64,000 nucleotides of DNA from Acidimicrobiales bacterium (GTDB taxonomy: Bacteria > Actinomycetota > Acidimicrobiia > Acidimicrobiales > SZUA-35). Every line of letters begins with the position of its first letter. The stretch's first letter is position 1. Location of the stretch: contig JBOEHD010000063.1 in the NCBI GenBank assembly GCA_050633745.1, forward strand, positions 48,346 to 112,345, read 5' to 3'. A program made the translations under genes and the position numbers. Under the pieces are notes generated by a model. It saw only the letters and a program-made list of their open reading frames with translations. It was not told where the DNA came from and did no database searches. Of this stretch, positions 1-64,000 are shown piece after piece.

Positions 1-374
1 CGGTCGCTCGCTCCATTCACCGCTACCGAGGCGATGCAAAATTCACCACCTGGCTCTACTCGGTGGCCCGCAACACCGCCATAACGGAGATTCGTCGTCA
101 ACAACCAACAGTAGTGATCGATGATCGGTACCTCGACCATATGGACCAGCGTCGGGTCAGCTCTCTCGTCGCCGAACGTGACCTATTGCGCGATGCGATT
201 TACTCCTTACCGCCCATTTTCCGGGAGACCGTTCTACTTAGGGACGTCGAACGACTGAGCTACAGCGAGATCGCTGAACGCCAGGGCCTGGCGATCAACA
301 CCGTTCGGTCTCGACTGTCTCGTGGGCGAGCTCTGCTGGCCGCGCTACTTCCAGATCAGCGATCGAACCGATGA
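1..374 (+). CDS. ECF-type RNA polymerase sigma factor, 5'-truncated by the window edge
   Basis: The reading frame is open from position 3 (VARSIHRYRGDAKFTTWLYSVARN...), a region-2-like segment matching the paralog at 9242-9934. Region 4 helix-turn-helix: SLPPIFRETVLLRDVERLSYSEIAERQGLAINTVRSRLSRGRALL. The stop overlaps the kinase start (ATGA at 371-374). Confidence 0.85.
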   Translation, partial: VARSIHRYRGDAKFTTWLYSVARNTAITEIRRQQPTVVIDDRYLDHMDQRRVSSLVAERDLLRDAIYSLPPIFRETVLLRDVERLSYSEIAERQGLAINTVRSRLSRGRALLAALLPDQRSNR

Positions 375-2062
375 CGCCCCTGCGCACCAAACGCTACATC
401 GGCGGCTACCGGGTCATCGCTCCGATCGGGGCTGGCGGATTTGCCACCGTGTACCGAGCGATCAACGAGGCGACCGGGCAAGAGGTTGCGATCAAAGTCC
501 TGGCCGAGAATCACAGCCTGGTCGCTGACACCAGACGTCGCTTTCTAGAAGAGATCGATCTGCTGAGAACGGTTGATAGCCAAGCCATCGCTCAGATATA
601 CGAGGTCGGTGAGACCGAGACCGACCAGCCATTCATGGTGTTGGAGCTGGCCGATCGAGGCGATCTCAGGCGGCGGCTTGAGGAGATAAGAAGTAGCCAC
701 CAGGTACTCAGCCGAGCCGAACTGGCGCTGCTGGCCCACCATCTCTACGACTCGTTGACCACGCTGCATCGGGCGGAGATCGTTCACCGCGACGTTTCGC
801 CCGGCAACATCTTGATCCGCAGCCACCAGAACACACCAAACACCAAGCAACCAAAGAGCGACGGTTCGGTGGCATTACTCGAACCAGGCGAGCGGTTACT
901 CCTAGCCGACTTGGGCCACGCCAAAGACATGATCCGAGCCTCCGGCTTTACCGCTGGCGGCGGGACACGGGGCTTCACCTCACCAGAACAGCGGGACGAC
1001 ATTACCGTCGTCGACCTGCGTGCCGACATCTTCAGCGCAACCGCGGTCATCGAATGGGCGGCTCACGACGGCGAATATGCCGAGATCCTCGAACCGTTCT
1101 TCGACGTAGGGCTGGCAGAAGACCCGGCAGACCGCTTCACCAGCATGACGGAGTGGCACGCGGCGTTCTCTGCGTCATTGAGCGCAGGCAGCGACGAAGA
1201 CACAGGCGGACCGTTGGCTCTCGGCTCGATGGTCGACTTCGCCAAGGGCCAAGCTCCGTCCGTCAATCGGCGAGCCATCAGCGTGGCGGTCGCCGCCCTA
1301 GCCCTCGGGGGCATGGCCGCCTTCGTGCTAACGCAGCTCAACACCCCGAACGAGATCGGCAATGGAACGACGGTGGCCGGAGTGAGGGCCGATGTAAATC
1401 CAGACATCGACGATGGAGCAGATGGTTCGCTCAACAGCGGCCCAACGCTCGTAGTTAAGGCAACCGATGAGGATCTTCTACCCGCCAGCCCAACGGCGCC
1501 ACTGATCCAGACCTCCGATGCTGACGGAACAGTCCCCGGGTCCCCTACGTCAAACCCCAGTAGCACCTCGCAAGGGCCGTCAACCACCGCTGAAAGTGCC
1601 AGCACCACGGTCAGCGTCACTACGACGAGTACGAGCACCAGCACAAGCACCACCGAGGCCAGCACGACAAGCACAGCACCTACCACCACCGAGCAGCCCG
1701 GCGGCGGCACCGATCCGTCAGCCGACATTCTTGAGCCGGCTGACGGCGGTCGGATCCGCAACGAGATGAGTATTGCAGGCGTCGCAGAGGGACTTGCCCC
1801 AGAAGGCCTGGTCCGTGTTGCGGTGGTTAACAGTTCGACAGACTTGTACTGGAACGCCGAGGAAGAACAGTTCCAGCCCGAGCCTGTGCGGTTCGATGTC
1901 AAGGTCGAGCAGGACGAAGATGACAGCCTCCCGGGAACCTGGGAATATACGATCCCGGCTGAACGACTTGAGTCGGGCCTGTATTACATCCGCGTGTGGG
2001 CCAGCGATGCCGATGACAACCTTCCGTTAGGCAGCGACACACATGCCGTGGAGGTTAGGTAG
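371..2062 (+). CDS. Membrane Ser/Thr protein kinase (Hanks-type) with an extracytoplasmic Ig-like C-terminal module
   Basis: Kinase motifs: GAGGFATVY, VAIKVL, HRDVSPGN, DLG, GTRGFTSPE. One TM segment (AISVAVAALALGGMAAFVL). A Ser/Thr/Pro-rich linker is followed by a C-terminal beta-type module (LYWNAEEEQF...WEYTIPAERLESGLYYIRVWASDADDN). Confidence 0.9.
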   Translation: MTPLRTKRYIGGYRVIAPIGAGGFATVYRAINEATGQEVAIKVLAENHSLVADTRRRFLEEIDLLRTVDSQAIAQIYEVGETETDQPFMVLELADRGDLRRRLEEIRSSHQVLSRAELALLAHHLYDSLTTLHRAEIVHRDVSPGNILIRSHQNTPNTKQPKSDGSVALLEPGERLLLADLGHAKDMIRASGFTAGGGTRGFTSPEQRDDITVVDLRADIFSATAVIEWAAHDGEYAEILEPFFDVGLAEDPADRFTSMTEWHAAFSASLSAGSDEDTGGPLALGSMVDFAKGQAPSVNRRAISVAVAALALGGMAAFVLTQLNTPNEIGNGTTVAGVRADVNPDIDDGADGSLNSGPTLVVKATDEDLLPASPTAPLIQTSDADGTVPGSPTSNPSSTSQGPSTTAESASTTVSVTTTSTSTSTSTTEASTTSTAPTTTEQPGGGTDPSADILEPADGGRIRNEMSIAGVAEGLAPEGLVRVAVVNSSTDLYWNAEEEQFQPEPVRFDVKVEQDEDDSLPGTWEYTIPAERLESGLYYIRVWASDADDNLPLGSDTHAVEVR

Positions 2063-2094
2063 TAGCTGCAGCCCCCCAACCGTCTGGGAACCAA

Positions 2095-3144
2095 GTGCCA
2101 CAAATCGAATCGGTCACCACCGAAGTCCTGGCGGGCAAGAATCTAATAAACGTCATCGTTCGAGTCCGCGACCGTGACGGCGCTGAGGGAACCGGCGAAG
2201 CCTGGTGGGGTATCCCCGACCGCACCGACCCTCCACGGGCGGCCACACCTATAACCGCGGTGATCGACGATCTGCTGGCACCAAGAGTTGTCGGCCGCGA
2301 CGCCGATCACATAGAGCGAATTTGGCACGAGCTATGGGACTGGGGCTACCGCTACGCCGACCAGGGCATCTTTCAGATGGGACTATCGGGACTCGACCTG
2401 GCCCTGTGGGATCTGAAAGGTAAACGCCTAGAACAGCCGGTGGCGTCGCTGCTCGGCGGGCCGGCGAGCGATGGCATCCGCGCCTACGCAAGCTTCCCGG
2501 CGCTGCGAACCCCAGAGCTTCTGGTCAGCGAGACCACCAGGGCGATCGAAGCGGGATTTGGGGCGATCAAGCTTCATGAGCTTGACCCTGAACTCACCGC
2601 GTTGCTGCGCAACGAGTTCGGCGACGAGGTGGAAATCATGGTCGATGTGAATGGCCACTTCGATCCGATCGAAGCCATCGAACACGGAAAACGGCTCAGC
2701 GAGCTCGGGGTGCTTTGGTTCGAGGAACCGGTGCGGCCTATGCGCGATCACCGAGCGCTGAAACGGGTGAACGACGCCATCGCCTGCGATCTTGCGGCGG
2801 GCGAAAACGAATACACCCTCGATGACTTTGATCGCCTACTCAAGACCGGGGCCATCGCCTACCTCCAACCGGAAATCACCAAGATCGGCGGCATGACGCC
2901 CGCCCGACGGGTCAGCGCCCTGGCCGAGCTCTACAACGTGGCACTCAGCCCTCACAACTTCCGTCTCGGGCCGTCGCTCTACGCGTCAATCCAATGGGCA
3001 TTCACCACCCCAGCTACAAGGTGGATGGAGATTCCATGGCTGCCACCGGGCTCGGAATTTTCGTTCCCAACCGTGCTGCCACCGATGAAAGACGGCATGG
3101 TTCTGCCGCTGACCGAACCCGGCCTCGGTGTTCTCGCAAGCTAA
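2095..3144 (+). CDS. Enolase-superfamily enzyme (mandelate racemase / muconate lactonizing enzyme family, probable acid-sugar dehydratase)
   Basis: Family signature segments: GEAWWG, KLHELD, MVDVNGHF, WFEEP, AAGENEY (the metal-ligand Asp/Glu/Glu pattern). GTG start. Confidence 0.85.
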   Translation: MPQIESVTTEVLAGKNLINVIVRVRDRDGAEGTGEAWWGIPDRTDPPRAATPITAVIDDLLAPRVVGRDADHIERIWHELWDWGYRYADQGIFQMGLSGLDLALWDLKGKRLEQPVASLLGGPASDGIRAYASFPALRTPELLVSETTRAIEAGFGAIKLHELDPELTALLRNEFGDEVEIMVDVNGHFDPIEAIEHGKRLSELGVLWFEEPVRPMRDHRALKRVNDAIACDLAAGENEYTLDDFDRLLKTGAIAYLQPEITKIGGMTPARRVSALAELYNVALSPHNFRLGPSLYASIQWAFTTPATRWMEIPWLPPGSEFSFPTVLPPMKDGMVLPLTEPGLGVLAS

Positions 3145-3197
3145 ACGTCACTCGGGTTTGATGGGCCTCCGGTTGCAGTCGGGCCTAGCCTGAATTC

Positions 3198-4076
3198 ATG
3201 GCAAGCGTCGAAGCAAACGGAATGACCATCGAGTACGACATCCGAGGCGATGGTGAACCGATGCTGCTCGTCATGGGTTTGGCAGGCCAGCTGGTCGACT
3301 GGCCAGACGACTTTGTCGACCTCTTCGTCGACCAGGGCTTCAAGGTCATTCGATTCGATAACCGAGATATCGGCTTGTCGACAAAAACCAACTGGACACC
3401 GCCGAGCGATGCCAAGACCCTGAGGTCAATGATCACTCGCCGCCCGCTACCCGGGGTCGGCTACACGATCAGCGACATGGCAGCCGATGCTGCAGGCTTG
3501 CTCGACGCACTGGGCATCGACGACGCCCACGTTGTCGGAATGTCGATGGGCGGCATGATCGCCCAGGAGCTGGCCATCAACCATCCGCAGAAGGTTCGTT
3601 CCCTCTGCTCGGTCATGTCCAACACCGGCGACCGCAAGAACGGCGGCATCGCCGCTTCTCTCCTAGCCAAGATGGCCCGTCGCAAACCACCGACAAAGGC
3701 CACTGCAGCCGACGCCTCGGTTGAGCTGTTCAGTCTGATTGCCGGACCGCACTATGACCCGATCGAGCATCGCAAGCTGGTGGCGTTGAACATCGAACGC
3801 AGTTTCGCCCCCGACGGTGTCGCCCGACAGACCGCAGCCATTGCCGGCAGTCGCAACCGCACGCCGTTCCTGGCGTTGGTGAAAGCGCCGACGCTGGTCA
3901 TCCACGGCCTGGTCGACCCGCTAGTGAAACCGAGCGGCGGTGTGGCCACCGCCAAAGCTATCCCCGGGGCCCGGCTGTTGGCCTTTCCCGACATGGGTCA
4001 TGACCTGCCGCGGCCCCGTTGGCCTGAGATGCGCGACGCCATCATCGAAAACTGCGGGCGGGCTGTAAGGGTCTAG
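3198..4076 (+). CDS. Alpha/beta-fold hydrolase
   Basis: Nucleophile elbow GMSMGG. N-terminal LLVMGLAG oxyanion region. C-terminal HGLVDP...GH typical of the fold. Confidence 0.85.
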   Translation: MASVEANGMTIEYDIRGDGEPMLLVMGLAGQLVDWPDDFVDLFVDQGFKVIRFDNRDIGLSTKTNWTPPSDAKTLRSMITRRPLPGVGYTISDMAADAAGLLDALGIDDAHVVGMSMGGMIAQELAINHPQKVRSLCSVMSNTGDRKNGGIAASLLAKMARRKPPTKATAADASVELFSLIAGPHYDPIEHRKLVALNIERSFAPDGVARQTAAIAGSRNRTPFLALVKAPTLVIHGLVDPLVKPSGGVATAKAIPGARLLAFPDMGHDLPRPRWPEMRDAIIENCGRAVRV

Positions 4077-4113
4077 TTCTGCCACCGGGTGCTGCGCGGG
4101 TTAGTTTTGCCCG

Positions 4114-4899
4114 ATGGATGTTCGTTTGGATGGTAGGAACGCTCTAATCACCGGTGGAAGTCTGGGCCTCGGCCTAGCTATGGCCACCGAATTCGCTCGA
4201 TCGGGGGCGACGGTGGCCATCGTTGGCCGCACCCAGGCAACCCTCGATGAGGCGGTGGCCAGCATCACCGCCGAGGCGCCAGAGGCCACGGTGCAGGCCT
4301 TTGCCTGCGACGTTCGAGACGCCGCTGCTCTGACCGCGACCCATGAGCAGGTCGTGGCGGCCATCGGCCCGATCGACATTCTGGTCAACAACGCAGGTAC
4401 GTCGGCGGCCATGCCGTTCCTGAAGTCAACCGACGAGGACTGGCAGAACGACCTCGACCTGAAGTTGTTGGCTGCGGTTCGCCTCTGTCGGCTTTGTATC
4501 CCGGCCATGGTTGAGGCCGGGCGGGGCCGAATCATCAACGTGCTAAACACCGCGGCCAAGGCGCCCGGTGCGAAGTCTGCCCCGACCTCGGTGAGCCGAG
4601 CGGCCGGCATGGCGCTGACCAAGGTGCTGGCCTCCGAGTTCGCATCATCAGGAATTCTGGTCAACGCATTGAACACCGGCGTTCTAAAAACCAGCCAGTG
4701 GCATCGCCTGCACACCGAACGTTCCCCGGAGCTGACGTTCGATGAGTTCATCGAGTCGGTCGGCAAGAACATCCCGGTTGGTCGTATGGGTGACGCGTCA
4801 GAGTTCGCCAACCTGGCCTGCTTCCTCGCCTCCGATCAGGCTTCATACATCACCGGAACCGCTATCAACGTCGACGGTGGCATGGCGCCGGTGGTTTGA
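4114..4899 (+). CDS. Short-chain dehydrogenase/reductase (SDR)
   Basis: Cofactor motif ITGGSLGLGLA and the NNAG motif. Length of about 260 aa is typical of a classical SDR. Confidence 0.9.
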   Translation: MDVRLDGRNALITGGSLGLGLAMATEFARSGATVAIVGRTQATLDEAVASITAEAPEATVQAFACDVRDAAALTATHEQVVAAIGPIDILVNNAGTSAAMPFLKSTDEDWQNDLDLKLLAAVRLCRLCIPAMVEAGRGRIINVLNTAAKAPGAKSAPTSVSRAAGMALTKVLASEFASSGILVNALNTGVLKTSQWHRLHTERSPELTFDEFIESVGKNIPVGRMGDASEFANLACFLASDQASYITGTAINVDGGMAPVV

Positions 4900-4927
4900 G
4901 CCAGCGGTTTGAGCCGCTCGCCAGCCA

Positions 4928-5332
4928 CTAGCCAGCAGCACCCGGGTGCAGCGGATCTTGACCCAGACGGTCGAGTCTCCGCAGCTGGGCCTTCACATAG
5001 TCTCGGGCGCGGCGTTGGCCGCCGCGCTCACCTATGGCCTCTTGGAGGCGTAGCAGCCCGGCCCGAACTACCTCCCGCCGCGGCTGCCAACCGCTGGCTT
5101 CACACTGCGCTAGCCACTGGCACGGTGTGCTGTGACCGCGACGGCTATTGCACCGCGAGCAGGCCGCCAACTCGTTCTCGATCCAGCTCGGACCACCTTT
5201 GAGCTTCGGGACAAGATGCTCAGTCGTCGCTCGGACCAGGGGTGTATCGATCTCGCGGTTGCACCAAACGCACCGCGCTCCGTCCCGTTCGAGGATCAGC
5301 AGCAGCCGGGCCGCTCGATCTACCTGAGCCAC
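4928..5332 (-). CDS. Stand-alone HNH endonuclease
   Basis: HNH/zinc-ribbon core CVWCNREID...TTEHLVPKLKGGPSWIENELAACSRCNSRRGH. The start is uncertain. The ORF is open to 5467 (TTG), but that would overlap the divergent gene at 5447. The GTG at 5332 gives the usual ~20 aa lead before the first Cys pair. Confidence 0.65.
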   Translation of the reverse strand: MAQVDRAARLLLILERDGARCVWCNREIDTPLVRATTEHLVPKLKGGPSWIENELAACSRCNSRRGHSTPCQWLAQCEASGWQPRREVVRAGLLRLQEAIGERGGQRRARDYVKAQLRRLDRLGQDPLHPGAAG

Positions 5333-5446
5333 AAATCCAATGGTAGGTCGACAAAAACCGATCTTGCGCGGAACTTTTGTTGACTTCGACGCGACGAACG
5401 TGCTTTCCCGGTCGGTTTGATCCGGCCACACGCCACTGGAGCACAA

Positions 5447-7513
5447 ATGCGTCTTCGTCCACCTCAAGCGTCTCGAGCCGGTTTAAGACAACTTGTTTTC
5501 CTACTGATCTTCGCCGCCTGTCTGATGGCTATGCCTGCGGCCGCCAATGCTCTGACCTCGCCACAAACCAAGGTCAAGTCCCCAGCCCAGGGCAGCATCG
5601 TCACCGCTGATGTGACGGTGAGAGGGTCGGCTAGCCATGGCCGTGGGGTCGCTGAGGTCAGGCTGGTGTTCAAGAACCTCGATGACCGTACCTACTGGAA
5701 CGGCCACGATTGGCAGGATGAGTTCGTGCGGTTCTCGGTACCGGTGGACCGCCCGGGGGCCAAACAAACCAGTTGGTCCTACGTCATGCCGTGGCAAGAA
5801 ATGACCGAAGGTAACTACCGGGCTCGGGCCTTTGCTCGCAGCGTCGATGGCAACGGTGATTCCAGTGGCGGCGACCGGAAAGAGTTCAGCTACCGCACGA
5901 ACCATGACCTATACGACACCGAGATAACCGGTCCGACGGGGGCGATCTCTGACGCCGAGCCGATCACCGTTGTGGGTCGAGGACGTTCGAGCGAAGGCGT
6001 GGCGCTGGTCAGGGTGGCGATCCACCATCGCGAATCCAAGCAGTACTGGAACGGCGAATCGCAGCAGTGGCAGAAACGTTATGTGAACAGTTTGGCTGAG
6101 CTCGATGAGCCAGGTGGGAACGACGTCAACTGGCAGGTGGTCATCCCGGCCGGCAGCAATCTTGTTGGGCACTACACCGCTCGGGCATGGGTTCGGACCT
6201 CGACCGACAAGGGGGACCCGTTCGGCCGTGGACGCACCAGCTTCGAAACTGTTGCAACACCGCCTCCGACTACAACAACGACGGTGCCTCCAACCACAAC
6301 ACCTCCAACCACAACACCACCAACCACCGCGCCACCAACCACTGCCCCACCGACGACTCGGCCGCCGACCACTACCCCACCGACCACAACCCCGCCGACC
6401 ACCGCGCCACCAACCACTACCCCACCGACCACGCAACCTCCAACCACCCAGCCGTCCACAACGGCGCCAACCACCGCCCCGCCGACTACCGCTCCTCCGA
6501 GCACACAGCCGCCGTGTGCCGGTGGGAACGCGGCGATTCTGGTGCCGTGCAGCGGTGTGCTGATCGGGGCCTCGGGAGACTTCAAGGCCGACGACGGGTC
6601 GTCACAATCTAAGCAGGATCACTTTGCCAGGATGGAGGAACGGCTCGATGCCGACTTCGACATCTTTCATGACTTCCTGCAGTGGCGAGACATGGTTAGC
6701 AAGACCTGGCCAAACGCCAAGACGCAGGCCCTAGCCGATGATGGCCACATCCTGCTGACCAACTGGAAGTCGCCGACGCAGAGCGTCACAGACTGGGCCA
6801 GAATCGCCGACGGCGTGTACGACGCCGACATTCGGACCGCCGCTGGTCAGGTCAAAGCCTTCGGTGAACCGACATTCATCACCTTCTTCCACGAACCGGA
6901 GGACAACATCCGCGACACCGCTGACGGCGACCAGGCCAAGGTTCAGCAGTACATCGATGACTACAGCGCGGCATTCCGCCACATCCACGATGTGTTCGAA
7001 TCGGCCGGTGCCGACAACGCCATCTGGGTGTGGGATATGCAGGGTTGGCTTGGCGGTTTCGAAAGCTACTACGAGAACGGCCTCTACCCCGGCGATGACA
7101 TCATCGACTGGGTCGGCTGGAACCCCTACAACTGGTACGGCTGCGAGAACCACAACAACCCACGGAAGTGGAAGACCTTCGATCAGGTGATCAGCCCGTT
7201 CTACAACTGGTTGGATGAGGGAGGGCCGAACCGGCCGTCGCTGGACAAGCCGATGATGCTCGGCGAATGGGGCAGCGAAGAAAACGATGGCGCCTCCAAT
7301 TCGAGCCAGACGAAGGCCGAGTGGCTCGACGATGCCCGTCGGATGCTTCCCACCCAATTCCCCCGCTTGCGGGCGGTGGTGTACTTCGACACCGAAGGGC
7401 GCAGGGCCGACAACACGGTGCAGTTCTGCGAGTGGGCCATCGACAGCAGCCCGAGTTCGATGGCTGCGATGACCTCGCTACTGACCGATCCGGTTCTAAC
7501 TGCTCGCTGGTAG
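5447..7513 (+). CDS. Secreted modular glycoside hydrolase: signal peptide, 2x Ig-like module, Pro/Thr linker, GH26-like catalytic domain
   Basis: Signal peptide MRLRPPQASRAGLRQLVFLLIFAACLMAMPAAANA. Two repeats of the module (TYWNGHDWQDEFVRFSVPV...SWSYVMP...GNYRARAFA and QYWNGESQQW...NWQVVIP...GHYTARAWV). About 85 aa of PPTTT repeats. The C-terminal domain has a GH26-style layout: IADGVYDADI...FITFFHEPEDN, IWVWD, YPGDDIIDWVGWNPYNW, KPMMLGEWG. Confidence 0.8.
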   Translation: MRLRPPQASRAGLRQLVFLLIFAACLMAMPAAANALTSPQTKVKSPAQGSIVTADVTVRGSASHGRGVAEVRLVFKNLDDRTYWNGHDWQDEFVRFSVPVDRPGAKQTSWSYVMPWQEMTEGNYRARAFARSVDGNGDSSGGDRKEFSYRTNHDLYDTEITGPTGAISDAEPITVVGRGRSSEGVALVRVAIHHRESKQYWNGESQQWQKRYVNSLAELDEPGGNDVNWQVVIPAGSNLVGHYTARAWVRTSTDKGDPFGRGRTSFETVATPPPTTTTTVPPTTTPPTTTPPTTAPPTTAPPTTRPPTTTPPTTTPPTTAPPTTTPPTTQPPTTQPSTTAPTTAPPTTAPPSTQPPCAGGNAAILVPCSGVLIGASGDFKADDGSSQSKQDHFARMEERLDADFDIFHDFLQWRDMVSKTWPNAKTQALADDGHILLTNWKSPTQSVTDWARIADGVYDADIRTAAGQVKAFGEPTFITFFHEPEDNIRDTADGDQAKVQQYIDDYSAAFRHIHDVFESAGADNAIWVWDMQGWLGGFESYYENGLYPGDDIIDWVGWNPYNWYGCENHNNPRKWKTFDQVISPFYNWLDEGGPNRPSLDKPMMLGEWGSEENDGASNSSQTKAEWLDDARRMLPTQFPRLRAVVYFDTEGRRADNTVQFCEWAIDSSPSSMAAMTSLLTDPVLTARW
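6258..6513 (+). repeat. Coding low-complexity tandem repeat (CCN-ACN units encoding the PPTT(T/A) linker)
   Basis: Visible DNA periodicity (ccaccaaccac / ccgccgaccac units). Translates as PPTTTPPTTTPPTTAPPTTAPPTTRPPTTTPPTT.... It also generates the spurious ORFs 5909-6436(-), 6105-6563(+), 6172-6585(-) and 6187-6612(+). Confidence 0.85.
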
Positions 7514-7550
7514 CCGCTCGAAGGCGACTCGACGCAGCTTCCGGCACGGC

Positions 7551-9245
7551 TCAGTCAGCGACGGCGACATACCGTTGATCGCTGACTGGGTCGTTGGCGT
7601 CGGAACCGATGGCCCAGACCCGAACGAAGTAGCGGCCGGGCGGCAATTCATCGGCGCCGACGGTATATGACCAGCTGACGTCGTTGGCCCCTGAAGGCGT
7701 TACCGGAACCAAAAACCTGATCCACTCCGACTCGAATGACCGAGTCGAGTCATGCCAATACTTCTTGTCTTGCTCCCGACGGATCACCAGGTTCACCCCG
7801 TCGATGCCGTCTCGGTAGCTGGCACTACCGAGAACTTCAAGGTCGGTGGCGATCAGCGATTCGTCGAGCGGGCTATCGATGAAGGCACGCGGTGAACCTA
7901 TAAACAGCGGATCGATCGTGGTTGTGGTCGTCTCTCGAACGCTGGTCTCTGGGATGCTGGTCGCCGCGGTTGTCGCTGGCGACGTTGTCGCTGGTGACGT
8001 TGTGTCTGATGTTGCTGGTGTTGTTGTCGCTGATGTTGTGGTCGCTGTGGTGGTTGTCTCTGTTGTCGTCGCTGTCGCTAATGTCGAGGTTGGCGAGCTA
8101 CTCTCGGGCGGCGGCGGGCTACTCTCGGTATCGGCGGAGGTAGCTGAGTCTGCAGTACTCGTTTCGGTCACAGGTGCAGGTGGTGCGGCCTGCGACGTTG
8201 AAAGGGCGGGCGTCGGCGACGCTACCGATTGTGAGCTGCCCGTCGCACTGGAGTCGGTAGTCGACGACCCGAAACGATCATTGGCAAACCAAACAGCGGC
8301 GACGATCGCTGACAGGGCCAGTAACGCCCCGGCGGTCAGATACTCTTTGCGGAAAGAACGACCGGCAGCTATCGGGTGGCTTTCGACGGGGCGGTTCCCG
8401 ACGGTGTGCGGCGGAGATCGGCGATCCAGAATGTGGGTTAGCTCGGCCGACCATTCGGCCATCGACGGGTGGCGATCCTGCGGATTGGCGGCCATGCCGG
8501 TAGCGATGAACTCGGCCAGCTGATCGTCTAGCTCACCACCTTCGACCATCCATCGGATCAGTGCGGTGGCGCCGTAGACATCAGCCCGATGATCGACAAC
8601 CGCGATTTCCTGCTGTTGTTCTGGAGCGGCAAAGCCGCGGGTGCCTCCACCCGCTGTCAGCCCGGAGGCGAAGTGCAGATCCTTAGCGAATCCTAGGTCG
8701 GCCATCAGGTAACGCTCGTCCGGTGCCAGCAGCAGCGAATCTCGGGCGACATGATCGCCAAGCGCTGTGGAGGTGGCGATCAAGACATTCCCCGGGGTGA
8801 CGTCTCGGTGCACGATCCCCGCTTCGTGCAGCACACCGAGAGCGACCCTCAGGTGCTCAGCCAAGGCCAGTGCATCGGCACGGTCCGGTGAGCGGCCGCC
8901 AGCTGTTCTGCCAAGTCGAAACTGTTCAACCCGTCGACCGAGGTCGCCCCGGTCGGCCAATTCGAGCACCATGTATGGTTGACCGGCATCGGTTTCGCCC
9001 TGGCCATAGACCGTGGCGACGGCCGGGCTTCGAATAGCCATCAGTAGCGCCGCTTCCTCGAGGAAACGCTGCCGTAGATCGGGGACCTTACTGTAGTTAT
9101 CTGCCAGCACCTTCACTGCAACTTCGGTGTCGGCATCCTCGTCGAAGGCCCGGTAAACCGAAGCCGAAGAGCCGACTCCAATCAGCTCAAGCAAGCGGTA
9201 GCGGCCGATGTAGCGGGGCTCGCTAGTGCGGGTGGTGCGGGTCAC
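7551..9245 (-). CDS. Membrane Ser/Thr protein kinase, paralog of 371-2062, with the same Ig-like ectodomain
   Basis: Motifs: GVGSSASVY, VAVKVL, HRDVTPGN, DLG, GTRGFAAPE. TM segment LTAGALLALSAIVAAVWF. Thr/Ser-rich linker. C-terminal module KYWHDSTRSFESEWIRFLVPV...SWSYTVGADELPPGRYFVRVWAIGSDAND. The GTG start overlaps the sigma stop (GTGA, 9242-9245). Confidence 0.9.
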   Translation of the reverse strand: MTRTTRTSEPRYIGRYRLLELIGVGSSASVYRAFDEDADTEVAVKVLADNYSKVPDLRQRFLEEAALLMAIRSPAVATVYGQGETDAGQPYMVLELADRGDLGRRVEQFRLGRTAGGRSPDRADALALAEHLRVALGVLHEAGIVHRDVTPGNVLIATSTALGDHVARDSLLLAPDERYLMADLGFAKDLHFASGLTAGGGTRGFAAPEQQQEIAVVDHRADVYGATALIRWMVEGGELDDQLAEFIATGMAANPQDRHPSMAEWSAELTHILDRRSPPHTVGNRPVESHPIAAGRSFRKEYLTAGALLALSAIVAAVWFANDRFGSSTTDSSATGSSQSVASPTPALSTSQAAPPAPVTETSTADSATSADTESSPPPPESSSPTSTLATATTTETTTTATTTSATTTPATSDTTSPATTSPATTAATSIPETSVRETTTTTIDPLFIGSPRAFIDSPLDESLIATDLEVLGSASYRDGIDGVNLVIRREQDKKYWHDSTRSFESEWIRFLVPVTPSGANDVSWSYTVGADELPPGRYFVRVWAIGSDANDPVSDQRYVAVAD

Positions 9246-9934
9246 GACAGTCGACCCGCAAGTAAGGCTCGACCTCGGGAAAGTCGCGACCGCACGGTGT
9301 TGATCTCAAGGCCCTGCCGTTTTGCGATCTCGGCATAGCTCAGGCCTTCGATATCTCGCAGCAGCACCGTCTCGCGAAAGATCGGGGGCAGCGAGTCAAT
9401 CGCCTCTCGCACCACCTCCCGCTGGGTCACAATTGAAGACATCCGCCGGAGGGTCTTGTTGGCCAGGAGGTCGCTCTCCGCTAGTTCGTCTTCCGGCCGA
9501 AGCCGACGGAGCTGACCGATGGCGACGTTGCGGGTCAGTGCATAGAGCCAGGTGGTGAACTTGGAATCGCCCCGGAATCGTTCGATCGAACCGCTGACCG
9601 CTACCAGCACCTCCTGCTCGATGTCCTCGATCAGTGCCCCATTGTTAGAGAGCCGAGCGATAGCCGGAGCGGCCAGGTCGAGTTGGTCAACAAGACGCAG
9701 CAGCAGCTCAAGGCCGCGCTCCGAACCGGTCGCTGCCGAAGCGGCCACGAGATCTACCACCGTGGAGTCGACGCCAGCAAGCGAGACCAAACGATCGCCT
9801 GCCGCGGCCGACCCTGCGGTGTACGCCACGAGCAACTCAGCAGCGGAGGAAAACGATTGCGGCGATGACTGCGGCGGCGCTGGCGGCGGCGCCGTTGCCG
9901 AACGACGACTCCCGCTACTCCGCCGCCTTATCAC
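9242..9934 (-). CDS. ECF-type sigma factor, paralog of 1-374, with a long Ser/Ala/Pro-rich N-terminal extension
   Basis: Region 2: EDIEQEVLVAVSGSIERFRGDSKFTTWLYALTRNVAIGQLRR. Region 4: SLPPIFRETVLLRDIEGLSYAEIAKRQGLEINTVRSRLSRGRALL. GTG start at 9934. Confidence 0.85.
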   Translation of the reverse strand: MIRRRSSGSRRSATAPPPAPPQSSPQSFSSAAELLVAYTAGSAAAGDRLVSLAGVDSTVVDLVAASAATGSERGLELLLRLVDQLDLAAPAIARLSNNGALIEDIEQEVLVAVSGSIERFRGDSKFTTWLYALTRNVAIGQLRRLRPEDELAESDLLANKTLRRMSSIVTQREVVREAIDSLPPIFRETVLLRDIEGLSYAEIAKRQGLEINTVRSRLSRGRALLAGRLS

Positions 9935-10015
9935 GGTCTCACTCTATTCGGTTGGACAAGTACCGTCTACAGCCAGCTCGGGCGGTGACAGCTCGGGCCA
10001 GGCTGCCGGCCCGCG

Positions 10016-11335
10016 CTACGAAGTGAGGGTAGCCGCCGTCGATTGGTTGAGCTGGTCGATGCCCTGGATGATCTCCAACATGGTGGCAGAAGCCGACTCG
10101 ACGTCGCTCCGAGCCCGGTCGGTGGTATCACGCTGCTCTCGTACCCCGGTCTCGACCTGCTGCTGACGACCGACGATCGAGTCGACAAGCTCGGCAACGC
10201 CCGATACCCGGGTAGCGGAACTGGTCACCCGGGAACGTAGATCGTCGGTGATCTCTCGGATCTGGTCGGTGGCCTGTGAAGTCTGCTTTGCCAGGTCCTT
10301 CACTTCGGTTGCGACCACGGTGAAGCCGCGTCCGGCGGTGCCAGCTCGCTCGGCTTCGATGGTGGCATTTAGAGCGAGGAGATTGGTCTTGTTGGCAATG
10401 TCGGAGATCAGGTCGACCATCTCGGTGATTCGACGACTCCGCTCATCGAGTTCTTCGACGACCTGCTGTGTGGTCGAGGCCTCGTCGTTGGCCCGCAGGG
10501 CCAACTCCAGAACCTGATGAACCTCGTCGGAGATTGCGCTCGAAGTCTCGGTCATCGTTGTCATCGTTGATGATGTCTCGCCGATCATTTCTCGCACACG
10601 GGCCGAAGACGAAGCCAAATCAGAGGAGCGTCGGGCGACATCTTCGGCCTGGGCCACCTGTTGTTCGAGGTTCTGCCGCTGGCTCTCGGCGAGAACGATA
10701 CTCTCGTCGCTGAGCAGCTTCTGTCGCTCCATCGTGGCGTCCTGTTGTGCCGATAACATCAGCCATCGGTCATGCTGCAGTTGCAGTGTGTACCAGTTGA
10801 TGGATAGCGCCCCGATCAGCATCAGGACGAAGAAGACGTGCACCGCAGTCCACAACAGCGGATTCTGTTGCCCACGCTCGTGCTCAAAAAGGATGGCCGG
10901 ATCATAGACACTCAACGTGGCGTGGTGGACTGCGGTGAAGCCCACCACCGCTACGAACGGCCGCAGGTCGACATACAGAGCGGTCAGTGTGAGCACAACA
11001 AACCAATGGAAGTGAGCCTCGATGATGCCGCCGCTGAAGTGAATTAGAGTTGCTGCTGCGTAGACGAGACCCACCGAAGTGGCGATGGAACGAATCAGGC
11101 GGTGCATCTCACTCAGGCCAAGGACGCCAAGTACAAACACCGGCAAGGTCTCAACAGAGGCATGCCACAGGGCATAGTCCTTGAGTAGTCCGATAGCTAA
11201 CAACACCGGGATGTGTAGCAAGAGAGTACGGGTGATTAGTCGATGACGGAACTCGAACTGTTCGTCATCGATGGCTCGTCCGTTTGGAATATGGTCCTTA
11301 AAGCCAGTCACCCTTAAGTTGTCGGACTCCGTCAT
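10016..11335 (-). CDS. Methyl-accepting chemotaxis protein (MCP) signalling-domain protein with an N-terminal polytopic membrane domain
   Basis: Highly conserved MCP hairpin tip: [36 protein letters not shown]. The N-terminal ~200 aa hold 5-6 hydrophobic helices rich in His ([23 protein letters not shown]). I prefer the ATG at 11335 (MTESDNL) over the track start at 11419, because 11419 would overlap the divergent gene at 11380. Confidence 0.8.
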
Positions 11336-11379
11336 CCAAAAACTAAGCAAAAAGTCAGGCTGACATATCGGCCGAATCG

Positions 11380-13437
11380 ATGAAAGGACTCTGGGTGTCA
11401 AGGACCTTGGGGGCGTCACGAATTATTCGAAGAGCGACAATAGTGGCTGTTGCAATTTGTATAACCTGGCTCGGGCTTCTGCCCGGCGATGCAGGCGCGA
11501 TCACTGACGATCCTGACGTCGACACCTTCGCCGCGTATGAGTATCGCATCGACCCCGACCGAGGTGTTGTCGATGTAACGATCAACATGGCGGTGACGGC
11601 AGACAAACCGAATCGCACATTGAGCAGCGGCGACTACTACGAGTACTACTTTCAGGGCTATTTCCTGGCTGTTCCAGAAGAGGCGATCGACCTCAGGGTG
11701 ACCGACGCAGCCGACCGGGCCCTGAACTTCGAGGTGAACACCGAGAACGAAGGTTTCTCGATCCTGGACATCGATTTCCGCCGCAATATCTTTTACCGGC
11801 AAACCGCTGACGTGGTGGTGACGTACAGCCTGCCAAAGGGAGAAGCGCGCAGCGATGCTCCAGCCAGGGTTAATGAGGCCTATGCCGGGTTTTCGATATG
11901 GCTGACGCCGCAACTCGAAGGTGCTTCGGTGACTGTTGTCAGCCCAAAAGGGTTCGATAATGAAAGTACCGGTTCCGAACCGTTCAAGATCGAATCAAAT
12001 GCCGATGAGACTCTGTTTATCGCCGAAGACGTAGACCCGGAGGACTACTGGGCACTGGTCTCGTTAGCCCGAGACCAGTCTCTGACTACTACCGAACTCT
12101 CCATCGCGGGCAACGCCATCGAGGTCAGCGCTTGGCCAGACGATGCGGCCTGGTCCGAACATGTGACCATCAACCTTGAACAGGGTCTTCCTCGACTCAT
12201 CGAAACCGTCGGCCAGCCATGGCCCATCGACGGCGAGTTGGCGATCATCGAGTCGTACTCGCCATACCTGCTCGGTTACGCAGGCTGGTATGACCCGACC
12301 ACAAACCAGATCGAAATCGGCGACGAACTCGACAGCCATCTCGTCTTCCATGAGCTATCGCACGTGTGGTTCAACGATGAGCTCTTCGGCAAGCGGTGGA
12401 TCACCGAGGGGCTATCCGACGTGTTCGGAGCGGCGGTGGTCGAATCGATGGATCAGGAGCGGCCGAGGCCGCCGTCGACCTCGCTGCTCGACCCTATCGC
12501 CGGGCCGCTCAACGAGTGGAGTCAATTCGACCGTGATCCCGAGGTCGAAAGCTGGTCATACGATGCCAGCTGGACGGTGACCGAGGCCATCGCTGAAGCG
12601 GTAGGGATCGAGGTGCTGTCCGATGTAGTGCAGGCCGCGGCGGAAGACGAGATCTCGTACCTGGGCGATGGGCCACCTGAATCAGACTCGAGGGACGACG
12701 GCTGGCGGCGATACCTCGATCTCATCGAGAACCGGGGAGCGGTAACCGACGACAGCATCACCGATCTGTTCAGTGAGTGGGTAGTACCCGACCCGCTGAA
12801 GCCCATGCTGGCTAAGCGCTCGGAACATCGCGGCCGCTATGGGGAGCTGGTTGAGAGGGGTGAGACCTGGGCTGCACCTCACGCCGTTCGAGTCGCCATG
12901 TCGGAGTGGGAGTTCGACGACGCCGATGATCTTATGGCCGCTTCGGAGGCGATCTTGGACCGTCGAGAGCTGGTTTATGGGGTTCTTGCCCCGCTCGAAG
13001 CTTCGCTGCCAGCGAAGCTAGAAGCGGACTACGAGCACGCCACCTCAGACTTGCGCCAAACCTCATCGCTGATGACCGAGGTTGAGGACAGCGCCGACCA
13101 ACTCCGGCGTTCCTATGAAGCGGTGGAGAGCGTTTCAGGTCCGCTGCAGTGGGTGGGAGCGCTTGGCACCGACTACCCGACGGACTTCGATGAGGCTGTA
13201 TCGGCCTTCGAACGCGGCAACCTCACCGCCGCGACGGCTCAGAGCCGTGCAGTCGATGAGGAAGTTGCCGATCTTAGGAACCGAGGACTGTTCCGAGTGA
13301 TCTCGGTAGCCGTCGGAGTATTGCTTTGTATTGGCTTGCTTGCGGTGATCCTCAGCCGGCGGCGATATCGCCGCCGGCTGAATGCATCAGTGCAAGTTAG
13401 CGCCGCTGCAACAGAAGCTGATAGCAGCGCTAGTTAG
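11380..13437 (+). CDS. Secreted, C-terminally membrane-anchored zinc metallopeptidase (gluzincin, M1-like / peptidase MA clan)
   Basis: Signal peptide. HELSHVWF (HExxH) followed by WITEGLS (the Glu third ligand). C-terminal TM plus basic tail: [27 protein letters not shown]. Confidence 0.8.
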
Positions 13438-13445
13438 TGCCGGTG

Positions 13446-15170
13446 CTACTCGCCGCCGGTGACGCTGATGCGATCCTGTGGCCCGGGAGCCACTGGTGAG
13501 TTCGCACCGAAGTAGGTGACCAGGGCGTCAAGGTCGACTTCGCCGCCGAGGCGGTCGGTGCCGTCACGGAGGATGGAGAAGTTGTCGCCACCGTCGGATA
13601 GGAAGCTGTTGACCGTGATGCGGTAGCCAGCTGCGGGGTCGAGCACGACGCCGTCGATCATGATGGTCGAAGGGTCGACCCTTTCACCGTCGGCTGCGGA
13701 GGAATCCCAGGTGTATGAGAAGCCTTCCGAGACCTGCAGGATGCGAGGGTTGGTCTGACCGAGCCACTGCTGCTCGAGCAAGGTGTCGATCTGCTCGCCG
13801 GTCAGGGTCATGGTGACCAGGCTGTTGCCGAATGGCTGTACGCCGAAGGCTTCACCGAAGGTGAACTCGCCTGGGCCCTCATCACCGGAGGCTTCGAACA
13901 GGATGTCTGCTCGGATGCCACCGGGGTTCATGAACGCTGCGACCGCTGAACCGGTGATGTCACTTTCGGTTGCTGCAAGCTGGGCATCAGCGATGACGTC
14001 ACCGAGAGCCGACTCGCCGGCTGGGGTGTTGTCTTCGGTGATGTCTGTGGTGGTGGTGCCGATGACCTGGTTGGCCAGAGGATCCGACAGAGCGGTGTAC
14101 TTGTCGATCAGCTGCGTGACCTTGCGGACAGGCTTGACGCCCTCCTGCAGGTTGGGCACGTTGTTGATCGAGACGATGCTCATGTCCTTGGTCAAACGAT
14201 CGAGGTGCACGTCGATATCGGTGAACAAGCGACCGCGGTTGTCGGCCATGGTGACCCATTTGCCGTCGATCTCACAGATGAATTCGTCGTTGGTGTGACC
14301 AGCGATGACCAGGTCGACCGCGTCGTCGAACTGGGGAACGATCTCGGCGATCGGCCCGGTAAGGCCGGAGCCGCAGTCGTTCTGACCACCGTCGGAGAAG
14401 CCACCCTCGTGAAGCAGGATCACGATCGACTCGATGCCGTCTGCTTGCAGCTCAGGCACGATGGCGTTCACGGTCTCGACTTCATCTTCGAAGGTGAGAC
14501 CGGCGACGCCGGCCGGGGTGACGATCGAAGGGGTGCCTTCGAGGGTCATGCCGATGAAGGCGACCTTGATGCCTTCGTAACGCTTGATGGCTACACCGGG
14601 GAAGATCGTCTCGCCGGTGTCTTCATACTTGACGTTGGCTGCCAGGAACTGGAAGTTGGCGCCACGGAAGGGAGTGCCGTCGAGGTTGCCGTCGACCGGG
14701 TGCGGGCCGCCGTTCTGGAGACGGAGCAGCTCGTCGACGCCTTCGTCGAACTCGTGGTTGCCGACGCCGTTGAGCTCGAGGCGCATGAGGTTCATGGCTT
14801 CGATGGTCGGCTCGTCATGGAACAGTGCCGAAACGAGCGGTGATGCACCGACGAGGTCGCCAGCCGAAACGAGGATGGAGTTGCGGTTGTGGTACTCGCG
14901 GGCCCGCAGGTTGGCCGCCAGGTAGTCGGCCCGACCGACGCCGCCGAACGAGCCGGAGCTAGTGGCGATGTTGCCGTGGAAGTCGTTGATGGCCAGGATC
15001 TGGAGACGAACCGGGGCGAAGGTGCGACGTCGTGCTGTCTCAACATCTTCACTTGCCGAATCGGAGCCGGCATCTACTGTTGCCGCTGCTGGGGCTACCA
15101 GCGCTGAAGCACCCAGCATGAGGGCCACCAGGGCCAAGAGCGCTGCTCGCACTCGTCGATTACTTAACAT
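13446..15170 (-). CDS. Secreted bifunctional metallophosphatase / 5'-nucleotidase (UshA-like)
   Basis: Signal peptide MLSNRRVRAALLALVALMLGASALVAPAAA. Calcineurin-like phosphoesterase motifs NDFHGN, GDLVGASP, GNHEFD, and a C-terminal 5'-nucleotidase domain. Confidence 0.9.
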   Translation of the reverse strand: MLSNRRVRAALLALVALMLGASALVAPAAATVDAGSDSASEDVETARRRTFAPVRLQILAINDFHGNIATSSGSFGGVGRADYLAANLRAREYHNRNSILVSAGDLVGASPLVSALFHDEPTIEAMNLMRLELNGVGNHEFDEGVDELLRLQNGGPHPVDGNLDGTPFRGANFQFLAANVKYEDTGETIFPGVAIKRYEGIKVAFIGMTLEGTPSIVTPAGVAGLTFEDEVETVNAIVPELQADGIESIVILLHEGGFSDGGQNDCGSGLTGPIAEIVPQFDDAVDLVIAGHTNDEFICEIDGKWVTMADNRGRLFTDIDVHLDRLTKDMSIVSINNVPNLQEGVKPVRKVTQLIDKYTALSDPLANQVIGTTTTDITEDNTPAGESALGDVIADAQLAATESDITGSAVAAFMNPGGIRADILFEASGDEGPGEFTFGEAFGVQPFGNSLVTMTLTGEQIDTLLEQQWLGQTNPRILQVSEGFSYTWDSSAADGERVDPSTIMIDGVVLDPAAGYRITVNSFLSDGGDNFSILRDGTDRLGGEVDLDALVTYFGANSPVAPGPQDRISVTGGE

Positions 15171-15589
15171 TCAATGCCATCCTTATATACCCGGGGACGG
15201 AGACGTCCCACCATGTGCACGCAGCATGCTAGGTCAGGGCCCGGTGAGAATCCAGGGTCAGCTGGCAAGCTAGGACGATGACCCAAGCTGACATCTGGCG
15301 GTGGAGGCCAACTAGCTGTGGAAATCGGATCTAGAGATCGACCTCGGCCGGATCTGTGGATGACCGGCCGTCTGGCTGGCCCGGCCGTGTCACGCCGCCG
15401 ATGGCAACTTACTAGTTCTGTTACTTTCGATCGTCGTTTCGACGGGCGGCGCCAGCGACCGTAATCTAACCGTGGTATGCGGTGAGCGCCGTCGTCTCGT
15501 TCTGGACGTCTCAGGCTGACGAGTAACCTGCCCACCAAAACGTTGTTAGCAAACCATCTACTCAAGCTATGCAGTGACAGGAGCCCGAA

Positions 15590-16639
15590 ATGAAGATCTC
15601 TATGGCCTTGGGGGCCGGCGCAAGCCTCAATCCGAAAAGCCTGGCCACCCGGGCGAAGGATCTGGAAAGTGCTGGCGTCGACCTGTTCTGGGGCGGCGAA
15701 ATCTACGGCTTCGACCTCGTTTCGACCTTGGCGTTCGTTGCGGCCCACACTACGAAGGCTGAGCTGATGACCGGCATTCTGCCGATCTACAGTCGCTCCC
15801 CGGCCCTGATCGCCCAGACCGCCATGACAATCGACACGCTGTCGGAGGGCCGGTTCATTCTGGGACTTGGTTCGTCTGGCCCGCAGGTCATTGAAGGCTG
15901 GCACGGTGTTCCGTTCAAGAAGCCTCTGGGTCTGACTCGCGACATCATCGAGATCAGCCGCAAAGTGTGGTCTGGCGACAAAGTCGAGCACGAGGGGCGG
16001 GCCTTTAGCTTGCCGTTGCCGGAGGGCGAGGGCACGGGCCTTGGCAAGCCGCTGCGCCTGATGTGCAAGCCGTTCCGACAGGACATTCCGGTGGCGGTGG
16101 CCTCGATCGGACCGAAGAATGTTGAGATGACGGCCGAGTTGGCCAATCTGTGGCAGCCGATCCACTTCCTGCCGGAGATGTTCAACGAGGTATGGGGCGA
16201 CTCGCTGGCCGCTGGTAAGGCCAAGCGCGATCCGGAGCTCGGCGAGCTGAAGATCATCGCTGGCGGAACCGTGGCACTCGGTTCTGGGCCTGCGGTTGAC
16301 GAGGCTCGCAAAGCGGTGCGAGACAACGTCGGGTTTTACGTCGGCGGCATGGGCGCTCGCGACAAGAACTTCTACAACGACCTGTTCAAGCGTTATGGCT
16401 ATGAGGAAGAGGCCGTTGCCATTCAGGACCTGTTCCTTAGCGGCAAGCGCGAAGAGGCCTTCGCTGCGGTGCCAGACGATTACGTCGACCGGGCCAGCCT
16501 CACCGGCGACGAGGGTCATGTGCGGGAACGCATCGAGGTCTACAAAGAGGTCGGCATCACCTACCTGAACATCGACATCCCCGCTGGCACCGAGAACCCT
16601 CTCGAGGTCATCGAGAAGGTCAAGGCGTGGGCGGAGTAG
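15590..16639 (+). CDS. Luciferase-like monooxygenase (LLM) class, probable F420-dependent oxidoreductase
   Basis: LGLGSSGPQVIEGWHGVPF and overall LLM architecture. AGGAG ribosome-binding site 7 nt upstream of the ATG. Confidence 0.9.
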   Translation: MKISMALGAGASLNPKSLATRAKDLESAGVDLFWGGEIYGFDLVSTLAFVAAHTTKAELMTGILPIYSRSPALIAQTAMTIDTLSEGRFILGLGSSGPQVIEGWHGVPFKKPLGLTRDIIEISRKVWSGDKVEHEGRAFSLPLPEGEGTGLGKPLRLMCKPFRQDIPVAVASIGPKNVEMTAELANLWQPIHFLPEMFNEVWGDSLAAGKAKRDPELGELKIIAGGTVALGSGPAVDEARKAVRDNVGFYVGGMGARDKNFYNDLFKRYGYEEEAVAIQDLFLSGKREEAFAAVPDDYVDRASLTGDEGHVRERIEVYKEVGITYLNIDIPAGTENPLEVIEKVKAWAE

Positions 16640-16672
16640 TACCCGACCGCAAAGCAAACCAGAGGCTCGACC

Positions 16673-17587
16673 GTGACTGAAGTGCACACCTCGTCCACCG
16701 GCATCGACTTTGTTCGGACCGCCGATGAACGTTTCGCTGGCCTGGCCGACTACCCATACAAACCGATCTACGTCGAGGTTGACGGTCTTCGTATGGGTTA
16801 TGTCGATGTCGGGCCGGCCGATGGGCCGGTGATGCTGCTGCTTCACGGCGAGCCGACCTGGGGCTATCTCTATCGGCGGATGATTCCACCTCTGGTTGAA
16901 GCTGGGTTCCGCTGTGTGGTGCCCGACCTGATCGGTTTCGGACGTTCCGACAAACCGACCGACAGGTCGGTGTATACCTACAACGGGCATGTGGCCTGGA
17001 TGGCGGCGTTTCTCGACGCCATCGATCTTGGTGTGGCCACCCTGTTCGCTCAAGACTGGGGTGGCCTCATCGGTCTGCGTATTGCCGCGGAGCATCCGAG
17101 GCGTTTCGACCGAGTGGCCATCGGGAACACCGGTCTTCCGGTTGGACAATCGCTTGGGCCGGGCTTCGACGGGTGGCTGCAAGCATCGCAGACCATGGAG
17201 TTCATGGACGCTGGTGCGATGTTGCAGCGGGCTACTCAGGCCAGGGAGTTGACCGACGCCGAGATGGACGCCTACCGAGCACCGTTCCCCGACGAGACTC
17301 ATATGGCGGGCGCTCGGGAGTTCCCTACGCTGGTATCGATCACTCCAGAACATGGAGCGGTTGCCGAGAACCTTGCGGCGTGGACCGAGTTGGAGCGCTG
17401 GGAAAAGCCGTTCCTCACACTGTGGTGCCCAGGCGATCCAGTATTGGGCCACCTCAATCGTGAATTCATCGAGCGGGTACCCGGGGCTGCTGGCCAACCT
17501 CATCAAGAGCTCACCCCCGGAGGCCACTTCATCCAGGACGACCGGGGCGAAGACGTGGCCGCTGCCCTCATCGACTGGATGAGCTGA
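16673..17587 (+). CDS. Haloalkane dehalogenase-type alpha/beta hydrolase
   Basis: LLLHGEPTWGYLYRRMIP and the nucleophile motif AQDWGG are the diagnostic HLD-I (DhlA/DhmA-like) segments. C-terminal GGHFIQDD. Confidence 0.85.
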   Translation: MTEVHTSSTGIDFVRTADERFAGLADYPYKPIYVEVDGLRMGYVDVGPADGPVMLLLHGEPTWGYLYRRMIPPLVEAGFRCVVPDLIGFGRSDKPTDRSVYTYNGHVAWMAAFLDAIDLGVATLFAQDWGGLIGLRIAAEHPRRFDRVAIGNTGLPVGQSLGPGFDGWLQASQTMEFMDAGAMLQRATQARELTDAEMDAYRAPFPDETHMAGAREFPTLVSITPEHGAVAENLAAWTELERWEKPFLTLWCPGDPVLGHLNREFIERVPGAAGQPHQELTPGGHFIQDDRGEDVAAALIDWMS

Positions 17588-17661
17588 AACCACAGCTGGG
17601 TTACATGCGCTCGAAACCCCGCCGAAACCGGCCGGAAATCGAAGCGCCATAGCTTGAGTGC

Positions 17662-18732
17662 GTGGCTCCTTCAACTGGTGTGTCTGCTGTCGATCATCGA
17701 ATCTCTGCTTCACCGGAGACCTGCTTCTGGGGTTACTTTGACGCTGGAACGGCTCCGGTGCTCTCGGTCGAACCTGGCGAAGTGGTCGAGATCGAGGCGG
17801 TTACCCACCATGCCGGTGATGCTCCGGACCTGCTGATGGATGATGGCATCAAGGCCATCTGGGACGGCATCGCTCCTGAGACCCGGACCCCCGGGGTGCA
17901 TATCATGACCGGCCCAATCGAGGTGGCAGGCGCCCAACCTGGCGATGCACTGGTGGTGGAAATCCTGGCGATGTGGCCGCGCTTGGCTTATGGCTCCAAT
18001 TGCGCCGCTCATTGGGGGCGTCTGTATGAGGACATGGGCAAGGAGCGCATCACTATCTATGGACTCGACACCCCGGACGGTCATGAGGGTCGGCTGGACT
18101 TTCCCCCTATCGCTCGCCCCCTGTTCGGTTTCGACTTCACCGAGCGCGCGCTCTACGACATGCCCGGCGTGATCTCGCCTGCGGGCTCGACTGAACGAGA
18201 AAGGTTCGGCGTCGACGTGGCGGTCCCGGTTCGCCCGCACCTTGGGGTGATGGGGGTCGCTCCCCCGAGCACCGAGCGGCTCGACAGCGTGCCTCCCGGC
18301 ATCTTCGGTGGCAACGTTGACAACTGGCGGTTCGGACCTGGCGCAACGATTCGGTATCCGGTGTTTCATCCTGGCGCTGGCTTCTACGTCGGCGACCCGC
18401 ATTTCGCTCAGGGCGATGGCGAACTGTGCGGCACCGCAATCGAGGCATCGCTGGATGTGCAGCTTCGACTTTCGATCGAACCGGGAGCGGCACCCGAGGC
18501 TCCCCTGCTCGACTACGGCGACAAGATCTACACCCACGGCTTCGGAGCCAATCTCGATGAGGCGATGCTCAACACCGCCCGCCAAATGATTCGGCTCATG
18601 GTCAAACGTTTCGGCCTGACAACCGACGAAGCGTATTCGCTCGCTTCGGTCGCGGTAGACATCGGAGTGACCCAGGTGGTCGACGGCACCGTAGGATGCC
18701 ATGCCTCCATCGACCCTTCGATGTTCGTCTGA
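17662..18732 (+). CDS. Acetamidase/formamidase family amidohydrolase
   Basis: FGGNVDNW, GDPHFAQGDGELCGTAIE and an N-terminal PVLSVEPGEVVEIE, all typical of the FmdA/AmdA family. Confidence 0.85.
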   Translation: MAPSTGVSAVDHRISASPETCFWGYFDAGTAPVLSVEPGEVVEIEAVTHHAGDAPDLLMDDGIKAIWDGIAPETRTPGVHIMTGPIEVAGAQPGDALVVEILAMWPRLAYGSNCAAHWGRLYEDMGKERITIYGLDTPDGHEGRLDFPPIARPLFGFDFTERALYDMPGVISPAGSTERERFGVDVAVPVRPHLGVMGVAPPSTERLDSVPPGIFGGNVDNWRFGPGATIRYPVFHPGAGFYVGDPHFAQGDGELCGTAIEASLDVQLRLSIEPGAAPEAPLLDYGDKIYTHGFGANLDEAMLNTARQMIRLMVKRFGLTTDEAYSLASVAVDIGVTQVVDGTVGCHASIDPSMFV

Positions 18733-18758
18733 GTCATCCAGCCACCCAACCGCCCCGC

Positions 18759-20102
18759 CTAGCATCGTTGCGGTGTCGGCACGGTGGCATGATGTGTGCC
18801 GTTCGGTTTGTAGATCTTCAGACTGCGATCCGGTAGTAGTTTGATCGACCATTGCCCCTCATGAACTCGGTGATGGTGCTTCGAACACAGCGGAATCAGA
18901 TTGTCGAAATCGGTTGCACCACCGTTTTCCCATTCCCGGATGTGGTGGGCCTGACACCACCCGATTGGCGCAGCACACCCTTCCCAACCGCACCGTGCGT
19001 GGATGGTCTTTACGGCTGCCCACTGGGCATCGGTAGCGGTGCGGTACTTGCGCCCGACGTTGATCGGCACCCCGGACTGGTCGAGCGAGACTGGCCGGAC
19101 AACCGCATCGCAGCACAGCCGAGCTATCGACTCCGGCGCCACATCGTGTCCGCTCTCGGTCTGCCGAACCGAGCGCTCATGAGCCCCGTTGACCATCGTG
19201 TCGTGGTCGACAACCACCAGCACCGACGCCATCCGTCTGCCTCGGTCAGCGCCCCCGATATCACCACGCTCACTTCCAGGTTCGGTGACCAGCTCGACCA
19301 GCGCCTGCGCGGCCAAGTTGCTGTCCTTGGTCACCGCTTCATCGCATGCCGCTGCGATTGAGGACACTCGCCGATCGATTGCGCTGACCAACATCTCATA
19401 GCGCTCAGGATCCAACAGTCCCGAGAACCGACCCATACCCGTCGCATGATCGAACCAGTACCGGAACTCAGACGCCGCCTGTTTAGCCTTCGTATCACGA
19501 AGACCGTGATCGGTCGTCGCCGCATCAACACAACGTTTCACGTATCGATCGAACGACTCGGGCAACATACGCTGCGCCCGCTCAACCAGATCGGCAAAAT
19601 TGAAGAACTCTCGCTGCTCGTCGGACAGCTTGGCGGTATGCCGAGCAACCGAATCAACGTGGGAGCCCGTGGTCGCACCAACCGATGCCGCATTACTCAG
19701 GCCCTCAACCTGCTCAACTGTTCTAGCTCGCGCCGACTCGCGGCGAGCCTGCCGAGAGCCAACCTCACCCTCACCCCGCAACGTCTCCTCAGCTGGAGCA
19801 GCAACACCCTCACCAGCGAGCCGATTCGATCGCACACCGATACGAATCACCAAACCATCAAGGCATCGCTGCACCGCTCGCACGTCGCCGAGCAAAGACT
19901 TCAACTCCGGTTCGTCGAAACCAGACACATCAAACTTGGCTAACCCCGCAGGTAGCCCTCGAAGCACCGACCGGATCCCAGCGTCACCGCCAACATCAAC
20001 ATCAACACCCACATCAACACCGCCGTCGACAACATCACGGCGATCGCCATCCAACCCCAACACAGCCAAACCCCACAGCGGCCCACATACGGAGCCAACC
20101 AA
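18759..20102 (-). CDS. DUF222 / HNH endonuclease-domain protein (actinobacterial 13E12-repeat-type)
   Basis: C-terminal HNH: CGWEGCAAPIGWCQAHHIREWENGGATDFDNLIPLCSKHHHRVHEGQW. The long helical N-terminal region is typical of DUF222. Confidence 0.85.
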   Translation of the reverse strand: MVGSVCGPLWGLAVLGLDGDRRDVVDGGVDVGVDVDVGGDAGIRSVLRGLPAGLAKFDVSGFDEPELKSLLGDVRAVQRCLDGLVIRIGVRSNRLAGEGVAAPAEETLRGEGEVGSRQARRESARARTVEQVEGLSNAASVGATTGSHVDSVARHTAKLSDEQREFFNFADLVERAQRMLPESFDRYVKRCVDAATTDHGLRDTKAKQAASEFRYWFDHATGMGRFSGLLDPERYEMLVSAIDRRVSSIAAACDEAVTKDSNLAAQALVELVTEPGSERGDIGGADRGRRMASVLVVVDHDTMVNGAHERSVRQTESGHDVAPESIARLCCDAVVRPVSLDQSGVPINVGRKYRTATDAQWAAVKTIHARCGWEGCAAPIGWCQAHHIREWENGGATDFDNLIPLCSKHHHRVHEGQWSIKLLPDRSLKIYKPNGTHHATVPTPQRC

Positions 20103-20270
20103 TCCAGTAACGGATTCCAGTTTCAGGGGAGGCCGAAAGCCTCAAAGGGCCGCAGCGACCGAAGAATTTCAGGCCACTTGCAGGTACTCAAACTTTAGCG
20201 TACAATTGTTCGACCCGCAACGGCAACCGGCGTCTTTCGTACCAAATATTTGGCACCAGAAACGCAGCAC

Positions 20271-20756
20271 TCAGAAGGCCATATACATCACGTGCATTCC
20301 AACCAAGCCGTGCCGTTTGTGGTCAAAGGCTTTAGGAACCGTTCCGACAATCTCGAAGCCGAGCGACTGCCAGAGACCAACCGCAGCACCGTTCGTCTCG
20401 ACTACCGCATTGAATTGCATGCCGTGATAACCGGCGGCTCGAGCCCAGTCGAGCGCGTGGAGAGCAAGCCCTCGCCCCACGCCGCGATTGCGATATGCCG
20501 GGGCGACCATAAACGACGCCGTGGCGATGTGGGAGCCCCGGGCCGGCCGGTTCGGCCCCATCTTGGCTGAGCCAGCGATCTGGCCGTCGATCTTTGCAAC
20601 TACCGTGCGACCTGGCGGCGACTCCATCCAGAGCGATCGGTCGGCCTCCATATCAGGAGGTTCTGGAAAGGCGATAGTCTCGCCAGCGGTAACGATCTCG
20701 GCGTAGAACGGCCAAATCTCCGACCAGTCTCCCGGCGCGGCTTCTCGGATCTCCAT
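20271..20756 (-). CDS. GNAT family N-acetyltransferase
   Basis: Acetyl-CoA binding motif VAPAYRNRGVGRGL. 161 aa. Confidence 0.85.
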   Translation of the reverse strand: MEIREAAPGDWSEIWPFYAEIVTAGETIAFPEPPDMEADRSLWMESPPGRTVVAKIDGQIAGSAKMGPNRPARGSHIATASFMVAPAYRNRGVGRGLALHALDWARAAGYHGMQFNAVVETNGAAVGLWQSLGFEIVGTVPKAFDHKRHGLVGMHVMYMAF

Positions 20757-20919
20757 AGGGCGACTCTACGTTGCGTCGCTCACGCCGGATCGTCATTTTC
20801 TAGCAGCTGTTATTGGTATCGCTAGCGATCTCAGCCGTTGCGCCCCGTAGAAACAGATAGCCAACCATGCCATATGGCCAGGTCCGCTGAAACTGCCTCC
20901 GAGGTGCCACACTGAAACG

Positions 20920-22278
20920 GTGATGATCATTCGCGGCTCGATAGTGACCATGAACCCCGACCGCGAAATCATCCGTGACGGCGCGGTGCTGATCGACGGA
21001 TCGACGATCGCTGCGGTCGGTCGGTTCGATGAGATCGTTGCCGCCAACCCCGATACCGCTGTCAACGGCTCGGCCTCTGACCTCGTCCTGCCGGGCTACG
21101 TCAACGGCCACCAGCATCTGACCGGTGACCGGCTGATCCAATCGTCGATCCCCGACAATCTGGCTCCCGGCGAGGCGATCTTTACCTGGGTCGTGCCGGT
21201 CCACGGGGCACACACCGGCGATGACGACGAACTCTCTGCCACGTTGACTCTGGCCGAGTCACTGCGCAACGGCATCACCAGCACCTTCGAGGCGGGCACC
21301 GTGGCCCACCCCGACCGGGTGGCAGCAGCCGCAACCAAGGCCGGCGCTCGACTCACCGTCGGCACCTGGGGTTGGGACATCGAGCACGGCCCGTTCACCG
21401 GAACCGTCGACGAGGTCCTCGATCGCCAGCGTGCCGCGCTCGACCTGGTCACCGGCCCCAGGGTGTCGAGCTGGGTCAGCCTCGTCGGCCACGATCTGAT
21501 GTCGGATGAACTAGTGGTCGCGGCCACCGAACTGGCCCGAGATCGCAACGTCGGTATGACCTTCCACCTGTCGCCAAGCACCAGCGATCAGGAGAGCTAC
21601 CTGGAACGAACTGGCAAGCGTCCCATCGTGCATCTTGGATCACTCGGCGTGCTTGGCCAACATCTGGCGATCGCCCACGCGGTCCACATCGACGAGGCCG
21701 AGATCGAGCTTTTGGTCGACACCGGCACCGCCGTGGTGTCATGCCCCTGGGCCTACCTGAGACTCGGTCAGGGGCTAACCCGATCGTTCCGCCATCTCGA
21801 TCTGTGGAAGCAGAACGCCAGGCTGGCGTTGGGTTGCGATGCGGAAAACGCCGGCGACATGGTCGACGGCATTCGTACCGCGGCGCTGTTTGCCGGCGTG
21901 GCAAAGGATCGTGGTCTCGACCCGACGGTGTTCGGCGCCCACGATGCGCTCGAGCTACTGACCATCCGTGGAGCCGAGGCCATGGGGGTCGGTGATTCGG
22001 TTGGCTCGATCGAGGTCGGTAAGCAGGCCGACCTCGTGGTCCACGACCGCACACGCATCGAATGGATACCTCAGAGCCCCGACCCGGTGCTGCAACTAAT
22101 CTGGGGCAGCGACGGCCGTTCGGTTCGAGACGTCTACGTCGGTGGCGATCAGGTAGTGCACGACTATGAGCTAACCACCGTCGACACAGCCGCCCTGATT
22201 GATGAGGCGGTGGCGGCCGGGAAAGCGTTGCGAAATCGAAGCGGTGTGGCTGAAACGTCGCGCTGGCCAGTGACCTAG
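20920..22278 (+). CDS. Amidohydrolase-superfamily deaminase/chlorohydrolase-like enzyme
   Basis: Metal-binding LPGYVNGHQHL, a downstream HLS and AHAVH His, and a C-terminal GSIEVGKQADLVV. Paralog of 23869-25257. Confidence 0.85.
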   Translation: MMIIRGSIVTMNPDREIIRDGAVLIDGSTIAAVGRFDEIVAANPDTAVNGSASDLVLPGYVNGHQHLTGDRLIQSSIPDNLAPGEAIFTWVVPVHGAHTGDDDELSATLTLAESLRNGITSTFEAGTVAHPDRVAAAATKAGARLTVGTWGWDIEHGPFTGTVDEVLDRQRAALDLVTGPRVSSWVSLVGHDLMSDELVVAATELARDRNVGMTFHLSPSTSDQESYLERTGKRPIVHLGSLGVLGQHLAIAHAVHIDEAEIELLVDTGTAVVSCPWAYLRLGQGLTRSFRHLDLWKQNARLALGCDAENAGDMVDGIRTAALFAGVAKDRGLDPTVFGAHDALELLTIRGAEAMGVGDSVGSIEVGKQADLVVHDRTRIEWIPQSPDPVLQLIWGSDGRSVRDVYVGGDQVVHDYELTTVDTAALIDEAVAAGKALRNRSGVAETSRWPVT

Positions 22279-22288
22279 GATTAGGGCC

Positions 22289-22816
22289 ATGACTTACCCT
22301 AACGCTCTAGTGTTCATCGACTTTCCGGTGACCGATGTCGACGCGGCAAACACCTTCTATACAAACGTCTTCAACTGGGAAGTCGAGGAACGTATCCCCG
22401 GCATCTTCCATCGGATCATCCCCGGCTCGAACTTCAAGCTCGAAGATGGCACCGAGAGCCCGGTCGGCAACCTCCACATGGGAATCTCCTACTGCGGAGA
22501 CGTCCGACCCCACCCCGATCCTGCCCCCCAGGAGCCGCTAAACATGAACCCCGGTGGACGGGCCACTCGGGCATGGATCCTGGTCAGCGAAGACGATTCG
22601 TTCGATCGCATCATGGAAGCCGCTCTGGCAAACGGCGGCACCGAGCTGTGGCGTAACCACTTCTGGACCGAGTTCGGAGGCGCCAACGCCTCGTTCCTCG
22701 ATCCCTGGGGTAACCAGCTGATGTTGTGGCAGCACCTTCCCGACGCCGAGCAGGACGAAGAGACCCACCAGGTAGTCGGCGACTTCACCGTGCCCGACGG
22801 TTGGACCGTCGAATAG
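22289..22816 (+). CDS. VOC (glyoxalase/bleomycin-resistance/dioxygenase) family protein
   Basis: N-terminal FIDFPVTDVDAANTFYTNVFNWE and C-terminal DPWGNQLMLWQ, typical of the beta-alpha-beta-beta-beta modules. Confidence 0.75.
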   Translation: MTYPNALVFIDFPVTDVDAANTFYTNVFNWEVEERIPGIFHRIIPGSNFKLEDGTESPVGNLHMGISYCGDVRPHPDPAPQEPLNMNPGGRATRAWILVSEDDSFDRIMEAALANGGTELWRNHFWTEFGGANASFLDPWGNQLMLWQHLPDAEQDEETHQVVGDFTVPDGWTVE

Positions 22817-22835
22817 CGGTAATAGCCTCGCAGTC

Positions 22836-23864
22836 TTAGCTGTTTAGCAGGGCCAGCATCCGGGCTGAGCCCTCGATCGTCTCTCGCAAACCCTGGTACA
22901 TGTCGTCGCGCTGCACGGCCGCCAGGTTACAGCTGACACCACTAAAGCCGAGGTTGAGCAGGTCCTGAACCTGAGCCGCACATTGCTCCGGGGTGCCGAC
23001 GATGGCGAACTTACGGGCCAGGTCAGCGTCGATGAGTCGCAGCATCTCCGGCGGGTCGAATCGATCGAGGTCGAAGTACCAGCCGGTGGCCTCATCGAGC
23101 GTTGCCACGATGGCCGCACGCCGCTCCGGATCGACCGGAGGGCCGTACTCGCCAAGGATGTCGAGATAGTGGGCGGCGAACCGCTTTACCGACTCGACGG
23201 CCAACGACTCGTCGTCGGAGATACACAGCGTGACCCGAGGCAGCACCTCGACTTCGGACACGTCACGACCGACCCGGGCCGCGCCCTCGGCCAACCAACC
23301 CCGGTAGCGGGCCACGATCTCCGAGGTCAGATGGCGAGCACCGACGAGGGCGATGTCGGCCACCTCACCAGCCAACCTCATCACCCCGGGGCTGCGAGTC
23401 CCAATGGCGATCGGTACCGGCTGGGTTGGAGGGCGGATCAGCTTGGCGCCATCGGTCGAAACCGTCTCACCATCGAGGTTGACGGTCTCGCCTGCTAGCA
23501 GGCCTCGCATGGCGGCGATCGTCTCCCGCAGCGTGTGAACCGGCCTCGGGTAATCGATGCCGAGCTCTTCAAGCCCAGCCCCAACACCGATGCCGCAGAA
23601 CGCCCGGCCGCCCGACAGCTCCTGCAACGTAGCCAGCGCCGAAGCGTGCACCGCGGCGTGCCGGGTGTAGGGGTTGGTGACCATCGAACCGATCTGGATG
23701 CGCTCGGTTCTGGCGGCGATCAACGCCTGCAGCTGATAGGTGTCGGGCCATAGAGCCACGCACGAGATGCCCAGCCGATCGAACCCTGCGTCCTCGACCA
23801 GGCATCCGAGTTCGACCGCTTCGGCCGGCGCCATGCCGGGCGTGATTTCTGCTTCAAAGGTCAT
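22836..23864 (-). CDS. LLM-class (F420/flavin-dependent) oxidoreductase, last gene of the long minus-strand operon
   Basis: LLM architecture (IQIGSMVTNPYTRH, GIGVGAG). The track ORF starts at 23927. I prefer the ATG at 23864 (MTFEAEI), which lies 4 nt after the upstream gene's stop (23869). Confidence 0.85.
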   Translation of the reverse strand: MTFEAEITPGMAPAEAVELGCLVEDAGFDRLGISCVALWPDTYQLQALIAARTERIQIGSMVTNPYTRHAAVHASALATLQELSGGRAFCGIGVGAGLEELGIDYPRPVHTLRETIAAMRGLLAGETVNLDGETVSTDGAKLIRPPTQPVPIAIGTRSPGVMRLAGEVADIALVGARHLTSEIVARYRGWLAEGAARVGRDVSEVEVLPRVTLCISDDESLAVESVKRFAAHYLDILGEYGPPVDPERRAAIVATLDEATGWYFDLDRFDPPEMLRLIDADLARKFAIVGTPEQCAAQVQDLLNLGFSGVSCNLAAVQRDDMYQGLRETIEGSARMLALLNS

Positions 23865-23868
23865 AGAT

Positions 23869-25257
23869 CTACAGCACCGGCCACTTGGACTTGTCCGGCA
23901 GACCCGACCTGGCGGTGATGGCCTCACCCGCCACTTGGCAACGGGAGTAGAAGGTGCCCTCGTCGATGGTGGTCATCTGACCGTTCTCCACGACCTTGTG
24001 GCCGTCGACGAATACGGTGTGTACCCCACGCCCATCGGCCGACCACACCAGCTGATTCATCACGTTCAGCAGCGGGCTCCACTCGGGGCGGTCGGTGTCG
24101 TGCAGCACCACGTCGGCCTTCTTACCGACCTCAAGCGAACCGATCGAGTCCTGCATCTGCATCGTCTTTGCCCCACCGATGGTTGCCATCTCGTAGGCCA
24201 TTTCGGCCGGGAACATCTGCGGATCCTGACGGGCATCTTTGAACAGCCCGGCGACAAGGTAGGTAGCCCGCATCAGGTCGGAGTAGTTCGAGGCGTTGTT
24301 GCCATCGGTGCCGATGCTGACGTTCATCCCCATCTGCATCATCTCCGGCATCTTGCCAACCTGGGTGACCCCGTAACTGACCTTGAGCGCGGTGGTCGGG
24401 CAGTGGGCCACCGACACGCCGGTCTCGGCCATGACCTGCAACTCGGAGTCGTCGACTTGCACACAGTGGGTGATGGCAACGTCGTCACGCAGCACTCCGA
24501 GCTCGGCCAGGTGGATCATCGGCCGCTGACCGAATTCAGCGACGAAACCCTCGGGGTCGAGCTTGGCTGGCGACATGTGAAAGCTCATGCCGACGCTGTG
24601 CTCATCGGCCAGCTCGCGGGCCGCCTTCCATAGCGGGTCGGAGCAGGTGGTGTGGCCGACCAGTATCGACCAGGCCCCAAGGCGCCCGTCGGCCACCGAG
24701 GCAAATTCCGTGAGCTGGCGCTGCAGGAAAGCGATCGACTGATCGGTGTCCTGCTTGTACACGTCGGGCTCGGGTGGCAGGTCCCACACCCACTTGCCGA
24801 CCCGGCCCCGGATGCCGACCTCGACCAAACCGTCGATTACCTCGTCGAGGAACCGGATGGTGCCAGCCTCAAGGAACGTGGTGGTGCCGGACTTCAACAT
24901 CTCGACCGCGGCCAGCTGGGCCGAGAGTCGCTCTTCGGCTGCGGTGTACACCGCATACAGCGGGCACAGCCACATGAAGACGTTCTCTTCGAACGGCGTG
25001 TCGTCTGGAACGTAGCCCCGGGTCAGCGGTTCACCGGTGATGTGAATGTGGGTGTTTACCAGCCCGGGGGTGACAACAAAACGGTCACCACCAACCACCT
25101 GTTTCGGCTTATACAGCTCTTCCAGCACCGAACGTTTGCCGACGCCGACGATTTCGCTGCCCCGAATGGCCACTGCGCCGTCGCGGATGATGTCGCGGGT
25201 GGCGTTGACGGTTACCACGTGGCTTCCGACTATGAGGGTGTCGATCGGTTCGGGCAT
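23869..25257 (-). CDS. Amidohydrolase-superfamily deaminase/chlorohydrolase-like enzyme
   Basis: PGLVNTHIHITGEP (the HxH metal site), FHMSP, THCVQVD and GSLEVGKKADVVLHD. Confidence 0.9.
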   Translation of the reverse strand: MPEPIDTLIVGSHVVTVNATRDIIRDGAVAIRGSEIVGVGKRSVLEELYKPKQVVGGDRFVVTPGLVNTHIHITGEPLTRGYVPDDTPFEENVFMWLCPLYAVYTAAEERLSAQLAAVEMLKSGTTTFLEAGTIRFLDEVIDGLVEVGIRGRVGKWVWDLPPEPDVYKQDTDQSIAFLQRQLTEFASVADGRLGAWSILVGHTTCSDPLWKAARELADEHSVGMSFHMSPAKLDPEGFVAEFGQRPMIHLAELGVLRDDVAITHCVQVDDSELQVMAETGVSVAHCPTTALKVSYGVTQVGKMPEMMQMGMNVSIGTDGNNASNYSDLMRATYLVAGLFKDARQDPQMFPAEMAYEMATIGGAKTMQMQDSIGSLEVGKKADVVLHDTDRPEWSPLLNVMNQLVWSADGRGVHTVFVDGHKVVENGQMTTIDEGTFYSRCQVAGEAITARSGLPDKSKWPVL

Positions 25258-25260
25258 GGG

Positions 25261-26343
25261 TTACCTCCGAGGTTTGGTGGCGACGAAACTCTGCTGAAAT
25301 CCGATCGGTTCGATCAGCCGTAGCTTCTCAAAACCGGCCTCCACCAGCCACTCGGAGAACTGCTGATGCGTGAAACAAAAGCCCTTCTCGGTGCTGGCCA
25401 TCATGGTCGTACCCATGATCACTGCGTGCGGGTTGAACTTCCGCTCGATGTCGGTGAAGTAGTCGGCCAAAACCAACCGGCCCTCCGGCTTAAGGGCGTC
25501 GAAGGCCCGCTCGATCAGCCGCTTGGCCCCGTCGGCTCCTTCGGTTCGACAGATGTGGCCCAGCACCACGATGTCGTAGTGATCGGGTTCGATGTCGATG
25601 GTGTGGAAGTCCCCGGGCCGGAACTCACAGCGGTCGGCAACCCCGTGCTCCTCGGTCATCTTCTCGGCGACGGCGATCACCCCGTCGAGGTCGTTGATCA
25701 CCGCGGTTCCGTCGGGGCAACCGTTCAGCATGGCGATGGCCCACGGCGCACCGCCGGCGCCGAGGTCGAGCACCCGCGGAGCCCGCAGCGCCGAGTACCG
25801 CATCTTCAGATCGGCTCGGGTGGCGCAGCGGAACATGGTGGTGAAGGTGCCTTCAACCAGCGGCACGTAGAACGCAACCGGGTCGTCTTCAATCGGGGTG
25901 GCGGGGCGACCGTTGCGCACCGTGTCGGCCAGGCGGGTCCAGTTCTCATGAGGCCCGGGGGCGACCGGGATAAGGGCTGACATCGAAGCCGGGCCGTCGG
26001 ATACCAGGTACCGTTTCGCCGCGTCGTTTAGCTCGTAGACATCGGTGAACTGATCGAGCAGTTCCAGCGCTACCACCGCGTCGAGCAACGAACGCACATG
26101 ATCGACCGGGGCGTCGATTTCGGCCGCGATTACTTCGACGGTTGTCGGGCCAAGCCGTTGCATGGTGTCGAACACGTCGAGCTCGAGCGCGGCCAGCAAG
26201 ATGTAGTACCGGCCGAGCCCTTCGATGGCGGCCCACACCGGAGCGGCGGCTGGAGGTTTGTAGTCGGTCCACGGTCGGCCCTTGTGGGCCATCGTGTGAG
26301 ACTTCTTCAACTCCGGATAGGGAGCATCGCGGGGCTCGAACAT
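25261..26343 (-). CDS. Class I SAM-dependent O-methyltransferase (family-2 type with an N-terminal dimerisation/winged-helix part)
   Basis: SAM motif VLDLGAGGAPWAIAML, plus GDFH and a downstream LKPEGRLVLADYF. Confidence 0.85.
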   Translation of the reverse strand: MFEPRDAPYPELKKSHTMAHKGRPWTDYKPPAAAPVWAAIEGLGRYYILLAALELDVFDTMQRLGPTTVEVIAAEIDAPVDHVRSLLDAVVALELLDQFTDVYELNDAAKRYLVSDGPASMSALIPVAPGPHENWTRLADTVRNGRPATPIEDDPVAFYVPLVEGTFTTMFRCATRADLKMRYSALRAPRVLDLGAGGAPWAIAMLNGCPDGTAVINDLDGVIAVAEKMTEEHGVADRCEFRPGDFHTIDIEPDHYDIVVLGHICRTEGADGAKRLIERAFDALKPEGRLVLADYFTDIERKFNPHAVIMGTTMMASTEKGFCFTHQQFSEWLVEAGFEKLRLIEPIGFQQSFVATKPRR

Positions 26344-26346
26344 CGG

Positions 26347-27381
26347 CTACGGGCGCAGCACGATCTTGCCGAAGAAGTCGCTGTTCATCATCTTGCCCTG
26401 GGCTTCGGCGGCATCGGCCAGAGCGTATTCGGAGTCGATGACAACCTCGAAGTCGCCGCCGCAGAACTTGTCCCACACCGGGCCGAACTCTTCTGGCCGG
26501 TAGGGGTCGGAGCCCATGATCTTGATGCCGGAGTGGAATAGGTAGCCAAGCGACGGGATCGTAGCTTCGTCGCCGGACGAGTTGCCGCAGTTGACCAGGC
26601 GTCCACGTATACCAAGACCGAACAGCGACGGGCCGAACAGCGCGGTGCCGACATGGTCAAACACCATGTTGACCCCTGCCCCCTGAGTGACCTCTCGGGC
26701 GAAGCCGGCAACATCGCCCGTGCGGTTGTTGAGCACATGGTCGGCGCCCAGAGCCAGCGCACGCTCGCACTTCTCGTCGGTGCCCGCGGTGGCCAGCACC
26801 GTTGCGCCTGCGTTCTTTGCCAGCTGGATGCCCGCGGTCGACACGCCGGAACCGGCGGCATGAATCATGACCGTCTCCCCCGGCTGCAGGCCACCGACGT
26901 CGAACAGGGCATGGTCGGCGGTGAGATAGCAGGTTGGGAAGGTGGCGGCGTGTTCGAATGGCATGTCATCGGGCACCCGATACACGTGGCTAGCCGGTGC
27001 TAGACATTTCTCGGCGTACCCGCCGTCGACGGTTCCGCCGATGATGCCCAGCTCACCGTATAGATCGCCCATGCCTGCGAGCTTTGAGTCTTCGGCAACG
27101 CCAGCCAGCGATGGATCGACGACGACTCGGTCGCCGACGGCCACCCCGGTAACCGAGGACCCAACCGCCGAAACGGTGCCCGCCACATCCATGCCTGCGA
27201 TGTGGGGATACTGGAACCCGGGCATCTGGAACCAGCCGTTGCGTTGCACCACGTCGAGCCGGTTGAGCGATGTGGCGGCGACATCGATCACTACATCGCC
27301 GGGACCGGGTTCGGGGTCTGCCACATCGGCATACCTGAAAACCTCGGGTCCACCTGCTTGTTCGTAGAACATTGCTTTCAC
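26347..27381 (-). CDS. Medium-chain dehydrogenase/reductase (zinc-type ADH / quinone oxidoreductase family)
   Basis: GAGSGVSTAGIQLAK Rossmann motif, a GroES-like N-terminal part (GDRVVVDP) and a C-terminal GKIVLRP. Confidence 0.9.
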   Translation of the reverse strand: MKAMFYEQAGGPEVFRYADVADPEPGPGDVVIDVAATSLNRLDVVQRNGWFQMPGFQYPHIAGMDVAGTVSAVGSSVTGVAVGDRVVVDPSLAGVAEDSKLAGMGDLYGELGIIGGTVDGGYAEKCLAPASHVYRVPDDMPFEHAATFPTCYLTADHALFDVGGLQPGETVMIHAAGSGVSTAGIQLAKNAGATVLATAGTDEKCERALALGADHVLNNRTGDVAGFAREVTQGAGVNMVFDHVGTALFGPSLFGLGIRGRLVNCGNSSGDEATIPSLGYLFHSGIKIMGSDPYRPEEFGPVWDKFCGGDFEVVIDSEYALADAAEAQGKMMNSDFFGKIVLRP

Positions 27382-27451
27382 TGGAGTAACCCCATTCGAT
27401 TTCGATGGCCGGTGTTGATGGTGATGGTTGTACTGATGATGGTTGTGTTGA

Positions 27452-28384
27452 TCATTTCAGTCCCCTGATGAACGGCCGGGCCAGTGCAGCGGGCGGCCGG
27501 ACACGGTGAGCGTAGACCGCCATGGCCAACAGGGTGACGACGAACGGCAACGACTGCAGCAGTTCACTATTCAACTGATAACCCAGACCCTGAATTGAAA
27601 GTCGGAACGACAGAGCGGCGGCGAACAGCACACACCCGGCGATCGTTCCCTTGAGGGCCCAACCGCCAAAGATCACTGCGGCGATAGCGATAAAGCCCCG
27701 GCCGCCGACGATCGAATCCTCAAACCGGCCGATCTGGACAAAGATCAGAAACGCCCCGCCGAGTCCCGAGGTCAAACCGGCGTAGTAGATGGTCTGACGA
27801 CGGCGCCGGTTGACATGGATGCCTGAAACATCGGCCGATTGTGGGTTCTCGCCGGAGGCTCGAACTTCCAAACCCCAGCGGGTGCGGTACATCAGCCACC
27901 ATGATGCTGGCACCACCAGATACAGCAAATAGAACGGCCATGGTTGGCCGAACAGCGCCTGGCCGATCAGTGGAATATCGCTCAGCAGCGGGATGTCCCA
28001 GGTGGTTGCCACTTTGGTCGACGGGGCGATCTCACGATCGAGGAACCCGGTGAGCCCGAAGACCAGGATGTTCAGGGTCAGCCCAACCACAAACTGGTCG
28101 GCCGCTAACCGGTGGCTCATCTCCGCCTGCACCGAAGCCACGATCATGCCTCCGAGAGCGCCACAGATCAGCCCAACGATCACCGAGTCGGTGATGTGGT
28201 AGCCGACCGCCGAGGCGAACGCCCCAGAAAGCAGCATGCCTTCGACGGAAATGTTGAGCGTGCCCGACCGTTCGGCAACCCACTCACCGGTGGCGGCGAA
28301 GGCCAGCAGGCCGGCGAAGAGCGCGGCGTTGATGTAGGTCGAGTCCGAGGTCAGAATGTCGCCAACCGCTCGTAGAAAGTCCAT
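27452..28384 (-). CDS. ABC transporter permease (BMP/simple-sugar type, second permease)
   Basis: Polytopic membrane protein of about 310 aa, adjacent to a second permease, a double-NBD ATPase and a BMP-type binding protein. Confidence 0.9.
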   Translation of the reverse strand: MDFLRAVGDILTSDSTYINAALFAGLLAFAATGEWVAERSGTLNISVEGMLLSGAFASAVGYHITDSVIVGLICGALGGMIVASVQAEMSHRLAADQFVVGLTLNILVFGLTGFLDREIAPSTKVATTWDIPLLSDIPLIGQALFGQPWPFYLLYLVVPASWWLMYRTRWGLEVRASGENPQSADVSGIHVNRRRRQTIYYAGLTSGLGGAFLIFVQIGRFEDSIVGGRGFIAIAAVIFGGWALKGTIAGCVLFAAALSFRLSIQGLGYQLNSELLQSLPFVVTLLAMAVYAHRVRPPAALARPFIRGLK

Positions 28385-28406
28385 GATTTATTCGCCTCCT
28401 CCCCCG

Positions 28407-29504
28407 CTAGGTCCTGGCCGTCGCCGCGGCACGGGCCCGACGGCGATCTCGAATGAACATGACCGCTGGCGGCAACAGCAGCGCCAAAACCAACAGCCCC
28501 TGAATGACATCGGTTATGCGGCCCTCGACACCGGTGCTGCCGACAAAGCTTGAGCCGGTGCGCAGCCCGGCGAACACGAATGCCACAGGGATGGCCACTG
28601 CGGCCTTTTCCCTGGCCACCAAGGCAACCAGCAGACCGGTCCAACCGATGTTGTTGCTGAACCCGGGGACCAGTTGGTAGTTGCCGAAGGCGAACCCGCC
28701 ACCAGCCAGCATCGCCGCTCCGGCAAAGCCAGCGAAGGCCCCGCCGAGCAGGAGCGCCCCTGCTCCGTATCGGTTGACGTCGACCCCTGCTCGCTGGGCG
28801 GTGCGCTGGTTTCGTCCCAGCATGCGCAGCCGGAAGCCACACACCGTTCTGGCCAAGGCGAAGGCCACCACGCCAGCCAGCAAGATGGCAATGAAGACCG
28901 TGATGGGAAACTCATTGCCCATGATCTCCGGGCGGGGCAGTCGATTGTCCTCAGCCAGCTGCTCACTGACCTGGTTGCGATTGCCACGGTCGGCTGCGGG
29001 GGCCAGCAGCAGCCAATCCCAGCGCAAGCCGTAGGCAACCGCCTGGCCTGCGACGGTCACCAGCAGCAGGGTCGAAAGTACTTCTGGCACGCCTCGCCAG
29101 AATCGGAGCAGCGCCGCCACCCCGGCCCACAGCGCGCCGCCAAGGGCACCGAAGAACAGCAGGAGCACCACGTTCAGTGGCCCCGGTCCGCCGATCAGGA
29201 AAGAAAAGTAGGTTGCCATGGCCGCTCCGATGAGCAGCTGACCTTCTTGACCGATGTTGACCAGGCCCGCCTTGGCCGAGATGATCGTGCCAAGCGCAAC
29301 CAACAGCAGTGGAGCGGCGGCGCCAAGGGTCTCGCCCCAGCGGCCGGGGCGGCGCAGGCTGCCGTCGAGCAACGCGCTGAGAACTGGGCGCCAGCTGCCG
29401 CCGGTCGCTTCGACCAGGAGCATCGACAGCGTGAGCGCCACGGTGACGCTGAGGACGTAGAGCATGATCCACTCGCCGACTCGTACCTGACGTCCAGCGG
29501 TCAC
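28407..29504 (-). CDS. ABC transporter permease (first permease)
   Basis: Hydrophobic from MLYVLSVTVALTLSMLL onward. The first ~100 aa of the track ORF (to 29813) are Arg-rich and overlap the ATPase gene, so I reject them. Likely start is the GTG at 29504 (a GTGA overlap with the ATPase stop) or the ATG at 29465. Confidence 0.85.
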   Translation of the reverse strand: MTAGRQVRVGEWIMLYVLSVTVALTLSMLLVEATGGSWRPVLSALLDGSLRRPGRWGETLGAAAPLLLVALGTIISAKAGLVNIGQEGQLLIGAAMATYFSFLIGGPGPLNVVLLLFFGALGGALWAGVAALLRFWRGVPEVLSTLLLVTVAGQAVAYGLRWDWLLLAPAADRGNRNQVSEQLAEDNRLPRPEIMGNEFPITVFIAILLAGVVAFALARTVCGFRLRMLGRNQRTAQRAGVDVNRYGAGALLLGGAFAGFAGAAMLAGGGFAFGNYQLVPGFSNNIGWTGLLVALVAREKAAVAIPVAFVFAGLRTGSSFVGSTGVEGRITDVIQGLLVLALLLPPAVMFIRDRRRARAAATART

Positions 29505-31177
29505 GATGTCGCCCCGCCCATCAGCATGCCGATTCTGTCGAGATCGGCTTCGGCCCGGCTCATTTCGCCGACGCTGCGCCCGGCGTGCATAACCACAATG
29601 CGGTGCGCCAAGTCCATCACTTCTTCGAGCTCGCTTGAGATCAACAGCACCGCCACGCCATCGGCGGCGGCTCGGCGAAGCTGGTCTGTCATGTATTCGA
29701 TCGCGCCAACGTCGAGGCCTCGAGTCGGTTGAGCAGCCACCAGCACCGCCGGGGAATGCGACAGCTCCCGAGCCAAAACGACTCGCTGCTGATTGCCGCC
29801 CGAGAGCGACCACAGCGGAGCGTCGGGGCCAGCGCAGGCTATGTCGAACTTCTCGATCATTTCCTCGGCGAAGGCCTGCAGACGTTTGCTGTCGAGCACG
29901 CCGTTCTTGGCGAAACGTTCGGGGTTTACCAGCACAAGGTTCTCGGCGACGGTCATGTCGAGCACAACGCCAGAATCGTGGCGGTCTTCGGGAATCACCG
30001 ATATGCCGGCTGCAGCCATCGCCCCGGAGCGACCGGTCTTTACAACCGTGTCGTTTACCTGCACCGAACCGGATTCAAGACCGACCAGGCTGGAGAGCAG
30101 ATCGCCCAGGGTGCGCTGACCGTTGCCCTCGACCCCGGCGATACCGACGATTTCACCGGCCCCGACCTGGAGCGATAGCCCATCGAGCAGCGTGACACCA
30201 CCGGGACCACGGGCTGTCACATCGTCAATACGTAGTACCGGTTCGCTACGCAGCACCGGCGCAGTGCTAACTCCGGCTTCTGTTCCCGCCTCCGTTTCCG
30301 ACTCGGACTCAAGCTCCGAAGCGGATTCGGTTTCGGCAACCGGCTCGGCTTCGGAGCCTCCGTTTGTGGCAACGTCGCTCAGCAGACCGAAGGCGGCCCG
30401 TTCGGAGCGCAACGAGACGTCGCGCCCGACCATGCCCCGGGCCAGGGTGCGGGCGTCGGTCTCGTTGGTGTCCATGCGATCGACGACGGCGCCACGGCGC
30501 ATGATCGTGACCTCATCGGTTGAAGCAAGGATCTCGTCGAGCTTGTGGCTTACCAGCACGACGGCCCGCCCCTCGGCGGCCACCACGTGACGCAGCGAGA
30601 TGAACAACTGCTCGGACTCGTCGGGGGTGAGCACCGAGGTCGGCTCATCGAACACCACGATGTTTGGGTTGCGACGCAGGCACTTGATAATCTCGACCCG
30701 CTGCCGCAGCCCGGCGGTCAGGTCTCCAACCCTGGCATCGGGTTCGATGGCCAGGCCGTACTCGTCGGAAATGTCGCCGATGCGGTTACGGACCGCCGCC
30801 GGATCGAGGCGACCCGCTTCGCCCAGCGCCACGTTTTCCCACACCGTCAGCGCTTCGACCAGGCTGAAGTGCTGGTGGACCATGGCGATGCCGAGCGATG
30901 AGGCGTCGAGCGGATCCTGGATCACGCTCTCCTTGCCGTCGACCCTGATCTGTCCGCTGTCCGGCAGGACCAGGCCGATGAGAATCTTCATCAACGTGGA
31001 CTTGCCAGCACCGTTCTCACCCAGGATGCCGTGGATACGGCTCCGCTTAAGCGCGAGGTCGACGTCATCGCAGGCGACGACCGCTCCAAAACGTTTTGTG
31101 ATCCCGAGCAGCTCAACCGCGGGGACCGAAGCTTCTGTAGCTTCGGTCCCCGTGGTGCTGGAGCTATTACCTGTCAC
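29501..31177 (-). CDS. ABC transporter ATP-binding protein with duplicated NBDs and an acidic inter-domain insert
   Basis: Walker A GENGAGKST, signature LSGGNQQRV / AGLRQRVEI, and Walker B VVFDEPT and LLDEP-type motifs, each present twice. The linker contains SEAEPVAETESASELESESETEAGTEAG. Confidence 0.95.
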   Translation of the reverse strand: MTGNSSSTTGTEATEASVPAVELLGITKRFGAVVACDDVDLALKRSRIHGILGENGAGKSTLMKILIGLVLPDSGQIRVDGKESVIQDPLDASSLGIAMVHQHFSLVEALTVWENVALGEAGRLDPAAVRNRIGDISDEYGLAIEPDARVGDLTAGLRQRVEIIKCLRRNPNIVVFDEPTSVLTPDESEQLFISLRHVVAAEGRAVVLVSHKLDEILASTDEVTIMRRGAVVDRMDTNETDARTLARGMVGRDVSLRSERAAFGLLSDVATNGGSEAEPVAETESASELESESETEAGTEAGVSTAPVLRSEPVLRIDDVTARGPGGVTLLDGLSLQVGAGEIVGIAGVEGNGQRTLGDLLSSLVGLESGSVQVNDTVVKTGRSGAMAAAGISVIPEDRHDSGVVLDMTVAENLVLVNPERFAKNGVLDSKRLQAFAEEMIEKFDIACAGPDAPLWSLSGGNQQRVVLARELSHSPAVLVAAQPTRGLDVGAIEYMTDQLRRAAADGVAVLLISSELEEVMDLAHRIVVMHAGRSVGEMSRAEADLDRIGMLMGGATS

Positions 31178-32367
31178 CCGCCGCTGTACGCCGCACCGGA
31201 GATGCCACCAAGCACGCCGAGTAGCTCACCATCGGTAGTCACCGCGGTGAAGGCGTCGCTTACCAACGCGTTAGAGTCGCCGGCTGCCGAGCAGAGCACG
31301 GCGCCGTTGAGTCCGGCCTCGGTTGGGAACTGGTAGGTCGAACCTTCGGCCAGGTCACCGGCGACGATCAGGCGCAAGGCCTGCGATGCGTAGATGCCAC
31401 CGTCGAACACGATGGTGCCGGTCCAGTTGATGCCATCATCCCGCTCGCAGATGTCGGCCGGCCCTGCGGCGAATACCGCCATACCCTCATCGGTTGCCAA
31501 CTGGCCAACGGGCTCGAGGGCCCCGCCGAGGTAGGCGTAGGCCAGCGTCGAGCCGTTGGCCTTTGCGTTGGTCAGCGCCGCGGTGGCGTTGCCGGAGTTG
31601 TCGAAGTCGAACTGGAAGTCGCCGGTACCGACGTACTCCATCACGAACGACGGGTCGACCGACTGCATACCGGCCACGGTGGCATCGTAAGCCTCGACCT
31701 CAAACGGGAGGTCGCAGCAGCCGAGCCATACGGCCTGGGTGCTTCCCTGTTCCTGCAGCACCGCGCCCATGGCTACACCAGCGGTGTAGTGGATGGCTGC
31801 GCCCCAGTCGGTGGCCTGAGCCAAACCGGGCAGCTCGGTGAAACCGGCTCCGCAGTTGCAGTACCAGAAGATGTCTGGGAACTGCTCGGTGAGGTCGGCT
31901 AGCGGCTCGGCGATTTCGCTGGCACCGACCATCATGATGTCGACACCCTGCTGGGCGAGGTCGGCCATGGCCTGCGCCGCTTCGGCGCTGCCGATGTTGT
32001 CGCTCACGATCGGCGGCGCGAAGCCGTTCTCAACCGAGAATGTTTCGGCGAAGTCGACCAGTGACTGGTAGTAGCCGTTGTCATCACGGGGCCCGGCGGC
32101 AGCGACGCCGATGGTGACCGTTCCATCGCCGTTTGCGTCAAACGCGGTGACCAGTTCGTCGGTCTCCGGCTCTTCTTCGGGAACCTCGGCCTGTTCTTCC
32201 TCGGTGTCCGGCTCATCGACCGTTTCGGTCGACTCCTCGGTTCCGGTGTCCGCTTCGTCGTTAGACGCTTCGGGCTCATCGCTACCGCAGGCGGCGACGA
32301 ACATTGCCAATACCGCGAGCAGTGCGACTAAACGCACCCCTCTGGCCTTAGGGAACTGTGACGACAT
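31174..32367 (-). CDS. BMP-family (Med/PnrA-like) ABC substrate-binding lipoprotein
   Basis: Lipobox LAMFVAACGS, a ~50 aa acidic linker, then BMP-type segments (TIGVAAAGPRDDNGYYQSLVDFAE). Confidence 0.85.
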   Translation of the reverse strand: MSSQFPKARGVRLVALLAVLAMFVAACGSDEPEASNDEADTGTEESTETVDEPDTEEEQAEVPEEEPETDELVTAFDANGDGTVTIGVAAAGPRDDNGYYQSLVDFAETFSVENGFAPPIVSDNIGSAEAAQAMADLAQQGVDIMMVGASEIAEPLADLTEQFPDIFWYCNCGAGFTELPGLAQATDWGAAIHYTAGVAMGAVLQEQGSTQAVWLGCCDLPFEVEAYDATVAGMQSVDPSFVMEYVGTGDFQFDFDNSGNATAALTNAKANGSTLAYAYLGGALEPVGQLATDEGMAVFAAGPADICERDDGINWTGTIVFDGGIYASQALRLIVAGDLAEGSTYQFPTEAGLNGAVLCSAAGDSNALVSDAFTAVTTDGELLGVLGGISGAAYSGG

Positions 32368-32403
32368 TTTCTCTCCTCTTCCTAACCTCTTTGTGAGGAC
32401 TGC

Positions 32404-33588
32404 TTATCGTTTAGCTGTGTCGGCTGTGGCCCACGCAGCTTGGTAGCGCGAAACGAGCCACCGATTGAACTGAATATGGCTTTCTTCCTGCCACGAGTAC
32501 CGCCCTCGTGGGGCGAAGCGGGACCGCAAACCACGCTGCACCTTGGTTGTGGCGTCCTGGTCCTGTTCGACGAAGACCTGCACGCCGGCATCCGATAGTG
32601 CCATCTTCTGTTCGAACAGCGGGTCTTCTAGTGCCGACGGGTGAAAAATGTAGCCGATCTCAACGTCGATCGTTTCGGGGCCGGTCGGACGTACCAGGAA
32701 GAAAAAGCACTGATCGGGGGCGGTGCCGAAGCACAGCGTCGGCGGGACGAGGGCGAAGGTCGAGCGGGTCCGCTCTTCTTCGGTGAGATCGGGAAAGACG
32801 TCCATGATGACCCGGTGGGTGGCATTAAAGCCACCGTCGATGTGGGTGTAGCCAGCAGTGCGAAAGATCACATTCGAATCGTCGGACCACGGCACCGGGA
32901 ACGCCGACATGCTCGACGGGCAGAAATCCTGCACGAACTGATGCAACCGGTTGGCGTGATAGCCGTCGTTGAAATTTTCGAACATCACCTTCCAGTTCCA
33001 CTCCATACCTTCGAGCGTGAATGTGCCAGGACAAACAGCGTTTTCGAGGTCGTAGTTGTTAAGGAACGATGAATAGCGATCCAGGGTCGGGGCCAGCGGG
33101 GCGGCGTCAGGATCGAAGTTCACAAAGATGAAGCCCAGCCACTCCTCGACCTTCAGTTGCGGCAGAGCAAAGGCACCCTTGTCGAAATCGATGGTCTTCT
33201 CCATGGCCGGCGCGCCGAGCAGGCGACCGTCGAGGCCATAGTTCCAGTGGTGATAGGGGCACTTGAAGGTGCTGCTGTTGCCTTCGCCCTCGCAGACCTG
33301 CATCGCCCGATGCTGGCAGACCGACGACATGGCCCGGACCTCGCCCGCCTTATCGCGAGCCACCACGATGGGTTCATCGACCAGGGTGACGGTGAACCAG
33401 TCCCCGACCTCGGGGATACGTTCGGCCCGGCCGACACAGAGCCATTCCTTCATGAACAGTGCTTCCGCCTCGAAGGCCAGCACCTCGGGCGAGGTGTAGA
33501 GCTCGCTCGGCAAGGTTACAGCGGTGCCAACATCGGTGATTGATGCGTCGAGGCCCGCCATCAGTTCGTCGGTCAGGATGTGGTTCAT
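32404..33588 (-). CDS. Rieske [2Fe-2S] non-heme-iron oxygenase, alpha-subunit type
   Basis: Rieske CQHRAMQV...CPYHHWNY. Mononuclear iron motif ENFNDGYHANRLH. Confidence 0.9.
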   Translation of the reverse strand: MNHILTDELMAGLDASITDVGTAVTLPSELYTSPEVLAFEAEALFMKEWLCVGRAERIPEVGDWFTVTLVDEPIVVARDKAGEVRAMSSVCQHRAMQVCEGEGNSSTFKCPYHHWNYGLDGRLLGAPAMEKTIDFDKGAFALPQLKVEEWLGFIFVNFDPDAAPLAPTLDRYSSFLNNYDLENAVCPGTFTLEGMEWNWKVMFENFNDGYHANRLHQFVQDFCPSSMSAFPVPWSDDSNVIFRTAGYTHIDGGFNATHRVIMDVFPDLTEEERTRSTFALVPPTLCFGTAPDQCFFFLVRPTGPETIDVEIGYIFHPSALEDPLFEQKMALSDAGVQVFVEQDQDATTKVQRGLRSRFAPRGRYSWQEESHIQFNRWLVSRYQAAWATADTAKR

Positions 33589-35159
33589 GGTTGATCGCTC
33601 GCTTGTTGCAGAAGGAATTTGCGGATCTTGCCCACGCTGGTCCGGGGCAGCTCTTCCAGGAAGGTGATGTCGCGGGGTTGTTTTGCTTTGGCTAGTCGCT
33701 CGTCACACCAGGCCATCAGGTCCTCGACCGTGGGCGGCGACTCTGGGTCAAGCGCTACGACAAACGCCACGGGGACTTCATCGCGTATCGGGTCGGGGGC
33801 GCCGACGACCGAAGCTTCGAGCACCGCGGGATGTTCGGTCAGCACCGATTCGACCTCGACGATAGAGACGTTCTCACCGGAGACCTTCAGCACGTCGGAG
33901 CGACGCCCATCGAAGAAGAATCGGCCGTCGGCGTCGACGATGGCACGGTCACCGGTGCGGAACCATGGGCCTCGAAAGCTCGCCGCGGTGGTCTCCGGGT
34001 CGGACAGGTACTCCTGGAAGAGGCTGATCCCCCGCTCCCCCCGAACCACCACTTCGCCGACCTGACCAACAGCGACCGGATGTCCGTCGGCGTCGTGAAG
34101 CTCGACCTCGCAGCCCTTGGTGACGAAACCCATCGAGTCCGGGCGAGGCTCGGTGGCGTCGTTGGTTAGGACCGCGGGGATCGTCTCGGTCATGCCGTAG
34201 AGCTGACGGGGACGGCAGCCAAACCACTCAGACAGGGTCTCGTACTGATCGTCGGCCAGGTTCTGGGCGAACCAGCAGTGACGCAGCGCGGCGCCCGGAA
34301 CCGGTCCACCGCGAGCCAGGATCATGCGCATCGGTGCGGCGAAGAGGCTGGCGCAGGTGGCCTCGTGGCGGGCCACCTGTTCAAGAAACCCGCTGGCGGA
34401 GAAGGTGTGGATCAGAGCGACCGAAGCCCCGACCGAGATGGCGGATGCGAACGAGTAGTACTGGGCGTTGGCGTGGAACAGCGGCAGCACCACCAGCTGG
34501 CGGTCCTGCGCTGTGAGCTGCGCCGCCTCGGCCATGGTCTTGCCGACAAAGGCGTAGTTGGCCTGGGTGATCACCACGCCCTTCGGCCGACCGGTGGTAC
34601 CGCTGGTGAACATCACCGCCGCGGTGTCGGTCGGCGCCGGTTCGGGCCAATTGGTGAACCCCGTATCGAAGCTGGAATCCGAGCCCGAGTCCGAATTGGA
34701 GTTGGAGTCGGAGTCGGAGTTAGAGAACGGGGCAAAGCTGGCGTCTGCCTCGTCGATCTCGATAACCACAAGGTCGGCGGGGGCTGCGGCCCGGTAGGTC
34801 TCGCGGCGGGTGGCGGCGCAGAAGCCGACAACCGGTGCGGTGCGCTCTAGATGATCGACCAGTTCAGCGGTTCGAGCCATCGGATCGCTCGGCACGATCC
34901 AAGCACCGAGTCGCGCCGCGGCGATCCACACCGCGATGAAGGTCGGGCAGTTGGTTAACGCCAGATGCACGGCGTTGCCGGGCTTGACCGAGTTGGCCGT
35001 CAGCAGCGCGGCCACCGCCGCTACTCGATGGTCGAACTCGCTATAGGTCCACTGCGTGACGCTGCCGTCGGGGCCCTCGAACCGAAGAAACACCGCGTCA
35101 GAGTGAGCGTCGACGCTGTCAGCCCATAGCTGGGCAAAGGTTGTGACCTCGTCGTTCAT
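33585..35159 (-). CDS. AMP-dependent synthetase/ligase (acyl/aryl-CoA ligase, ANL superfamily)
   Basis: MFTSGTTGRPKGV, YGMTE, FRTGDRA..DADG and PRTSVGKIRK. An unusual SNSDSDSNSNSDSGSDSS insert precedes the P-loop. Confidence 0.9.
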   Translation of the reverse strand: MNDEVTTFAQLWADSVDAHSDAVFLRFEGPDGSVTQWTYSEFDHRVAAVAALLTANSVKPGNAVHLALTNCPTFIAVWIAAARLGAWIVPSDPMARTAELVDHLERTAPVVGFCAATRRETYRAAAPADLVVIEIDEADASFAPFSNSDSDSNSNSDSGSDSSFDTGFTNWPEPAPTDTAAVMFTSGTTGRPKGVVITQANYAFVGKTMAEAAQLTAQDRQLVVLPLFHANAQYYSFASAISVGASVALIHTFSASGFLEQVARHEATCASLFAAPMRMILARGGPVPGAALRHCWFAQNLADDQYETLSEWFGCRPRQLYGMTETIPAVLTNDATEPRPDSMGFVTKGCEVELHDADGHPVAVGQVGEVVVRGERGISLFQEYLSDPETTAASFRGPWFRTGDRAIVDADGRFFFDGRRSDVLKVSGENVSIVEVESVLTEHPAVLEASVVGAPDPIRDEVPVAFVVALDPESPPTVEDLMAWCDERLAKAKQPRDITFLEELPRTSVGKIRKFLLQQASDQP

Positions 35160-35165
35160 CGTCGT

Positions 35166-36752
35166 TTACTCGGGTGTGCCGTAGCCGCCGCCGCCGGGCA
35201 GCTCCAGCCGAACAACATCTTCGCCGGCAAGGCTAATCCTGGCCTGTGTCTCGACCGACTCGCCGTTGACTTTGAATGAGCCGGCTGCTCCGGCTTCGCC
35301 GCCAAACAGGCCCAGGGGCGGGGCCGAAAGGCGGCTGGTCACCGCGTTGAGCTGCCATGCTTTGTCGGTTGCCACGCTGAACTCGATGGTTTGCCCTAGG
35401 CCGCCCGGCTGGGCACCGGAGCCGCCCGAACCGGGCCGCAGCGACTTCTCACGGAACCGGATGGGGGCCGACGCCTCGACCACCTCGATCGGCACCGCCG
35501 ACACCCCGGTGGGGTAGGAGCAGGCGTTGAGCCCGGGCTTTGAGGAACGGGCGCCAACCCCACCGGCGTAGGTGAACATGGCGGTGATGAACGGGCTGCC
35601 ATCAGGATGGTTGCCATTAACCTGCATCGTCCACACCGCACCGGCGCCTTCGGCCATCGCCGCCTCCGGTCGAACCTGAGCCAGTGCCTTGAGCAGCGCG
35701 TTTGGCAGGAACATGCCGACGACGTGGCGGGCGGTTCCCGGCTGAGGGCTGACCGCATTCACAATCGAACCCTCGGGGGCCTTCACCAGGATCGGAGCCA
35801 GGCTGCCGTGGTTGTTTGGAATGTCGGGGTTCAGTACCGAACGCACGGTGAAGGTGGTGTAGGCGTGGGTGTAGTTCATCACCACGTTGATGCCCCACGG
35901 CGAGGCCTCGGAGGTGCCTTCGTAGTCGACGGTTATCTCGCCTGCGTCTGCATCGACCTGCAGTGAGCAGACGATGTCGATGGTGCTGCCGTCGGCCAGG
36001 TCGAGCACTGCGCTGGCGTCGTATGTGCCGCTCGGCAGTTCCCGAATGCTCTCACGAGTGGCCGCTTCGGAGCGGGTGATGATCTCGTCGGCCAGGCTCT
36101 CGATGTCTTGCAGATCGTGGGCGTCGCACAGGGTCGACAGTCGCTGGGCGCCGACCTCTCCCGATGCCATCTGGGCGTGGAGGTCACCGGCCATGTGATC
36201 GGGCTGACGCACGTTCGACATGATGAACTTCCACACGTCGTCGTTTCGTTCGCCGCGCTTCATCAGCTTGCAGATCGGGATCCACAGGCCTTCCTCGAAT
36301 ACGTCGCGCCCGCCAGCGCCGATGCCGTAGCCGCCGACGTCGGTGTGGTGAATGGTCGAGCCGAACAGGGCGATGACCTTGCCGTTGCGCCACGCCGGAA
36401 CCAGCACGGTCACGTCGAGCAACTGACCGGCGGTCTTGTACGGATCGTTGGTGATCAGAATGTCGCCCGGCTCGAGCGTGTCGACCGGATACTCATCGAG
36501 CATCTTCGATGCCCCGATGGCCAGGCTGTTGATGTGCCCGGGGGTTCCGGTTACCGCCTGAGCCACCATGCGGCCACGGCGATCGAATACCGCGTTTGCC
36601 AGGTCGCCGGCTTCTCGCACGATCGGTGAGAACGCCGAACGCTGTAGCGCCCTGGCCTGCTCATTGACCGTTGAGATCAGCGACTGCCAGAGAATCTCCA
36701 GCTCGATCGGATCGAACGGGGACGACGCGGGGCGGTCTTCGATGATGGTCAT
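35166..36752 (-). CDS. hyuB: Hydantoinase B / oxoprolinase family protein
   Basis: N-terminal DPIELEILWQSLISTVNEQARALQRSAFSPIVREAGDLANAVFD, typical of Hydantoinase_B. The ATG at 36752 overlaps the hyuA stop (ATGA). I reject the track start at 36809. Confidence 0.9.
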   Translation of the reverse strand: MTIIEDRPASSPFDPIELEILWQSLISTVNEQARALQRSAFSPIVREAGDLANAVFDRRGRMVAQAVTGTPGHINSLAIGASKMLDEYPVDTLEPGDILITNDPYKTAGQLLDVTVLVPAWRNGKVIALFGSTIHHTDVGGYGIGAGGRDVFEEGLWIPICKLMKRGERNDDVWKFIMSNVRQPDHMAGDLHAQMASGEVGAQRLSTLCDAHDLQDIESLADEIITRSEAATRESIRELPSGTYDASAVLDLADGSTIDIVCSLQVDADAGEITVDYEGTSEASPWGINVVMNYTHAYTTFTVRSVLNPDIPNNHGSLAPILVKAPEGSIVNAVSPQPGTARHVVGMFLPNALLKALAQVRPEAAMAEGAGAVWTMQVNGNHPDGSPFITAMFTYAGGVGARSSKPGLNACSYPTGVSAVPIEVVEASAPIRFREKSLRPGSGGSGAQPGGLGQTIEFSVATDKAWQLNAVTSRLSAPPLGLFGGEAGAAGSFKVNGESVETQARISLAGEDVVRLELPGGGGYGTPE

Positions 36753-38836
36753 GACTGGGACTCCCGGGTTGCGATCAGGCTGCCGTCTGCGGCCACTTCC
36801 ACACTCCAACCCGGTCGGATGACCGAGGTGGTTTCTCGTTCTTCGACCACAGCAGGGCCGGAAAAGGTTGCTCCGGCGCCAAGGCTTGAGCGGTCGTAGA
36901 CCGGCGCCTCAATGGCTGCAGATCCCCGGCCAAAAACCATGGGCCGAGTGCGATTAGGGGTTGGGTCGCCGGTGGCAGGGGCGAGGTTGTCGTCTGGCTC
37001 GACCACGGTTGTGGTGGCCGATGCCGATAGCCGCCAGGTGACCGCTTCTACCGGCACATCGGGAATCGCCATGCCGTAGATCCGGCGATACTCCTCTTCG
37101 AATGCGGTGGTCAGCTGCTCGGCGGTGGCGGGCCAGGCGTTGCCTTCACCGACCCAGATGGTGATCTCGTTTCCCTGACCGGCGTAGCGGGCGTCGACGC
37201 CGTAGCGGAACACCACCGCGTCTGCGGGAACGCCTGCGGCCAGCAGCACCCGCCGCCCCTCGTCTCGGAGTTCGTCGAGCAGCGCATCGCGCTCGGCGGG
37301 CTCGATCGAGTCGACCAGGCGAGGCAACGAACGGGCAAGATCGATTCGTACCGGTGAGACCAGGGTGCCGAACGCGGAGAGCACGCTGGCGTTGACCGGG
37401 AAGATCACCGTTTCCGCTTCGAGCAGCTCGGCAACACCGCAGGCGTGAACCGGGCCGGCGCCGCCGAAAGCGATCAGCGGAATGCCTCGCAGATCGATGC
37501 CCATCTCCACACCGTGCATGCTGGCTGCGGCGGCCATATTCTGATTGACCACTTCATGGATACCGGCCGCAGTATCGATCATGGCCAGGCCGAGCCCGCC
37601 GGCGACCGTGTTAGTTGCGCCTTCGGCGGCCGGCACGTCGAGCGGCATGTCGCCACCGAGGAACGCCGCCGGATCGAGCAGACCGAGCAACATGTCGGCG
37701 TCGGTCACCGCGGGGACGGTGCCGCCGCGGCCGTAGCTGGCAGGACCGGGATCGGCGCCTGCCGACTCGGGGCCAACCTTGAGCAATCCGAACTGATCGA
37801 CCCTGGCCAAACTGCCACCGCCGGCGCCTATCTCGACCAGATCGACCGATGGCACCGATACGGGGAAGCCCGAGCCCTTCTTGAAGCGGTAGGCCCGAGC
37901 GACCTCGAAGGTGTTTGTCAGTTCGGGTTCGCTGTCGACGATCAGGCAGGCCTTGGCCGTGGTGCCGCCCATATCGAAACACAGCAGCTGCTCAACACCG
38001 AGGCGCTTGGCGAACCAGCTGCCAGCCAGGGCCCCAGCGGCGGGCCCGGATTCGACGAGGCGGATAGGGCCTCGGGCCGCGTCCTCGGCCGATACCACGC
38101 CGCCATTAGACAGCATCATCAGTACCGAGCCGCCGAAGCCTTCGGCCGACAACCACTTCTGTAGCTCGTCGAGGTACGGGCCGATGACCGGCATCGTCGA
38201 GGCGTTACATGCCGTTGTGACCATGCGGGGGTACTCGCGGATCTGGGGCGAAATTTCGGCCGAGATGCAGACCGGAACGCCAAGCTCGGCCCGCAGGTAG
38301 TCGGCTACTTTGACCTCGTTAGCCCGGTTGACGTAGGAGTTCAGCAGGCAGATGGCCACCGATTCCACGTCGGCGGCCCGCAGCTGGGTGGCCAGTGCAG
38401 CCAGCGCGGCATCGCTCGGGTCGGTGAGGATCGAACCGTCGGCCGCGGTGCGCTCGTCGAGTTCGAAGGTGAGATCCCGGGGAATCGGAGGAGCGGGGAA
38501 CTCGATCTGCAGGTCGTACATGTCGTAGCGATGCTCGTCGCGGATCAGCAGCGTGTCGCCGAAGCCCTGGGTAGTGACCAGGCCTGCTCGGCCGGTTTTG
38601 CCCTCGATCAGCGCGTTGGTGATGAGGGTGGTGGCGTGGACGATCGGCGCGGTGATGTCGCTCGGGGCTACCCCGGCCTTGGCCAGCAGTTGGGTCACGC
38701 CGGCGCGCACCCCGTCGAGTGGGGCGGCGGGGGTGGTCAACGTTTTGTCGACCACTACTCGACCGGTCTCGCCGTCGAGCAAAACCACATCGGTAAACGT
38801 TCCACCGATATCGACCGCAAGGCGCCAGTCGGCCAT
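36749..38836 (-). CDS. hyuA: Hydantoinase A / oxoprolinase family protein (ATP-hydrolysing subunit)
   Basis: WRLAVDIGGTFTDVVLLD at the N-terminus, an internal FDMGGTTAK, and a length of 695 aa. Confidence 0.9.
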   Translation of the reverse strand: MADWRLAVDIGGTFTDVVLLDGETGRVVVDKTLTTPAAPLDGVRAGVTQLLAKAGVAPSDITAPIVHATTLITNALIEGKTGRAGLVTTQGFGDTLLIRDEHRYDMYDLQIEFPAPPIPRDLTFELDERTAADGSILTDPSDAALAALATQLRAADVESVAICLLNSYVNRANEVKVADYLRAELGVPVCISAEISPQIREYPRMVTTACNASTMPVIGPYLDELQKWLSAEGFGGSVLMMLSNGGVVSAEDAARGPIRLVESGPAAGALAGSWFAKRLGVEQLLCFDMGGTTAKACLIVDSEPELTNTFEVARAYRFKKGSGFPVSVPSVDLVEIGAGGGSLARVDQFGLLKVGPESAGADPGPASYGRGGTVPAVTDADMLLGLLDPAAFLGGDMPLDVPAAEGATNTVAGGLGLAMIDTAAGIHEVVNQNMAAAASMHGVEMGIDLRGIPLIAFGGAGPVHACGVAELLEAETVIFPVNASVLSAFGTLVSPVRIDLARSLPRLVDSIEPAERDALLDELRDEGRRVLLAAGVPADAVVFRYGVDARYAGQGNEITIWVGEGNAWPATAEQLTTAFEEEYRRIYGMAIPDVPVEAVTWRLSASATTTVVEPDDNLAPATGDPTPNRTRPMVFGRGSAAIEAPVYDRSSLGAGATFSGPAVVEERETTSVIRPGWSVEVAADGSLIATRESQS

Positions 38837-39219
38837 CAGCCTTCCCTCAGATCGTCACGGGGCGGGGCGAACACATCGAGAATCCAGCATTCGTCGTACT
38901 CGTCGTCACCGACGAAGATGCTGTCGCCGTGCCAAACGCTCGGCGGCGCAAGGTAAGCCTGATGTTCGTCAAGCACCGTTCTCTCGGCGTCATCGTCATC
39001 GCTCACGATGCGGAAGTCGAGGGCGCCGCGCACGATAACCCCGAGCTGCTCATGATCGTCGTGCTTGTGCAGGAACGAGCCGGTGGCACCGCCCTTGATC
39101 CGCCAGAAACAGAGCTGCAGATTTTCGCCGGTGATAACCCGGCGGCGGAAGCCTTCCCGGTCGGTCTCGACAAACTCGTCGTCTTCAAAGAAGTGGCAGT
39201 ACTGGTTTGCAAGGTTCAT
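38836..39219 (-). CDS. Cupin-domain protein
   Basis: About 127 aa with a cupin-like GSFLHKHDDHEQLGVIVRG...PPSVWHG pattern. Coupled on both sides (TGATG at 38836, a 4-nt overlap at 39216-39219). Confidence 0.7.
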   Translation of the reverse strand: MNLANQYCHFFEDDEFVETDREGFRRRVITGENLQLCFWRIKGGATGSFLHKHDDHEQLGVIVRGALDFRIVSDDDDAERTVLDEHQAYLAPPSVWHGDSIFVGDDEYDECWILDVFAPPRDDLREG

Positions 39220-39704
39220 TCGTTCGTCTCCAATAGGGCGCCGTATTTGCCCACGTCGGCCGCCAAGTCGAGAGGCCGGATGATCGCTTGATGCTCATCA
39301 TCGCCCCATAGATGCGGAGGCACCAGCCACATGACCTCAAATTCCAGGCCATCAGGATCTTTGCAGTACAGGCTCTTGTTCACGCCATGGTCCGAAGCCC
39401 CAGCCAGCGAGCCAGCAGCCCGGAGGCGTTCTTCCATTTCCACCAGTTGGCTCAGCGTGCTGACTTCCCAGGCAACGTGATACATGCCGACGGTTTCCTT
39501 GCCCGCGGCCGAGGGTCCTGCGCCGTCGCCGATGGTAAAGAAGGCGATGTCGTGGTGGTTGTCCGAGCTTGGTGCCCGCATGAAGGCGTACTTGCCTTCC
39601 TCACTCATGATGGTTTTGAAGTCGAGAACGTCTTCGTAAAACTCACGATGGCGGTCTGAGCTCCGCACGTACAACACGGCGTGATTCATGCCCTTTATGC
39701 TCAT
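39216..39704 (-). CDS. VOC-family protein resembling one-domain extradiol dioxygenases
   Basis: MNHAVLYVRSSDRHREFYEDVLDF, HHDIAFF, YHVAWEV and YCKDPDGLEFEVMW (His/His/Glu-type metal pattern). Confidence 0.8.
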   Translation of the reverse strand: MSIKGMNHAVLYVRSSDRHREFYEDVLDFKTIMSEEGKYAFMRAPSSDNHHDIAFFTIGDGAGPSAAGKETVGMYHVAWEVSTLSQLVEMEERLRAAGSLAGASDHGVNKSLYCKDPDGLEFEVMWLVPPHLWGDDEHQAIIRPLDLAADVGKYGALLETNE

Positions 39705-39717
39705 TTGGTTACGCTCA

Positions 39718-40710
39718 TTATTCGGCTCCTATCATCTCGGCGAAGCGGCGGCGCCACTCGACCGAAGGTCTATCCGACTGCACATTGACCAGCCCGGTCC
39801 GACCGAGCGGCAGGGTGCCGGAGACCTGTTCCAACATCTTCTTGTCTTCGGCACCGATGGCTCGGTCGAAGGCGATGATCTCTTCCGGGTCGGTGTTGTG
39901 ATCGTCGTTCCGCCACACCACAAAGGTAAACAGCGAATGCAGATCGTCGACCGGGGTGCTGCACAGCAACAGTATGTGCTCTAGCCCGTCGTCGTAAGCG
40001 ATGGTGCTTCGCACCGTAAACGGCAGGGCAAAGCCGGTGGTCATAACCCGGTGCACCGTTTCTTCCTCGCTACCGCTGACCGCAACCGCTTCGTCGGGGT
40101 TGGCGGCGTCGACCTCGTATCGGTAGCCGAAAAAGCCGTCGGCGAGTTCTTGCAGGCTCAGCTTCGGGACCATGGGGTCTTGGCCTGCGCCGAACGTGCC
40201 GGTGTGAACCCAGGGGAAGTGACTGAAGTCCATGAAGTTGTCGACCATACGGGGGGCCGAAGCCGCCCACGGTTCAACGCCGGTGTTTAGCCGTCTAAAC
40301 GCCGGGTCGTCGTCCTGGGCGATGGTTGGAATCTCGGTGGTCGGTTCGCCAGGGCAAACCCAGATCAGGCCGTACTTGTCGGCCACCTGTTTGGTCTCGA
40401 GATGGGCTGTCGGGGGAATCGCTGCGTCAGGGCCAGACGATGGCACGAGCGTGCATCGGCCCTCTGATCCGAACTCCCAGCCGTGGTAGGCGCACGAAAG
40501 CGTGCCGGCGTTGCTGGTGCCGATCGACAGTGGTGCTTCGCGGTGGGGGCAGCGGTCAGCCGCGGCGATCGGCTCACCATCGGGGCCTCGCCACAGCACT
40601 AGATCCTCGCCAAGTAGCCGAATCGGGCGGGGTGAGACATTGAGGTCGGACGAATCAACGACCGGATACCAGGCCCCTCGCAATGACTCACTTTGTACGA
40701 ATGACGTCAT
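39718..40710 (-). CDS. Rieske [2Fe-2S] oxygenase, phthalate-family / PaO-KshA-VanA-like; first gene of the long operon
   Basis: CPHREAPLS...CAYHGWEF and the iron motif NFMDFSHFPWVH. I prefer the ATG at 40710 (MTSFVQSE), preceded by GGGAG. The track start at 40797 would bury the operator-like palindrome in coding sequence. Confidence 0.85.
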   Translation of the reverse strand: MTSFVQSESLRGAWYPVVDSSDLNVSPRPIRLLGEDLVLWRGPDGEPIAAADRCPHREAPLSIGTSNAGTLSCAYHGWEFGSEGRCTLVPSSGPDAAIPPTAHLETKQVADKYGLIWVCPGEPTTEIPTIAQDDDPAFRRLNTGVEPWAASAPRMVDNFMDFSHFPWVHTGTFGAGQDPMVPKLSLQELADGFFGYRYEVDAANPDEAVAVSGSEEETVHRVMTTGFALPFTVRSTIAYDDGLEHILLLCSTPVDDLHSLFTFVVWRNDDHNTDPEEIIAFDRAIGAEDKKMLEQVSGTLPLGRTGLVNVQSDRPSVEWRRRFAEMIGAE

Positions 40711-40776
40711 GGAGCTCCCGAATCCAACTGCTACCTGACCTACTACCTGACCTGGCGGCCTGACCGTGTGGCTCTC

Positions 40777-40797
40777 TTGGTCTGACCAACTGACCAA
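40777..40797. promoter_or_regulatory. Putative GntR-family operator upstream of the 15-gene operon
   Basis: TTGGTCTGACCAACTGACCAA. It has a TTGGT-N3-ACCAA inverted repeat plus a tandem second CTGACCAA. The 17-mer GGTCTGACCAACTGACC recurs at 42157-42173 beside the GntR gene. The site lies in the 110-bp divergent gap between 40710 and 40821. Confidence 0.5.
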
Positions 40798-40820
40798 GAG
40801 AATATCCTACAATAACAGAT

Positions 40821-41276
40821 GTGCCCGCAACCTCTGAATCGTTAAATCCCGGATCCGCTGCCGCGGTGGCCCGTTCCTACCTGAACGCCTTCACCGACCG
40901 GGATCCTGCGGCCATCGCGGCCCACGTCGCCGATGGCTTCATAAACGAACACACTTCGGCACTGGGCGCTGGTTGCATCGGGCGCGCTGCCTACCTCGAA
41001 CGCTTGCCGGGCTTCTTAGCCGACATGGTCGACCTCGACTACCAAATCGAAGAGCTCGTGGTCGACGGCGACCGAGTGGCGGCGTTCTACACGATGACCG
41101 CTCGCTGGCAGGGCCAAGCGCCCATCTCGGTGCGAGGTGTGCAGCGGTTAGTGATCGCCGAAGGACTGATCGTTCACCGCACCGATTACTGGGACAGCGC
41201 AGTGTTTCTGACCCAGGCCAGCGAAGAGGCCAGATCGGCGCTGGCCTCGTTCGGCGTCAACAGCCCGAGCGATTAG
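40821..41276 (+). CDS. SnoaL/NTF2-like (ester-cyclase-like) protein
   Basis: ARSYLNAFTDRDPAAIAAHVADGFINEH and later IVHRTDYWD, typical of the SnoaL-like fold. GTG start. Confidence 0.7.
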   Translation: MPATSESLNPGSAAAVARSYLNAFTDRDPAAIAAHVADGFINEHTSALGAGCIGRAAYLERLPGFLADMVDLDYQIEELVVDGDRVAAFYTMTARWQGQAPISVRGVQRLVIAEGLIVHRTDYWDSAVFLTQASEEARSALASFGVNSPSD

Positions 41277-41303
41277 CTGAGACTGTCAGCCAACCGAGGG
41301 CCG

Positions 41304-42041
41304 TTAATCCAGATCGTCGACCATCGACTGTTCAACCGAGTTCAGGTGCTCTTCGGCCGCGGCTCGCACGCCGTCGACATCGCCGGCGACAAAGGCGCTG
41401 GCGATCAGGCGATGGGCTTCGCTGGAGTCGGCGATGATGCGACTCACTTCGGGCTGGTTGCTCTCAGCGCTTAGAAGGGCGTCGAACTCGTGCGACCGGA
41501 ACAGCCGATCCAACACCTTGCCGTAAAGCTCGATCAGCAACGGGTTGCCGCAGTTAGATGCAATGGTGGTGTGGAACTGACGATCGAGTCGACGGAACCC
41601 AACGATGTCGAGATCCTCGTCGAACTGCTTCACCAGCGCCTCGACCTCTGCCCTCGCTTTGCCATCAGCTCGACCGGCGGCCAACACGAAGATCGGCACT
41701 TCAAGCACTCGTCTGGTCTCGAACAATTCGGCCACGAACGACTTGCGGTCGCCGCCATCATCGACAACCACATCGGGAAGGTGCTCGGCGACGTACGAGC
41801 GGTTGCCTTTTCGTTCGACGACGCCGAGCGAGAGTAAACCCTGCATGGCCTCTCGGACCGAGGTCCGGGCCACTTGAAAGCGGTCGCTGAGTTCGCGCTC
41901 GGATGGCATGGCCGCGCCCGGCGCGAGTTCGCCCATCGTTATGCGAGCCAACAGCTGGGCTCGCACCTGAGCACTTACCGTTTCCCGCTCGATCGGAGCG
42001 AAGGGGTGGGGTTCAGCCGAGCGAGATTCAGACATCGTCAC
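41304..42041 (-). CDS. GntR-family transcriptional regulator (FadR/FCD subfamily)
   Basis: N-terminal winged HTH: LPSERELSDRFQVARTSVREAMQGLLSLGVVE. The C-terminal helical FCD-type domain has His residues. Confidence 0.9.
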   Translation of the reverse strand: MTMSESRSAEPHPFAPIERETVSAQVRAQLLARITMGELAPGAAMPSERELSDRFQVARTSVREAMQGLLSLGVVERKGNRSYVAEHLPDVVVDDGGDRKSFVAELFETRRVLEVPIFVLAAGRADGKARAEVEALVKQFDEDLDIVGFRRLDRQFHTTIASNCGNPLLIELYGKVLDRLFRSHEFDALLSAESNQPEVSRIIADSSEAHRLIASAFVAGDVDGVRAAAEEHLNSVEQSMVDDLD

Positions 42042-42112
42042 TAGTCACCGTCATTAGTTGCCCTTGCAGGTCATAAGCGCCTTTTGTAGCCCGGATGGTG
42101 GTCCTGGGCCAA

Positions 42113-42132
42113 TTGTCTGACCAACGGGCCAA
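42113..42132. promoter_or_regulatory. Putative GntR operator (degenerate copy)
   Basis: TTGTCTGACCAACGGGCCAA, the same layout as 40777-40797. It lies in the GntR/VOC divergent intergenic region. Confidence 0.35.
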
Positions 42133-42154
42133 ACCATAGCTCCTGATGAAACTG

Positions 42155-42175
42155 GTGGTCTGACCAACTGACCGA
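42155..42175. promoter_or_regulatory. Putative GntR operator (autoregulatory copy)
   Basis: GTGGTCTGACCAACTGACCGA. It shares an exact 17-mer with the 40777-40797 site and sits 16 nt upstream of the GTG at 42191. Confidence 0.5.
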
Positions 42176-42190
42176 TGATAGGTTCGAACT

Positions 42191-42673
42191 GTGAGCGATT
42201 CCATCTACGAACTTCATCCGACAGAACCACGGTGGACCCACATTGCGCTGCGGGTCAAAGACATCGACGCAACCATCGCCTGGTTCGAGGAGTTCACCCC
42301 GATACGTCTCATCGATCGCCGCGAAGACGACATGGGCTACGGCGCATGGCTCGGCATGAAGGGCGAGACCAACAATCCGTTCGTTCTGGTGCTGGCCCAG
42401 TTCTTCGACGGCAAAGACCCGTTCGCCGACGCTCCAATCGCCACGCTCGCTCCATTCGCCCACTTCGGTATGGAATTGCCGAAGCGAGAAGATGTCGATG
42501 CCATCGCCGAAAAGGCCGCCGCGGCCGGTTGCCTTGGCATGCCGCCGACGATGATGCCAGCCCCTATCGGCTACATCACCATGCTGCGCGACCCCGACGG
42601 GAACATGGTCGAGTTCTCATGGGACCAGGGCGTCTACGCCACTCTGCAAGAGCAGTGGGACGCAGAAAAGTAA
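42191..42673 (+). CDS. VOC (glyoxalase-fold) family protein
   Basis: WTHIALRVKDIDATIAWFEEFT, HFGMELP and MLRDPDGNMVEFSW. Confidence 0.75.
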   Translation: MSDSIYELHPTEPRWTHIALRVKDIDATIAWFEEFTPIRLIDRREDDMGYGAWLGMKGETNNPFVLVLAQFFDGKDPFADAPIATLAPFAHFGMELPKREDVDAIAEKAAAAGCLGMPPTMMPAPIGYITMLRDPDGNMVEFSWDQGVYATLQEQWDAEK

Positions 42674-42700
42674 CCAGCTAGCCGCAACTAGCAGCCGCAG

Positions 42701-43354
42701 CTAGTGCTGGCCGAAGGTGTCCCAGTGGGTCAGCTCGGTGGCCGGTAGACGCTTGGCTAGTTTGAAATCGGTTCCCTTGGTGTAGGCCACAGGAAAGAGG
42801 CCGGCCTGGGTGTAGCGGTCGAACGGGATGCCGAGCAGTTCGGCAACAGGTTTTTCGTCTGGCAGGTGGAGCGTGGTCCACGCCGAACCGAGGCCGCGTT
42901 CGCGCAACGCCAGCATGAAGCTCCACACCGCGGGCAGAATCGATCCCCACTGGCTGGCCTGGCCAAAGGTGGGCAGCCCCTCGTCGAGCCGTCCTTCGAT
43001 CAGGGGGATCACCAGGTACGGAGCGCGATGGAAGTTCTCCGACAGGTACATGGCCGAGGAACGCACCAGTTCCTGACGGTCGGCTCTAGTGTCGCCCTCT
43101 GCGTACTCCCGACCCGGTTGGGCGGCGTAGGCGTTGAAGTTTTTGGCGTAGGCCTCGGCCACCGCCTTCTTCTTGGCTGGGTCCTCGATCACCATCCACT
43201 GCCAACCCTGGGTGTTCGATCCGGTCGGCGCCTGTAGAGCAATCTCGATGCACTCCAAGACCAGCGACCGCTCGACCGGACGATCGAAGTCGAGCCGTTT
43301 GCGTACAGACCGAGTGGTGGTCAGGACCTCATCAGCGGACAAACCAAGCATCAT
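42701..43354 (-). CDS. Nitroreductase-family flavoprotein
   Basis: MMLGLSADEVLTTTRSVRKRLDFDRPVERS...ALQAPTGSNTQGWQW. The first 118 codons of the track ORF (to 43708) are Arg/Gly/Pro-rich and overlap tesB on the opposite strand, so I reject them. Confidence 0.8.
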   Translation of the reverse strand: MMLGLSADEVLTTTRSVRKRLDFDRPVERSLVLECIEIALQAPTGSNTQGWQWMVIEDPAKKKAVAEAYAKNFNAYAAQPGREYAEGDTRADRQELVRSSAMYLSENFHRAPYLVIPLIEGRLDEGLPTFGQASQWGSILPAVWSFMLALRERGLGSAWTTLHLPDEKPVAELLGIPFDRYTQAGLFPVAYTKGTDFKLAKRLPATELTHWDTFGQH

Positions 43355-43440
43355 TTTGGGCTCCAAGTACAGATCGGATGGTTCACAGAACAGCGAGTAT
43401 CCTCCACCTGCATGCCTGATGTCGAGGAGAGGGAACGCCA

Positions 43441-44325
43441 ATGATCGATGAAGAGCCGGTGCGGGCGCTACTGGATCAGCTCGACCTCGAAGAGTTGGAC
43501 GTGAACCTGTACCGAGGCCACAACCCCAGCGAGCGTCACAACCAACGGGTCTTCGGCGGTTTGGTCGCGGCGCAGGCGTTGCGGGCTGCAACGCTGACGG
43601 TCGACTCGGACCACCACCCCCACTCCCTGCACGGTTACTTCCTACGCGGTGGCAAACCGGGTCGCCCCATCGTGTTCCACGTCGACCGGATCCGCGACGG
43701 CCGCTCATTCACCACCCGCCGGGTAGTTGCGGTGCAGTTCGGTGAAGCGATCTTCAACATGACCGCCAGCTTCCAGACCCACGAAGACGACCCAACCGAC
43801 TACCAGACCAGCCTTTCGCCGGACATCCCGGGGCCCGACGAGGTCCCCGATCGCACACCAAGGGATGAGCAGCACGCCGAGTGGATGAAGCGCTCCCCGT
43901 TCCAAACCAAGGAACTGGGTCCAGGAAAAGTCGATGAGCATGGTGTCTATTCATCGACCCGACGAGTGTGGTTCCGGGCCAAATCAGCGCTGCCCGATGA
44001 CCCCCTACTACATGCCTGTGCGTTGGCCTATGCAACCGATATGGGAGCGGTGACCGCTGCCGTTGTTCCGGTGTTGGGCGACGAGTGGGTTGAGGCGTTC
44101 GCCAAGATGATGTCGGCCAGCCTCGACCATGCGGTGTGGTTCCACCGACCGATTCAGATCGACCAGTGGCACTACTACGACCTCAACGCCGTCAGCAATC
44201 AAAACTCTCGTGGTTTGATCCGAGGAACCATTCACCACAACGACGGAACCCTGGTGGCCTCGATGACCCAGGAAGCGCTCATGCGTAAACTACGACCGGT
44301 AGCCACCGAAGCCGAACTGGGCTAG
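43441..44325 (+). CDS. tesB: Acyl-CoA thioesterase II
   Basis: LYRGHNPSERHNQRVFGGLVAAQAL, DRIRDGRSFTTRRV and the double hot-dog layout. GAGGAGAGGGAA ribosome-binding site upstream. Confidence 0.9.
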   Translation: MIDEEPVRALLDQLDLEELDVNLYRGHNPSERHNQRVFGGLVAAQALRAATLTVDSDHHPHSLHGYFLRGGKPGRPIVFHVDRIRDGRSFTTRRVVAVQFGEAIFNMTASFQTHEDDPTDYQTSLSPDIPGPDEVPDRTPRDEQHAEWMKRSPFQTKELGPGKVDEHGVYSSTRRVWFRAKSALPDDPLLHACALAYATDMGAVTAAVVPVLGDEWVEAFAKMMSASLDHAVWFHRPIQIDQWHYYDLNAVSNQNSRGLIRGTIHHNDGTLVASMTQEALMRKLRPVATEAELG

Positions 44326-44375
44326 CGGCTCGACCTCTTCAAGCGAGATCACAGACCGCGACCTAGTATCGAGGC

Positions 44376-45479
44376 ATGTGGCGGAAGCGGGGAATTCGGA
44401 GCGGTGCTATTTGGGTATTGCTGTTCGCAGCGATATCTCTTTTTGGGTGCGCAAGTGGGAAGGACGAGGGAACAGCGATCAGCGGCGAAACCGCGGTCGC
44501 TTCGCCGACAATAGCGTCCGAAGCGGCGACCACTTCGTCCGAGCCGGAAACCACGACGACCACCGAGCCACCACCCCCGGACTACGCCGCTATATACCTA
44601 CAGCTACACGACGAGGCGGTGGCATTCATCATGAACCCGCTCGAACAACCGAGCGATGCGATCAACTGTGTGCAGAACGTCGACTGCATTGTGGTTAAGA
44701 ACCAAGCGATCGACGGCCAGTTCTGGAGGGGCATGGGCTCGGACAATCTGACCGTCAGCTCCGTTGAGGTACTAGACGAAATCAGCTCCGACCTGGTCCA
44801 TCTCAAGGTGACCGTCAACGCCGAAGAACTAATCGAGTTAGTCGACTCCAACGGCGAGGTTATCGAGTCGGTCGGAGTCCCAACCGACGCCGCCGAGCGG
44901 GTTGCACTTATCAAACAGGGTGAGGGTTGGATCTTCTCCGGACCCTCGGATGGGCGGCGTTGGGAGCGCTCAAGGTACGAAGCACCGCCGGAGCCGTTCA
45001 GCCTCGACGATCCGCTCGATGAGCCGATGACTCCGACCGGCGAAGAGGGCGTGACCGACGATGGGGTGGCCTGGCGAACCCTGACCACCGAGGACCGTTT
45101 TTGTCTTGAAGCCTCGACACCATCGATCGGCAAGATGACTAGATGCCTGTCTGCGCCACCCTGGGACGTTGGCGCCCTGCGCTACTCAATGAACTTTTCG
45201 GGGGACTCGGCGACTGGCCAGGAATACATCGTCATGTGGTTCGGGCTGAAGGTCGACGAGGCCGCAATATTCTTCGAGGACGACACGGAGCAACGCACAC
45301 GATTCTTCCCGGTCGACTCCTCGGCTGCATTCAGAGACGATGTCGAACTGTCGATCGCCATATCAAAGATCGACCAACGTCCATTGGCGGTCTCGGCCTA
45401 TGGGCCGGAAACCGAGTCCCACAAAACTACGTTCGATTGGCCGGTCCCGAAGGACAACCCCAACGACACCGACGGCTAG
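44376..45479 (+). CDS. Hypothetical lipoprotein
   Basis: Signal peptide with lipobox (LLFAAISLFGCASG) and a Thr/Pro linker (TTSSEPETTTTTEPPPP). I recognise no domain. Confidence 0.7.
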   Translation: MWRKRGIRSGAIWVLLFAAISLFGCASGKDEGTAISGETAVASPTIASEAATTSSEPETTTTTEPPPPDYAAIYLQLHDEAVAFIMNPLEQPSDAINCVQNVDCIVVKNQAIDGQFWRGMGSDNLTVSSVEVLDEISSDLVHLKVTVNAEELIELVDSNGEVIESVGVPTDAAERVALIKQGEGWIFSGPSDGRRWERSRYEAPPEPFSLDDPLDEPMTPTGEEGVTDDGVAWRTLTTEDRFCLEASTPSIGKMTRCLSAPPWDVGALRYSMNFSGDSATGQEYIVMWFGLKVDEAAIFFEDDTEQRTRFFPVDSSAAFRDDVELSIAISKIDQRPLAVSAYGPETESHKTTFDWPVPKDNPNDTDG

Positions 45480-45504
45480 CTCACCGCAGCGAATGGCGGC
45501 CGCG

Positions 45505-46290
45505 CTATGCGATGGGTAAACCTTGGACCTGAACCCGGTGGATGGTTCGGGGATCGTCGCCGTGATCGTGGACCGCGTAGTGCAGCACCGAGCGGTTGTC
45601 CCACATGACGAGATCTCCCGCCTGCCAGCGGTGACGGGCCTGAAAATCCGGTCGGGCCGAATGTTCATAAAGGAATTCGAGCAGACCCCGACTCTCGTTG
45701 CGGCGCCAACCTTCGAACCGCTGGGTGAAAGCCCGGCACACATAGAGCGCCTCATCGTTGCGCTCTTCGTGGCGACGAACCACCGGGTGGACCGCCCGAG
45801 GGGCCTCGCTCGGATCCTGCCGATATAACTTGGCTAGCCCCTCGGCACTGTGAACGGCCTGCATATCTCGCAGCTGACCCTGGAGCGTTTCCGACAGCTC
45901 GGAGAAGGCGAGGTGCTGGTTGGCAAATGCCGTCTCACCGCCGAGCTCGGGCGCTTCCAGCGCATGGAGCATCGTCAACTTCGGCGGCACCGCTTCGTAG
46001 CTCATGTCGCTATGCCAGTGTTCGTTGGGGTCTTTCGCCTTGCCCCGATTCTCCAACCGCATAACTTCCGGATGCTCCGCCGTCCCGTTGTACGGGTGCT
46101 GCTGCAGCGGACCCCAACGAGCGGCGAACCGCTTCTGTTCAACAGCGCTGAGCTGCTGGTCGGGGAAGGCCAAAACGTGATGTTCGGCGAAGGCGGTTTG
46201 GATCTTGGCGAAGGTCTCGTCGTCGACATGACGTACGTCGACACCGGTAACCACAGCCCCAAGTGGCGCAGCAAAACGATCGATTTCCAC
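45505..46290 (-). CDS. TauD/TfdA-family Fe(II)/2-oxoglutarate-dependent dioxygenase
   Basis: WHSDMSYEAVPPKLTMLHALEAPELGGETAFAN (HxD facial triad) and DNRSVLHYA. Confidence 0.9.
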   Translation of the reverse strand: MEIDRFAAPLGAVVTGVDVRHVDDETFAKIQTAFAEHHVLAFPDQQLSAVEQKRFAARWGPLQQHPYNGTAEHPEVMRLENRGKAKDPNEHWHSDMSYEAVPPKLTMLHALEAPELGGETAFANQHLAFSELSETLQGQLRDMQAVHSAEGLAKLYRQDPSEAPRAVHPVVRRHEERNDEALYVCRAFTQRFEGWRRNESRGLLEFLYEHSARPDFQARHRWQAGDLVMWDNRSVLHYAVHDHGDDPRTIHRVQVQGLPIA

Positions 46291-46332
46291 TCCGTCAGTC
46301 TCTCACGAGTACCAACCGGGCGACAGCCCGAG

Positions 46333-47820
46333 CTACTCGAGCGTGCGGAATGTGATGTAACTCTCGCTGCCCGGGCGTGCGAAGTGCGGCGGGTCTCCGT
46401 GCCCGGTTACCACAAAACGCTCTCTGGCAATCCCGAAATCGACCAGCGCGTCGACCACCGCATCACCCTGGGTGTGGCTTAGATCATGATTCCGCTCACT
46501 CGTTGCTTCGGTGTAAGTATGAGCGGCGATTTCGACAGCAATGGTCGGGTCGATTTTCAGCGCTGTTGCGACGTCGGCCAACAATGCAAAGCTCGTTTCG
46601 GTGAGCTCGCCGGTACCGGGCTCGAAGTCGATGGCGTCGGTGTCGATCTGAGAAACAGCAACCGAAATGGCCGCGGGTAGACCGACTGCAATCTCGACCC
46701 TGGTTTCCAAGCCGGTGTCGATTGAGGTCTGCCCCATGCCGACTTCTGACAATCGCTCAGCGTCGGCTCCGGCTGCGGTCATGTAGGCGACGGCCTCATC
46801 CAAAATCTCGTGAGAAAGGTCATGGCTGCGGGCACGAGAGTCGGTGTAGGCATAGGCCAGCAACGACAGCGACGACGTGTTGCGCTCTGCCATCGCCTCG
46901 ATCGCCAGGTCGAGGTTTGCCGAAACCTCAGCGGTGAGTGCGCCGTCGGCACCAATCGCCGCGACGTTGGTATCCATGCCGGCCAACGCCGCGGCCAAGT
47001 CGGGATCGTCGGCTTCGAACAGCAGCAGGGTCTGCCCGTCCCGAGGACGGGCGACCGCGCTACCGAGACCGGTGGATGTCAATCGACCGGGATCGACGTC
47101 GGCGGCGATGAGGGCCTCGATGATCGACCGGGCCTGAAGCGTGCTCAAACCGTGGTTGTGACCTGGTGTTGACTGGGTGAAGGTTGCGACCTTCACCTCG
47201 GTGGGGATCAAGGGGTGCGCCTCGAGGATCGATGCGACTTCGTCAAGCACACCCTGACCGGCCTCGGTCAGCCGATCGGTGCCGGGGGAAAACTGAATAC
47301 CAGACAGGTCTATCGTCGCCAGCTGTGACTCCAGCGCCTCAAGCGATGATGACGAATCGAGCGAGGTCGTCGAGCCGCCAGCCTCGGTGGGCTGGGTGGT
47401 AGCGGGCTGGGTCGAGCTGGGTTGCTGGGTGGTAGAGACCTGCACCTCCGCGCTGCTCGACGGCGCAATCGCGCTCGCCGTCGCCGGATCATCGGCTGCA
47501 GGCTCGGCTGCCTCGTTTGATCGCTGGGTGCCAAGCCAATAGCCCCCGACGGCAGCGACAGCGATGCATGCCGCGACGAGCACCATAGGCACCACGCCGA
47601 CTCGCCGAGCCGAGTTGGCTGGAGCCGCGGCGGTATCGACGCCCCTTTGACCGGCTCCAGCGGCGGTAACTGGATCGGGGATACTCGACACCTCGATGCC
47701 GTGCCAGCCGCCTTCTTCGGGGAGGTCCTGACCCGAGAGTTCCTGGTCACCATCGGCCGGCAATACCTCACGAAGCAACCTGCCTAGATCATTTGTCTGA
47801 TCTTCTTCGGTCTGCCGCAT
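46333..47820 (-). CDS. Single-pass membrane protein with three tandem OmpA/MotB-like C-terminal domains
   Basis: TM segment VVPMVLVAACIAVAAVGGYWL and a Ser/Thr/Ala/Pro linker. Three repeats of the OmpA_C-type pattern follow (IQFSPGTDRLTEAGQGVLDEVASIL..., ...SHDLSHEILDEAVAYMTAAGADAERL..., IDFEPGTGELTETSFALLADVATAL...NHDLSHTQGDAVVDALVDFGIARERF). Confidence 0.8.
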   Translation of the reverse strand: MRQTEEDQTNDLGRLLREVLPADGDQELSGQDLPEEGGWHGIEVSSIPDPVTAAGAGQRGVDTAAAPANSARRVGVVPMVLVAACIAVAAVGGYWLGTQRSNEAAEPAADDPATASAIAPSSSAEVQVSTTQQPSSTQPATTQPTEAGGSTTSLDSSSSLEALESQLATIDLSGIQFSPGTDRLTEAGQGVLDEVASILEAHPLIPTEVKVATFTQSTPGHNHGLSTLQARSIIEALIAADVDPGRLTSTGLGSAVARPRDGQTLLLFEADDPDLAAALAGMDTNVAAIGADGALTAEVSANLDLAIEAMAERNTSSLSLLAYAYTDSRARSHDLSHEILDEAVAYMTAAGADAERLSEVGMGQTSIDTGLETRVEIAVGLPAAISVAVSQIDTDAIDFEPGTGELTETSFALLADVATALKIDPTIAVEIAAHTYTEATSERNHDLSHTQGDAVVDALVDFGIARERFVVTGHGDPPHFARPGSESYITFRTLE

Positions 47821-47985
47821 TTCAAGCCCCCGTCACAATGCTTGAGCATGTTTCAAATTAGAACACCCAGCGCGATCGATTATAACATTCTTTAGAAAGT
47901 TGAGAGCCATCGGATTGCCGAGGCTTAAGGTTAATTTGGGGTTCGTCTACCGTGCGGCCCTGTCGGCCGCTGTCAAGGTTGGACT

Positions 47986-49287
47986 ATGAAACCAGCCCGC
48001 CGACCAAGGTGGCTCTTTGCCAGCCCCTTTGTGTTCTTCACGATCGCCGGGCTGGTTGGGATGCTGGCCATCGGTGGCGGCGGTCTCGTGGCATCGCAGC
48101 GGGCCGGTCGGGCCGAGGCGATGGCCGATGTCCGGGCGCTGACCCAGGTCGTGGCCAAGACCGTCGTCGAGCCGAATCTCACCGCCGAGCTGATCGCCGG
48201 AGACGAGGGAAATATCGCCGTGCTCGATGCGATCGTGACCGAGCGAGTCATCGATGACACCACGGTGCGGGTCAAGCTCTGGGACGCCAGCGGCAAGATC
48301 GTGTACTCCGATGAACCGCTGTTGATCGGCGAGGTCTACGAGCTTGAGGCCGACAAACATCGTTCGCTCTGGTCTGGCGAGACCGTTTCCGAGATCAGCG
48401 ACCTTCAAGGCCCGGAGAACCGTTTCGAGGCCCAGATGTCTAGCGAAATGATGGAGGTCTACCTCCCGATCGAAGGGCCGGATGGCGGTCCACTGCTCTA
48501 CGAGTCGTACTTTGCGATGTCGTCGGTTTCAGACTCGGCCAGCAGAATCCGAAGCGAGTTTTTGCCGATTATTGTCGTGCCGGTAGTCCTCATGGGGGGC
48601 CTACATTTTGCGCTGGTGTGGGGTCTGCGCCAACGGGTCCGCCGGGCGCAGGCCGAACGAGAGCGCCTGCTTCGCCGAGCGGTCGAGTCCTCAGATCTCG
48701 AGCGCCGCCGGATCGCCGCCGATCTGCACGACGGTGTTGTGCAGGATCTGGTCGGCACGTCGTTTGCCGTTTCCGCTGCCGCCGAGTCTGCCGCGGTTCA
48801 CGCCCCGGAACTGTCGAGCGACCTCCGCTCAGCCGCAGTCGGCACCAGGCGCAGTCTTCAATCGCTTCGCTCTCTACTGGTAGACATCTATCCTCCGAAC
48901 CTCCATGAACAGGGGCTCGAAGCGGCTCTTGTCGATCTCCTGGCACCGGCCAGAGACCTGGGTATCGAAACAGAACTGACGATCGATGGGGAACTCGAAG
49001 CGGCGCCGGAGAAGACCGCCCTGCTGTATCGGGTGATCCAAGAGTCGGTACGCAACGTGTTTAGGCACGCCAACGCCGATCATCTCAACGTTCATCTGGC
49101 GACAAACCCCGACGGCACGACGGTGGAGATCATGGACGACGGAGCGGGCTTTGTCTCGCCTCATCGCGAGAACGGCCATCTTGGACTACGCCTTTTGGCC
49201 GACCTCACCGCCGACGCTGGAGCTGGCTTCACCGTCGAGTCCGAACCGGGCGTCGGGACCACCATTCGTTTGGAGCTCACGTCATGA
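47986..49287 (+). CDS. Sensor histidine kinase, NarL-partner type (HisKA_3)
   Basis: Two TM segments flank a ~150 aa extracytoplasmic region. H-box RRRIAADLHDGVVQDL. HATPase N and G boxes (VRNVFRHANA, DDGAGF, GLRLLAD). Confidence 0.9.
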   Translation: MKPARRPRWLFASPFVFFTIAGLVGMLAIGGGGLVASQRAGRAEAMADVRALTQVVAKTVVEPNLTAELIAGDEGNIAVLDAIVTERVIDDTTVRVKLWDASGKIVYSDEPLLIGEVYELEADKHRSLWSGETVSEISDLQGPENRFEAQMSSEMMEVYLPIEGPDGGPLLYESYFAMSSVSDSASRIRSEFLPIIVVPVVLMGGLHFALVWGLRQRVRRAQAERERLLRRAVESSDLERRRIAADLHDGVVQDLVGTSFAVSAAAESAAVHAPELSSDLRSAAVGTRRSLQSLRSLLVDIYPPNLHEQGLEAALVDLLAPARDLGIETELTIDGELEAAPEKTALLYRVIQESVRNVFRHANADHLNVHLATNPDGTTVEIMDDGAGFVSPHRENGHLGLRLLADLTADAGAGFTVESEPGVGTTIRLELTS

Positions 49288-49916
49288 TCAGGGTTCTGGT
49301 GGTCGACGATCACACGATCGTCAGAGTCGGGTTGCAGAGGCTGCTCGAGCAGTCTTCCGATATCGAGATCGTCGGTGTCGCCGACCGCGGAGAACAGGCG
49401 GTGACCCTCGACGCCGAACTGGAGCCAGACGTCGTACTCATGGACCTCTCGATGCCAGGGCAGTCTGGCATCGAGTCGACCAGGAAGATCTGCGCCTCCC
49501 GCCAAGGCGCATCGGTGGTGATCCTCACCGCATCGACCGACCCAAACCAGATCGTCGACGCCTTCGATGCCGGCGCGGTTGGATACCTGGTCAAAGATTC
49601 CGACCCTCAGGTACTCGTCGAGGGCGTTCGGTCGGCAGCCAACGGTGACAGTCCACTCGATGCCCGAGCGGCGCGGTATCTGCTTCGAGGACGCCACACC
49701 AACCATCATTCAGCCAGCCAGCAACTGACCAAACGCGAGCGCGACGTCCTAGAACTGGTAAGCCGAGGGCTGGCAAACAAGGCGATCGCCCGCAGCCTCG
49801 GCATCAGCGAGAAGACGGTGAAGGCTCACTTGACCAGGGTTTTTGCGGCCATCGGTGTTAGCGACCGAACCCAAGCTGCGCTGTGGGCCAAGGAGCACCT
49901 CAGCCTCTCACCATGA
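49284..49916 (+). CDS. NarL/LuxR-family response regulator
   Basis: Receiver IRVLVVDDHTIVR...DVVLMDLSMPG. C-terminal HTH LTKRERDVLELVSRGLANKAIARSLGISEKTVKAHL. ATGA overlap with the kinase gene. Confidence 0.95.
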   Translation: MIRVLVVDDHTIVRVGLQRLLEQSSDIEIVGVADRGEQAVTLDAELEPDVVLMDLSMPGQSGIESTRKICASRQGASVVILTASTDPNQIVDAFDAGAVGYLVKDSDPQVLVEGVRSAANGDSPLDARAARYLLRGRHTNHHSASQQLTKRERDVLELVSRGLANKAIARSLGISEKTVKAHLTRVFAAIGVSDRTQAALWAKEHLSLSP

Positions 49917-50033
49917 CTCTCGCGCTGAATCTCGGTCCGAATCTCTCCGGGACCCCCATCTTGTACTCCCATGGTCCTAGGACCAATGTCCACTACCCCC
50001 ACCGTCGACGGCACGGTCAAGCTAAAAGGTGTA

Positions 50034-50341
50034 TGAACAAGACACCTTCGGTTCGCCGCCGGTCGCTTCGCTCAACCTCAGAGGCCTCCCTAATCGAGGG
50101 CTCAGTTTCATCGCGTTCGAGCGAACCGGATCTATCGGTGGAGATCTCGGGCGGCCCTGCCCGAGCGACCGTGCATGTGCGGGTAGCGGGGAGGCGCCCG
50201 CACCCCCTGGCCCTCGATGGATCCGGCTGTGGTCGCCTCCGGCTCCATCCTGAGGCCGGGGGTGCACCGGTCACCATCTTGTTCGATGACCTGGTGATCC
50301 TCCAGGGAACCACCCCACCGCCTAGCGGGACGGTCGGATGA
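50034..50341 (+). CDS. Possible small leader protein (about 102 aa) preceding the glycan operon
   Basis: ATG-initiated part of track ORF 49883-50341. It ends 13 nt before the GT start codon and has moderate GC3 bias. I recognise no domain, so the call is weak. Confidence 0.3.
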
Positions 50342-50354
50342 TGGGAGGTTGCAG

Positions 50355-51566
50355 GTGACACGCGTACTTATATACAGCCACGACACCTACGGCCTGGGGC
50401 ACTTCCGACGAAGCTCGCTGCTGGCATCTGGGGTTGTCGCAACCCACGCCGAGGCCGAAGTATTGATCGTCACCGGGTCGCCGAGAACCCAGTCGTTCCG
50501 CCTCCCCGATCGGGTAGACACCGTGAAGCTCCCGACTGCGACCAAAGACGGTAGCGGTCGCTATCGGGCTCGCAAGCTCAACATGGACCTGCAGTCGCTG
50601 GTGCGATTTCGTAGTGATCTAATCAGCACCACGATCAACAACTACCGGCCAGACGTCATCCTGGTAGACCACGCACCCCTCGGTATGAGCCGGGAGTTGG
50701 TACCGGCACTTGAACAAATCGGGCTTCGGCACAAGCGGCCCCGATTGGTTCTCGGTCTCCGCGACATTATCGATGAGGTCGGCCGGGTCGACGCCGCTTG
50801 GCACCGAGACGGCACCTGGGGCTGGATCGATGCCTACGACGAAGTCCTGGTCTATGGCGACCAGCGGCTGCAAACCACAGCGAGCGAGCTCGGACTGGCC
50901 CATCGCTCGACTACTCCGGTGCACCACACCGGCTATGTCGCGCCGGCCATGCCGGGGCCGACAACCGGCCAGCCGTTCCTGCTCGTCACCGCCGGTGGAG
51001 GCGGCGATGGACAAGCCATGCTTCGGGCCTACCTTGATGCCGTAGAGCACGGGGCGACCGAAGGCCTGAAGTCGGTCGTGGTCACCGGTCCCCTTCTGTC
51101 TCCGGGCAGGCGGGCGGAGTTGATGACTCGGGCGTCGCTGCTCCCCACGGTCGAAATCGTGGAGTTCACCGATCAACTTCGTCCACTCATCAGCTCGGCG
51201 GTCGGGGTGATCTCGATGGCCGGTTACAACACCGTTGTCGAGCTACTCGCTGCGAATACACCGGCACTGCTCGTGCCCCGCTGCGCGCCGCGATTGGAGC
51301 AGCATCTTCGGTCGGCCCGACTCGCCGCTGTCGTGCCACAGCTGCAGCACTGCCCGATCGAGATGCTCGACCGTGACCGGATCCGAGACTTCGTCACGAG
51401 CCGCTCAGCCAGCGCCGTCGAACCGCCGACGGTCAATCTCGCAGGTGTGGAGCGATCCGTGGAGCTGTTGTTGGGCGGCCTGTGTGCCGAACCCTCGAAG
51501 CTCGAACGCTCACCAGCGACAGAGACAAAGAGATCGGCCCTGATGGAAGGAGCCAACCATGGCTGA
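50355..51566 (+). CDS. GT-B glycosyltransferase (MurG/GT28-C-terminal-like)
   Basis: N-terminal VLIYSHDTYGLGHFRRS, a family signature I recall from uncharacterised MurG-like transferases. C-terminal MAGYNTVVELL. GTG at 50355 is preceded by GGGAGG. The track lists a TTG at 50349. Confidence 0.8.
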   Translation: MTRVLIYSHDTYGLGHFRRSSLLASGVVATHAEAEVLIVTGSPRTQSFRLPDRVDTVKLPTATKDGSGRYRARKLNMDLQSLVRFRSDLISTTINNYRPDVILVDHAPLGMSRELVPALEQIGLRHKRPRLVLGLRDIIDEVGRVDAAWHRDGTWGWIDAYDEVLVYGDQRLQTTASELGLAHRSTTPVHHTGYVAPAMPGPTTGQPFLLVTAGGGGDGQAMLRAYLDAVEHGATEGLKSVVVTGPLLSPGRRAELMTRASLLPTVEIVEFTDQLRPLISSAVGVISMAGYNTVVELLAANTPALLVPRCAPRLEQHLRSARLAAVVPQLQHCPIEMLDRDRIRDFVTSRSASAVEPPTVNLAGVERSVELLLGGLCAEPSKLERSPATETKRSALMEGANHG

Positions 51567-52788
51567 AGGTATGCACGTCGGCTACATCCTGAAGCAGTAT
51601 CCGCGGCTGTCGGAAACCTTTGTTCTGAACGAGATCCTGGGGTTGGAAGAGCAGGGTATAAAGACCTCAATCCACTCGTTGCGTCACGCTACGGAAGGAC
51701 GTTTCCACCCTGCAATTGGCAGGGTCAGGGGCCAGGTTCGCTATGTGTCCGATGTGAACAAGGCCAGTTTCCTCGATGCCATTCGTGCCCTGCCGAGGCT
51801 CCAGCAGCATCGACTGCCCGAGATCCTGGAGTTCCTCGATCATCTCCCTGAGGAACGTCGGGCCCGGCTTCTGCTGAACGCGATTGACGTCGCCGAGTCC
51901 GCACTCGACGCCGGGGTCAACCATCTGCACGCCCATTTCCTCACCGTCGCAGCACAGACCGCGTACCTCGTATCGCTGTTGACCGGGCTGCCGTATTCGA
52001 TCACCGCCCATGCCAAGGACATCTATCGCACATCGGTCGACTGGGAGTTGGCGGGACGCCTGGCCGGAGCGGCCTCAACTGTTGTCACCGTTTGTGATGC
52101 CAACCTGCGATTCCTGGCCCATCGTCTCGATGGCGCAAATGCACGATTGGTCCGTATCTACAACGGGCTTGGATCACAGCGGTCGAGCGAGCTGCAGCCG
52201 CCGGCCGAGTCCGCGGTTCGGCAATCCGACCTGGTGCTGGGGGTTGGGCGAATGGTTGAGAAGAAGGGCTTCGACCTACTCATCGAATCGATCGCTCTGC
52301 TGTCGGAGCACCAGGACGTGCGCTGCGTTCTTGTGGGTGATGGCGAGCGGCGGGCCGCCCTGGAAGCCCAGGCCACCATGCTCGGTATCGCCGACCGCGT
52401 CACCTTTGCCGGTGCCCTGGGACAGGACGAGGTCGCCCGCTGGCTCGATCGGGCTAGCCTGCTCGCCGCCCCGTGCCGGGTCGGGGGCGATGGAAATCAG
52501 GATGCTCTACCGACGGTGCTGCTTGAGGCCCTCCAGGCCGGAGTTCCCGCCATCTCGACACCGGTCGGCGGTATCGAGGAGATCGTCACCCACGGTCAAG
52601 AAGGACTGATCGTTCCGACCGAGGATCCGCAGGCACTGGCCGATGCGATCGGTTCGCTCCTGGCCAACCCACAGCAGCGGGTGCGCTTCGGGATCGCCGG
52701 GCAGGCGAAGGTGGCCAAAACGTTCGACCAACGGGTCACGATCGAAGAGCTGATAGATGTCTTCTATCAGCGCGAGCCGGTGCGATGA
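51559..52788 (+). CDS. Glycosyltransferase, GT4 / Glycos_transf_1 family
   Basis: GRMVEKKGFDLLIE, GDGERRAALE and EALPTVLLEALQAGVPAISTPVGGIEEIV (the EX7E region). Confidence 0.9.
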   Translation: MAEGMHVGYILKQYPRLSETFVLNEILGLEEQGIKTSIHSLRHATEGRFHPAIGRVRGQVRYVSDVNKASFLDAIRALPRLQQHRLPEILEFLDHLPEERRARLLLNAIDVAESALDAGVNHLHAHFLTVAAQTAYLVSLLTGLPYSITAHAKDIYRTSVDWELAGRLAGAASTVVTVCDANLRFLAHRLDGANARLVRIYNGLGSQRSSELQPPAESAVRQSDLVLGVGRMVEKKGFDLLIESIALLSEHQDVRCVLVGDGERRAALEAQATMLGIADRVTFAGALGQDEVARWLDRASLLAAPCRVGGDGNQDALPTVLLEALQAGVPAISTPVGGIEEIVTHGQEGLIVPTEDPQALADAIGSLLANPQQRVRFGIAGQAKVAKTFDQRVTIEELIDVFYQREPVR

Positions 52789-53888
52789 TCGGGCTCGACA
52801 TCGTTCAGGTCAACGCCGATCGGGGCATTGCTCCCGGGGCCACGAAGGGAGCGGCACTGCACCTTCGAGGTGTCGCCGCCGGCCTCGCAGCCTGTGGCCA
52901 CTCATTGCAGACCTATTCAGCTCGGTTGGCGGAGGGACCGTTCCCTGTTCCCGTGAAACCGTTGCACGAACTTGAAACCGTGACCGAGGCGGCGGTCGTC
53001 TATGAACGGTATTCACTAGGTCATCTCGGCGGCTTGGAGCTTGCTCGATCGCTCGATGTGCCGTTCGTCCTGGAGGTAAACGCACCGCTGGTCGATGAAG
53101 CGATCGCCCATCGGCCGGGCACGCTGCCACCGAACGCCGCTGACGTAGAAGAGAAGTTGCTCGCCGAGGCCGACCTGGTGATCACCGTTTCCACCGCTCT
53201 GTCGGAATGGGTGAGCACCAAACGGGACGGGCTGATCGAAACCATTGCGAACGGCTTCGAACCGAGCTGGTTTCCACCACCCAATCGAGCGGCGGCCGAG
53301 GCCGGTGGGGCCGATCAGCACATCGTGTTCCTGGGGCACCCAAAACCGTGGCACGGCGCTGAGCTCTTGGTCGACCTGCTGATCGATATGGCAGAGCTCG
53401 GCTACCGGCCACAACTGCTGGTGGTCGGTGGCGGTCCGGGAGCCGACACCCTCGTGGCTCGCGCTACCGAGCTCGGAGTCGGACAGCAGATCGTGGTCAC
53501 CGGGCCCACCGAACCGCATCGGGTGGCCGTTCATCTGGCAACCGCCGCAATTGGGCTGGCGCCCTACCCACGGCAAGACCCGTTCTACTTCTGCCCGCTC
53601 AAGATCGTCGACTATCTGGCTGCGGGGCTGCCGATAGTGGCCACCCGGCAAGGAGACATCGCCGAACTGGTGCAGGATGCTGGCCTGCTGGTTGAGCCCG
53701 ACGATCGAGCGGCGCTGGCAACCGCGGTGGCCGAATTGTTGGGCGACCGGCAACGGGCACGCACGATGGGCATCTCGGGACGGCGGCGGGCACTCACGGA
53801 GATGACGTGGCGACGTGTTGCCGAGATGACCGAGCAGGCGATCCTTCAGCTTCGCCACGAGTCGCTGCAGGCGGCATCCGGGCGGTGA
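52785..53888 (+). CDS. Glycosyltransferase, GT4 / Glycos_transf_1 family
   Basis: FLGHPKPWHGAELL, VGGGPG and FYFCPLKIVDYLAAGLPIVATRQGDIAELV. ATGA overlap with the upstream gene. Confidence 0.85.
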   Translation: MIGLDIVQVNADRGIAPGATKGAALHLRGVAAGLAACGHSLQTYSARLAEGPFPVPVKPLHELETVTEAAVVYERYSLGHLGGLELARSLDVPFVLEVNAPLVDEAIAHRPGTLPPNAADVEEKLLAEADLVITVSTALSEWVSTKRDGLIETIANGFEPSWFPPPNRAAAEAGGADQHIVFLGHPKPWHGAELLVDLLIDMAELGYRPQLLVVGGGPGADTLVARATELGVGQQIVVTGPTEPHRVAVHLATAAIGLAPYPRQDPFYFCPLKIVDYLAAGLPIVATRQGDIAELVQDAGLLVEPDDRAALATAVAELLGDRQRARTMGISGRRRALTEMTWRRVAEMTEQAILQLRHESLQAASGR

Positions 53889-55612
53889 GGTTACGCAGGC
53901 GGTCTCCCATCGACCTGGATCAATCCGAGCTGCGCCACGCGTTTACCGTGTTCCGACCGGCGCTGCGCGGGCAGTCACATCGTATGGCCGCCGCCCTCGG
54001 GTTGGCCCTCGGTGTGACCACGCTCGAGTTGCTGAAACCCTGGCCGATCACCCTGGCGCTCGACCACCTGATCGGCCAGGACGGAGCCTCCGTAGCCTTC
54101 ACCCCCATTGTGCTGTTCGCCGCGGCGGCGTTTGCCATCCCTGGATTTCTCGGGCTGCTAGGCGAACGGCTCCAGATCGTCATCGCTCAGATCAGCCGCA
54201 AGGCAACCGTGCGGATCAGGGCTGACGTCTTCGATCACATCCAGCGACTGGAGTTGGCAGAGCATCAAAAGCACTATTCCGGTGACCTCCTCATCCGCCT
54301 CATGGGTGACGTCAACATGATCCGAGATCTGCTGTTCCCCAGCTGGGTCACCCTACTGTCGAGAGGTTCGGTACTGATCGGTGGGGCGGTGGTGTTTGCC
54401 GTCGTCGAGTGGCGGCTGTTCGTCGTGGCGCTGGTTCCGCTGCCGCTGCTCTGGGTAAGCGTCGATCGCGGCTCGGCGGCGGTCAAGGCCGCGGCGGGCA
54501 AGCAACGTCGCAAGGAGGGGGCAATCGCCGCCCAGGCCGCTGAGACTCTGACAAGAGTCAGTCTTATCAAGGCCTTCAACGCTGAGGATCGGATCTCGCA
54601 CCGATTCCGCAGCCAGGCTCGCAGCGCCGAACGGGCCTCGATGGCCTCAACCAGGAAGTCGGCCCGTATGGCTAGCTTGAGCGAGCTCCTCACCGGAGCC
54701 GGTGTTGCCCTCGTGCTGCTCTTGGGCGCCCGCCGGGTCCAGGCTGGGCTGCTAACCCCGGGGCAGCTGATATTGGCCGTTTCGTACACCAGAATGATCT
54801 ACAAGCCCATTCGCAAGTTGACCGGCGAAGGCGCTCGACTAGCCAAGGCCACCGCCTGTGCGCTGCGGGTCATCGAGCTACTCGAGCGACCGGTCGAGGC
54901 TGGCGATCGAGGCAAACCGACATCGTCACTTGGCGGTGATATCGAATTCGTTGGCGTATCCCACCGCTACCCCGACGGCCGCCAGTCGCTCGACAAGCTC
55001 GACGCGGTCATCCCGGCTGATTCAATGACCGCAGTCGTCGGGCGAAACGGGAGCGGCAAGTCAACGATGATCGGACTACTGCTGCGGCTCCTCCGCCCCT
55101 CGGGTGGCAACGTCCATATCGGTGGTGTCGATGTCAGTACCTACCGACTCGACCAGTACCGCCAGCAGCTGGCCTACGTGCCTCAAGAGCTGACCCTGTT
55201 CGGCGGGACCATCCGGGAGAACATTGCGTTCGGCAAACCCGACGCCACTGACGCCGAGCTAACGATCGCAGCCGAGCTAGCGATGCTCGGCCCGGTGCTT
55301 GAGCGGTTGCCCAACGGCTTAGACACCGAGCTCGACGAGGGTGGCACCTCGCTCTCCGGTGGCGAGGCACGTCGGGTCATGCTGGCCAGGGCGGCGGTCC
55401 GCGATTCGTCGGTCATGCTGCTCGACGAGCCGCTGGTCGGCCTCGATCCGGCCGCTCGAACCACGGTGGCTCGGGCGATCAGCAGGGTGGCGCATGGCCG
55501 AACAACCGTAGTCATACACCATGGAGACCTCACCGACTTGGCCCCCGACTCCATCATCGAGTTGGACCCCGAAGACGCTGGTGGCCCTGAACTGAAGGTG
55601 GTTGCGACATGA
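53885..55612 (+). CDS. ABC exporter, fused TMD-NBD (MsbA/type-I exporter-like)
   Basis: Six-helix TMD, then Walker A GRNGSGKST, signature LSGGEARRV and Walker B MLLDEP. The in-frame GTG at 53885 overlaps the upstream stop (GTGA). I reject the track start at 53807. Confidence 0.9.
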   Translation: MRLRRRSPIDLDQSELRHAFTVFRPALRGQSHRMAAALGLALGVTTLELLKPWPITLALDHLIGQDGASVAFTPIVLFAAAAFAIPGFLGLLGERLQIVIAQISRKATVRIRADVFDHIQRLELAEHQKHYSGDLLIRLMGDVNMIRDLLFPSWVTLLSRGSVLIGGAVVFAVVEWRLFVVALVPLPLLWVSVDRGSAAVKAAAGKQRRKEGAIAAQAAETLTRVSLIKAFNAEDRISHRFRSQARSAERASMASTRKSARMASLSELLTGAGVALVLLLGARRVQAGLLTPGQLILAVSYTRMIYKPIRKLTGEGARLAKATACALRVIELLERPVEAGDRGKPTSSLGGDIEFVGVSHRYPDGRQSLDKLDAVIPADSMTAVVGRNGSGKSTMIGLLLRLLRPSGGNVHIGGVDVSTYRLDQYRQQLAYVPQELTLFGGTIRENIAFGKPDATDAELTIAAELAMLGPVLERLPNGLDTELDEGGTSLSGGEARRVMLARAAVRDSSVMLLDEPLVGLDPAARTTVARAISRVAHGRTTVVIHHGDLTDLAPDSIIELDPEDAGGPELKVVAT

Positions 55613-56892
55613 TTCATGATGCGCTTCGATCGCTGCTCGACGAGCAGCAGGCCACGCAGCAGCTGACCGATGCGGGCCTAGACCTCGCCATCGCAACGCC
55701 CGACTACGTTCGGTACAAGCCTAAACAGCCAACGATGATCGGCTATCGGTTCCTCAGCAGAGACGGTAGCGAAACAAGAGGCTACGCCGTGTGGTGCCCC
55801 GACCCGCCACGAGCCTCAGCCATCTACGACAAGGCGCTGTCGCTGCGGCCCCGCCGATCAGTCTTTGGGCCCGGCGTCATACGGCTAAACGACAACGCCG
55901 TGGTCTACGGTTTTCCAAACGATGCTCGCCTGCGCCGCCTTCGGTGGTACTCCCAGCCGCGAAAGATAAAGCGTTCGCTACACGGACTGCCGGGTCTGCT
56001 CGACGACATCTCATCGCACAGAACCAACGTCGAAGTTCTGAGGTACAAACCCGAGCGGCGAGTGGTTGTGCGCATCGACCTCGTTTCCCGGACTAGGCTC
56101 AAGATCCCGGTGGTCCTGCGATACACCACCGGACGGGATGCACCCTTGCTGGCGAAGACCGCCGAAGCGTTACGCCGTAACGGGGTGGCTACCCCTGCTC
56201 CGCTCGCGCAGATTGAGAACGGTCGGGTCGGGATCGACGAGTTTGCCGCAGGGGAGCAGTTGCGGTCAATCATCGATCGAGGTTTGGCCTCGCCTGCAGC
56301 AACAGCCGATGCGATCCAACACTTCCACCGCACCACCCCTCCATCAGGGACCGCCAAGCGCCTCATCGACGATGATCTGTTCCAGGCCCGGAAGGCTCTC
56401 TCCGGTCTCGCAGAGTTACATCCGTCGCTCGCCGGTCCGCTGGCGGCGCTGGCTCAGCGCCTCTCAAGAACCGCTCCCCACAACCCCGGCCCGTTGCGGC
56501 TCATCCATGGCGATCTTCATCCGAAGAACATCCTGGGAGATCCAACCGGGCACGACGACACCATCACATTCGTCGACCTTGAACGGGCTGCGGTGGGGCA
56601 GCCGGCAAGCGACCTTGGACGCTTACTAGGACACGCCAAGGCGCTTGAGATCCGGGACCCCGGCTCGTATGCGACGGCCACGGAGTTCGCCCAAACCGTG
56701 ATCGATCGCTATCGGGTCGGGGTTCCGATTCCCGACGCCGAACTCAGTTGGTACACCGCCATCGCGCTCATCGACCAAGCCACCCTCGTGGCCCGCCACC
56801 TCGAAGGCGACTGGCGCTGGTCGAGCGCATACCTGGCCGCAGCAGCATTTCGAGAACTGGCCACGACCTCCACTCGAAAGGAACTGGTGTGA
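55609..56892 (+). CDS. Protein-kinase-like (APH/ChoK family) phosphotransferase
   Basis: Catalytic loop LIHGDLHPKNIL followed by TFVDLER. N-terminal lobe LRYKPERRVVVR. ATGA overlap upstream. Confidence 0.75.
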   Translation: MIHDALRSLLDEQQATQQLTDAGLDLAIATPDYVRYKPKQPTMIGYRFLSRDGSETRGYAVWCPDPPRASAIYDKALSLRPRRSVFGPGVIRLNDNAVVYGFPNDARLRRLRWYSQPRKIKRSLHGLPGLLDDISSHRTNVEVLRYKPERRVVVRIDLVSRTRLKIPVVLRYTTGRDAPLLAKTAEALRRNGVATPAPLAQIENGRVGIDEFAAGEQLRSIIDRGLASPAATADAIQHFHRTTPPSGTAKRLIDDDLFQARKALSGLAELHPSLAGPLAALAQRLSRTAPHNPGPLRLIHGDLHPKNILGDPTGHDDTITFVDLERAAVGQPASDLGRLLGHAKALEIRDPGSYATATEFAQTVIDRYRVGVPIPDAELSWYTAIALIDQATLVARHLEGDWRWSSAYLAAAAFRELATTSTRKELV

Positions 56893-58187
56893 GCCGAAAC
56901 GCAGGGAGGCCTGCGATAGCGGTAGTCGGCGTGGGATACGTCGGGCTGACTTCGGCGGCATGTCTCGCCCACCTTGGCCTTGACGTGACCGCAATCGACA
57001 TCGACGAGAACAAAATTCGCCAGCTCAACGGCGGCTCTTCGCCGATCATGGAACTCGGCCTCAACCAACTTCTGGTCGCAGGACTTGCGTCGGGTCGATT
57101 ACGTTTCACCAGCGACTACGCGGCCACCGCCAACACCGACATCGTGCTGCTCTGCCTGCCAACACCGCACAGTGAACGCGAGAACGGGCCCGACCTTTCG
57201 GCGGTACGGGCGGCGGTGATGCGGCTACGGGAGCAACTCCCACTCGACGCCATCATCGTCACAAAGTCGACCGTGCCGGTAGGCACTCAGCGAGCGCTGC
57301 AGGAGCTCATAGAACGGCCCGATATTTCCGTGGCCTCGAATCCGGAATTCCTCCGGGAAGGCACCGCGGTCTCTGACTTTCTGGAACCGGATCGCATCGT
57401 GATTGGCGCCGATCACCAACCGGTCGCCGACCGGGTGGCCGGTATCTACCGCGGGATTACCGCGCCGATTACCTTCTGCGACCCGCTGTCGGCGGAGCTG
57501 ATCAAGTATTCGGCCAACAGCTTCCTGGCCACCAAGCTCTCGTACATCAACGAGCTAACCCGCCTCTGTGACCGCATCGGTGCCGACATCGAATCGGTGG
57601 CCGAGGGCATTGGTTCCGACCCTCGGATCGGGACGTCGTTCCTCGCCCCCGGGCCGGGATGGGGTGGCTCCTGTTTCCCAAAGGACACCCGGGCGCTCAT
57701 GCACCTGGCCAGACGAACCGGGCAGTACCTGCCGGTTATCGAGTCGGCATACCAGAGCAACCTCGACCAGCTGGATCACATCGCCGACCGGATCCAGCAA
57801 CTGTGCCCGACGCGACTCGATCGGGCCCGTATCGCAGTGTGGGGTGCCACGTTCAAGGCCGGCACCGACGACACTAGGCAATCTCCGGCGCTGCAGGTCA
57901 TCGACCGCCTAATCGATCGTGATGCCACAGTCGTGGTCTACGATCCGGCGGCCAAAACCGATGACCTCCCAGTCGTTGCGGCCCCAGACATCTATGCCGC
58001 CTGTGACGAGGCCGACCTGCTCGTAGTGCTGACCGAGTGGCCGGAGTTCGCCGACGCCGACCTAACCACGGTCGCTCAACGGCTCGCAGGCAAGACGATC
58101 TACGACACGCGGCAAATCGTCGACCCGGTGAAGGCCGCCGACGCCGGGTTGTATCTCGTGCAGCTCGGACGTCTTCCGGCGGCCTGA
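56889..58187 (+). CDS. ugd: UDP-glucose 6-dehydrogenase
   Basis: IAVVGVGYVGLTSAACLA Rossmann motif, NPEFLREGTAV and the catalytic GGSCFPKD. The in-frame GTG at 56889 overlaps the upstream stop. I reject the track start at 56748. Confidence 0.9.
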   Translation: MSRNAGRPAIAVVGVGYVGLTSAACLAHLGLDVTAIDIDENKIRQLNGGSSPIMELGLNQLLVAGLASGRLRFTSDYAATANTDIVLLCLPTPHSERENGPDLSAVRAAVMRLREQLPLDAIIVTKSTVPVGTQRALQELIERPDISVASNPEFLREGTAVSDFLEPDRIVIGADHQPVADRVAGIYRGITAPITFCDPLSAELIKYSANSFLATKLSYINELTRLCDRIGADIESVAEGIGSDPRIGTSFLAPGPGWGGSCFPKDTRALMHLARRTGQYLPVIESAYQSNLDQLDHIADRIQQLCPTRLDRARIAVWGATFKAGTDDTRQSPALQVIDRLIDRDATVVVYDPAAKTDDLPVVAAPDIYAACDEADLLVVLTEWPEFADADLTTVAQRLAGKTIYDTRQIVDPVKAADAGLYLVQLGRLPAA

Positions 58188-59224
58188 TGACCACTCTGTC
58201 GGGACCGGATGGAACGCAATCATCTGTGGGGTCGGGCCCTGCGTGGCTGGCGGCCTGGCCGATCGCTTACCCACACGTGCATCGGTCGTGGACCGTTCGC
58301 TCCCCCAACGGGGCGGCATGGGCGACGCTGACCCCCGAGACGGGCGAGGTCGAACCGGTAGAACCAGCTGGCGATCGGCGGTTGCCCGGCCTTGCGGTGG
58401 CCTTGAGATCCGGCCGCCTTGTGGCATACCGGGCGGGGCGACGAGCCGTCGTCAGATCCCAGCCCAGCCAGACGAAACCGGGCAGCTTTATCAAGGTGGT
58501 GCGACCCTCCCGGGTCGATGGCGTGGTCCGAACTCACCAACGACTTTTTGCCGCCAACCTGCCGGCCATGATCCCACGAGTCCTGCAGTTCGACGACGAC
58601 GGCCGGATCGGGTTGGAGGCACTGCCAGGGCCGTCGGTCCACGATCTGTTCCGATCGACGAGCCACCGGGAACCGTCGATTCCAGTCGAACAGATCGCCG
58701 AAGCCCTGTCGTGCGTTCACCGGATCGAGCCCGAGGGCAACCCGCGACCCGATGACCCACCGGAGAAGTGGGTCGCCATGGTCGGCCGAGCCGAACCGAA
58801 CATGATCGAGCCGCTACAGGAGGTGGCATCACAGCTGCCATCGCTCCCGGCAGCGGAGCCAGCGGTGATCCACGGTGATCTACACGACAAGAACATCCTG
58901 CTGGGCGAGCGATCGATCGCCCTGATCGACCTGGACGGCGTGAAGACCGGCGCCGCCGAAGATGAGCTGGCCAATCTTGGCGTGCACCTTCAGCTGCGCT
59001 GCCTACAATCCGGACGCCCGATTGCCTACGGGCAGTCGTTGGCGGCTCGCCTCTATCGGCGCTACGGCGAGATTCGAACGGTTTCACCTTCCAGGATCGA
59101 TGCCGCGGAACGTCACGTTTGGTTCCGCTTGGCTTGCCTTTATCGATTTCGGGTGAGCAGCAGACCGTTGGTGCCAGACCTTCTTCACCTGGCAGCAGGC
59201 GGCAGCCAGGCCAGCAGTCGCTAG
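58187..59224 (+). CDS. Protein-kinase-like (APH family) phosphotransferase, paralog of 55609-56892
   Basis: VIHGDLHDKNILL...ALIDLDG and an N-lobe LVAYRAGRRAVVR. The ATG at 58187 overlaps the ugd stop (TGATG). I reject the track start at 58037. Confidence 0.7.
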   Translation: MTTLSGPDGTQSSVGSGPAWLAAWPIAYPHVHRSWTVRSPNGAAWATLTPETGEVEPVEPAGDRRLPGLAVALRSGRLVAYRAGRRAVVRSQPSQTKPGSFIKVVRPSRVDGVVRTHQRLFAANLPAMIPRVLQFDDDGRIGLEALPGPSVHDLFRSTSHREPSIPVEQIAEALSCVHRIEPEGNPRPDDPPEKWVAMVGRAEPNMIEPLQEVASQLPSLPAAEPAVIHGDLHDKNILLGERSIALIDLDGVKTGAAEDELANLGVHLQLRCLQSGRPIAYGQSLAARLYRRYGEIRTVSPSRIDAAERHVWFRLACLYRFRVSSRPLVPDLLHLAAGGSQASSR

Positions 59225-60561
59225 CCGGAGCCGTTACCGGCTGTGCTGCCGGAGCCGTTACCGGCTGTGCTGCCGAAGTCATAGCCGGCTGTACCGTCGG
59301 CCAGCGGGAGTACGAGGGTGACTAGCGAGCCGCCAAGCTCGCCACTCCCGATCTCCAACTCGCCGCCCACGGCCTCAACGGTGCGCTTAGCGATCGACAA
59401 TCCCAGGCCGGTCGAGCCGCCGGTCGACGAACCGGTCGCCAGTTCCTCCGCTCGGATTCCGGTGCCACCATCCTCCACCCAGATCCGAGCCTGATCGCCC
59501 CAGCGGCCGAACCCGATGGCCAGCGGAATGCCTTCTTCGGTGTGGGCAAAGACGTTTTCCAGCAGCGTGTCGACCGCAGCCGCCAACTCCTGTTCAAGCA
59601 CCGCGACCGGCAGGTGGCCAACACTCTGCACGAATCGCCACGGCCGAGCTTGATCTTCGGCTAGTACCCGCCAGAACTCCGCTCTGTTAATGGTGACCGC
59701 GGCGGCGTCACAAACCGATTTGCCGCCGAGCGCTCCCCTGGCCTCGGCGATCAGCTCGTTGACCACAAGGGTCACATCGTCGAGATCGGCGGCTAACTCC
59801 TGAGCCAGCGCTGGATCGTCGACGTGCTCTATACGCATACGAAGCTTGGTCAAAGGAGTCCGCAGCCGGTGAGAGAGCTCGGCCACCAACTCACGTTCGC
59901 GGTTCAACATCTGGGTGATACGAGAGCCGAGGTCGTTGAACGACCCGCCGAGCTCAAGGAGTTCCGGCGGCCCATCGGGCACAACGGTGACGTCGAGGTG
60001 TCCGTCGCCGAGCCGGCGGGCGGCGGCAGCCAATTCTTCGGCGGGCCGCACGATGGTTCGAGCCAGGCGGTCGGCGACGATGACCGAGATGCCGACCAGC
60101 ACCGCACCGACCGCCGCCAGTGTCAACCAGGCCCGCCATTGCCCCCGCCAGAGAGCGTCGTTGTCGACGAACACCCGGATTGCCGAAATGGTCTCCGGCC
60201 CGGTAGCGACCGCCACCACCACCTCCGCTCCACCCGGCACCGGCCCGATCGCCGAGACCCCTTCCATCCGGGCTCGCTCAAGCCGAGCCGAGTCGCTGTC
60301 GGATCCGATGGACCACCCCTGCGAAGTCTCTATCGACATCCGGGCTTCACGCCCGGCGTTTGTGGTATTCATGGCCGACTCGATCTGGGCCCTGGTCCCG
60401 TCGGCAACCAGCGCAGGCACAACTGCTGAAGCGTCGGCGGTTGCGGCATCGATTGCCCGATCTTCGGCGGTCCGTCTGACCAAGAACCCCAGTGGCACGA
60501 CGAAGGCCACAACAATCAGCATTGATATTGCCACGAATACCGCAATCAGCTGACGCCTCAT
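59221..60561 (-). CDS. Sensor histidine kinase (HAMP + HisKA + HATPase), OmpR-partner type
   Basis: Two TM segments. H-box ELSHRLRTPLTKL. N/G boxes (LENVFAHT, EDGGTGI, GSTGLGLSI). The C-terminal tail is STAGNGSGSTAGNGSG. Confidence 0.9.
   Translation of the reverse strand: MRRQLIAVFVAISMLIVVAFVVPLGFLVRRTAEDRAIDAATADASAVVPALVADGTRAQIESAMNTTNAGREARMSIETSQGWSIGSDSDSARLERARMEGVSAIGPVPGGAEVVVAVATGPETISAIRVFVDNDALWRGQWRAWLTLAAVGAVLVGISVIVADRLARTIVRPAEELAAAARRLGDGHLDVTVVPDGPPELLELGGSFNDLGSRITQMLNRERELVAELSHRLRTPLTKLRMRIEHVDDPALAQELAADLDDVTLVVNELIAEARGALGGKSVCDAAAVTINRAEFWRVLAEDQARPWRFVQSVGHLPVAVLEQELAAAVDTLLENVFAHTEEGIPLAIGFGRWGDQARIWVEDGGTGIRAEELATGSSTGGSTGLGLSIAKRTVEAVGGELEIGSGELGGSLVTLVLPLADGTAGYDFGSTAGNGSGSTAGNGSG
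59224..59271. repeat. Perfect 24-bp tandem duplication at the 3' end of the kinase gene
   Basis: gccggagccgttaccggctgtgct occurs twice back to back (59224-59247 and 59248-59271). It encodes the duplicated STAGNGSG tail. Confidence 0.9.
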
Positions 60562-61238
60562 GTCGGATCGACCAGCTTGATGCCAACTCCTCGCACGGTG
60601 TGCAGATAGCGCGGCTCAGCTGCGGTCTCGCCCAGCTTGCGTCGCAACCAAGAAAGGTGGACATCGATCGTCTTGTCGGCCCCACCGTATGGCTCCCGCC
60701 AGACTTCGGCGTACAGCTCTTCTCGGGCTACGACCCGGCCGGCGTTGGCCACCAGATAGGCGAGAAGATCGAACTCCTTTCGATTGCACACCACATCGGC
60801 CCCATCGACTGTCAGGGTGCGAGATCGGGTGTCGACCGTCAGGCCACCGACCGTCAATACCCGGGCCCCTCCGCTGGCGGCGATTCGCCGCAGGATGGCC
60901 CGAAGGCGGGCTTCGAGTTCCGCTCCGGAGAACGGCTTGACCACATAGTCGTCGGCCCCTGCATCGAGCAGGCGGACGATCTCCGCATCATCATCCCTCG
61001 CGGTGGCGATGATGACCGGCACATCCGAAACGGCCCGAATCATGCGAAGAACATCTGACCCGTCGACATCGGGCAAACCCAGATCGAGAACAACAACATC
61101 GGGGCTCACATCGATGACCGACTGCAGCCCGGCCATGCCCGTCGATTCGGCACGAACGGCGTGCCCGGCGCCAGCCATAGCGCGGATCGCCAGCTCACGA
61201 ATTGTCAGATCATCTTCGATCACGAGCACCGATGCCAT
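60558..61238 (-). CDS. OmpR/PhoB-family response regulator
   Basis: Receiver VLVIEDDLTIRE...DVVVLDLGLPDVDG. Winged-helix output domain LTVDGADVVCNRKEFDLLAYL...IDVHLSWLRRKL. Confidence 0.95.
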   Translation of the reverse strand: MASVLVIEDDLTIRELAIRAMAGAGHAVRAESTGMAGLQSVIDVSPDVVVLDLGLPDVDGSDVLRMIRAVSDVPVIIATARDDDAEIVRLLDAGADDYVVKPFSGAELEARLRAILRRIAASGGARVLTVGGLTVDTRSRTLTVDGADVVCNRKEFDLLAYLVANAGRVVAREELYAEVWREPYGGADKTIDVHLSWLRRKLGETAAEPRYLHTVRGVGIKLVDPT

Positions 61239-61340
61239 TGCTCACGACACTACGGCTTGGACGACAATCTCACAGCGGTTTAGGAGTAATTTAGGGGTTG
61301 CTTCAGCCTGGTCTGCTTCCTCTTCCAGCACACTGAAAGC

Positions 61341-62075
61341 ATGTTGAAGGTCGCTGGGTATGTGCTGCTCTGGCTGATAGGGAGCACCGCCGCGGTTGCC
61401 GTGGCATGGACCGGCGTTGCAGTGGTCGATGATGACATTATCCCCGCTTCTGCCCTTCCAGAGGTAGTAACCGATGGCCCGCAGTTGGCAAGCGCGGCGC
61501 AGCAGACCGATCAGTCAGGCGTCACGGCAGTCCAGGCCTCCGTCTCCTCTGTTTCACCGACAGCCAGCTCATCGGCGGCCAGCGCGTCCAGTCCGTCATC
61601 GGCTACAGCTCGGACTCCAGCCACAACATCTTCAGCAGCTGCGACATCTTCAGTATCTGCAGCGTCTGCAGCATCTGCGGGCTCATCGACCGAGGCACCG
61701 ACGACCGCGGCCACCACCAGCGCTTCGACAACATCGACAAGCGAGTCGACCTCGACGACGAGAGTGACTACAACACCGACGACGAGCGCGACCACCAGCA
61801 CCACGGCGCCAACCACCTCGACGACTACCGCGACGTCAGCGCCGACCAGCGCTCCCAGCCAGACGAAGACCTTCAACCTCATTGGAGGGTCGACGTCAAT
61901 ATCGTTCGCTCCGGGAGCGGTGAAGATTCTGTGGGCGTCACCGAAACCGGGGTTTGAGGTCAAGGTCGGATCGAGCGGCCCCGGCGTGAGCGTGGAGTTC
62001 GAAAGCGACGAGCAAGAATCAGAGATCAGAGCGTGGTGGGACAACGGTCCTGCAACCGATATCCGCGAGCGTTAG
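61341..62075 (+). CDS. Hypothetical membrane-anchored protein with a long Ser/Thr/Ala linker and a small C-terminal domain
   Basis: N-terminal TM (VAGYVLLWLIGSTAAVAVAW), about 130 aa of S/T/A low complexity, and a C-terminal ~70 aa beta-like segment. Divergent from the two-component system. Confidence 0.6.
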   Translation: MLKVAGYVLLWLIGSTAAVAVAWTGVAVVDDDIIPASALPEVVTDGPQLASAAQQTDQSGVTAVQASVSSVSPTASSSAASASSPSSATARTPATTSSAAATSSVSAASAASAGSSTEAPTTAATTSASTTSTSESTSTTRVTTTPTTSATTSTTAPTTSTTTATSAPTSAPSQTKTFNLIGGSTSISFAPGAVKILWASPKPGFEVKVGSSGPGVSVEFESDEQESEIRAWWDNGPATDIRER

Positions 62076-62083
62076 CGAGGCGG

Positions 62084-62572
62084 CTACGACGCCTCGGCCG
62101 CTGGCTCGCCGAGTAACTGCTTCGCTGCGTTCCCGGCTCGGTTGTTCAGGTTGGCCTGCCCGGCAACCAGGATCAACTCAGATAGCTGTTCCTCGGTGAA
62201 GTGACTTCGCAACTCGGCCACAAGTTCGGGGTCGAGTTCGTGACTCTCACCGCACATGGCGTCTGCGAGGTGCAGCACCGCCCGGGATCGATCGTCGAAG
62301 ACGTCGTCCCAGGTTGCTGGCGCCTCGAGCGCGTTGATCTCGTCTTCGGTAACCCCTCGTCGTCTCGCCGAGACAACATGACCGGTGATTCAAGTGGGGC
62401 ATTGGTTGACGATCGAGCTGCGCAGGAACACCAGTTCCTTCAGCTGGGCCGGAGCCGCTCCCCCGTCTGCCCACAGGGTTTTTCCAAAGGCGTTGTACGG
62501 ATCGGTGGTTCCATCCACCTTGGCCAATACATAGGCCAACGGTGCACCGGATAGCTTCGGTCGACTCTTCAC
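62084..62572 (-). CDS. AhpD / carboxymuconolactone-decarboxylase (CMD) family protein with one in-frame TGA (62390-62392): candidate selenoprotein, alternatively a pseudogene
   Basis: Track ORFs 62390-62572 and 62084-62278 share one frame. They are separated only by the TGA and 37 stop-free codons. The joined translation reads LKELVFLRSSIVNQCPT[TGA]ITGHVVSARRRGVTEDEINAL...LHLADAMCGE..., the CMD core, with the TGA where the second Cys of CxxCxxxH belongs. Confidence 0.6.
62359..62377 (-). promoter_or_regulatory. Hairpin downstream of the in-frame TGA (candidate bacterial SECIS element)
   Basis: mRNA GUUGUCUC-GGC-GAGACGAC forms 8 bp including one G-U pair. It starts 13 nt after the UGA, which puts the G-containing apical loop about 20 nt from the UGA. 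Confidence 0.35.
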
Positions 62573-62743
62573 GAGACCCAGTATGTCTTACGCAGCTAGA
62601 AGTGCGCTCAAAACCCCTGAGACCGGAACCGACGGGAACCCACAGCCTGTGAATAACACTGTTGAAATTACAGCGTTGGCACTAATCCAGGGCCCTGGGA
62701 GCCTGTGGTTTACCTGGCGAAATCCACAGTGTGTTTCTCAGCC

Positions 62744-63499
62744 TCAGTCGATTTTGGCTGCACCGCCGAGGAAGAGGTGTCCGATCTGGGGATGATCGAG
62801 CACTTCTTGGGCGGTGCCCGCCAAGGCGACCCGACCCTGTTGCATAACGATGCAGTTGTCGCTGATCTCCAGCGCTTTCTTGGCGTTCTGCTCGATCATC
62901 AACACGCTCACCCCATCGTCGGTCAACGAGCGAAGCAAGCCGAAGACTTGCTCGACCAAGATCGGGGAAAGGCCGATCGATGGCTCATCGATGAGCAGCA
63001 GCTTCGGTTCAAGCAACATGGCCCGGCCAACTTCCAGCATCTTCTGTTCGCCGCCGCTGAGCGTGCCTGCCTGATCGTTGGCCTTCTGCCTAAGAATCGG
63101 AAACTGGGTGAAGGCGATCGACTCGATCCGCTCCCGACACAGTGACAGGTTGCCGAGGCTTACCCCGCCAAGCTCGAGATTGCTGCGGACCGTCATGCTG
63201 GGAAAGATGTTTCGACCCTGAGGCACAAAGGCGATTCCGCGGGCGAGCAGTTGGGGCTGGCTGAGCCCAACAACATCGTCGGCACCAAAAAGAATGCGCC
63301 CGGAACGAACCTTGACCAATCCGAAGACGGCCTTGAGCGCCGTCGACTTTCCGGCGCCGTTGGGGCCGATGATCGTCGTGAGCTTGCCCTGTTCCACATC
63401 GAAGGTGGTCTCGTGGAGGATCGTGGTCGAGCCGTAGCCACCGACCACATCGATGAGTTGGAGCGTCGGGTCAGCTGCCACCAAGATATGCCTCCACAA
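62744..63499 (-). CDS. livF: Branched-chain amino acid ABC transporter ATP-binding protein (LivF type)
   Basis: Walker A GPNGAGKST, signature LSGGEQKMLEVGRAM, Walker B LLLIDEPSIGLSP, and the C-terminal AYLGG-like FLGG. The start may be a few codons downstream of 63499. Confidence 0.9.
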   Translation of the reverse strand: MWRHILVAADPTLQLIDVVGGYGSTTILHETTFDVEQGKLTTIIGPNGAGKSTALKAVFGLVKVRSGRILFGADDVVGLSQPQLLARGIAFVPQGRNIFPSMTVRSNLELGGVSLGNLSLCRERIESIAFTQFPILRQKANDQAGTLSGGEQKMLEVGRAMLLEPKLLLIDEPSIGLSPILVEQVFGLLRSLTDDGVSVLMIEQNAKKALEISDNCIVMQQGRVALAGTAQEVLDHPQIGHLFLGGAAKID

Positions 63500-64000
63500 C
63501 TCTTGAGTCGTTCCGGACCTCGTCCGGGGTGCCTTCCATGAGCACCGCGCCCTCGGCCATCACGATGATGCGATGAGCGAGGTTGAAGATGAATTCCATG
63601 TTGTGCTCAACGATTACCATCGTCGCCCCGTCGGTCTCGTTCATGTCGCGTATCTGTCGCTCGACATCGGCCAGCATCGTGAGGTTGACGCCTCCGGCCG
63701 GTTCGTCGAGAAATGCCACCGCAGGATTCGAGACCAATGCCATGGCGGTATCCAACAGTTTCTGTTGGCCGTAGCTCAGGTTCCCAGCCAGCTCGTCGGC
63801 CAGGTGGGCGAGCCGGAATCGCTCGATGAGCCGGTCGACATCGGCATCCAAGCCCATCCCCGGGCTTCGGAACAGTCGACTAGCTACCGAGCCGATGTGC
63901 TCCTGGGCCGCAGCCTTTAGGTTGTCGCGAACCGACATCGATTCGAAGACCTGAAGCAGTTGAAAGGTGCGAGCTAAGCCATGCTTGGCTCGCCGCGGTG
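63471..64000 (-). CDS. livG: Branched-chain amino acid ABC transporter ATP-binding protein (LivG type), 5'-truncated by the window edge
   Basis: The frame stays open upstream of the track ATG to the window end (..GLARTFQLLQVFESMSVRDNL). Signature LSYGQQKLLDTAMAL, Walker B AFLDEPAGG, IVEHNMEF, and C-terminal AYLGGS. Confidence 0.9.
   Translation of the reverse strand, partial: PRRAKHGLARTFQLLQVFESMSVRDNLKAAAQEHIGSVASRLFRSPGMGLDADVDRLIERFRLAHLADELAGNLSYGQQKLLDTAMALVSNPAVAFLDEPAGGVNLTMLADVERQIRDMNETDGATMVIVEHNMEFIFNLAHRIIVMAEGAVLMEGTPDEVRNDSRVVEAYLGGS

Follow-up and report, generated by a model that had tools for sequence, protein, structure and literature searches.

The window analysed here, a 64,000-nt stretch of an Acidimicrobiales MAG, contains a tightly packed operon of eight genes (g0 to g7) between two two-component systems. 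The features are as follows.

47986..49287, + strand: HisKA_3-type sensor histidine kinase, first gene of the NarL-type system (Pfam HisKA_3 and HATPase_c)
49284..49916, + strand: NarL/GerE-type response regulator (Pfam Response_reg and GerE)
49973..49991, unstranded: 19-bp motif GGTCCTAGGACCAATGTCC ahead of g0, candidate operator for the NarL-type regulator
50033..50341, + strand: g0, small protein of 102 aa, the eighth operon gene, not in the first listing
50355..51566, + strand: g1, GT-B glycosyltransferase of the GT1/GT28 type (Pfam Glyco_tran_28_C)
51559..52788, + strand: g2, GT4 glycosyltransferase, retaining GT-B (Pfam Glycos_transf_1, 130 bits)
52785..53888, + strand: g3, second GT4 glycosyltransferase (Pfam Glyco_trans_1_4, 74 bits)
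53885..55612, + strand: g4, fused TMD-NBD ABC exporter, a half-transporter (Pfam ABC_membrane and ABC_tran)
55609..56892, + strand: g5, kinase A, an APH-fold kinase (Pfam APH, PF01636, 64 bits)
56889..58187, + strand: g6, UDP-glucose 6-dehydrogenase (UGDH) family (TIGR03026, 430.8 bits; cut-off 189.8)
58187..59224, + strand: g7, kinase B, APH-fold (Pfam APH, PF01636, 38 bits)
59221..60561, - strand: HAMP-type sensor histidine kinase of the convergent OmpR-type system (Pfam HAMP, HisKA and HATPase_c)
60558..61238, - strand: OmpR-type response regulator (Pfam Response_reg and Trans_reg_C)

An earlier, sequence-only reading had described a seven-gene glycan locus starting at position 50034. Pfam and NCBIfam matches confirmed the identities and order of the seven genes that it listed, but not the count, because the small gene g0 precedes them; the start was one base off, since the ATG of g0 lies at 50033. 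The statement that every junction but one overlaps was wrong: all six junctions among the seven genes do so. The ATG of g2 at 51559 precedes the TGA of g1 at 51564-51566, as read directly, and the following junctions are ATGA at 52785 (g2/g3), GTGA at 53885 (g3/g4), ATGA at 55609 (g4/g5), a GTG at 56889 overlapping the TGA at 56890-56892 (g5/g6) and TGATG at 58185-58189 (g6/g7). The sole junction without overlap is that of g0 and g1, with a 13-nt gap, and GGGAGG sits 7 nt upstream of the GTG start of g1. Direct reading also verified that the convergent stop codons of g7 and the OmpR-system kinase share CTAG at 59221-59224. In a relative with ~47% identity in kinase A, an independent gene caller gave matching overlaps of 4-8 nt, and no internal promoter-like or terminator-like signals above shuffled expectation were found in the operon. 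As previously noted, no Wzx/Wzy/Wzz, priming transferase or acyltransferase genes occur across 45.5-63.5 kb, and neither a priming enzyme nor a known acceptor is encoded at the locus. Among the operon proteins, g4 alone has membrane segments; the enzymes are soluble.

The g0 protein gave nothing at threshold in a Pfam search and has no membrane segment; its GC3 is 0.66, and homologs with 36-43% identity lie between the regulator and g1 in related loci L001/L012, L006 and L009. The g0 gene is a lineage-specific addition. The description of g1 as MurG-like held for its GT-B fold with Glyco_tran_28_C (31 bits, covering the domain only in part) but was overstated as a label, the resemblance to GT1 being equally strong: the best structural matches of the AF2 model (pLDDT 88.6) were GT1 small-molecule UGTs and macrolide GTs, with plant UGT72, OleD and CalG3 at the top of the PDB matches and MurG at rank 14. 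Pfam (Glycos_transf_1) substantiated g2 and g3 as two GT4 transferases. The score of g2 against NCBIfam EpsE was 167 bits (cut-off 400), and its nearest solved relatives were BshA-like enzymes, PimB' and a sucrose-phosphate synthase; those of g3 were the sucrose-phosphate synthase Tll1590, MshA and GlgM. The exporter g4 has the ABCB/type IV fold, and its Walker A, signature, Walker B and H-loop residues are kept across 72 cassette homologs. The earlier term "MsbA-like" was appropriate for the fold but not for any closer identity, since g4 fell under all curated cut-offs (MsbA, the top NCBIfam match, 287 bits against 602; glucan exporter, 204/733; PglK, 117/1000).

Kinase A carries an additional N-terminal domain of ~95 residues and had no match in NCBIfam. 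The best PDB matches of its AF2 model (pLDDT 92.9) were maltokinase, PsiK and choline kinase (TM ~0.5). Residues K147, H300, D302 and D323 were invariant in 79 of 79 homologs; in kinase B, all 72 homologs kept H229, D231 and D248, and 71 of them kept K103. Judging from these alignments, both kinases keep the catalytic Lys, His-x-Asp and Mg-Asp. The claim of two paralogous APH-like kinases was upheld by the PF01636 matches and by an hhalign comparison of the two families (probability 99.9%, E 2.7e-35, 315 columns), which marks them as ancient paralogs. The two kinase domains were adjacent in 72 of the 82 related loci and lay within one ORF in about 19 of them, and of 1,604 family clusters, the 150 best were mostly proteins of ~750-830 aa with two matched stretches; most relatives thus carry kinases A and B as a single fused protein of ~800 aa. 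The nearest structures of both kinases were small-molecule or sugar kinases, not protein kinases. APH(3') enzymes topped the PDB sequence search with both families (E ~1e-9 to 1e-11), but the kinases fell short of the NCBIfam resistance-APH models (APH_3p, 20 bits; cut-off 205). APH-fold sugar kinases of known substrate, such as Mak, MtnK and NahK, mostly phosphorylate the anomeric position (C1).

The gene order GT1/28-like transferase, GT4, GT4, ABCB-type exporter, kinase A and kinase B was conserved in at least ten bacterial phyla at 25-48% identity, with carriers in Acidimicrobiia, Cyanobacteria, Planctomycetota, Ignavibacteria, Gemmatimonadota, Rhodothermales, Rubrobacter, Chloroflexi and other phyla. 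A strict positional test, applied to the 55 of 82 related loci with at least 6.2 kb of upstream sequence, was passed by 41, and the failures were mostly insertions or frameshifts. The distribution is sporadic and horizontally scattered. The core that recurs across phyla comprises six genes, and UGDH is an addition. In diderm loci, the kinase genes are followed immediately, in the same orientation, by a gene for an outer-membrane barrel; the barrel kinds are Alginate_exp (+DUF5666) or AlgE-like, OprB-family porin and EpsL/PEP-CTERM-like, and no periplasmic adaptor was found in these loci. AlgE-type barrels serve a polyanionic polymer. Some cassettes also encode a Sulfotransfer_3 enzyme. Neither curated families nor defence models nor source annotations describe the gene set, and keyword matches in an open-access corpus yielded no paper that does; in agreement with the sequence-only reading, the set was not recognised as a described pathway, and no characterised EPS or glycolipid cluster was found to be syntenic with it. 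The core cassette is widespread across phyla without a described function.

UGDH was found in 8 of the 82 loci and is missing from the other 74. A position between the kinases is confined to the window and a few other Acidimicrobiia loci (L001/L012, L004, L005 and L013), and the gene lies upstream of g1 in L018, L020 and L051; in Ignavibacteria and Zixibacteria, it is located upstream of the cassette. The g6 protein scored 352 against the TuaD model (cut-off 700). The g6 gene is a lineage-specific insertion separating the two kinases and, like g0 and both two-component systems, is accessory. The proposed glucuronic acid in the product is not a core feature of the cassette.

These results suggest that the locus encodes a self-contained cytoplasmic pathway for assembling and exporting an anionic glycan or oligosaccharide, a reading to which we assign a probability of about 0.5 as a whole, including the action of the paired kinases as one two-domain unit. 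The g1 transferase probably starts the glycan on an acceptor, and the GT1/GT28-type and two GT4 transferases would assemble common nucleotide sugars into either a short glycan or a glycan made of repeats of a short unit. In this lineage, the UDP-glucose dehydrogenase of the operon would supply UDP-glucuronic acid. The paralogous kinase pair, predicted to be competent, would phosphorylate sugar hydroxyls, and the homodimeric ABCB-type exporter would carry the product, presumably a small glycoconjugate, over the cytoplasmic membrane. Cytoplasmic assembly followed by export is reasonable because the enzymes are soluble and the membrane segments are confined to the ABC protein. In diderm relatives, the dedicated barrel may release the product; no barrel would be needed here because the host is a monoderm actinobacterium. 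Kinases in every cassette, UGDH in some loci and Sulfotransfer_3 in others suggest that the product is anionic, and the AlgE-type barrels point the same way. From the gene content we infer the substrate, the phosphate on the product, the step order, any aglycone or lipid anchor and the regulation.

Parts of this scheme resemble known systems. In Bacillus subtilis, the spore-crust genes ytcA-ytcC-cotSA-cotS encode a UDP-glucose dehydrogenase, GT4 enzymes and the APH-fold CotS together, but with neither an ABC exporter nor a tandem kinase pair; in a comparison made by the CotS model TIGR02906 only, g5 and g7 gave no match. Aminoglycoside clusters such as streptomycin str/sts combine GT4 enzymes, APH kinases and fused ABC exporters, and a phosphorylated product is exported; they differ in their cyclitol and aminosugar genes, which are absent here, and many non-producer phyla have conserved the cassette. 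NdvA/ChvA, which export a cytoplasmic glycan (cyclic beta-glucan), and PglK and MsbA, which move glycolipid across the inner membrane, are fused ABCB-type (TMD-NBD) exporters like g4, but those systems lack kinases or such a transferase set. In full-length structural comparison, kinase A came closest to the maltokinase (Mak/Pep2) of the GlgE pathway (Foldseek E 1e-11), also an APH-fold sugar kinase with an added N-terminal domain; however, the TM-score was only ~0.49 and the identity 14-16%, no window protein matched the Mak_N_cap or TreS_Cterm models, and the alpha-glucan genes TreS, GlgE and GlgB are absent from the cassette. The WbdD system of E. coli O9a (PMC3482155) likewise combines cytoplasmic glycan building by GT4 transferases with phosphorylation of the glycan by a protein-kinase/APH-like-fold kinase before ABC export, and has no Wzx or Wzy. 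WbdD is, however, a single kinase with a methyltransferase and a coiled-coil ruler, whereas here there are two paralogous kinases and no methyltransferase; O9a uses the Wzm/Wzt transporter rather than a fused ABCB-type half-transporter and begins on undecaprenyl phosphate via WecA, whereas no priming enzyme is encoded here. Among the kinase PDB sequence matches at E up to 1, WbdD was absent.

The foremost competitor, unlikely in our estimate, places the kinases before the GT4 enzymes: free sugars rather than the finished glycan would be their substrates, probably modified at the anomeric position, and the GT4 transferases would take the resulting sugar phosphates as acceptors or even donors. 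The phosphate may or may not survive in the exported product. GT4 enzymes use phosphosugar acceptors in the synthesis of sucrose-6-P, GlcNAc-Ins-P and maltose-1-P, and the solved relatives of g2 and g3 that do so (Tll1590, MshA and GlgM), with the C1 precedents among the kinases, fit such an order. So do the maltokinases (maltose 1-kinases) as kinase A's best full-length structural matches, methylthioribose kinase among the sequence matches, the pairing of two kinases with two GT4s in almost every locus and the invariant Arg/Lys residues (R18, R19, K64 and R86) of the g1 N-terminal acceptor domain. However, the likeness to Mak, SPS, MshA and GlgM is weak (60 bits or less; TM ~0.5) and fold-generic, the cassette has no conserved gene for a phosphatase, pyrophosphorylase or GlgE-type polymerase, kinase fusion is easier to explain if both domains share one substrate, and the sulfotransferase of some cassettes suggests late decoration of the glycan. 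Next in rank, and doubtful, is a surface phosphoglycolipid: g1 would glycosylate diacylglycerol, polyprenyl phosphate or another membrane lipid, g2 and g3 would extend the head group, the kinases would phosphorylate it and g4 would act as a flippase like MsbA or PglK, leaving the product on the surface instead of releasing a glycan. The structural relatives of g1 (GT1 UGTs, macrolide GTs and MurG) use lipophilic acceptors or lipid I, GT28 includes MGDG synthases, and g2 is similar to PimB' and PimA, whose substrate is phosphatidylinositol. The best curated matches of g4 were MsbA models and, since ABCB-type exporters mostly carry amphipathic or lipid-linked substrates, its fold makes a glycolipid a better candidate than a soluble glycan. 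Those MsbA and PglK scores nevertheless lie far under the cut-offs, the diderm cassettes are followed by porin- or AlgE-like barrels without Lpt-like or lipid-transfer parts, lipid-synthesis and acyltransferase genes are not conserved, and the GTs lack membrane segments, although they could bind the membrane peripherally.

A secreted bioactive pseudo-oligosaccharide with phosphate as a self-protection or export tag, proposed by analogy with aminoglycoside producers, which export inactive streptomycin-6-phosphate via fused ABC exporters, is quite improbable. The recurring combination of GT4 enzymes, APH-fold kinases and fused ABC exporters in such clusters, the APH(3') sequence matches and the scattered distribution would suit it, but the resistance-APH models were not reached and the cassette has no conserved companion gene for a cyclitol synthase, aminotransferase, dehydrogenase or extracellular phosphatase; the strict order across monoderms and diderms, the barrels and the envelope-type two-component systems point rather to a role in the envelope or matrix. 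Even less probable is that the APH-fold proteins are regulatory protein kinases controlling flux through the GTs, UGDH or exporter, as BY-kinases act on Ugd in other exopolysaccharide systems. The protein/peptide kinases YihE/SrkA, LxmK and TvaE among the weak matches, the position of UGDH between the kinases in the window and a protein-kinase-like gene of unassigned role in an Actinoplanes EPS cluster (PMC13390465) are consistent with this, but UGDH is missing from most cassettes and so cannot be a conserved target, small-molecule kinases rank first among the neighbours by both structure and sequence, and there is no obvious reason for fusing paralogous catalytic domains across phyla. Chance adjacency of resistance APH genes to GT genes, suggested solely by the generic source annotation "aminoglycoside phosphotransferase family protein", was rejected: the adjacent kinase pair is co-conserved in order with the GTs and exporter across the phyla, and stop/start overlaps link the genes. 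The cassette thus behaves as one functional unit, as first proposed.

Bracketing by two two-component systems, true of the window, is lineage-specific rather than universal. The NarL-type regulator gene overlaps the stop codon of its partner kinase by 4 nt, and its product scored 175 bits against NCBIfam NarL (cut-off 250). The HisKA_3 kinase sensor region is kept beside the cassette in 10 related Acidimicrobiia loci. The OmpR-type regulator is 75-79% identical to those adjoining the cassette in L002, L006, L007 and L013, where the sensor domain of the HAMP kinase also adjoins it convergently; in L016, this domain lies upstream in the same direction. The sensor domains of both systems are conserved within Actinomycetota only; other phyla have OmpR-type, NtrC-type or no two-component system, of non-orthologous types, and none was found beside the cassette in Planctomycetota. 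The 19-bp motif, which contains the 12-bp palindrome GGTCCTAGGACC, occurs once in the window against 0.02 expected. Its single occurrence and its position, conserved in five other genomes, suggest that the NarL-type regulator would bind there and probably sets operon expression through this site, the convergent OmpR-type system probably being a second, lineage-conserved input. The motif is found at the matching position in L001, L002, L005 and L009 and as a variant in L013; in L011, it lies upstream of the kinase gene.

The Pfam and NCBIfam scans bore out every gene named in the sequence-only reading, which had placed a seven-gene glycan locus between two two-component systems. The features of the locus and its flanks are as follows.

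47986-49916, HisKA_3 kinase and NarL/GerE regulator (Pfam/NCBIfam)
50033-50341, plus strand, g0, small protein of 102 aa
50355-51566, plus strand, g1, GT-B transferase (partial Glyco_tran_28_C match)
51559-52788, plus strand, g2, GT4 transferase (Pfam/NCBIfam)
52785-53888, plus strand, g3, GT4 transferase (Pfam/NCBIfam)
53885-55612, plus strand, g4, fused ABC_membrane and ABC_tran exporter (Pfam/NCBIfam)
55609-56892, plus strand, g5 (kinase A), APH-fold protein (Pfam/NCBIfam)
56889-58187, plus strand, g6, nucleotide-sugar dehydrogenase (TIGR03026, 430.8 bits against a cut-off of 189.8)
58187-59224, plus strand, g7 (kinase B), second APH-fold protein (Pfam/NCBIfam)
59221-61238, minus strand, convergent HAMP kinase and OmpR regulator (Pfam/NCBIfam)

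Direct reading of the sequence revealed gene overlaps at 51559-51566, 52785, 53885, 55609, 56889 and 58187, and a CTAG at 59221-59224 that is common to both convergent stop codons. All junctions but one had been said to overlap; the overlaps stood but the exception did not, and all six junctions among the seven genes overlap. The sole gap (13 nt) follows g0, an eighth gene that was absent from the original list and whose ATG lies at 50033, one base from the locus start first given (50034). Overlaps of 4-8 nt were also called by an independent gene caller in a relative whose kinase A is only ~47% identical. Within the locus, no internal promoter-like or terminator-like site rose above shuffled expectation, and therefore nothing in the sequence points to two transcripts; a single transcript, which only RNA data can prove, would fit this arrangement. 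The GC content of the locus (63-65%) is the same as that of its surroundings. The C terminus of the convergent HAMP kinase carries the tandem repeat GSTAGNGSG GSTAGNGSG (59221-59300, minus strand), just before the shared CTAG.

The core of the locus was found well beyond the Acidimicrobiales. A g5-homolog profile detected relatives in 252 of the species genomes scanned, and 80 loci were kept which, with two from the protein collection, gave a set of 82 (L001-L082). Using tblastn with the window proteins, we found the same order of genes (GT1/28-like, GT4, GT4, ABCB-type exporter, kinase A, kinase B; hereafter the cassette), with 25-48% identity to g5, in Acidimicrobiia, other Actinomycetota, Rubrobacter, Cyanobacteria (Egbenema, Gloeocapsopsis and Thermosynechococcus), Planctomycetota and Phycisphaerales (including Lacipirellula limnantheis I41), Ignavibacteria, Zixibacteria, Calditrichia, Gemmatimonadota, Rhodothermales, Acidobacteriota, Chloroflexi and some Pseudomonadota. 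Its carriers belong to at least 10 phyla and come from soil, marine and hypersaline settings and mats. Cultured strains that carry the cassette include Rubrobacter radiotolerans, Gloeocapsopsis and Lacipirellula, whereas for the cultured species of Chlorogloeopsis, Nodularia and Thiocapsa no more than a relative of the kinase is known. A search of the plasmid collection with g5 returned a single weak and uninformative match.

The sequence-only reading would have been refuted had the kinase-like genes proved to be resistance APH genes that are not conserved together with the glycosyltransferases. In 55 loci the sequence reaches 6.2 kb or more upstream of kinase A, and 41 of these passed a strict test of the positions of all four preceding genes, an outcome in favour of the locus; the failures were mostly insertions or frameshifts, and true orphans were limited to two loci. 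The kinases are therefore not stray resistance genes, given that their order with the transferases is conserved. By the curated NCBIfam equivalog cut-offs, neither is a resistance APH enzyme (g7 reached 20 of the 205 bits required by APH_3p, and g5 had no NCBIfam match).

Both g5 and g7 belong to the general APH/protein-kinase-like fold, as defined by a PF01636 (APH) hit above the gathering score together with a catalytic Lys, an HxD loop and an Mg-binding Asp. The Pfam scores were 64 bits for g5 and 38 bits for g7 against a cut-off of 23.2, and the three catalytic elements are kept in both families (K147, H300, D302 and D323 are invariant in 79/79 of family A; H229, D231 and D248 in 72/72 of family B, with K103 in 71/72). 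The AlphaFold (AF2) model of g5 (pLDDT 92.9) showed an APH fold, and its best solved matches were maltokinases (over the full length), PsiK, choline/ethanolamine kinases and APH enzymes, at a TM of ~0.5 and 14-18% identity; profile searches of the PDB with the kinases gave weak matches only (≤45 bits). Alignment of families A and B with hhalign (probability 99.9%, E 2.7e-35, 315 columns) indicates that they are clear paralogs. They have the motifs FPxDxRL and Y(K/R)P(E/G)RR in common, and kinase A carries ~95 extra N-terminal residues. Neither g5 nor g7 matched WaaP/Kdo kinase (PF06293) or CotS (TIGR02906) at E ≤0.001. We conclude that kinases A and B form a distinct subfamily of small-molecule-type kinases.

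A domain-level scan detected two adjacent kinase domains in 72 of the 82 loci, and most of the single-domain cases lie at a contig edge. Both domains are encoded by one ORF in about 19 loci, as in the ~800-aa A-B fusion of L. limnantheis I41 (L067:9818-12250); others are L017, L024, L036, L043, L044, L050, L058, L063, L070, L073 and L077-L082. An exhaustive profile search of a library of 1.84 billion proteins returned 1,604 clusters for kinase A alone (50% identity, E ≤1e-30), the best 150 of which were mostly proteins of 750-830 aa with two matched stretches; therefore, the split pair in the window is a variant of what is usually a single protein. In two collection entries of ~1,350 aa (P0379 and P0407), DUF5666 and an Alginate_exp barrel follow on from two kinase domains in the same predicted protein. 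Since the union of a cytoplasmic kinase with an outer-membrane barrel is topologically implausible, both entries are probably artefacts of read-through or gene calling; these predictions nevertheless confirm the adjacency of the kinase and barrel genes.

The g1 product had been described as MurG-like. It is safely a GT-B enzyme of the GT1/GT28 type, and may be slightly nearer to GT1 than to MurG. Membership of MurG/GT28 was defined by PF03033 and PF04101 domains with MurG as the closest structure, and g1 gave only a partial PF04101 match (residues 261-311, 31 bits), while the best Foldseek matches of its model (pLDDT 88.6) were the GT1 enzymes plant UGT72, OleD and CalG3, with MurG at rank 14 with a similar E-value. 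These slightly better GT1 relatives act on small lipophilic acceptors. Both g2 (130 bits) and g3 (61 bits) are GT4 enzymes by PF00534 (cut-off 26.4), and no specific NCBIfam equivalog was reached (EpsE, the best, scored 167 bits against 400); their closest solved relatives, all at ≤68 bits, are BshA-like proteins, PimB', sucrose-phosphate synthase (SPS), MshA and GlgM. For g4, the architecture previously called MsbA-like proved to be that of a generic ABCB-type half-transporter with intact ATPase motifs (Pfam and PDB matches), but the MsbA models themselves fell below cut-off (TIGR02203, 287 bits against 602; NF008381, 204 against 867), and the glucan-exporter and PglK models were far below theirs. 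Membrane segments were found in g4 only. The assignment of g6 to the UDP-glucose 6-dehydrogenase (UGDH) family agreed with its TIGR03026 score and with the presence of all three UDPG_MGDP_dh Pfam domains; since the substrate-specific equivalogs were below cut-off (TuaD, 352 bits against 700; AglM, 343 against 670), UDP-glucose is likely, rather than certain, to be the substrate.

Between the NarL-type regulator and g1 lies g0, which has a basic N-terminus and matched no family. Because four other Acidimicrobiales loci encode a homolog with 36-43% identity at this position, g0 can be regarded as a real gene. Between the regulator stop codon and g0, at 49973-49991, is the 19-bp motif GGTCCTAGGACCAATGTCC, which includes a perfect 12-bp palindrome and occurs once in the 64-kb window against 0.02 expected. 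It recurs at the same position in five other genomes (L001, L002, L005 and L009, with a variant in L013) and, in a sixth (L011), upstream of the kinase gene; the motif is probably an operator of the adjacent NarL-type regulator. We rejected g0 as a RiPP precursor modified by kinases acting like LxmK or TvaC, as g0 is limited to a few Acidimicrobiales, the lyase is missing and LxmK scores are far below cut-off. The model for LxmK, the class V lanthipeptide kinase, did not match the window kinases and gave 80 bits against 315 for the L. limnantheis fusion, and no partner LxmY/HopA1-type lyase or conserved precursor gene was found in the loci. At 46333-47820 (minus strand), a short way upstream of the NarL-type system, lies the gene for a 495-aa protein that has OmpA-family peptidoglycan-binding domains; the host is a monoderm actinobacterium.

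The genes that accompany the cassette vary. UGDH was found in 8 of the 82 loci: in Ignavibacteria and Zixibacteria it lies upstream of g1, and its placement between the two kinase genes is confined to some Acidimicrobiia. The NarL-type system lies beside the cassette in ten Acidimicrobiia loci and the OmpR-type system in five Actinomycetota loci, and the sensor domains of both match within Actinomycetota only; an apparent sensor kinase common to many phyla was discarded because the BLAST clustering reflected core-domain similarity only. An unrelated kinase and OmpR regulator lie upstream of the cassette in Cyanobacteria, an NtrC-type regulator accompanies it in Ignavibacteria, Zixibacteria, Calditrichia and Gemmatimonadota, and no two-component system was seen in the Planctomycetota loci. 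That different two-component systems have been recruited repeatedly suggests that the response is inducible. In diderm loci, an outer-membrane barrel gene comes directly after the kinases, in the same orientation. It is of one of three kinds: Alginate_exp with DUF5666, a small EpsL/PEP-CTERM-like barrel or, in cyanobacteria, an OprB/SomB-type porin. One and the same task seems to have been taken on by different channels. In some loci of Rhodothermales, Planctomycetota and other groups, a Sulfotransfer_3 gene separates the exporter gene from the kinase genes, a hint that the products may carry both sulfate and phosphate. Replacement of the second kinase by the sulfotransferase was ruled out, as the domain-level scan finds two kinase domains in these loci.

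L020:12583-14391, outer-membrane barrel directly after the kinases
L026:12377-13930, outer-membrane barrel directly after the kinases
L044:7523-8527, outer-membrane barrel directly after the kinases
L022:11209-12588, outer-membrane barrel directly after the kinases
L050:5851-6819, Sulfotransfer_3 insertion (also in L070, L073, L079 and L081)

A role in anti-phage defence, prompted by weak TCAD9 matches and by CHAT/subtilase neighbours, was also rejected: PADLOC matched nothing specific, giving generic ATPase matches for the ABC protein only and none for the kinases or transferases. The neighbours themselves, a CHAT-domain/TPR protein and a subtilase (S8), lie beside the cassette at L019:12415-16682 (minus strand) and in L025, L037, L040 and L052, that is, in five loci only, from different phyla.

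A full-text keyword search of the open-access literature did not find this gene set described; the database names of the core proteins are generic, and no curated NCBIfam equivalog covers any of them. We class the locus with cytoplasmic glycan assembly and ABC export, and what sets it apart as new is the tandem APH-fold kinase module. None of the parts that define a Wzx/Wzy-, synthase- or Wzm/Wzt/KpsMT-dependent polysaccharide locus was found at 45.5-63.5 kb of the window or in the segment conserved among the related loci: no flippase, polymerase or co-polymerase, no processive GT2 synthase, and no two-component ABC transporter with a polyprenyl-phosphate priming transferase. For the flippase, polymerase, co-polymerase and priming transferase, this is as had been claimed. 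The closest described logic is that of WbdD, a kinase that acts in the synthesis of the O9a antigen by the ABC-transporter-dependent route (PMC3482155); however, the two systems differ in kinase architecture, transporter type and priming. The WbdD type is defined by a kinase fused to a SAM methyltransferase and a coiled coil, with a Wzm/Wzt transporter, whereas the window kinases lack a methyltransferase domain, Wzm/Wzt is absent and no WbdD was among the PDB matches at E ≤1. A protein-kinase-like gene of unknown role has been reported in an Actinoplanes Wzx/Wzy EPS cluster (PMC13390465), which indicates that such kinases are starting to draw notice in glycan loci.

The most economical reading is that the product is an exported, negatively charged carbohydrate, because the barrels are of carbohydrate type, no periplasmic adaptor is present at the cassette, and UGDH or a sulfotransferase occurs occasionally. 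The soluble transferases and the two-domain kinase unit would make an anionic saccharide in the cytoplasm, the ABCB exporter would carry it out of the cell and, in diderms, a dedicated barrel would take it across the outer membrane; the pathway would be regulated and self-contained. We tentatively propose, with a probability of about 0.3, that the cassette is an undescribed, phylum-spanning route to a secreted phosphoglycan or phospho-oligosaccharide, the hallmark of which is tandem, often fused, APH-fold sugar kinases with three GT-B enzymes, an ABCB exporter and, in diderms, an outer-membrane channel. In the strongest rival to the reading of an exported anionic saccharide, the kinases would supply phosphosugar precursors or acceptors, as the Mak-like architecture of the kinase and the SPS/MshA/GlgM-like relatives of the GT4 enzymes would suggest. 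The likeness of g5 to maltokinase (Mak/Pep2) is structural only (TM ~0.49): g5 and g7 had no match to TIGR02457 (TreS_Cterm) or the Mak N-cap, the maltokinase model gave 27 bits against a cut-off of 375 for the fused homolog of L. limnantheis, and TreS/GlgE is absent from every related locus. The next rival is a glycolipid flipped by the ABC protein. In the boldest version of the phosphoglycan proposal, the kinases would make sugar-1-phosphates that are used directly by the GT4 enzymes, in which case part of the assembly would be nucleotide-sugar-independent.

That so conserved a gene set has no assigned product leaves the inventory of bacterial envelope and matrix glycans incomplete. If it is the glycan that the kinases phosphorylate, a general kinase-based route to negatively charged extracellular carbohydrates would join those that use uronic acids, sulfation or phosphodiester polymers, and the resulting molecule would be relevant to biofilm matrices, metal binding and the tolerance of salt and desiccation. 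The system can be recognised simply by its fused two-kinase protein, and the cultured carriers make the question directly testable.

Elsewhere in the window, hydantoinase/oxoprolinase A and B subunits and an AMP-binding enzyme are encoded at 33585-38836 (minus strand), within a long minus-strand run (~23-40 kb) of ordinary metabolism that has no relation to the operon. At 15164-20102 (minus strand), a 447-aa protein with a C-terminal HNH nuclease domain is encoded next to two large ORFs (849 and 380 aa) that have no Pfam match; the GC3 of this segment (0.62-0.67) is lower than that of neighbouring genes, and it may therefore be a mobile or defence-related island.

What the first reader, a model, noticed from the sequence alone, without database searches (positions are those of the whole stretch)
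62084..62572. In-frame TGA replaces the second Cys of the CxxC redox motif in an AhpD/CMD-family gene, with a hairpin just downstream: candidate selenoprotein
What the sequence shows:
- The ORF track splits this locus into two small minus-strand ORFs. They share one frame and are separated only by a single TGA (62390-62392) and 37 stop-free codons.
- Reading through gives ...LKELVFLRSSIVNQ-C-P-T-[TGA]-I-T-G-H-VVSARRRGVTEDEINAL....
- The CMD/AhpD core is C-x-x-C-x-x-x-H followed by G-x-[ST]-x-[DE]-E-[IL]. The stop codon therefore falls exactly on the resolving Cys, giving CxxU.
- Thirteen nucleotides downstream the mRNA can fold into an 8-bp stem (GUUGUCUC/GAGACGAC, 62359-62377). Its G-rich apical loop sits about 20 nt from the UGA, the position range used by bacterial SECIS elements.

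Interpretation: Sec-for-Cys swaps in thiol-redox folds, including AhpD-like proteins, are a known pattern in bacterial selenoproteomes. A random nonsense mutation would have no reason to hit this exact codon and leave the downstream 101 codons intact. No Sec machinery genes are visible in this window.
Basis: partly seen in the sequence, partly recalled or inferred. Interest (0 to 1): 0.8.

Follow-up and report, generated by a model that had tools for sequence, protein, structure and literature searches.

The report
AhpD-like selenoprotein gene with SECIS hairpin
The two small ORFs are one gene for a small AhpD-type redox protein whose in-frame TGA almost certainly encodes selenocysteine; this kind of selenoprotein has been known since 2005, so the finding is correct but ordinary.

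Summary
On the minus strand, 62572..62084 is a single 162-codon reading frame with one in-frame TGA (62392-62390).

- **Family and TGA position:** The joined protein is a CMD/AhpD-family protein. The TGA falls on the second Cys of the AhpD relay E-x11-C-x-x-C-x3-H, the position of Cys51 in PA0269.
- **Orthologs:** 55 of 56 full-length orthologs have TGA at this codon. Most are Acidimicrobiales MAGs; a few are Chloroflexota and Rokubacteriota. About 100 intact, protein-constrained codons follow the TGA. A minority of relatives carry TGC or TGT instead.
- **Hairpin:** A 9-bp hairpin with a GGC loop starts 12 nt after the UGA in every TGA form. It shows compensatory base changes and is degraded in 5 of 6 Cys forms. 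This is a bacterial SECIS element.
- **Sec machinery:** None lies in the window. One ortholog-bearing Acidimicrobiales contig carries selD 9 kb away, and that selD itself has an active-site TGA.
- **Novelty:** AhpD-like CxxU selenoproteins were described from the Sargasso Sea (2005) and GOS (2008) metagenomes. This is a new member of a known kind. Public gene calls split it in two, and no curated NCBIfam selenoprotein model captures it.

The parts
62084..62572 (-). Complete AhpD-like selenoprotein gene. It has 162 codons, a GTG start at 62572-62570, Sec-UGA as codon 61, and a TAG stop at 62086-62084.
   Evidence: Single frame with one internal TGA. Pfam CMD and TIGR00778 hits on the joined product. 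Orthologs start at the same M/V-K-S-R-P-K-L.
62390..62392 (-). In-frame UGA, read as selenocysteine (U61). It corresponds to Cys51 of PA0269 and Cys133 of M. tuberculosis AhpD.
   Evidence: TGA at this codon in 55 of 56 full-length genome orthologs, and TGC/TGT in a minority. Aligned to the second Cys of the CxxC in PDB 2ijc/2o4d. Residue roles are taken from PMC3141380.
62378..62437 (-). Catalytic helix-turn-helix signature E46-x11-C58-P-T-U61-x3-H65. Codons: E46 62437-62435, C58 62401-62399, U61 62392-62390, H65 62380-62378.
   Evidence: Residue-by-residue alignment to PA0269 Glu36/Cys48/Cys51/His55. The proton-relay description is in PMC3141380.
62358..62378 (-). Bacterial SECIS core: a 9-bp stem (U-G closing pair plus GUUGUCUC/GAGACGAC) with apical loop GGC (62369-62367). 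The stem starts 12 nt after the UGA and lies within codons H65-V-V-S-A-R-R-R.
   Evidence: MFE and centroid folds. Present in all TGA orthologs. RNAalifold consensus shows 4 pairs with compensatory changes. 97.3% of cells are paired, and 32 double-change cells are seen against 10 +/- 2.4 in shuffles. G39 and G40 of the loop are invariant in 47/47 sequences.
62355..62381 (-). Possible lower extension of the SECIS stem: two more pairs (C-G, and C/U-G) across a one-base internal loop.
   Evidence: Predicted by RNAalifold. Pair 28-52 is invariant C-G. Pair 27-53 is C-G in 24, U-G in 15 and unpaired in 8 sequences. This is weak support.

Best explanation
The locus is one gene for a ~17 kDa AhpD-like (CMD-fold) thiol/selenol oxidoreductase. 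Codon 61, UGA, is decoded as selenocysteine.

Proposed mechanism, with what is shown and what is inferred:
1. As the ribosome reaches the UGA, the mRNA hairpin 12 nt downstream acts as a bacterial SECIS. It has a 9-bp stem and a GGC loop. It would recruit SelB-GTP-Sec-tRNA(Sec), so that Sec is inserted instead of termination. The hairpin's existence, position, conservation and covariation are shown. SelB binding is inferred from the established bacterial Sec pathway.
2. The product carries the AhpD proton-relay signature E46...C58-P-T-U61...H65, with Sec in place of the second Cys of the CxxC. It most likely cycles between a selenol/thiol state and a selenenylsulfide (Se-S) state. In that cycle it would reduce a peroxide directly or, like AhpD, re-reduce an oxidised peroxiredoxin or another partner. 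The motif alignment is shown. The chemistry is inferred from M. tuberculosis AhpD and PA0269.

The host is probably an Acidimicrobiales (Actinomycetota) bacterium. This is inferred from the best-matching loci only.
For: - **Frame and family:** One frame with one TGA. CMD/AhpD domain hits.
- **Fragmented database entries:** In the protein database the family appears as N-terminal fragments ending exactly at ...C-x-x and C-terminal fragments beginning one codon after it. A few full-length CxxC forms also occur.
- **TGA in orthologs:** 55 of 56 full-length loci from species-representative genomes have TGA at this codon. Identity runs from 74% down to about 46-49%, across Acidimicrobiales, Thermomicrobiales/Chloroflexia and Rokubacteriota. 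One locus (L020) has TGC. The search patterns came from the C-terminal motif, so they did not favour TGA forms.
- **Downstream codons are protein-coding:** Pairwise differences by codon position (1st/2nd/3rd) are 0.24/0.17/0.45 just after the TGA and 0.21/0.17/0.53 in the C-terminal block. Upstream they are 0.19/0.085/0.50.
- **Extra constraint on the hairpin:** Third-position divergence falls to 0.25 in the hairpin codons.
- **Covariation:** 97.3% of cells are paired. 4 pairs show compensatory changes. 0 of 500 shuffles reach the observed score. Slid controls give 35-70% paired.
- **Cys forms:** L020, L059, L060, L062 and L063 encode nearly the same peptide with other codons and no comparable hairpin.
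- **Sec use in the clade:** L038, an Acidimicrobiales contig with the TGA gene, carries selD 9 kb away (TIGR00476, 375.8 bits). That selD has TGA at its active-site Cys followed by a strong hairpin. 37 of its 39 closest metagenomic relatives are also TGA forms.
- **TGA is a normal stop in the window:** 40 of 84 coding-like ORFs end in TGA.
- **Active site:** It aligns to PA0269 Glu36/Cys48/Cys51/His55.
- **Precedent:** AhpD-like CxxU selenoproteins are an established family (PMC1088965, PMC2398784).
Against: - No selA, selB, selC or selD, and no tRNA-Sec, lie in the 64-kb window. The rest of the genome is not available.
- On this single sequence the fold energy is not better than shuffles (z = +0.8).
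- Part of the hairpin's conservation follows from the conserved peptide HVVSARRRG.
- No Rfam family matches. Rfam represents bacterial SECIS elements poorly.
- There is no experimental evidence for selenium incorporation or for peroxidase activity in this subfamily.
- The full machinery (selA, selB, selC) was not seen on any contig that carries this gene.
Confidence: 0.9

Rival explanations
1. Decaying pseudogene: a nonsense mutation (TGC/TGT to TGA) inactivated an ordinary CxxC AhpD-like gene.
For: A Cys codon becomes TGA by a single base change. Cys forms exist. Gene callers treat the locus as two fragments. One locus, L057, does hold only a C-terminal remnant of the gene.
Against: The same TGA is present in 55 of 56 orthologs down to about 46-49% identity, in three phyla. 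There are no further stops or frameshifts. Third-position-dominated divergence downstream shows purifying selection on the protein. A covarying hairpin is tied to the TGA forms.
Confidence: 0.02
2. UGA is recoded, but not to selenocysteine. Either stop-codon read-through inserts Trp, Cys or Arg by near-cognate decoding, or the lineage has reassigned UGA. The hairpin would then merely stimulate read-through.
For: JGI's pipeline translated the TGA of one ortholog as W (P0006/L061). Sec machinery could not be checked in the window's genome.
Against: TGA is the commonest stop of coding-like ORFs in the window (40 of 84), and genes are long under code 11. That rules out reassignment. The recoded position is a catalytic redox Cys, which is the signature of Sec/Cys exchange. 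Hairpin geometry and the G-containing small loop match bacterial SECIS as described in PMC1088965. A relative's contig encodes selD, itself with an active-site TGA.
Confidence: 0.04
3. Two separately functional small proteins: a 60-aa N-terminal peptide and a C-terminal ~100-aa protein, with termination at UGA and re-initiation. The hairpin would be an intercistronic regulatory element.
For: In many orthologs an ATG/GTG/TTG codon directly follows the TGA, so gene callers predict a C-terminal ORF starting there.
Against: In the window the codon after the TGA is ATC, and the first in-frame start is 38 codons downstream. The split would cut the CxxC/His catalytic helix in two. Full-length Cys forms show that the unit is one polypeptide. 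No Shine-Dalgarno-like element is required or conserved there (alignment).
Confidence: 0.02

Closest known systems
AhpD-like and CMD-domain selenoproteins of marine metagenomes. Zhang, Fomenko and Gladyshev 2005 (Sargasso Sea, PMC1088965): 'AhpD-like protein', COG2128, CXXU, 27 sequences, and 'CMD domain-containing protein', CXXU. Zhang and Gladyshev 2008 (GOS, PMC2398784): AhpD-like 1, 299 sequences, and AhpD-like 2, pfam02627, 70 sequences.
   Same: Same fold family (PF02627/AhpD core). Same CxxU motif with Sec at the second Cys. Same kind of downstream stem-loop with G in a small apical loop. Cys homologs coexist.
   Different: I could not retrieve the published sequences, so assignment to subfamily 1 or 2 is unresolved. 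This clade is assigned here to Acidimicrobiales MAGs, with Chloroflexota and Rokubacteriota outliers, and is almost fixed for Sec (55 of 56). In the GOS data, Cys homologs outnumbered Sec forms (902 vs 299 and 207 vs 70).
PA0269 of Pseudomonas aeruginosa (PDB 2O4D/2IJC, also 7XW1), an AhpD-like weak hydroperoxidase (PMC3141380)
   Same: Closest solved structure by sequence (E = 5e-12 over residues 42-147). The proton-relay residues Glu36/Cys48/Cys51/His55 align to E46/C58/U61/H65.
   Different: PA0269 has Cys, not Sec. It has Tyr50 where the window protein has Thr60. Sequence similarity outside the catalytic helices is only moderate.
Mycobacterium tuberculosis AhpD (Glu118, Cys130, His132, Cys133, His137), the adaptor that re-reduces AhpC
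   Same: Same catalytic signature, E-x11-C-x-x-C-x3-H, and the same presumed dithiol/disulfide-type chemistry.
   Different: It is only distantly related and has a different helix topology, with the motif at the C-terminus (PMC3141380). No ahpC is seen next to the window gene and there is no conserved neighbourhood. A partnership with AhpC is therefore unproven.
NCBIfam curated AhpD-related (seleno)protein models: NF053654 (YciW-related), NF041238 (CFYUT), NF041047 (GSU3128 family), NF041537 (ArsM/AhpD). Also TIGR01926, peroxidase-related enzyme.
   Same: All are AhpD-fold proteins, several with CxxU. All give partial, significant local matches around the catalytic helices.
   Different: Every score is far below the curated cut-off: 39 vs 310, 24.8 vs 175, 23.5 vs 110, 17.8 vs 510, and 36.6 vs 81.8. 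The window protein is therefore not a member of any of these named families.
Bacterial SECIS elements, with E. coli fdhF/fdnG as the archetype
   Same: A stem-loop inside the coding sequence immediately 3' of the UGA. The apical hairpin begins about 11-12 nt after the UGA and has conserved G in a small loop. The E. coli spacing is from my own knowledge.
   Different: The loop here is only 3 nt (GGC) and the upper stem has no bulged U. SelB binding is not tested.

Membership tests
Bacterial selenoprotein gene (Sec-UGA plus SECIS) | In-frame UGA at a position occupied by Cys in homologs | tested here: met
   The TGA column is the second Cys of the CxxC in P0001-P0005, P0007, P0008, L020, L058-L060, L062 and L063, and in PDB 2ijc/2o4d.
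Bacterial selenoprotein gene (Sec-UGA plus SECIS) | UGA conserved among orthologs, with an intact and selectively constrained reading frame downstream | tested here: met
   55 of 56 full-length loci have TGA. Codon-position divergence downstream is 0.21/0.17/0.53.
Bacterial selenoprotein gene (Sec-UGA plus SECIS) | Stem-loop just 3' of the UGA with a small, G-containing apical loop | tested here: met
   9-bp stem starting 12 nt after the UGA, with loop GGC and both G invariant in 47/47 sequences. Criterion as worded in PMC1088965. No dedicated bSECIS predictor was available.
Bacterial selenoprotein gene (Sec-UGA plus SECIS) | RNA structure supported by covariation and tied to the UGA forms | tested here: met
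   4 pairs have compensatory changes. 32 double-change cells are seen against 10 +/- 2.4, with 0 of 500 shuffles as high. 97.3% of cells are paired, against 35-70% when slid. The hairpin is degraded in 5 of 6 Cys forms. L058 retains it.
Bacterial selenoprotein gene (Sec-UGA plus SECIS) | selA, selB, selC (tRNA-Sec) and selD present in the same genome | not testable with these tools
   None lie in the window, and the rest of the genome is not available. As a partial proxy, the Acidimicrobiales contig L038 has this gene plus a Sec-containing selD. selD-selC-selA-selB clusters were seen only in more distant metagenomic loci. Sec machinery is reported in Actinomarinales, of the same class (bioRxiv 10.64898/2026.04.03.716425).
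Bacterial selenoprotein gene (Sec-UGA plus SECIS) | Selenium physically incorporated at the UGA position | not testable with these tools
   Needs 75Se labelling or mass spectrometry.
AhpD-like / CMD superfamily (PF02627, TIGR00778) | Domain model matched above the curated threshold | tested here: met
   PF02627: 58 bits against a cut-off of 23. TIGR00778: 46.5 bits against a cut-off of 27.8.
AhpD-like / CMD superfamily (PF02627, TIGR00778) | AhpD proton-relay signature Glu-x11-Cys-x-x-Cys-x3-His | tested here: met
   E46, C58, U61 (for Cys) and H65 align to PA0269 Glu36, Cys48, Cys51 and His55.
AhpD-like / CMD superfamily (PF02627, TIGR00778) | Hydroperoxidase or AhpC-reducing activity | not testable with these tools
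   A biochemical assay is needed. No ahpC is adjacent and the neighbourhood is not conserved.
Curated NCBIfam AhpD-related (seleno)protein equivalogs (NF053654, NF041238, NF041047, NF041537) and TIGR01926 | Whole-protein score at or above the family's curated cut-off | tested here: not met
   39/310, 24.8/175, 23.5/110, 17.8/510 and 36.6/81.8 bits.
Gamma-carboxymuconolactone decarboxylase proper | Enzyme-type active site without the CxxC relay, as contrasted with AhpD-like proteins in PMC3141380 | tested here: not met
   The protein carries the AhpD-type C-x-x-C(U)-x3-H relay, which gamma-CMD enzymes lack.

The most novel reading that the evidence does not exclude
This could be a distinct, so far uncurated AhpD-like subfamily that is essentially fixed for selenocysteine (55 of 56 species representatives). 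It is centred in Acidimicrobiales and shared with Thermomicrobiales/Chloroflexia and Rokubacteriota. In it the SECIS hairpin and the peptide HVVSARRRG co-evolve. For example, Val-to-Ala and Arg-to-Gln replacements act as compensatory partners of stem pairs.

If so, Sec would be obligatory for its function rather than an interchangeable upgrade of Cys. Its very uniform SECIS could also serve as a marker of Sec decoding in Acidimicrobiales. The paper library I searched reports Sec decoding in the class Acidimicrobiia only for Actinomarina.
Probability: 0.35. Interest if true: 0.4.

Novelty: new member of a known kind. Interest (0 to 1): 0.3.

Why it matters
The practical gain is annotation. The locus is one selenoprotein gene, not two hypothetical ORFs and not a pseudogene. 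The same mis-split affects essentially every public copy of this clade: about 30 fragment clusters in the protein database, and NCBI, ENA and JGI records alike.

It also marks the source organism as a Sec decoder. By comparison, it marks a broad set of Acidimicrobiales MAGs the same way. In the paper library I searched, the only report of Sec machinery in the class Acidimicrobiia is a 2026 preprint on Actinomarina.

Biologically it adds one more example of Sec replacing a catalytic Cys of an AhpD-type redox relay. It comes with a clean natural experiment. Some Cys revertants have lost the SECIS, and one (L058) still keeps it.

None of this changes current understanding of selenoproteins.

Tried and rejected
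- **Rfam and ARAGORN on the window:** Rfam at gathering thresholds found no SECIS or tRNA-Sec. ARAGORN found no tRNA at all.
- **Single-sequence folding:** It does not distinguish the hairpin region from shuffles (z = +0.8). Only comparative analysis does.
- **tblastn for Sec machinery:** I queried with E. coli SelA, SelB and SelD sequences recalled from memory, against the window and 63 loci. The only hit was selD in L038. I then confirmed that hit with TIGR00476.
- **Other in-frame TGA genes in the window:** I scanned for TGA flanked by coding-like sequence on both sides. All other candidates look like antisense frames or adjacent genes. None has a redox motif.
- **Exact-sequence look-up:** The window's 60-aa N-terminal ORF is not on record, so the source contig could not be identified.
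- **Neighbourhood analysis of 60 loci:** No conserved operon partner appeared. The only large cluster was an antisense-ORF artefact overlapping the gene itself.
- **Promoter and terminator scan around the gene:** Nothing beyond chance.
- **Metagenome scan with the L038 SelD:** Close relatives showed no adjacent selA, selB or selC and no AhpD-like gene.
- **Odd ARAGORN calls:** Two over-long calls (L013, 99-nt 'tRNA-Leu'; L017, 89-nt 'tRNA-Ala') were checked as possible tRNA-Sec. Rfam did not confirm them.
- **Structure prediction:** I skipped it, because the sequence match to solved AhpD-like structures already places the catalytic residues.

Full report
**1. Observation**

Reading the minus strand from 62572 to 62084 gives one frame of 162 codons. 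It has a single internal stop, TGA at 62392-62390. Between them lie 37 stop-free codons, and 101 open codons follow the TGA.

The hairpin GUUGUCUC-GGC-GAGACGAC lies at 62377-62359. A U-G pair extends it to 9 bp (62378-62358). It appears in both the MFE and the centroid fold. Every coordinate in the finding is right.

Taken alone, the 81-nt segment does not fold better than shuffled sequence (z = +0.8). The single sequence therefore cannot show that the hairpin matters.

**2. What the protein is**

With Cys substituted at the TGA, the 162-aa product matches Pfam CMD PF02627 (58 bits, cut-off 23). It also matches the AhpD core domain TIGR00778 (46.5 bits, cut-off 27.8).

The nearest solved structures are the AhpD-like proteins PA0269 (2IJC/2O4D/7XW1, E = 5e-12) and Atu0492 (2GMY). 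In that alignment E46, C58, [TGA]61 and H65 fall on PA0269 Glu36, Cys48, Cys51 and His55. Those residues, with Tyr50 and a structural water, form the AhpD proton relay. They correspond to Glu118/Cys130/Cys133/His137 of M. tuberculosis AhpD (PMC3141380).

The protein scores far below the curated cut-offs of TIGR01926 and of the four NCBIfam AhpD-related '(seleno)protein' models. It is not a member of those named families.

**3. Orthologs**

A search of the 5.8-billion-protein collection returned 39 hits:
- Eight were near full length. Seven of these have CxxC.
- About 25 were fragments of 90-100 aa, beginning one codon after the TGA column.
- Five were fragments ending ...N-x-C-x-T, exactly before the TGA column.

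This is the footprint of gene callers stopping at a conserved TGA.

A scan of one genome per species used patterns from the C-terminal motif, so it was blind to the TGA. It returned 57 loci. Most are Acidimicrobiales MAGs (57-74% identity). A few are Thermomicrobiales/Chloroflexia and one is Rokubacteriota (about 46-49%).
- Of the 56 full-length loci, 55 have TGA at this codon and one (L020) has TGC.
- L057 holds only a C-terminal remnant.
- The eighth 'full-length' database protein, P0006 (CPPW), is in fact a TGA form that JGI translated as Trp.

No ortholog has another stop or a frameshift.

Among 54 TGA forms, pairwise divergence by codon position (1st/2nd/3rd) is as follows:

| Region | 1st | 2nd | 3rd |
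|---|---|---|---|
| 16 codons upstream of the TGA | 0.19 | 0.085 | 0.50 |
| 22 codons just downstream | 0.24 | 0.17 | 0.45 |
| C-terminal block | 0.21 | 0.17 | 0.53 |

The part after the TGA evolves as protein-coding sequence under purifying selection. This excludes a pseudogene.

**4. The RNA element**

Every TGA form has the hairpin in the same register. In an ungapped alignment of 47 sequences, RNAalifold recovers it. Compensatory changes occur at four pairs:
- U-A to C-G in 14 sequences
- C-G to U-A in 9 sequences
- C-G to U-A in 5 sequences
- U-A to C-G in 4 sequences

Counting the 11-pair structure gave these results:
- 97.3% of cells are paired.
- 32 cells have both sides changed, against 10 +/- 2.4 in shuffles (0 of 500 as high).
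- Only 35-70% of cells pair when the 3' partner is slid by 1-3 columns.

The two G of the GGC loop are invariant. Third-position divergence in the hairpin codons is half that of the flanks (0.25 against about 0.5). This shows a constraint beyond the peptide.

Some compensations are non-synonymous (Val to Ala with AGA to AGG; GUC to GUU with Arg to Gln). RNA and protein therefore co-evolve here.

The Cys forms serve as controls. L020, L059, L060, L062 and L063 encode nearly the same peptide with different codons. They have no comparable hairpin: -5.2, -5.2, -2.8, 0 and -8.2 kcal/mol, against about -12 for TGA forms. L058 (TGC) still has the intact hairpin, as expected for a recent Sec-to-Cys change.

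The geometry fits a bacterial SECIS: the stem starts 12 nt after the UGA, and the small apical loop contains G. This fits the criterion as worded by Zhang et al. 2005 and, from my own knowledge, the E. coli fdhF minimal element.

**5. Sec machinery**

The window has no tRNA gene, no Rfam hit and no SelA/SelB/SelD homolog. It has no other credible in-frame-TGA gene either. I could not identify or extend the source contig.

Indirect support is good.
- L038, a 303-kb Acidimicrobiales contig, carries the TGA gene. It encodes selD 9 kb downstream (TIGR00476, 375.8 bits against a cut-off of 125). That selD has TGA at its own active-site Cys (HGAG-U-GCK), followed by a strong hairpin.
- 37 of the 39 closest metagenomic relatives of that selD are also TGA forms. 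These organisms must decode UGA as Sec to make their own SelD.
- selD-tRNA(Sec)-selA-selB clusters appeared only in more distant loci.
- A 2026 preprint reports complete Sec machinery in Actinomarinales, another order of the class Acidimicrobiia.
- In the window TGA is an ordinary and common stop: 40 of 84 coding-like ORFs. General reassignment is excluded.

**6. Context**

Upstream on the same strand are two branched-chain-type ABC ATPase genes. Downstream are a Ser/Thr/Ala-rich 244-aa ORF with no Pfam hit on the opposite strand, and an OmpR-type response regulator. Across 60 loci no neighbour is conserved. The context gives no clue to a partner such as AhpC.

**7. Mechanism**

Shown:
- One ORF with a UGA at the catalytic Cys.
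- A covarying SECIS-type hairpin.
- Sec/Cys alternation among orthologs.
- Sec use in the clade.

Inferred from the established bacterial pathway: SelB-GTP-Sec-tRNA(Sec) binds the hairpin and inserts Sec at codon 61.

Inferred from AhpD and PA0269: Sec61 with Cys58, assisted by Glu46 and His65, cycles between a selenol/thiol state and a selenenylsulfide state. In that cycle it reduces peroxides or an oxidised partner protein. From memory of Koshkin et al. 2003, not verified here, the equivalent Cys133 of M. tuberculosis AhpD is the residue that attacks AhpC. That would make Sec the attacking nucleophile.

**8. Comparison and novelty**

AhpD-like (COG2128) and CMD-domain (PF02627) selenoproteins with CxxU were discovered in the Sargasso Sea data in 2005. 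They were among the most abundant selenoprotein families in GOS: 299 and 70 sequences. They are listed in current reviews.

The window gene is a further member of that kind. I could not decide which published subfamily it belongs to.

Three points are modestly new:
- The clade is assigned here to Acidimicrobiales.
- It is almost fixed for Sec.
- It is mis-split in public annotation and missed by curated models.

**Verdict**

- Observation: confirmed.
- Interpretation: supported.
- Confidence that this is a Sec-encoding gene: 0.9.
- Novelty: new member of a known kind.
- Interest: 0.3.

Noticed in passing
L038:19205-20245 (+), TGA at 19256-19258: selD (selenide, water dikinase; TIGR00476, 375.8 bits) lies 9 kb downstream of the AhpD-like TGA gene on an Acidimicrobiales contig. 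It has an in-frame TGA at its active-site Cys (HGAG-U-GCK), followed by a strong hairpin (-35.8 kcal/mol over 66 nt). 37 of its 39 closest metagenomic relatives (L064-L103) are also TGA forms.
   Followed up: yes
L058:2381-2875 (TGC at 2582): This Cys-form ortholog (P0001) still carries the intact SECIS-type hairpin GUCGUCUC-GGC-GAGACGAC. It looks like a recent Sec-to-Cys conversion with a 'fossil' SECIS. The other five Cys forms have lost the hairpin.
   Followed up: partly
L061:1-414 (TGA at 127): The JGI protein P0006 shows 'CPPW' at the motif, but the DNA has TGA. The pipeline translated the Sec codon as Trp. The look-up tool itself flagged 'translates_to_query: no'.
   Followed up: yes
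L057:1445-1618: Only the C-terminal third of the gene (residues 96-153) is recognisable in this Acidimicrobiaceae MAG contig. It is preceded by unrelated-looking sequence, so it may be a genuine gene remnant or an assembly chimera.
   Followed up: no
L054:10001-10450 (TGA at 10172): This Thermomicrobiales ortholog keeps C-x-x-U and the hairpin. It has Arg where the relay His (H65) should be (C-D-T-U-V-R-A-R).
   Followed up: no
L097, L109, L116, L136 (for example L097: selB 1762-2808, selA 3063-4148, selD 4202-5224, tRNA-SeC 5233-5328): Compact selD / tRNA-Sec / selA / selB clusters occur in metagenomic contigs whose SelD is 53-63% identical to the Acidimicrobiales one. All four of these SelD are Cys forms. 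L114 and L115 also carry a tRNA-SeC.
   Followed up: partly
L013:3156-3254 and L017:9146-9234: ARAGORN called unusually long tRNAs here: a 99-nt 'tRNA-Leu(tag)' and an 89-nt 'tRNA-Ala(tgc)'. Rfam at gathering threshold did not confirm either, so they are probably false positives.
   Followed up: partly
window:61341-62075 (+): A 244-aa ORF converges on the selenoprotein gene. It has a hydrophobic N-terminus, a long Ser/Thr/Ala-rich low-complexity middle and a short conserved-looking C-terminal domain. It has no Pfam hit. It sits next to an OmpR-type response regulator (60558-61238, minus strand).
   Followed up: no
window:62359-62378 and alignment A3 columns 33/47 and 35/45: Some compensatory changes in the SECIS stem are non-synonymous. 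GUC to GCC (Val to Ala) pairs with AGA to AGG. GUC to GUU pairs with CGA to CAA (Arg to Gln). The peptide HVVSARRRG and the RNA stem therefore constrain each other.
   Followed up: partly
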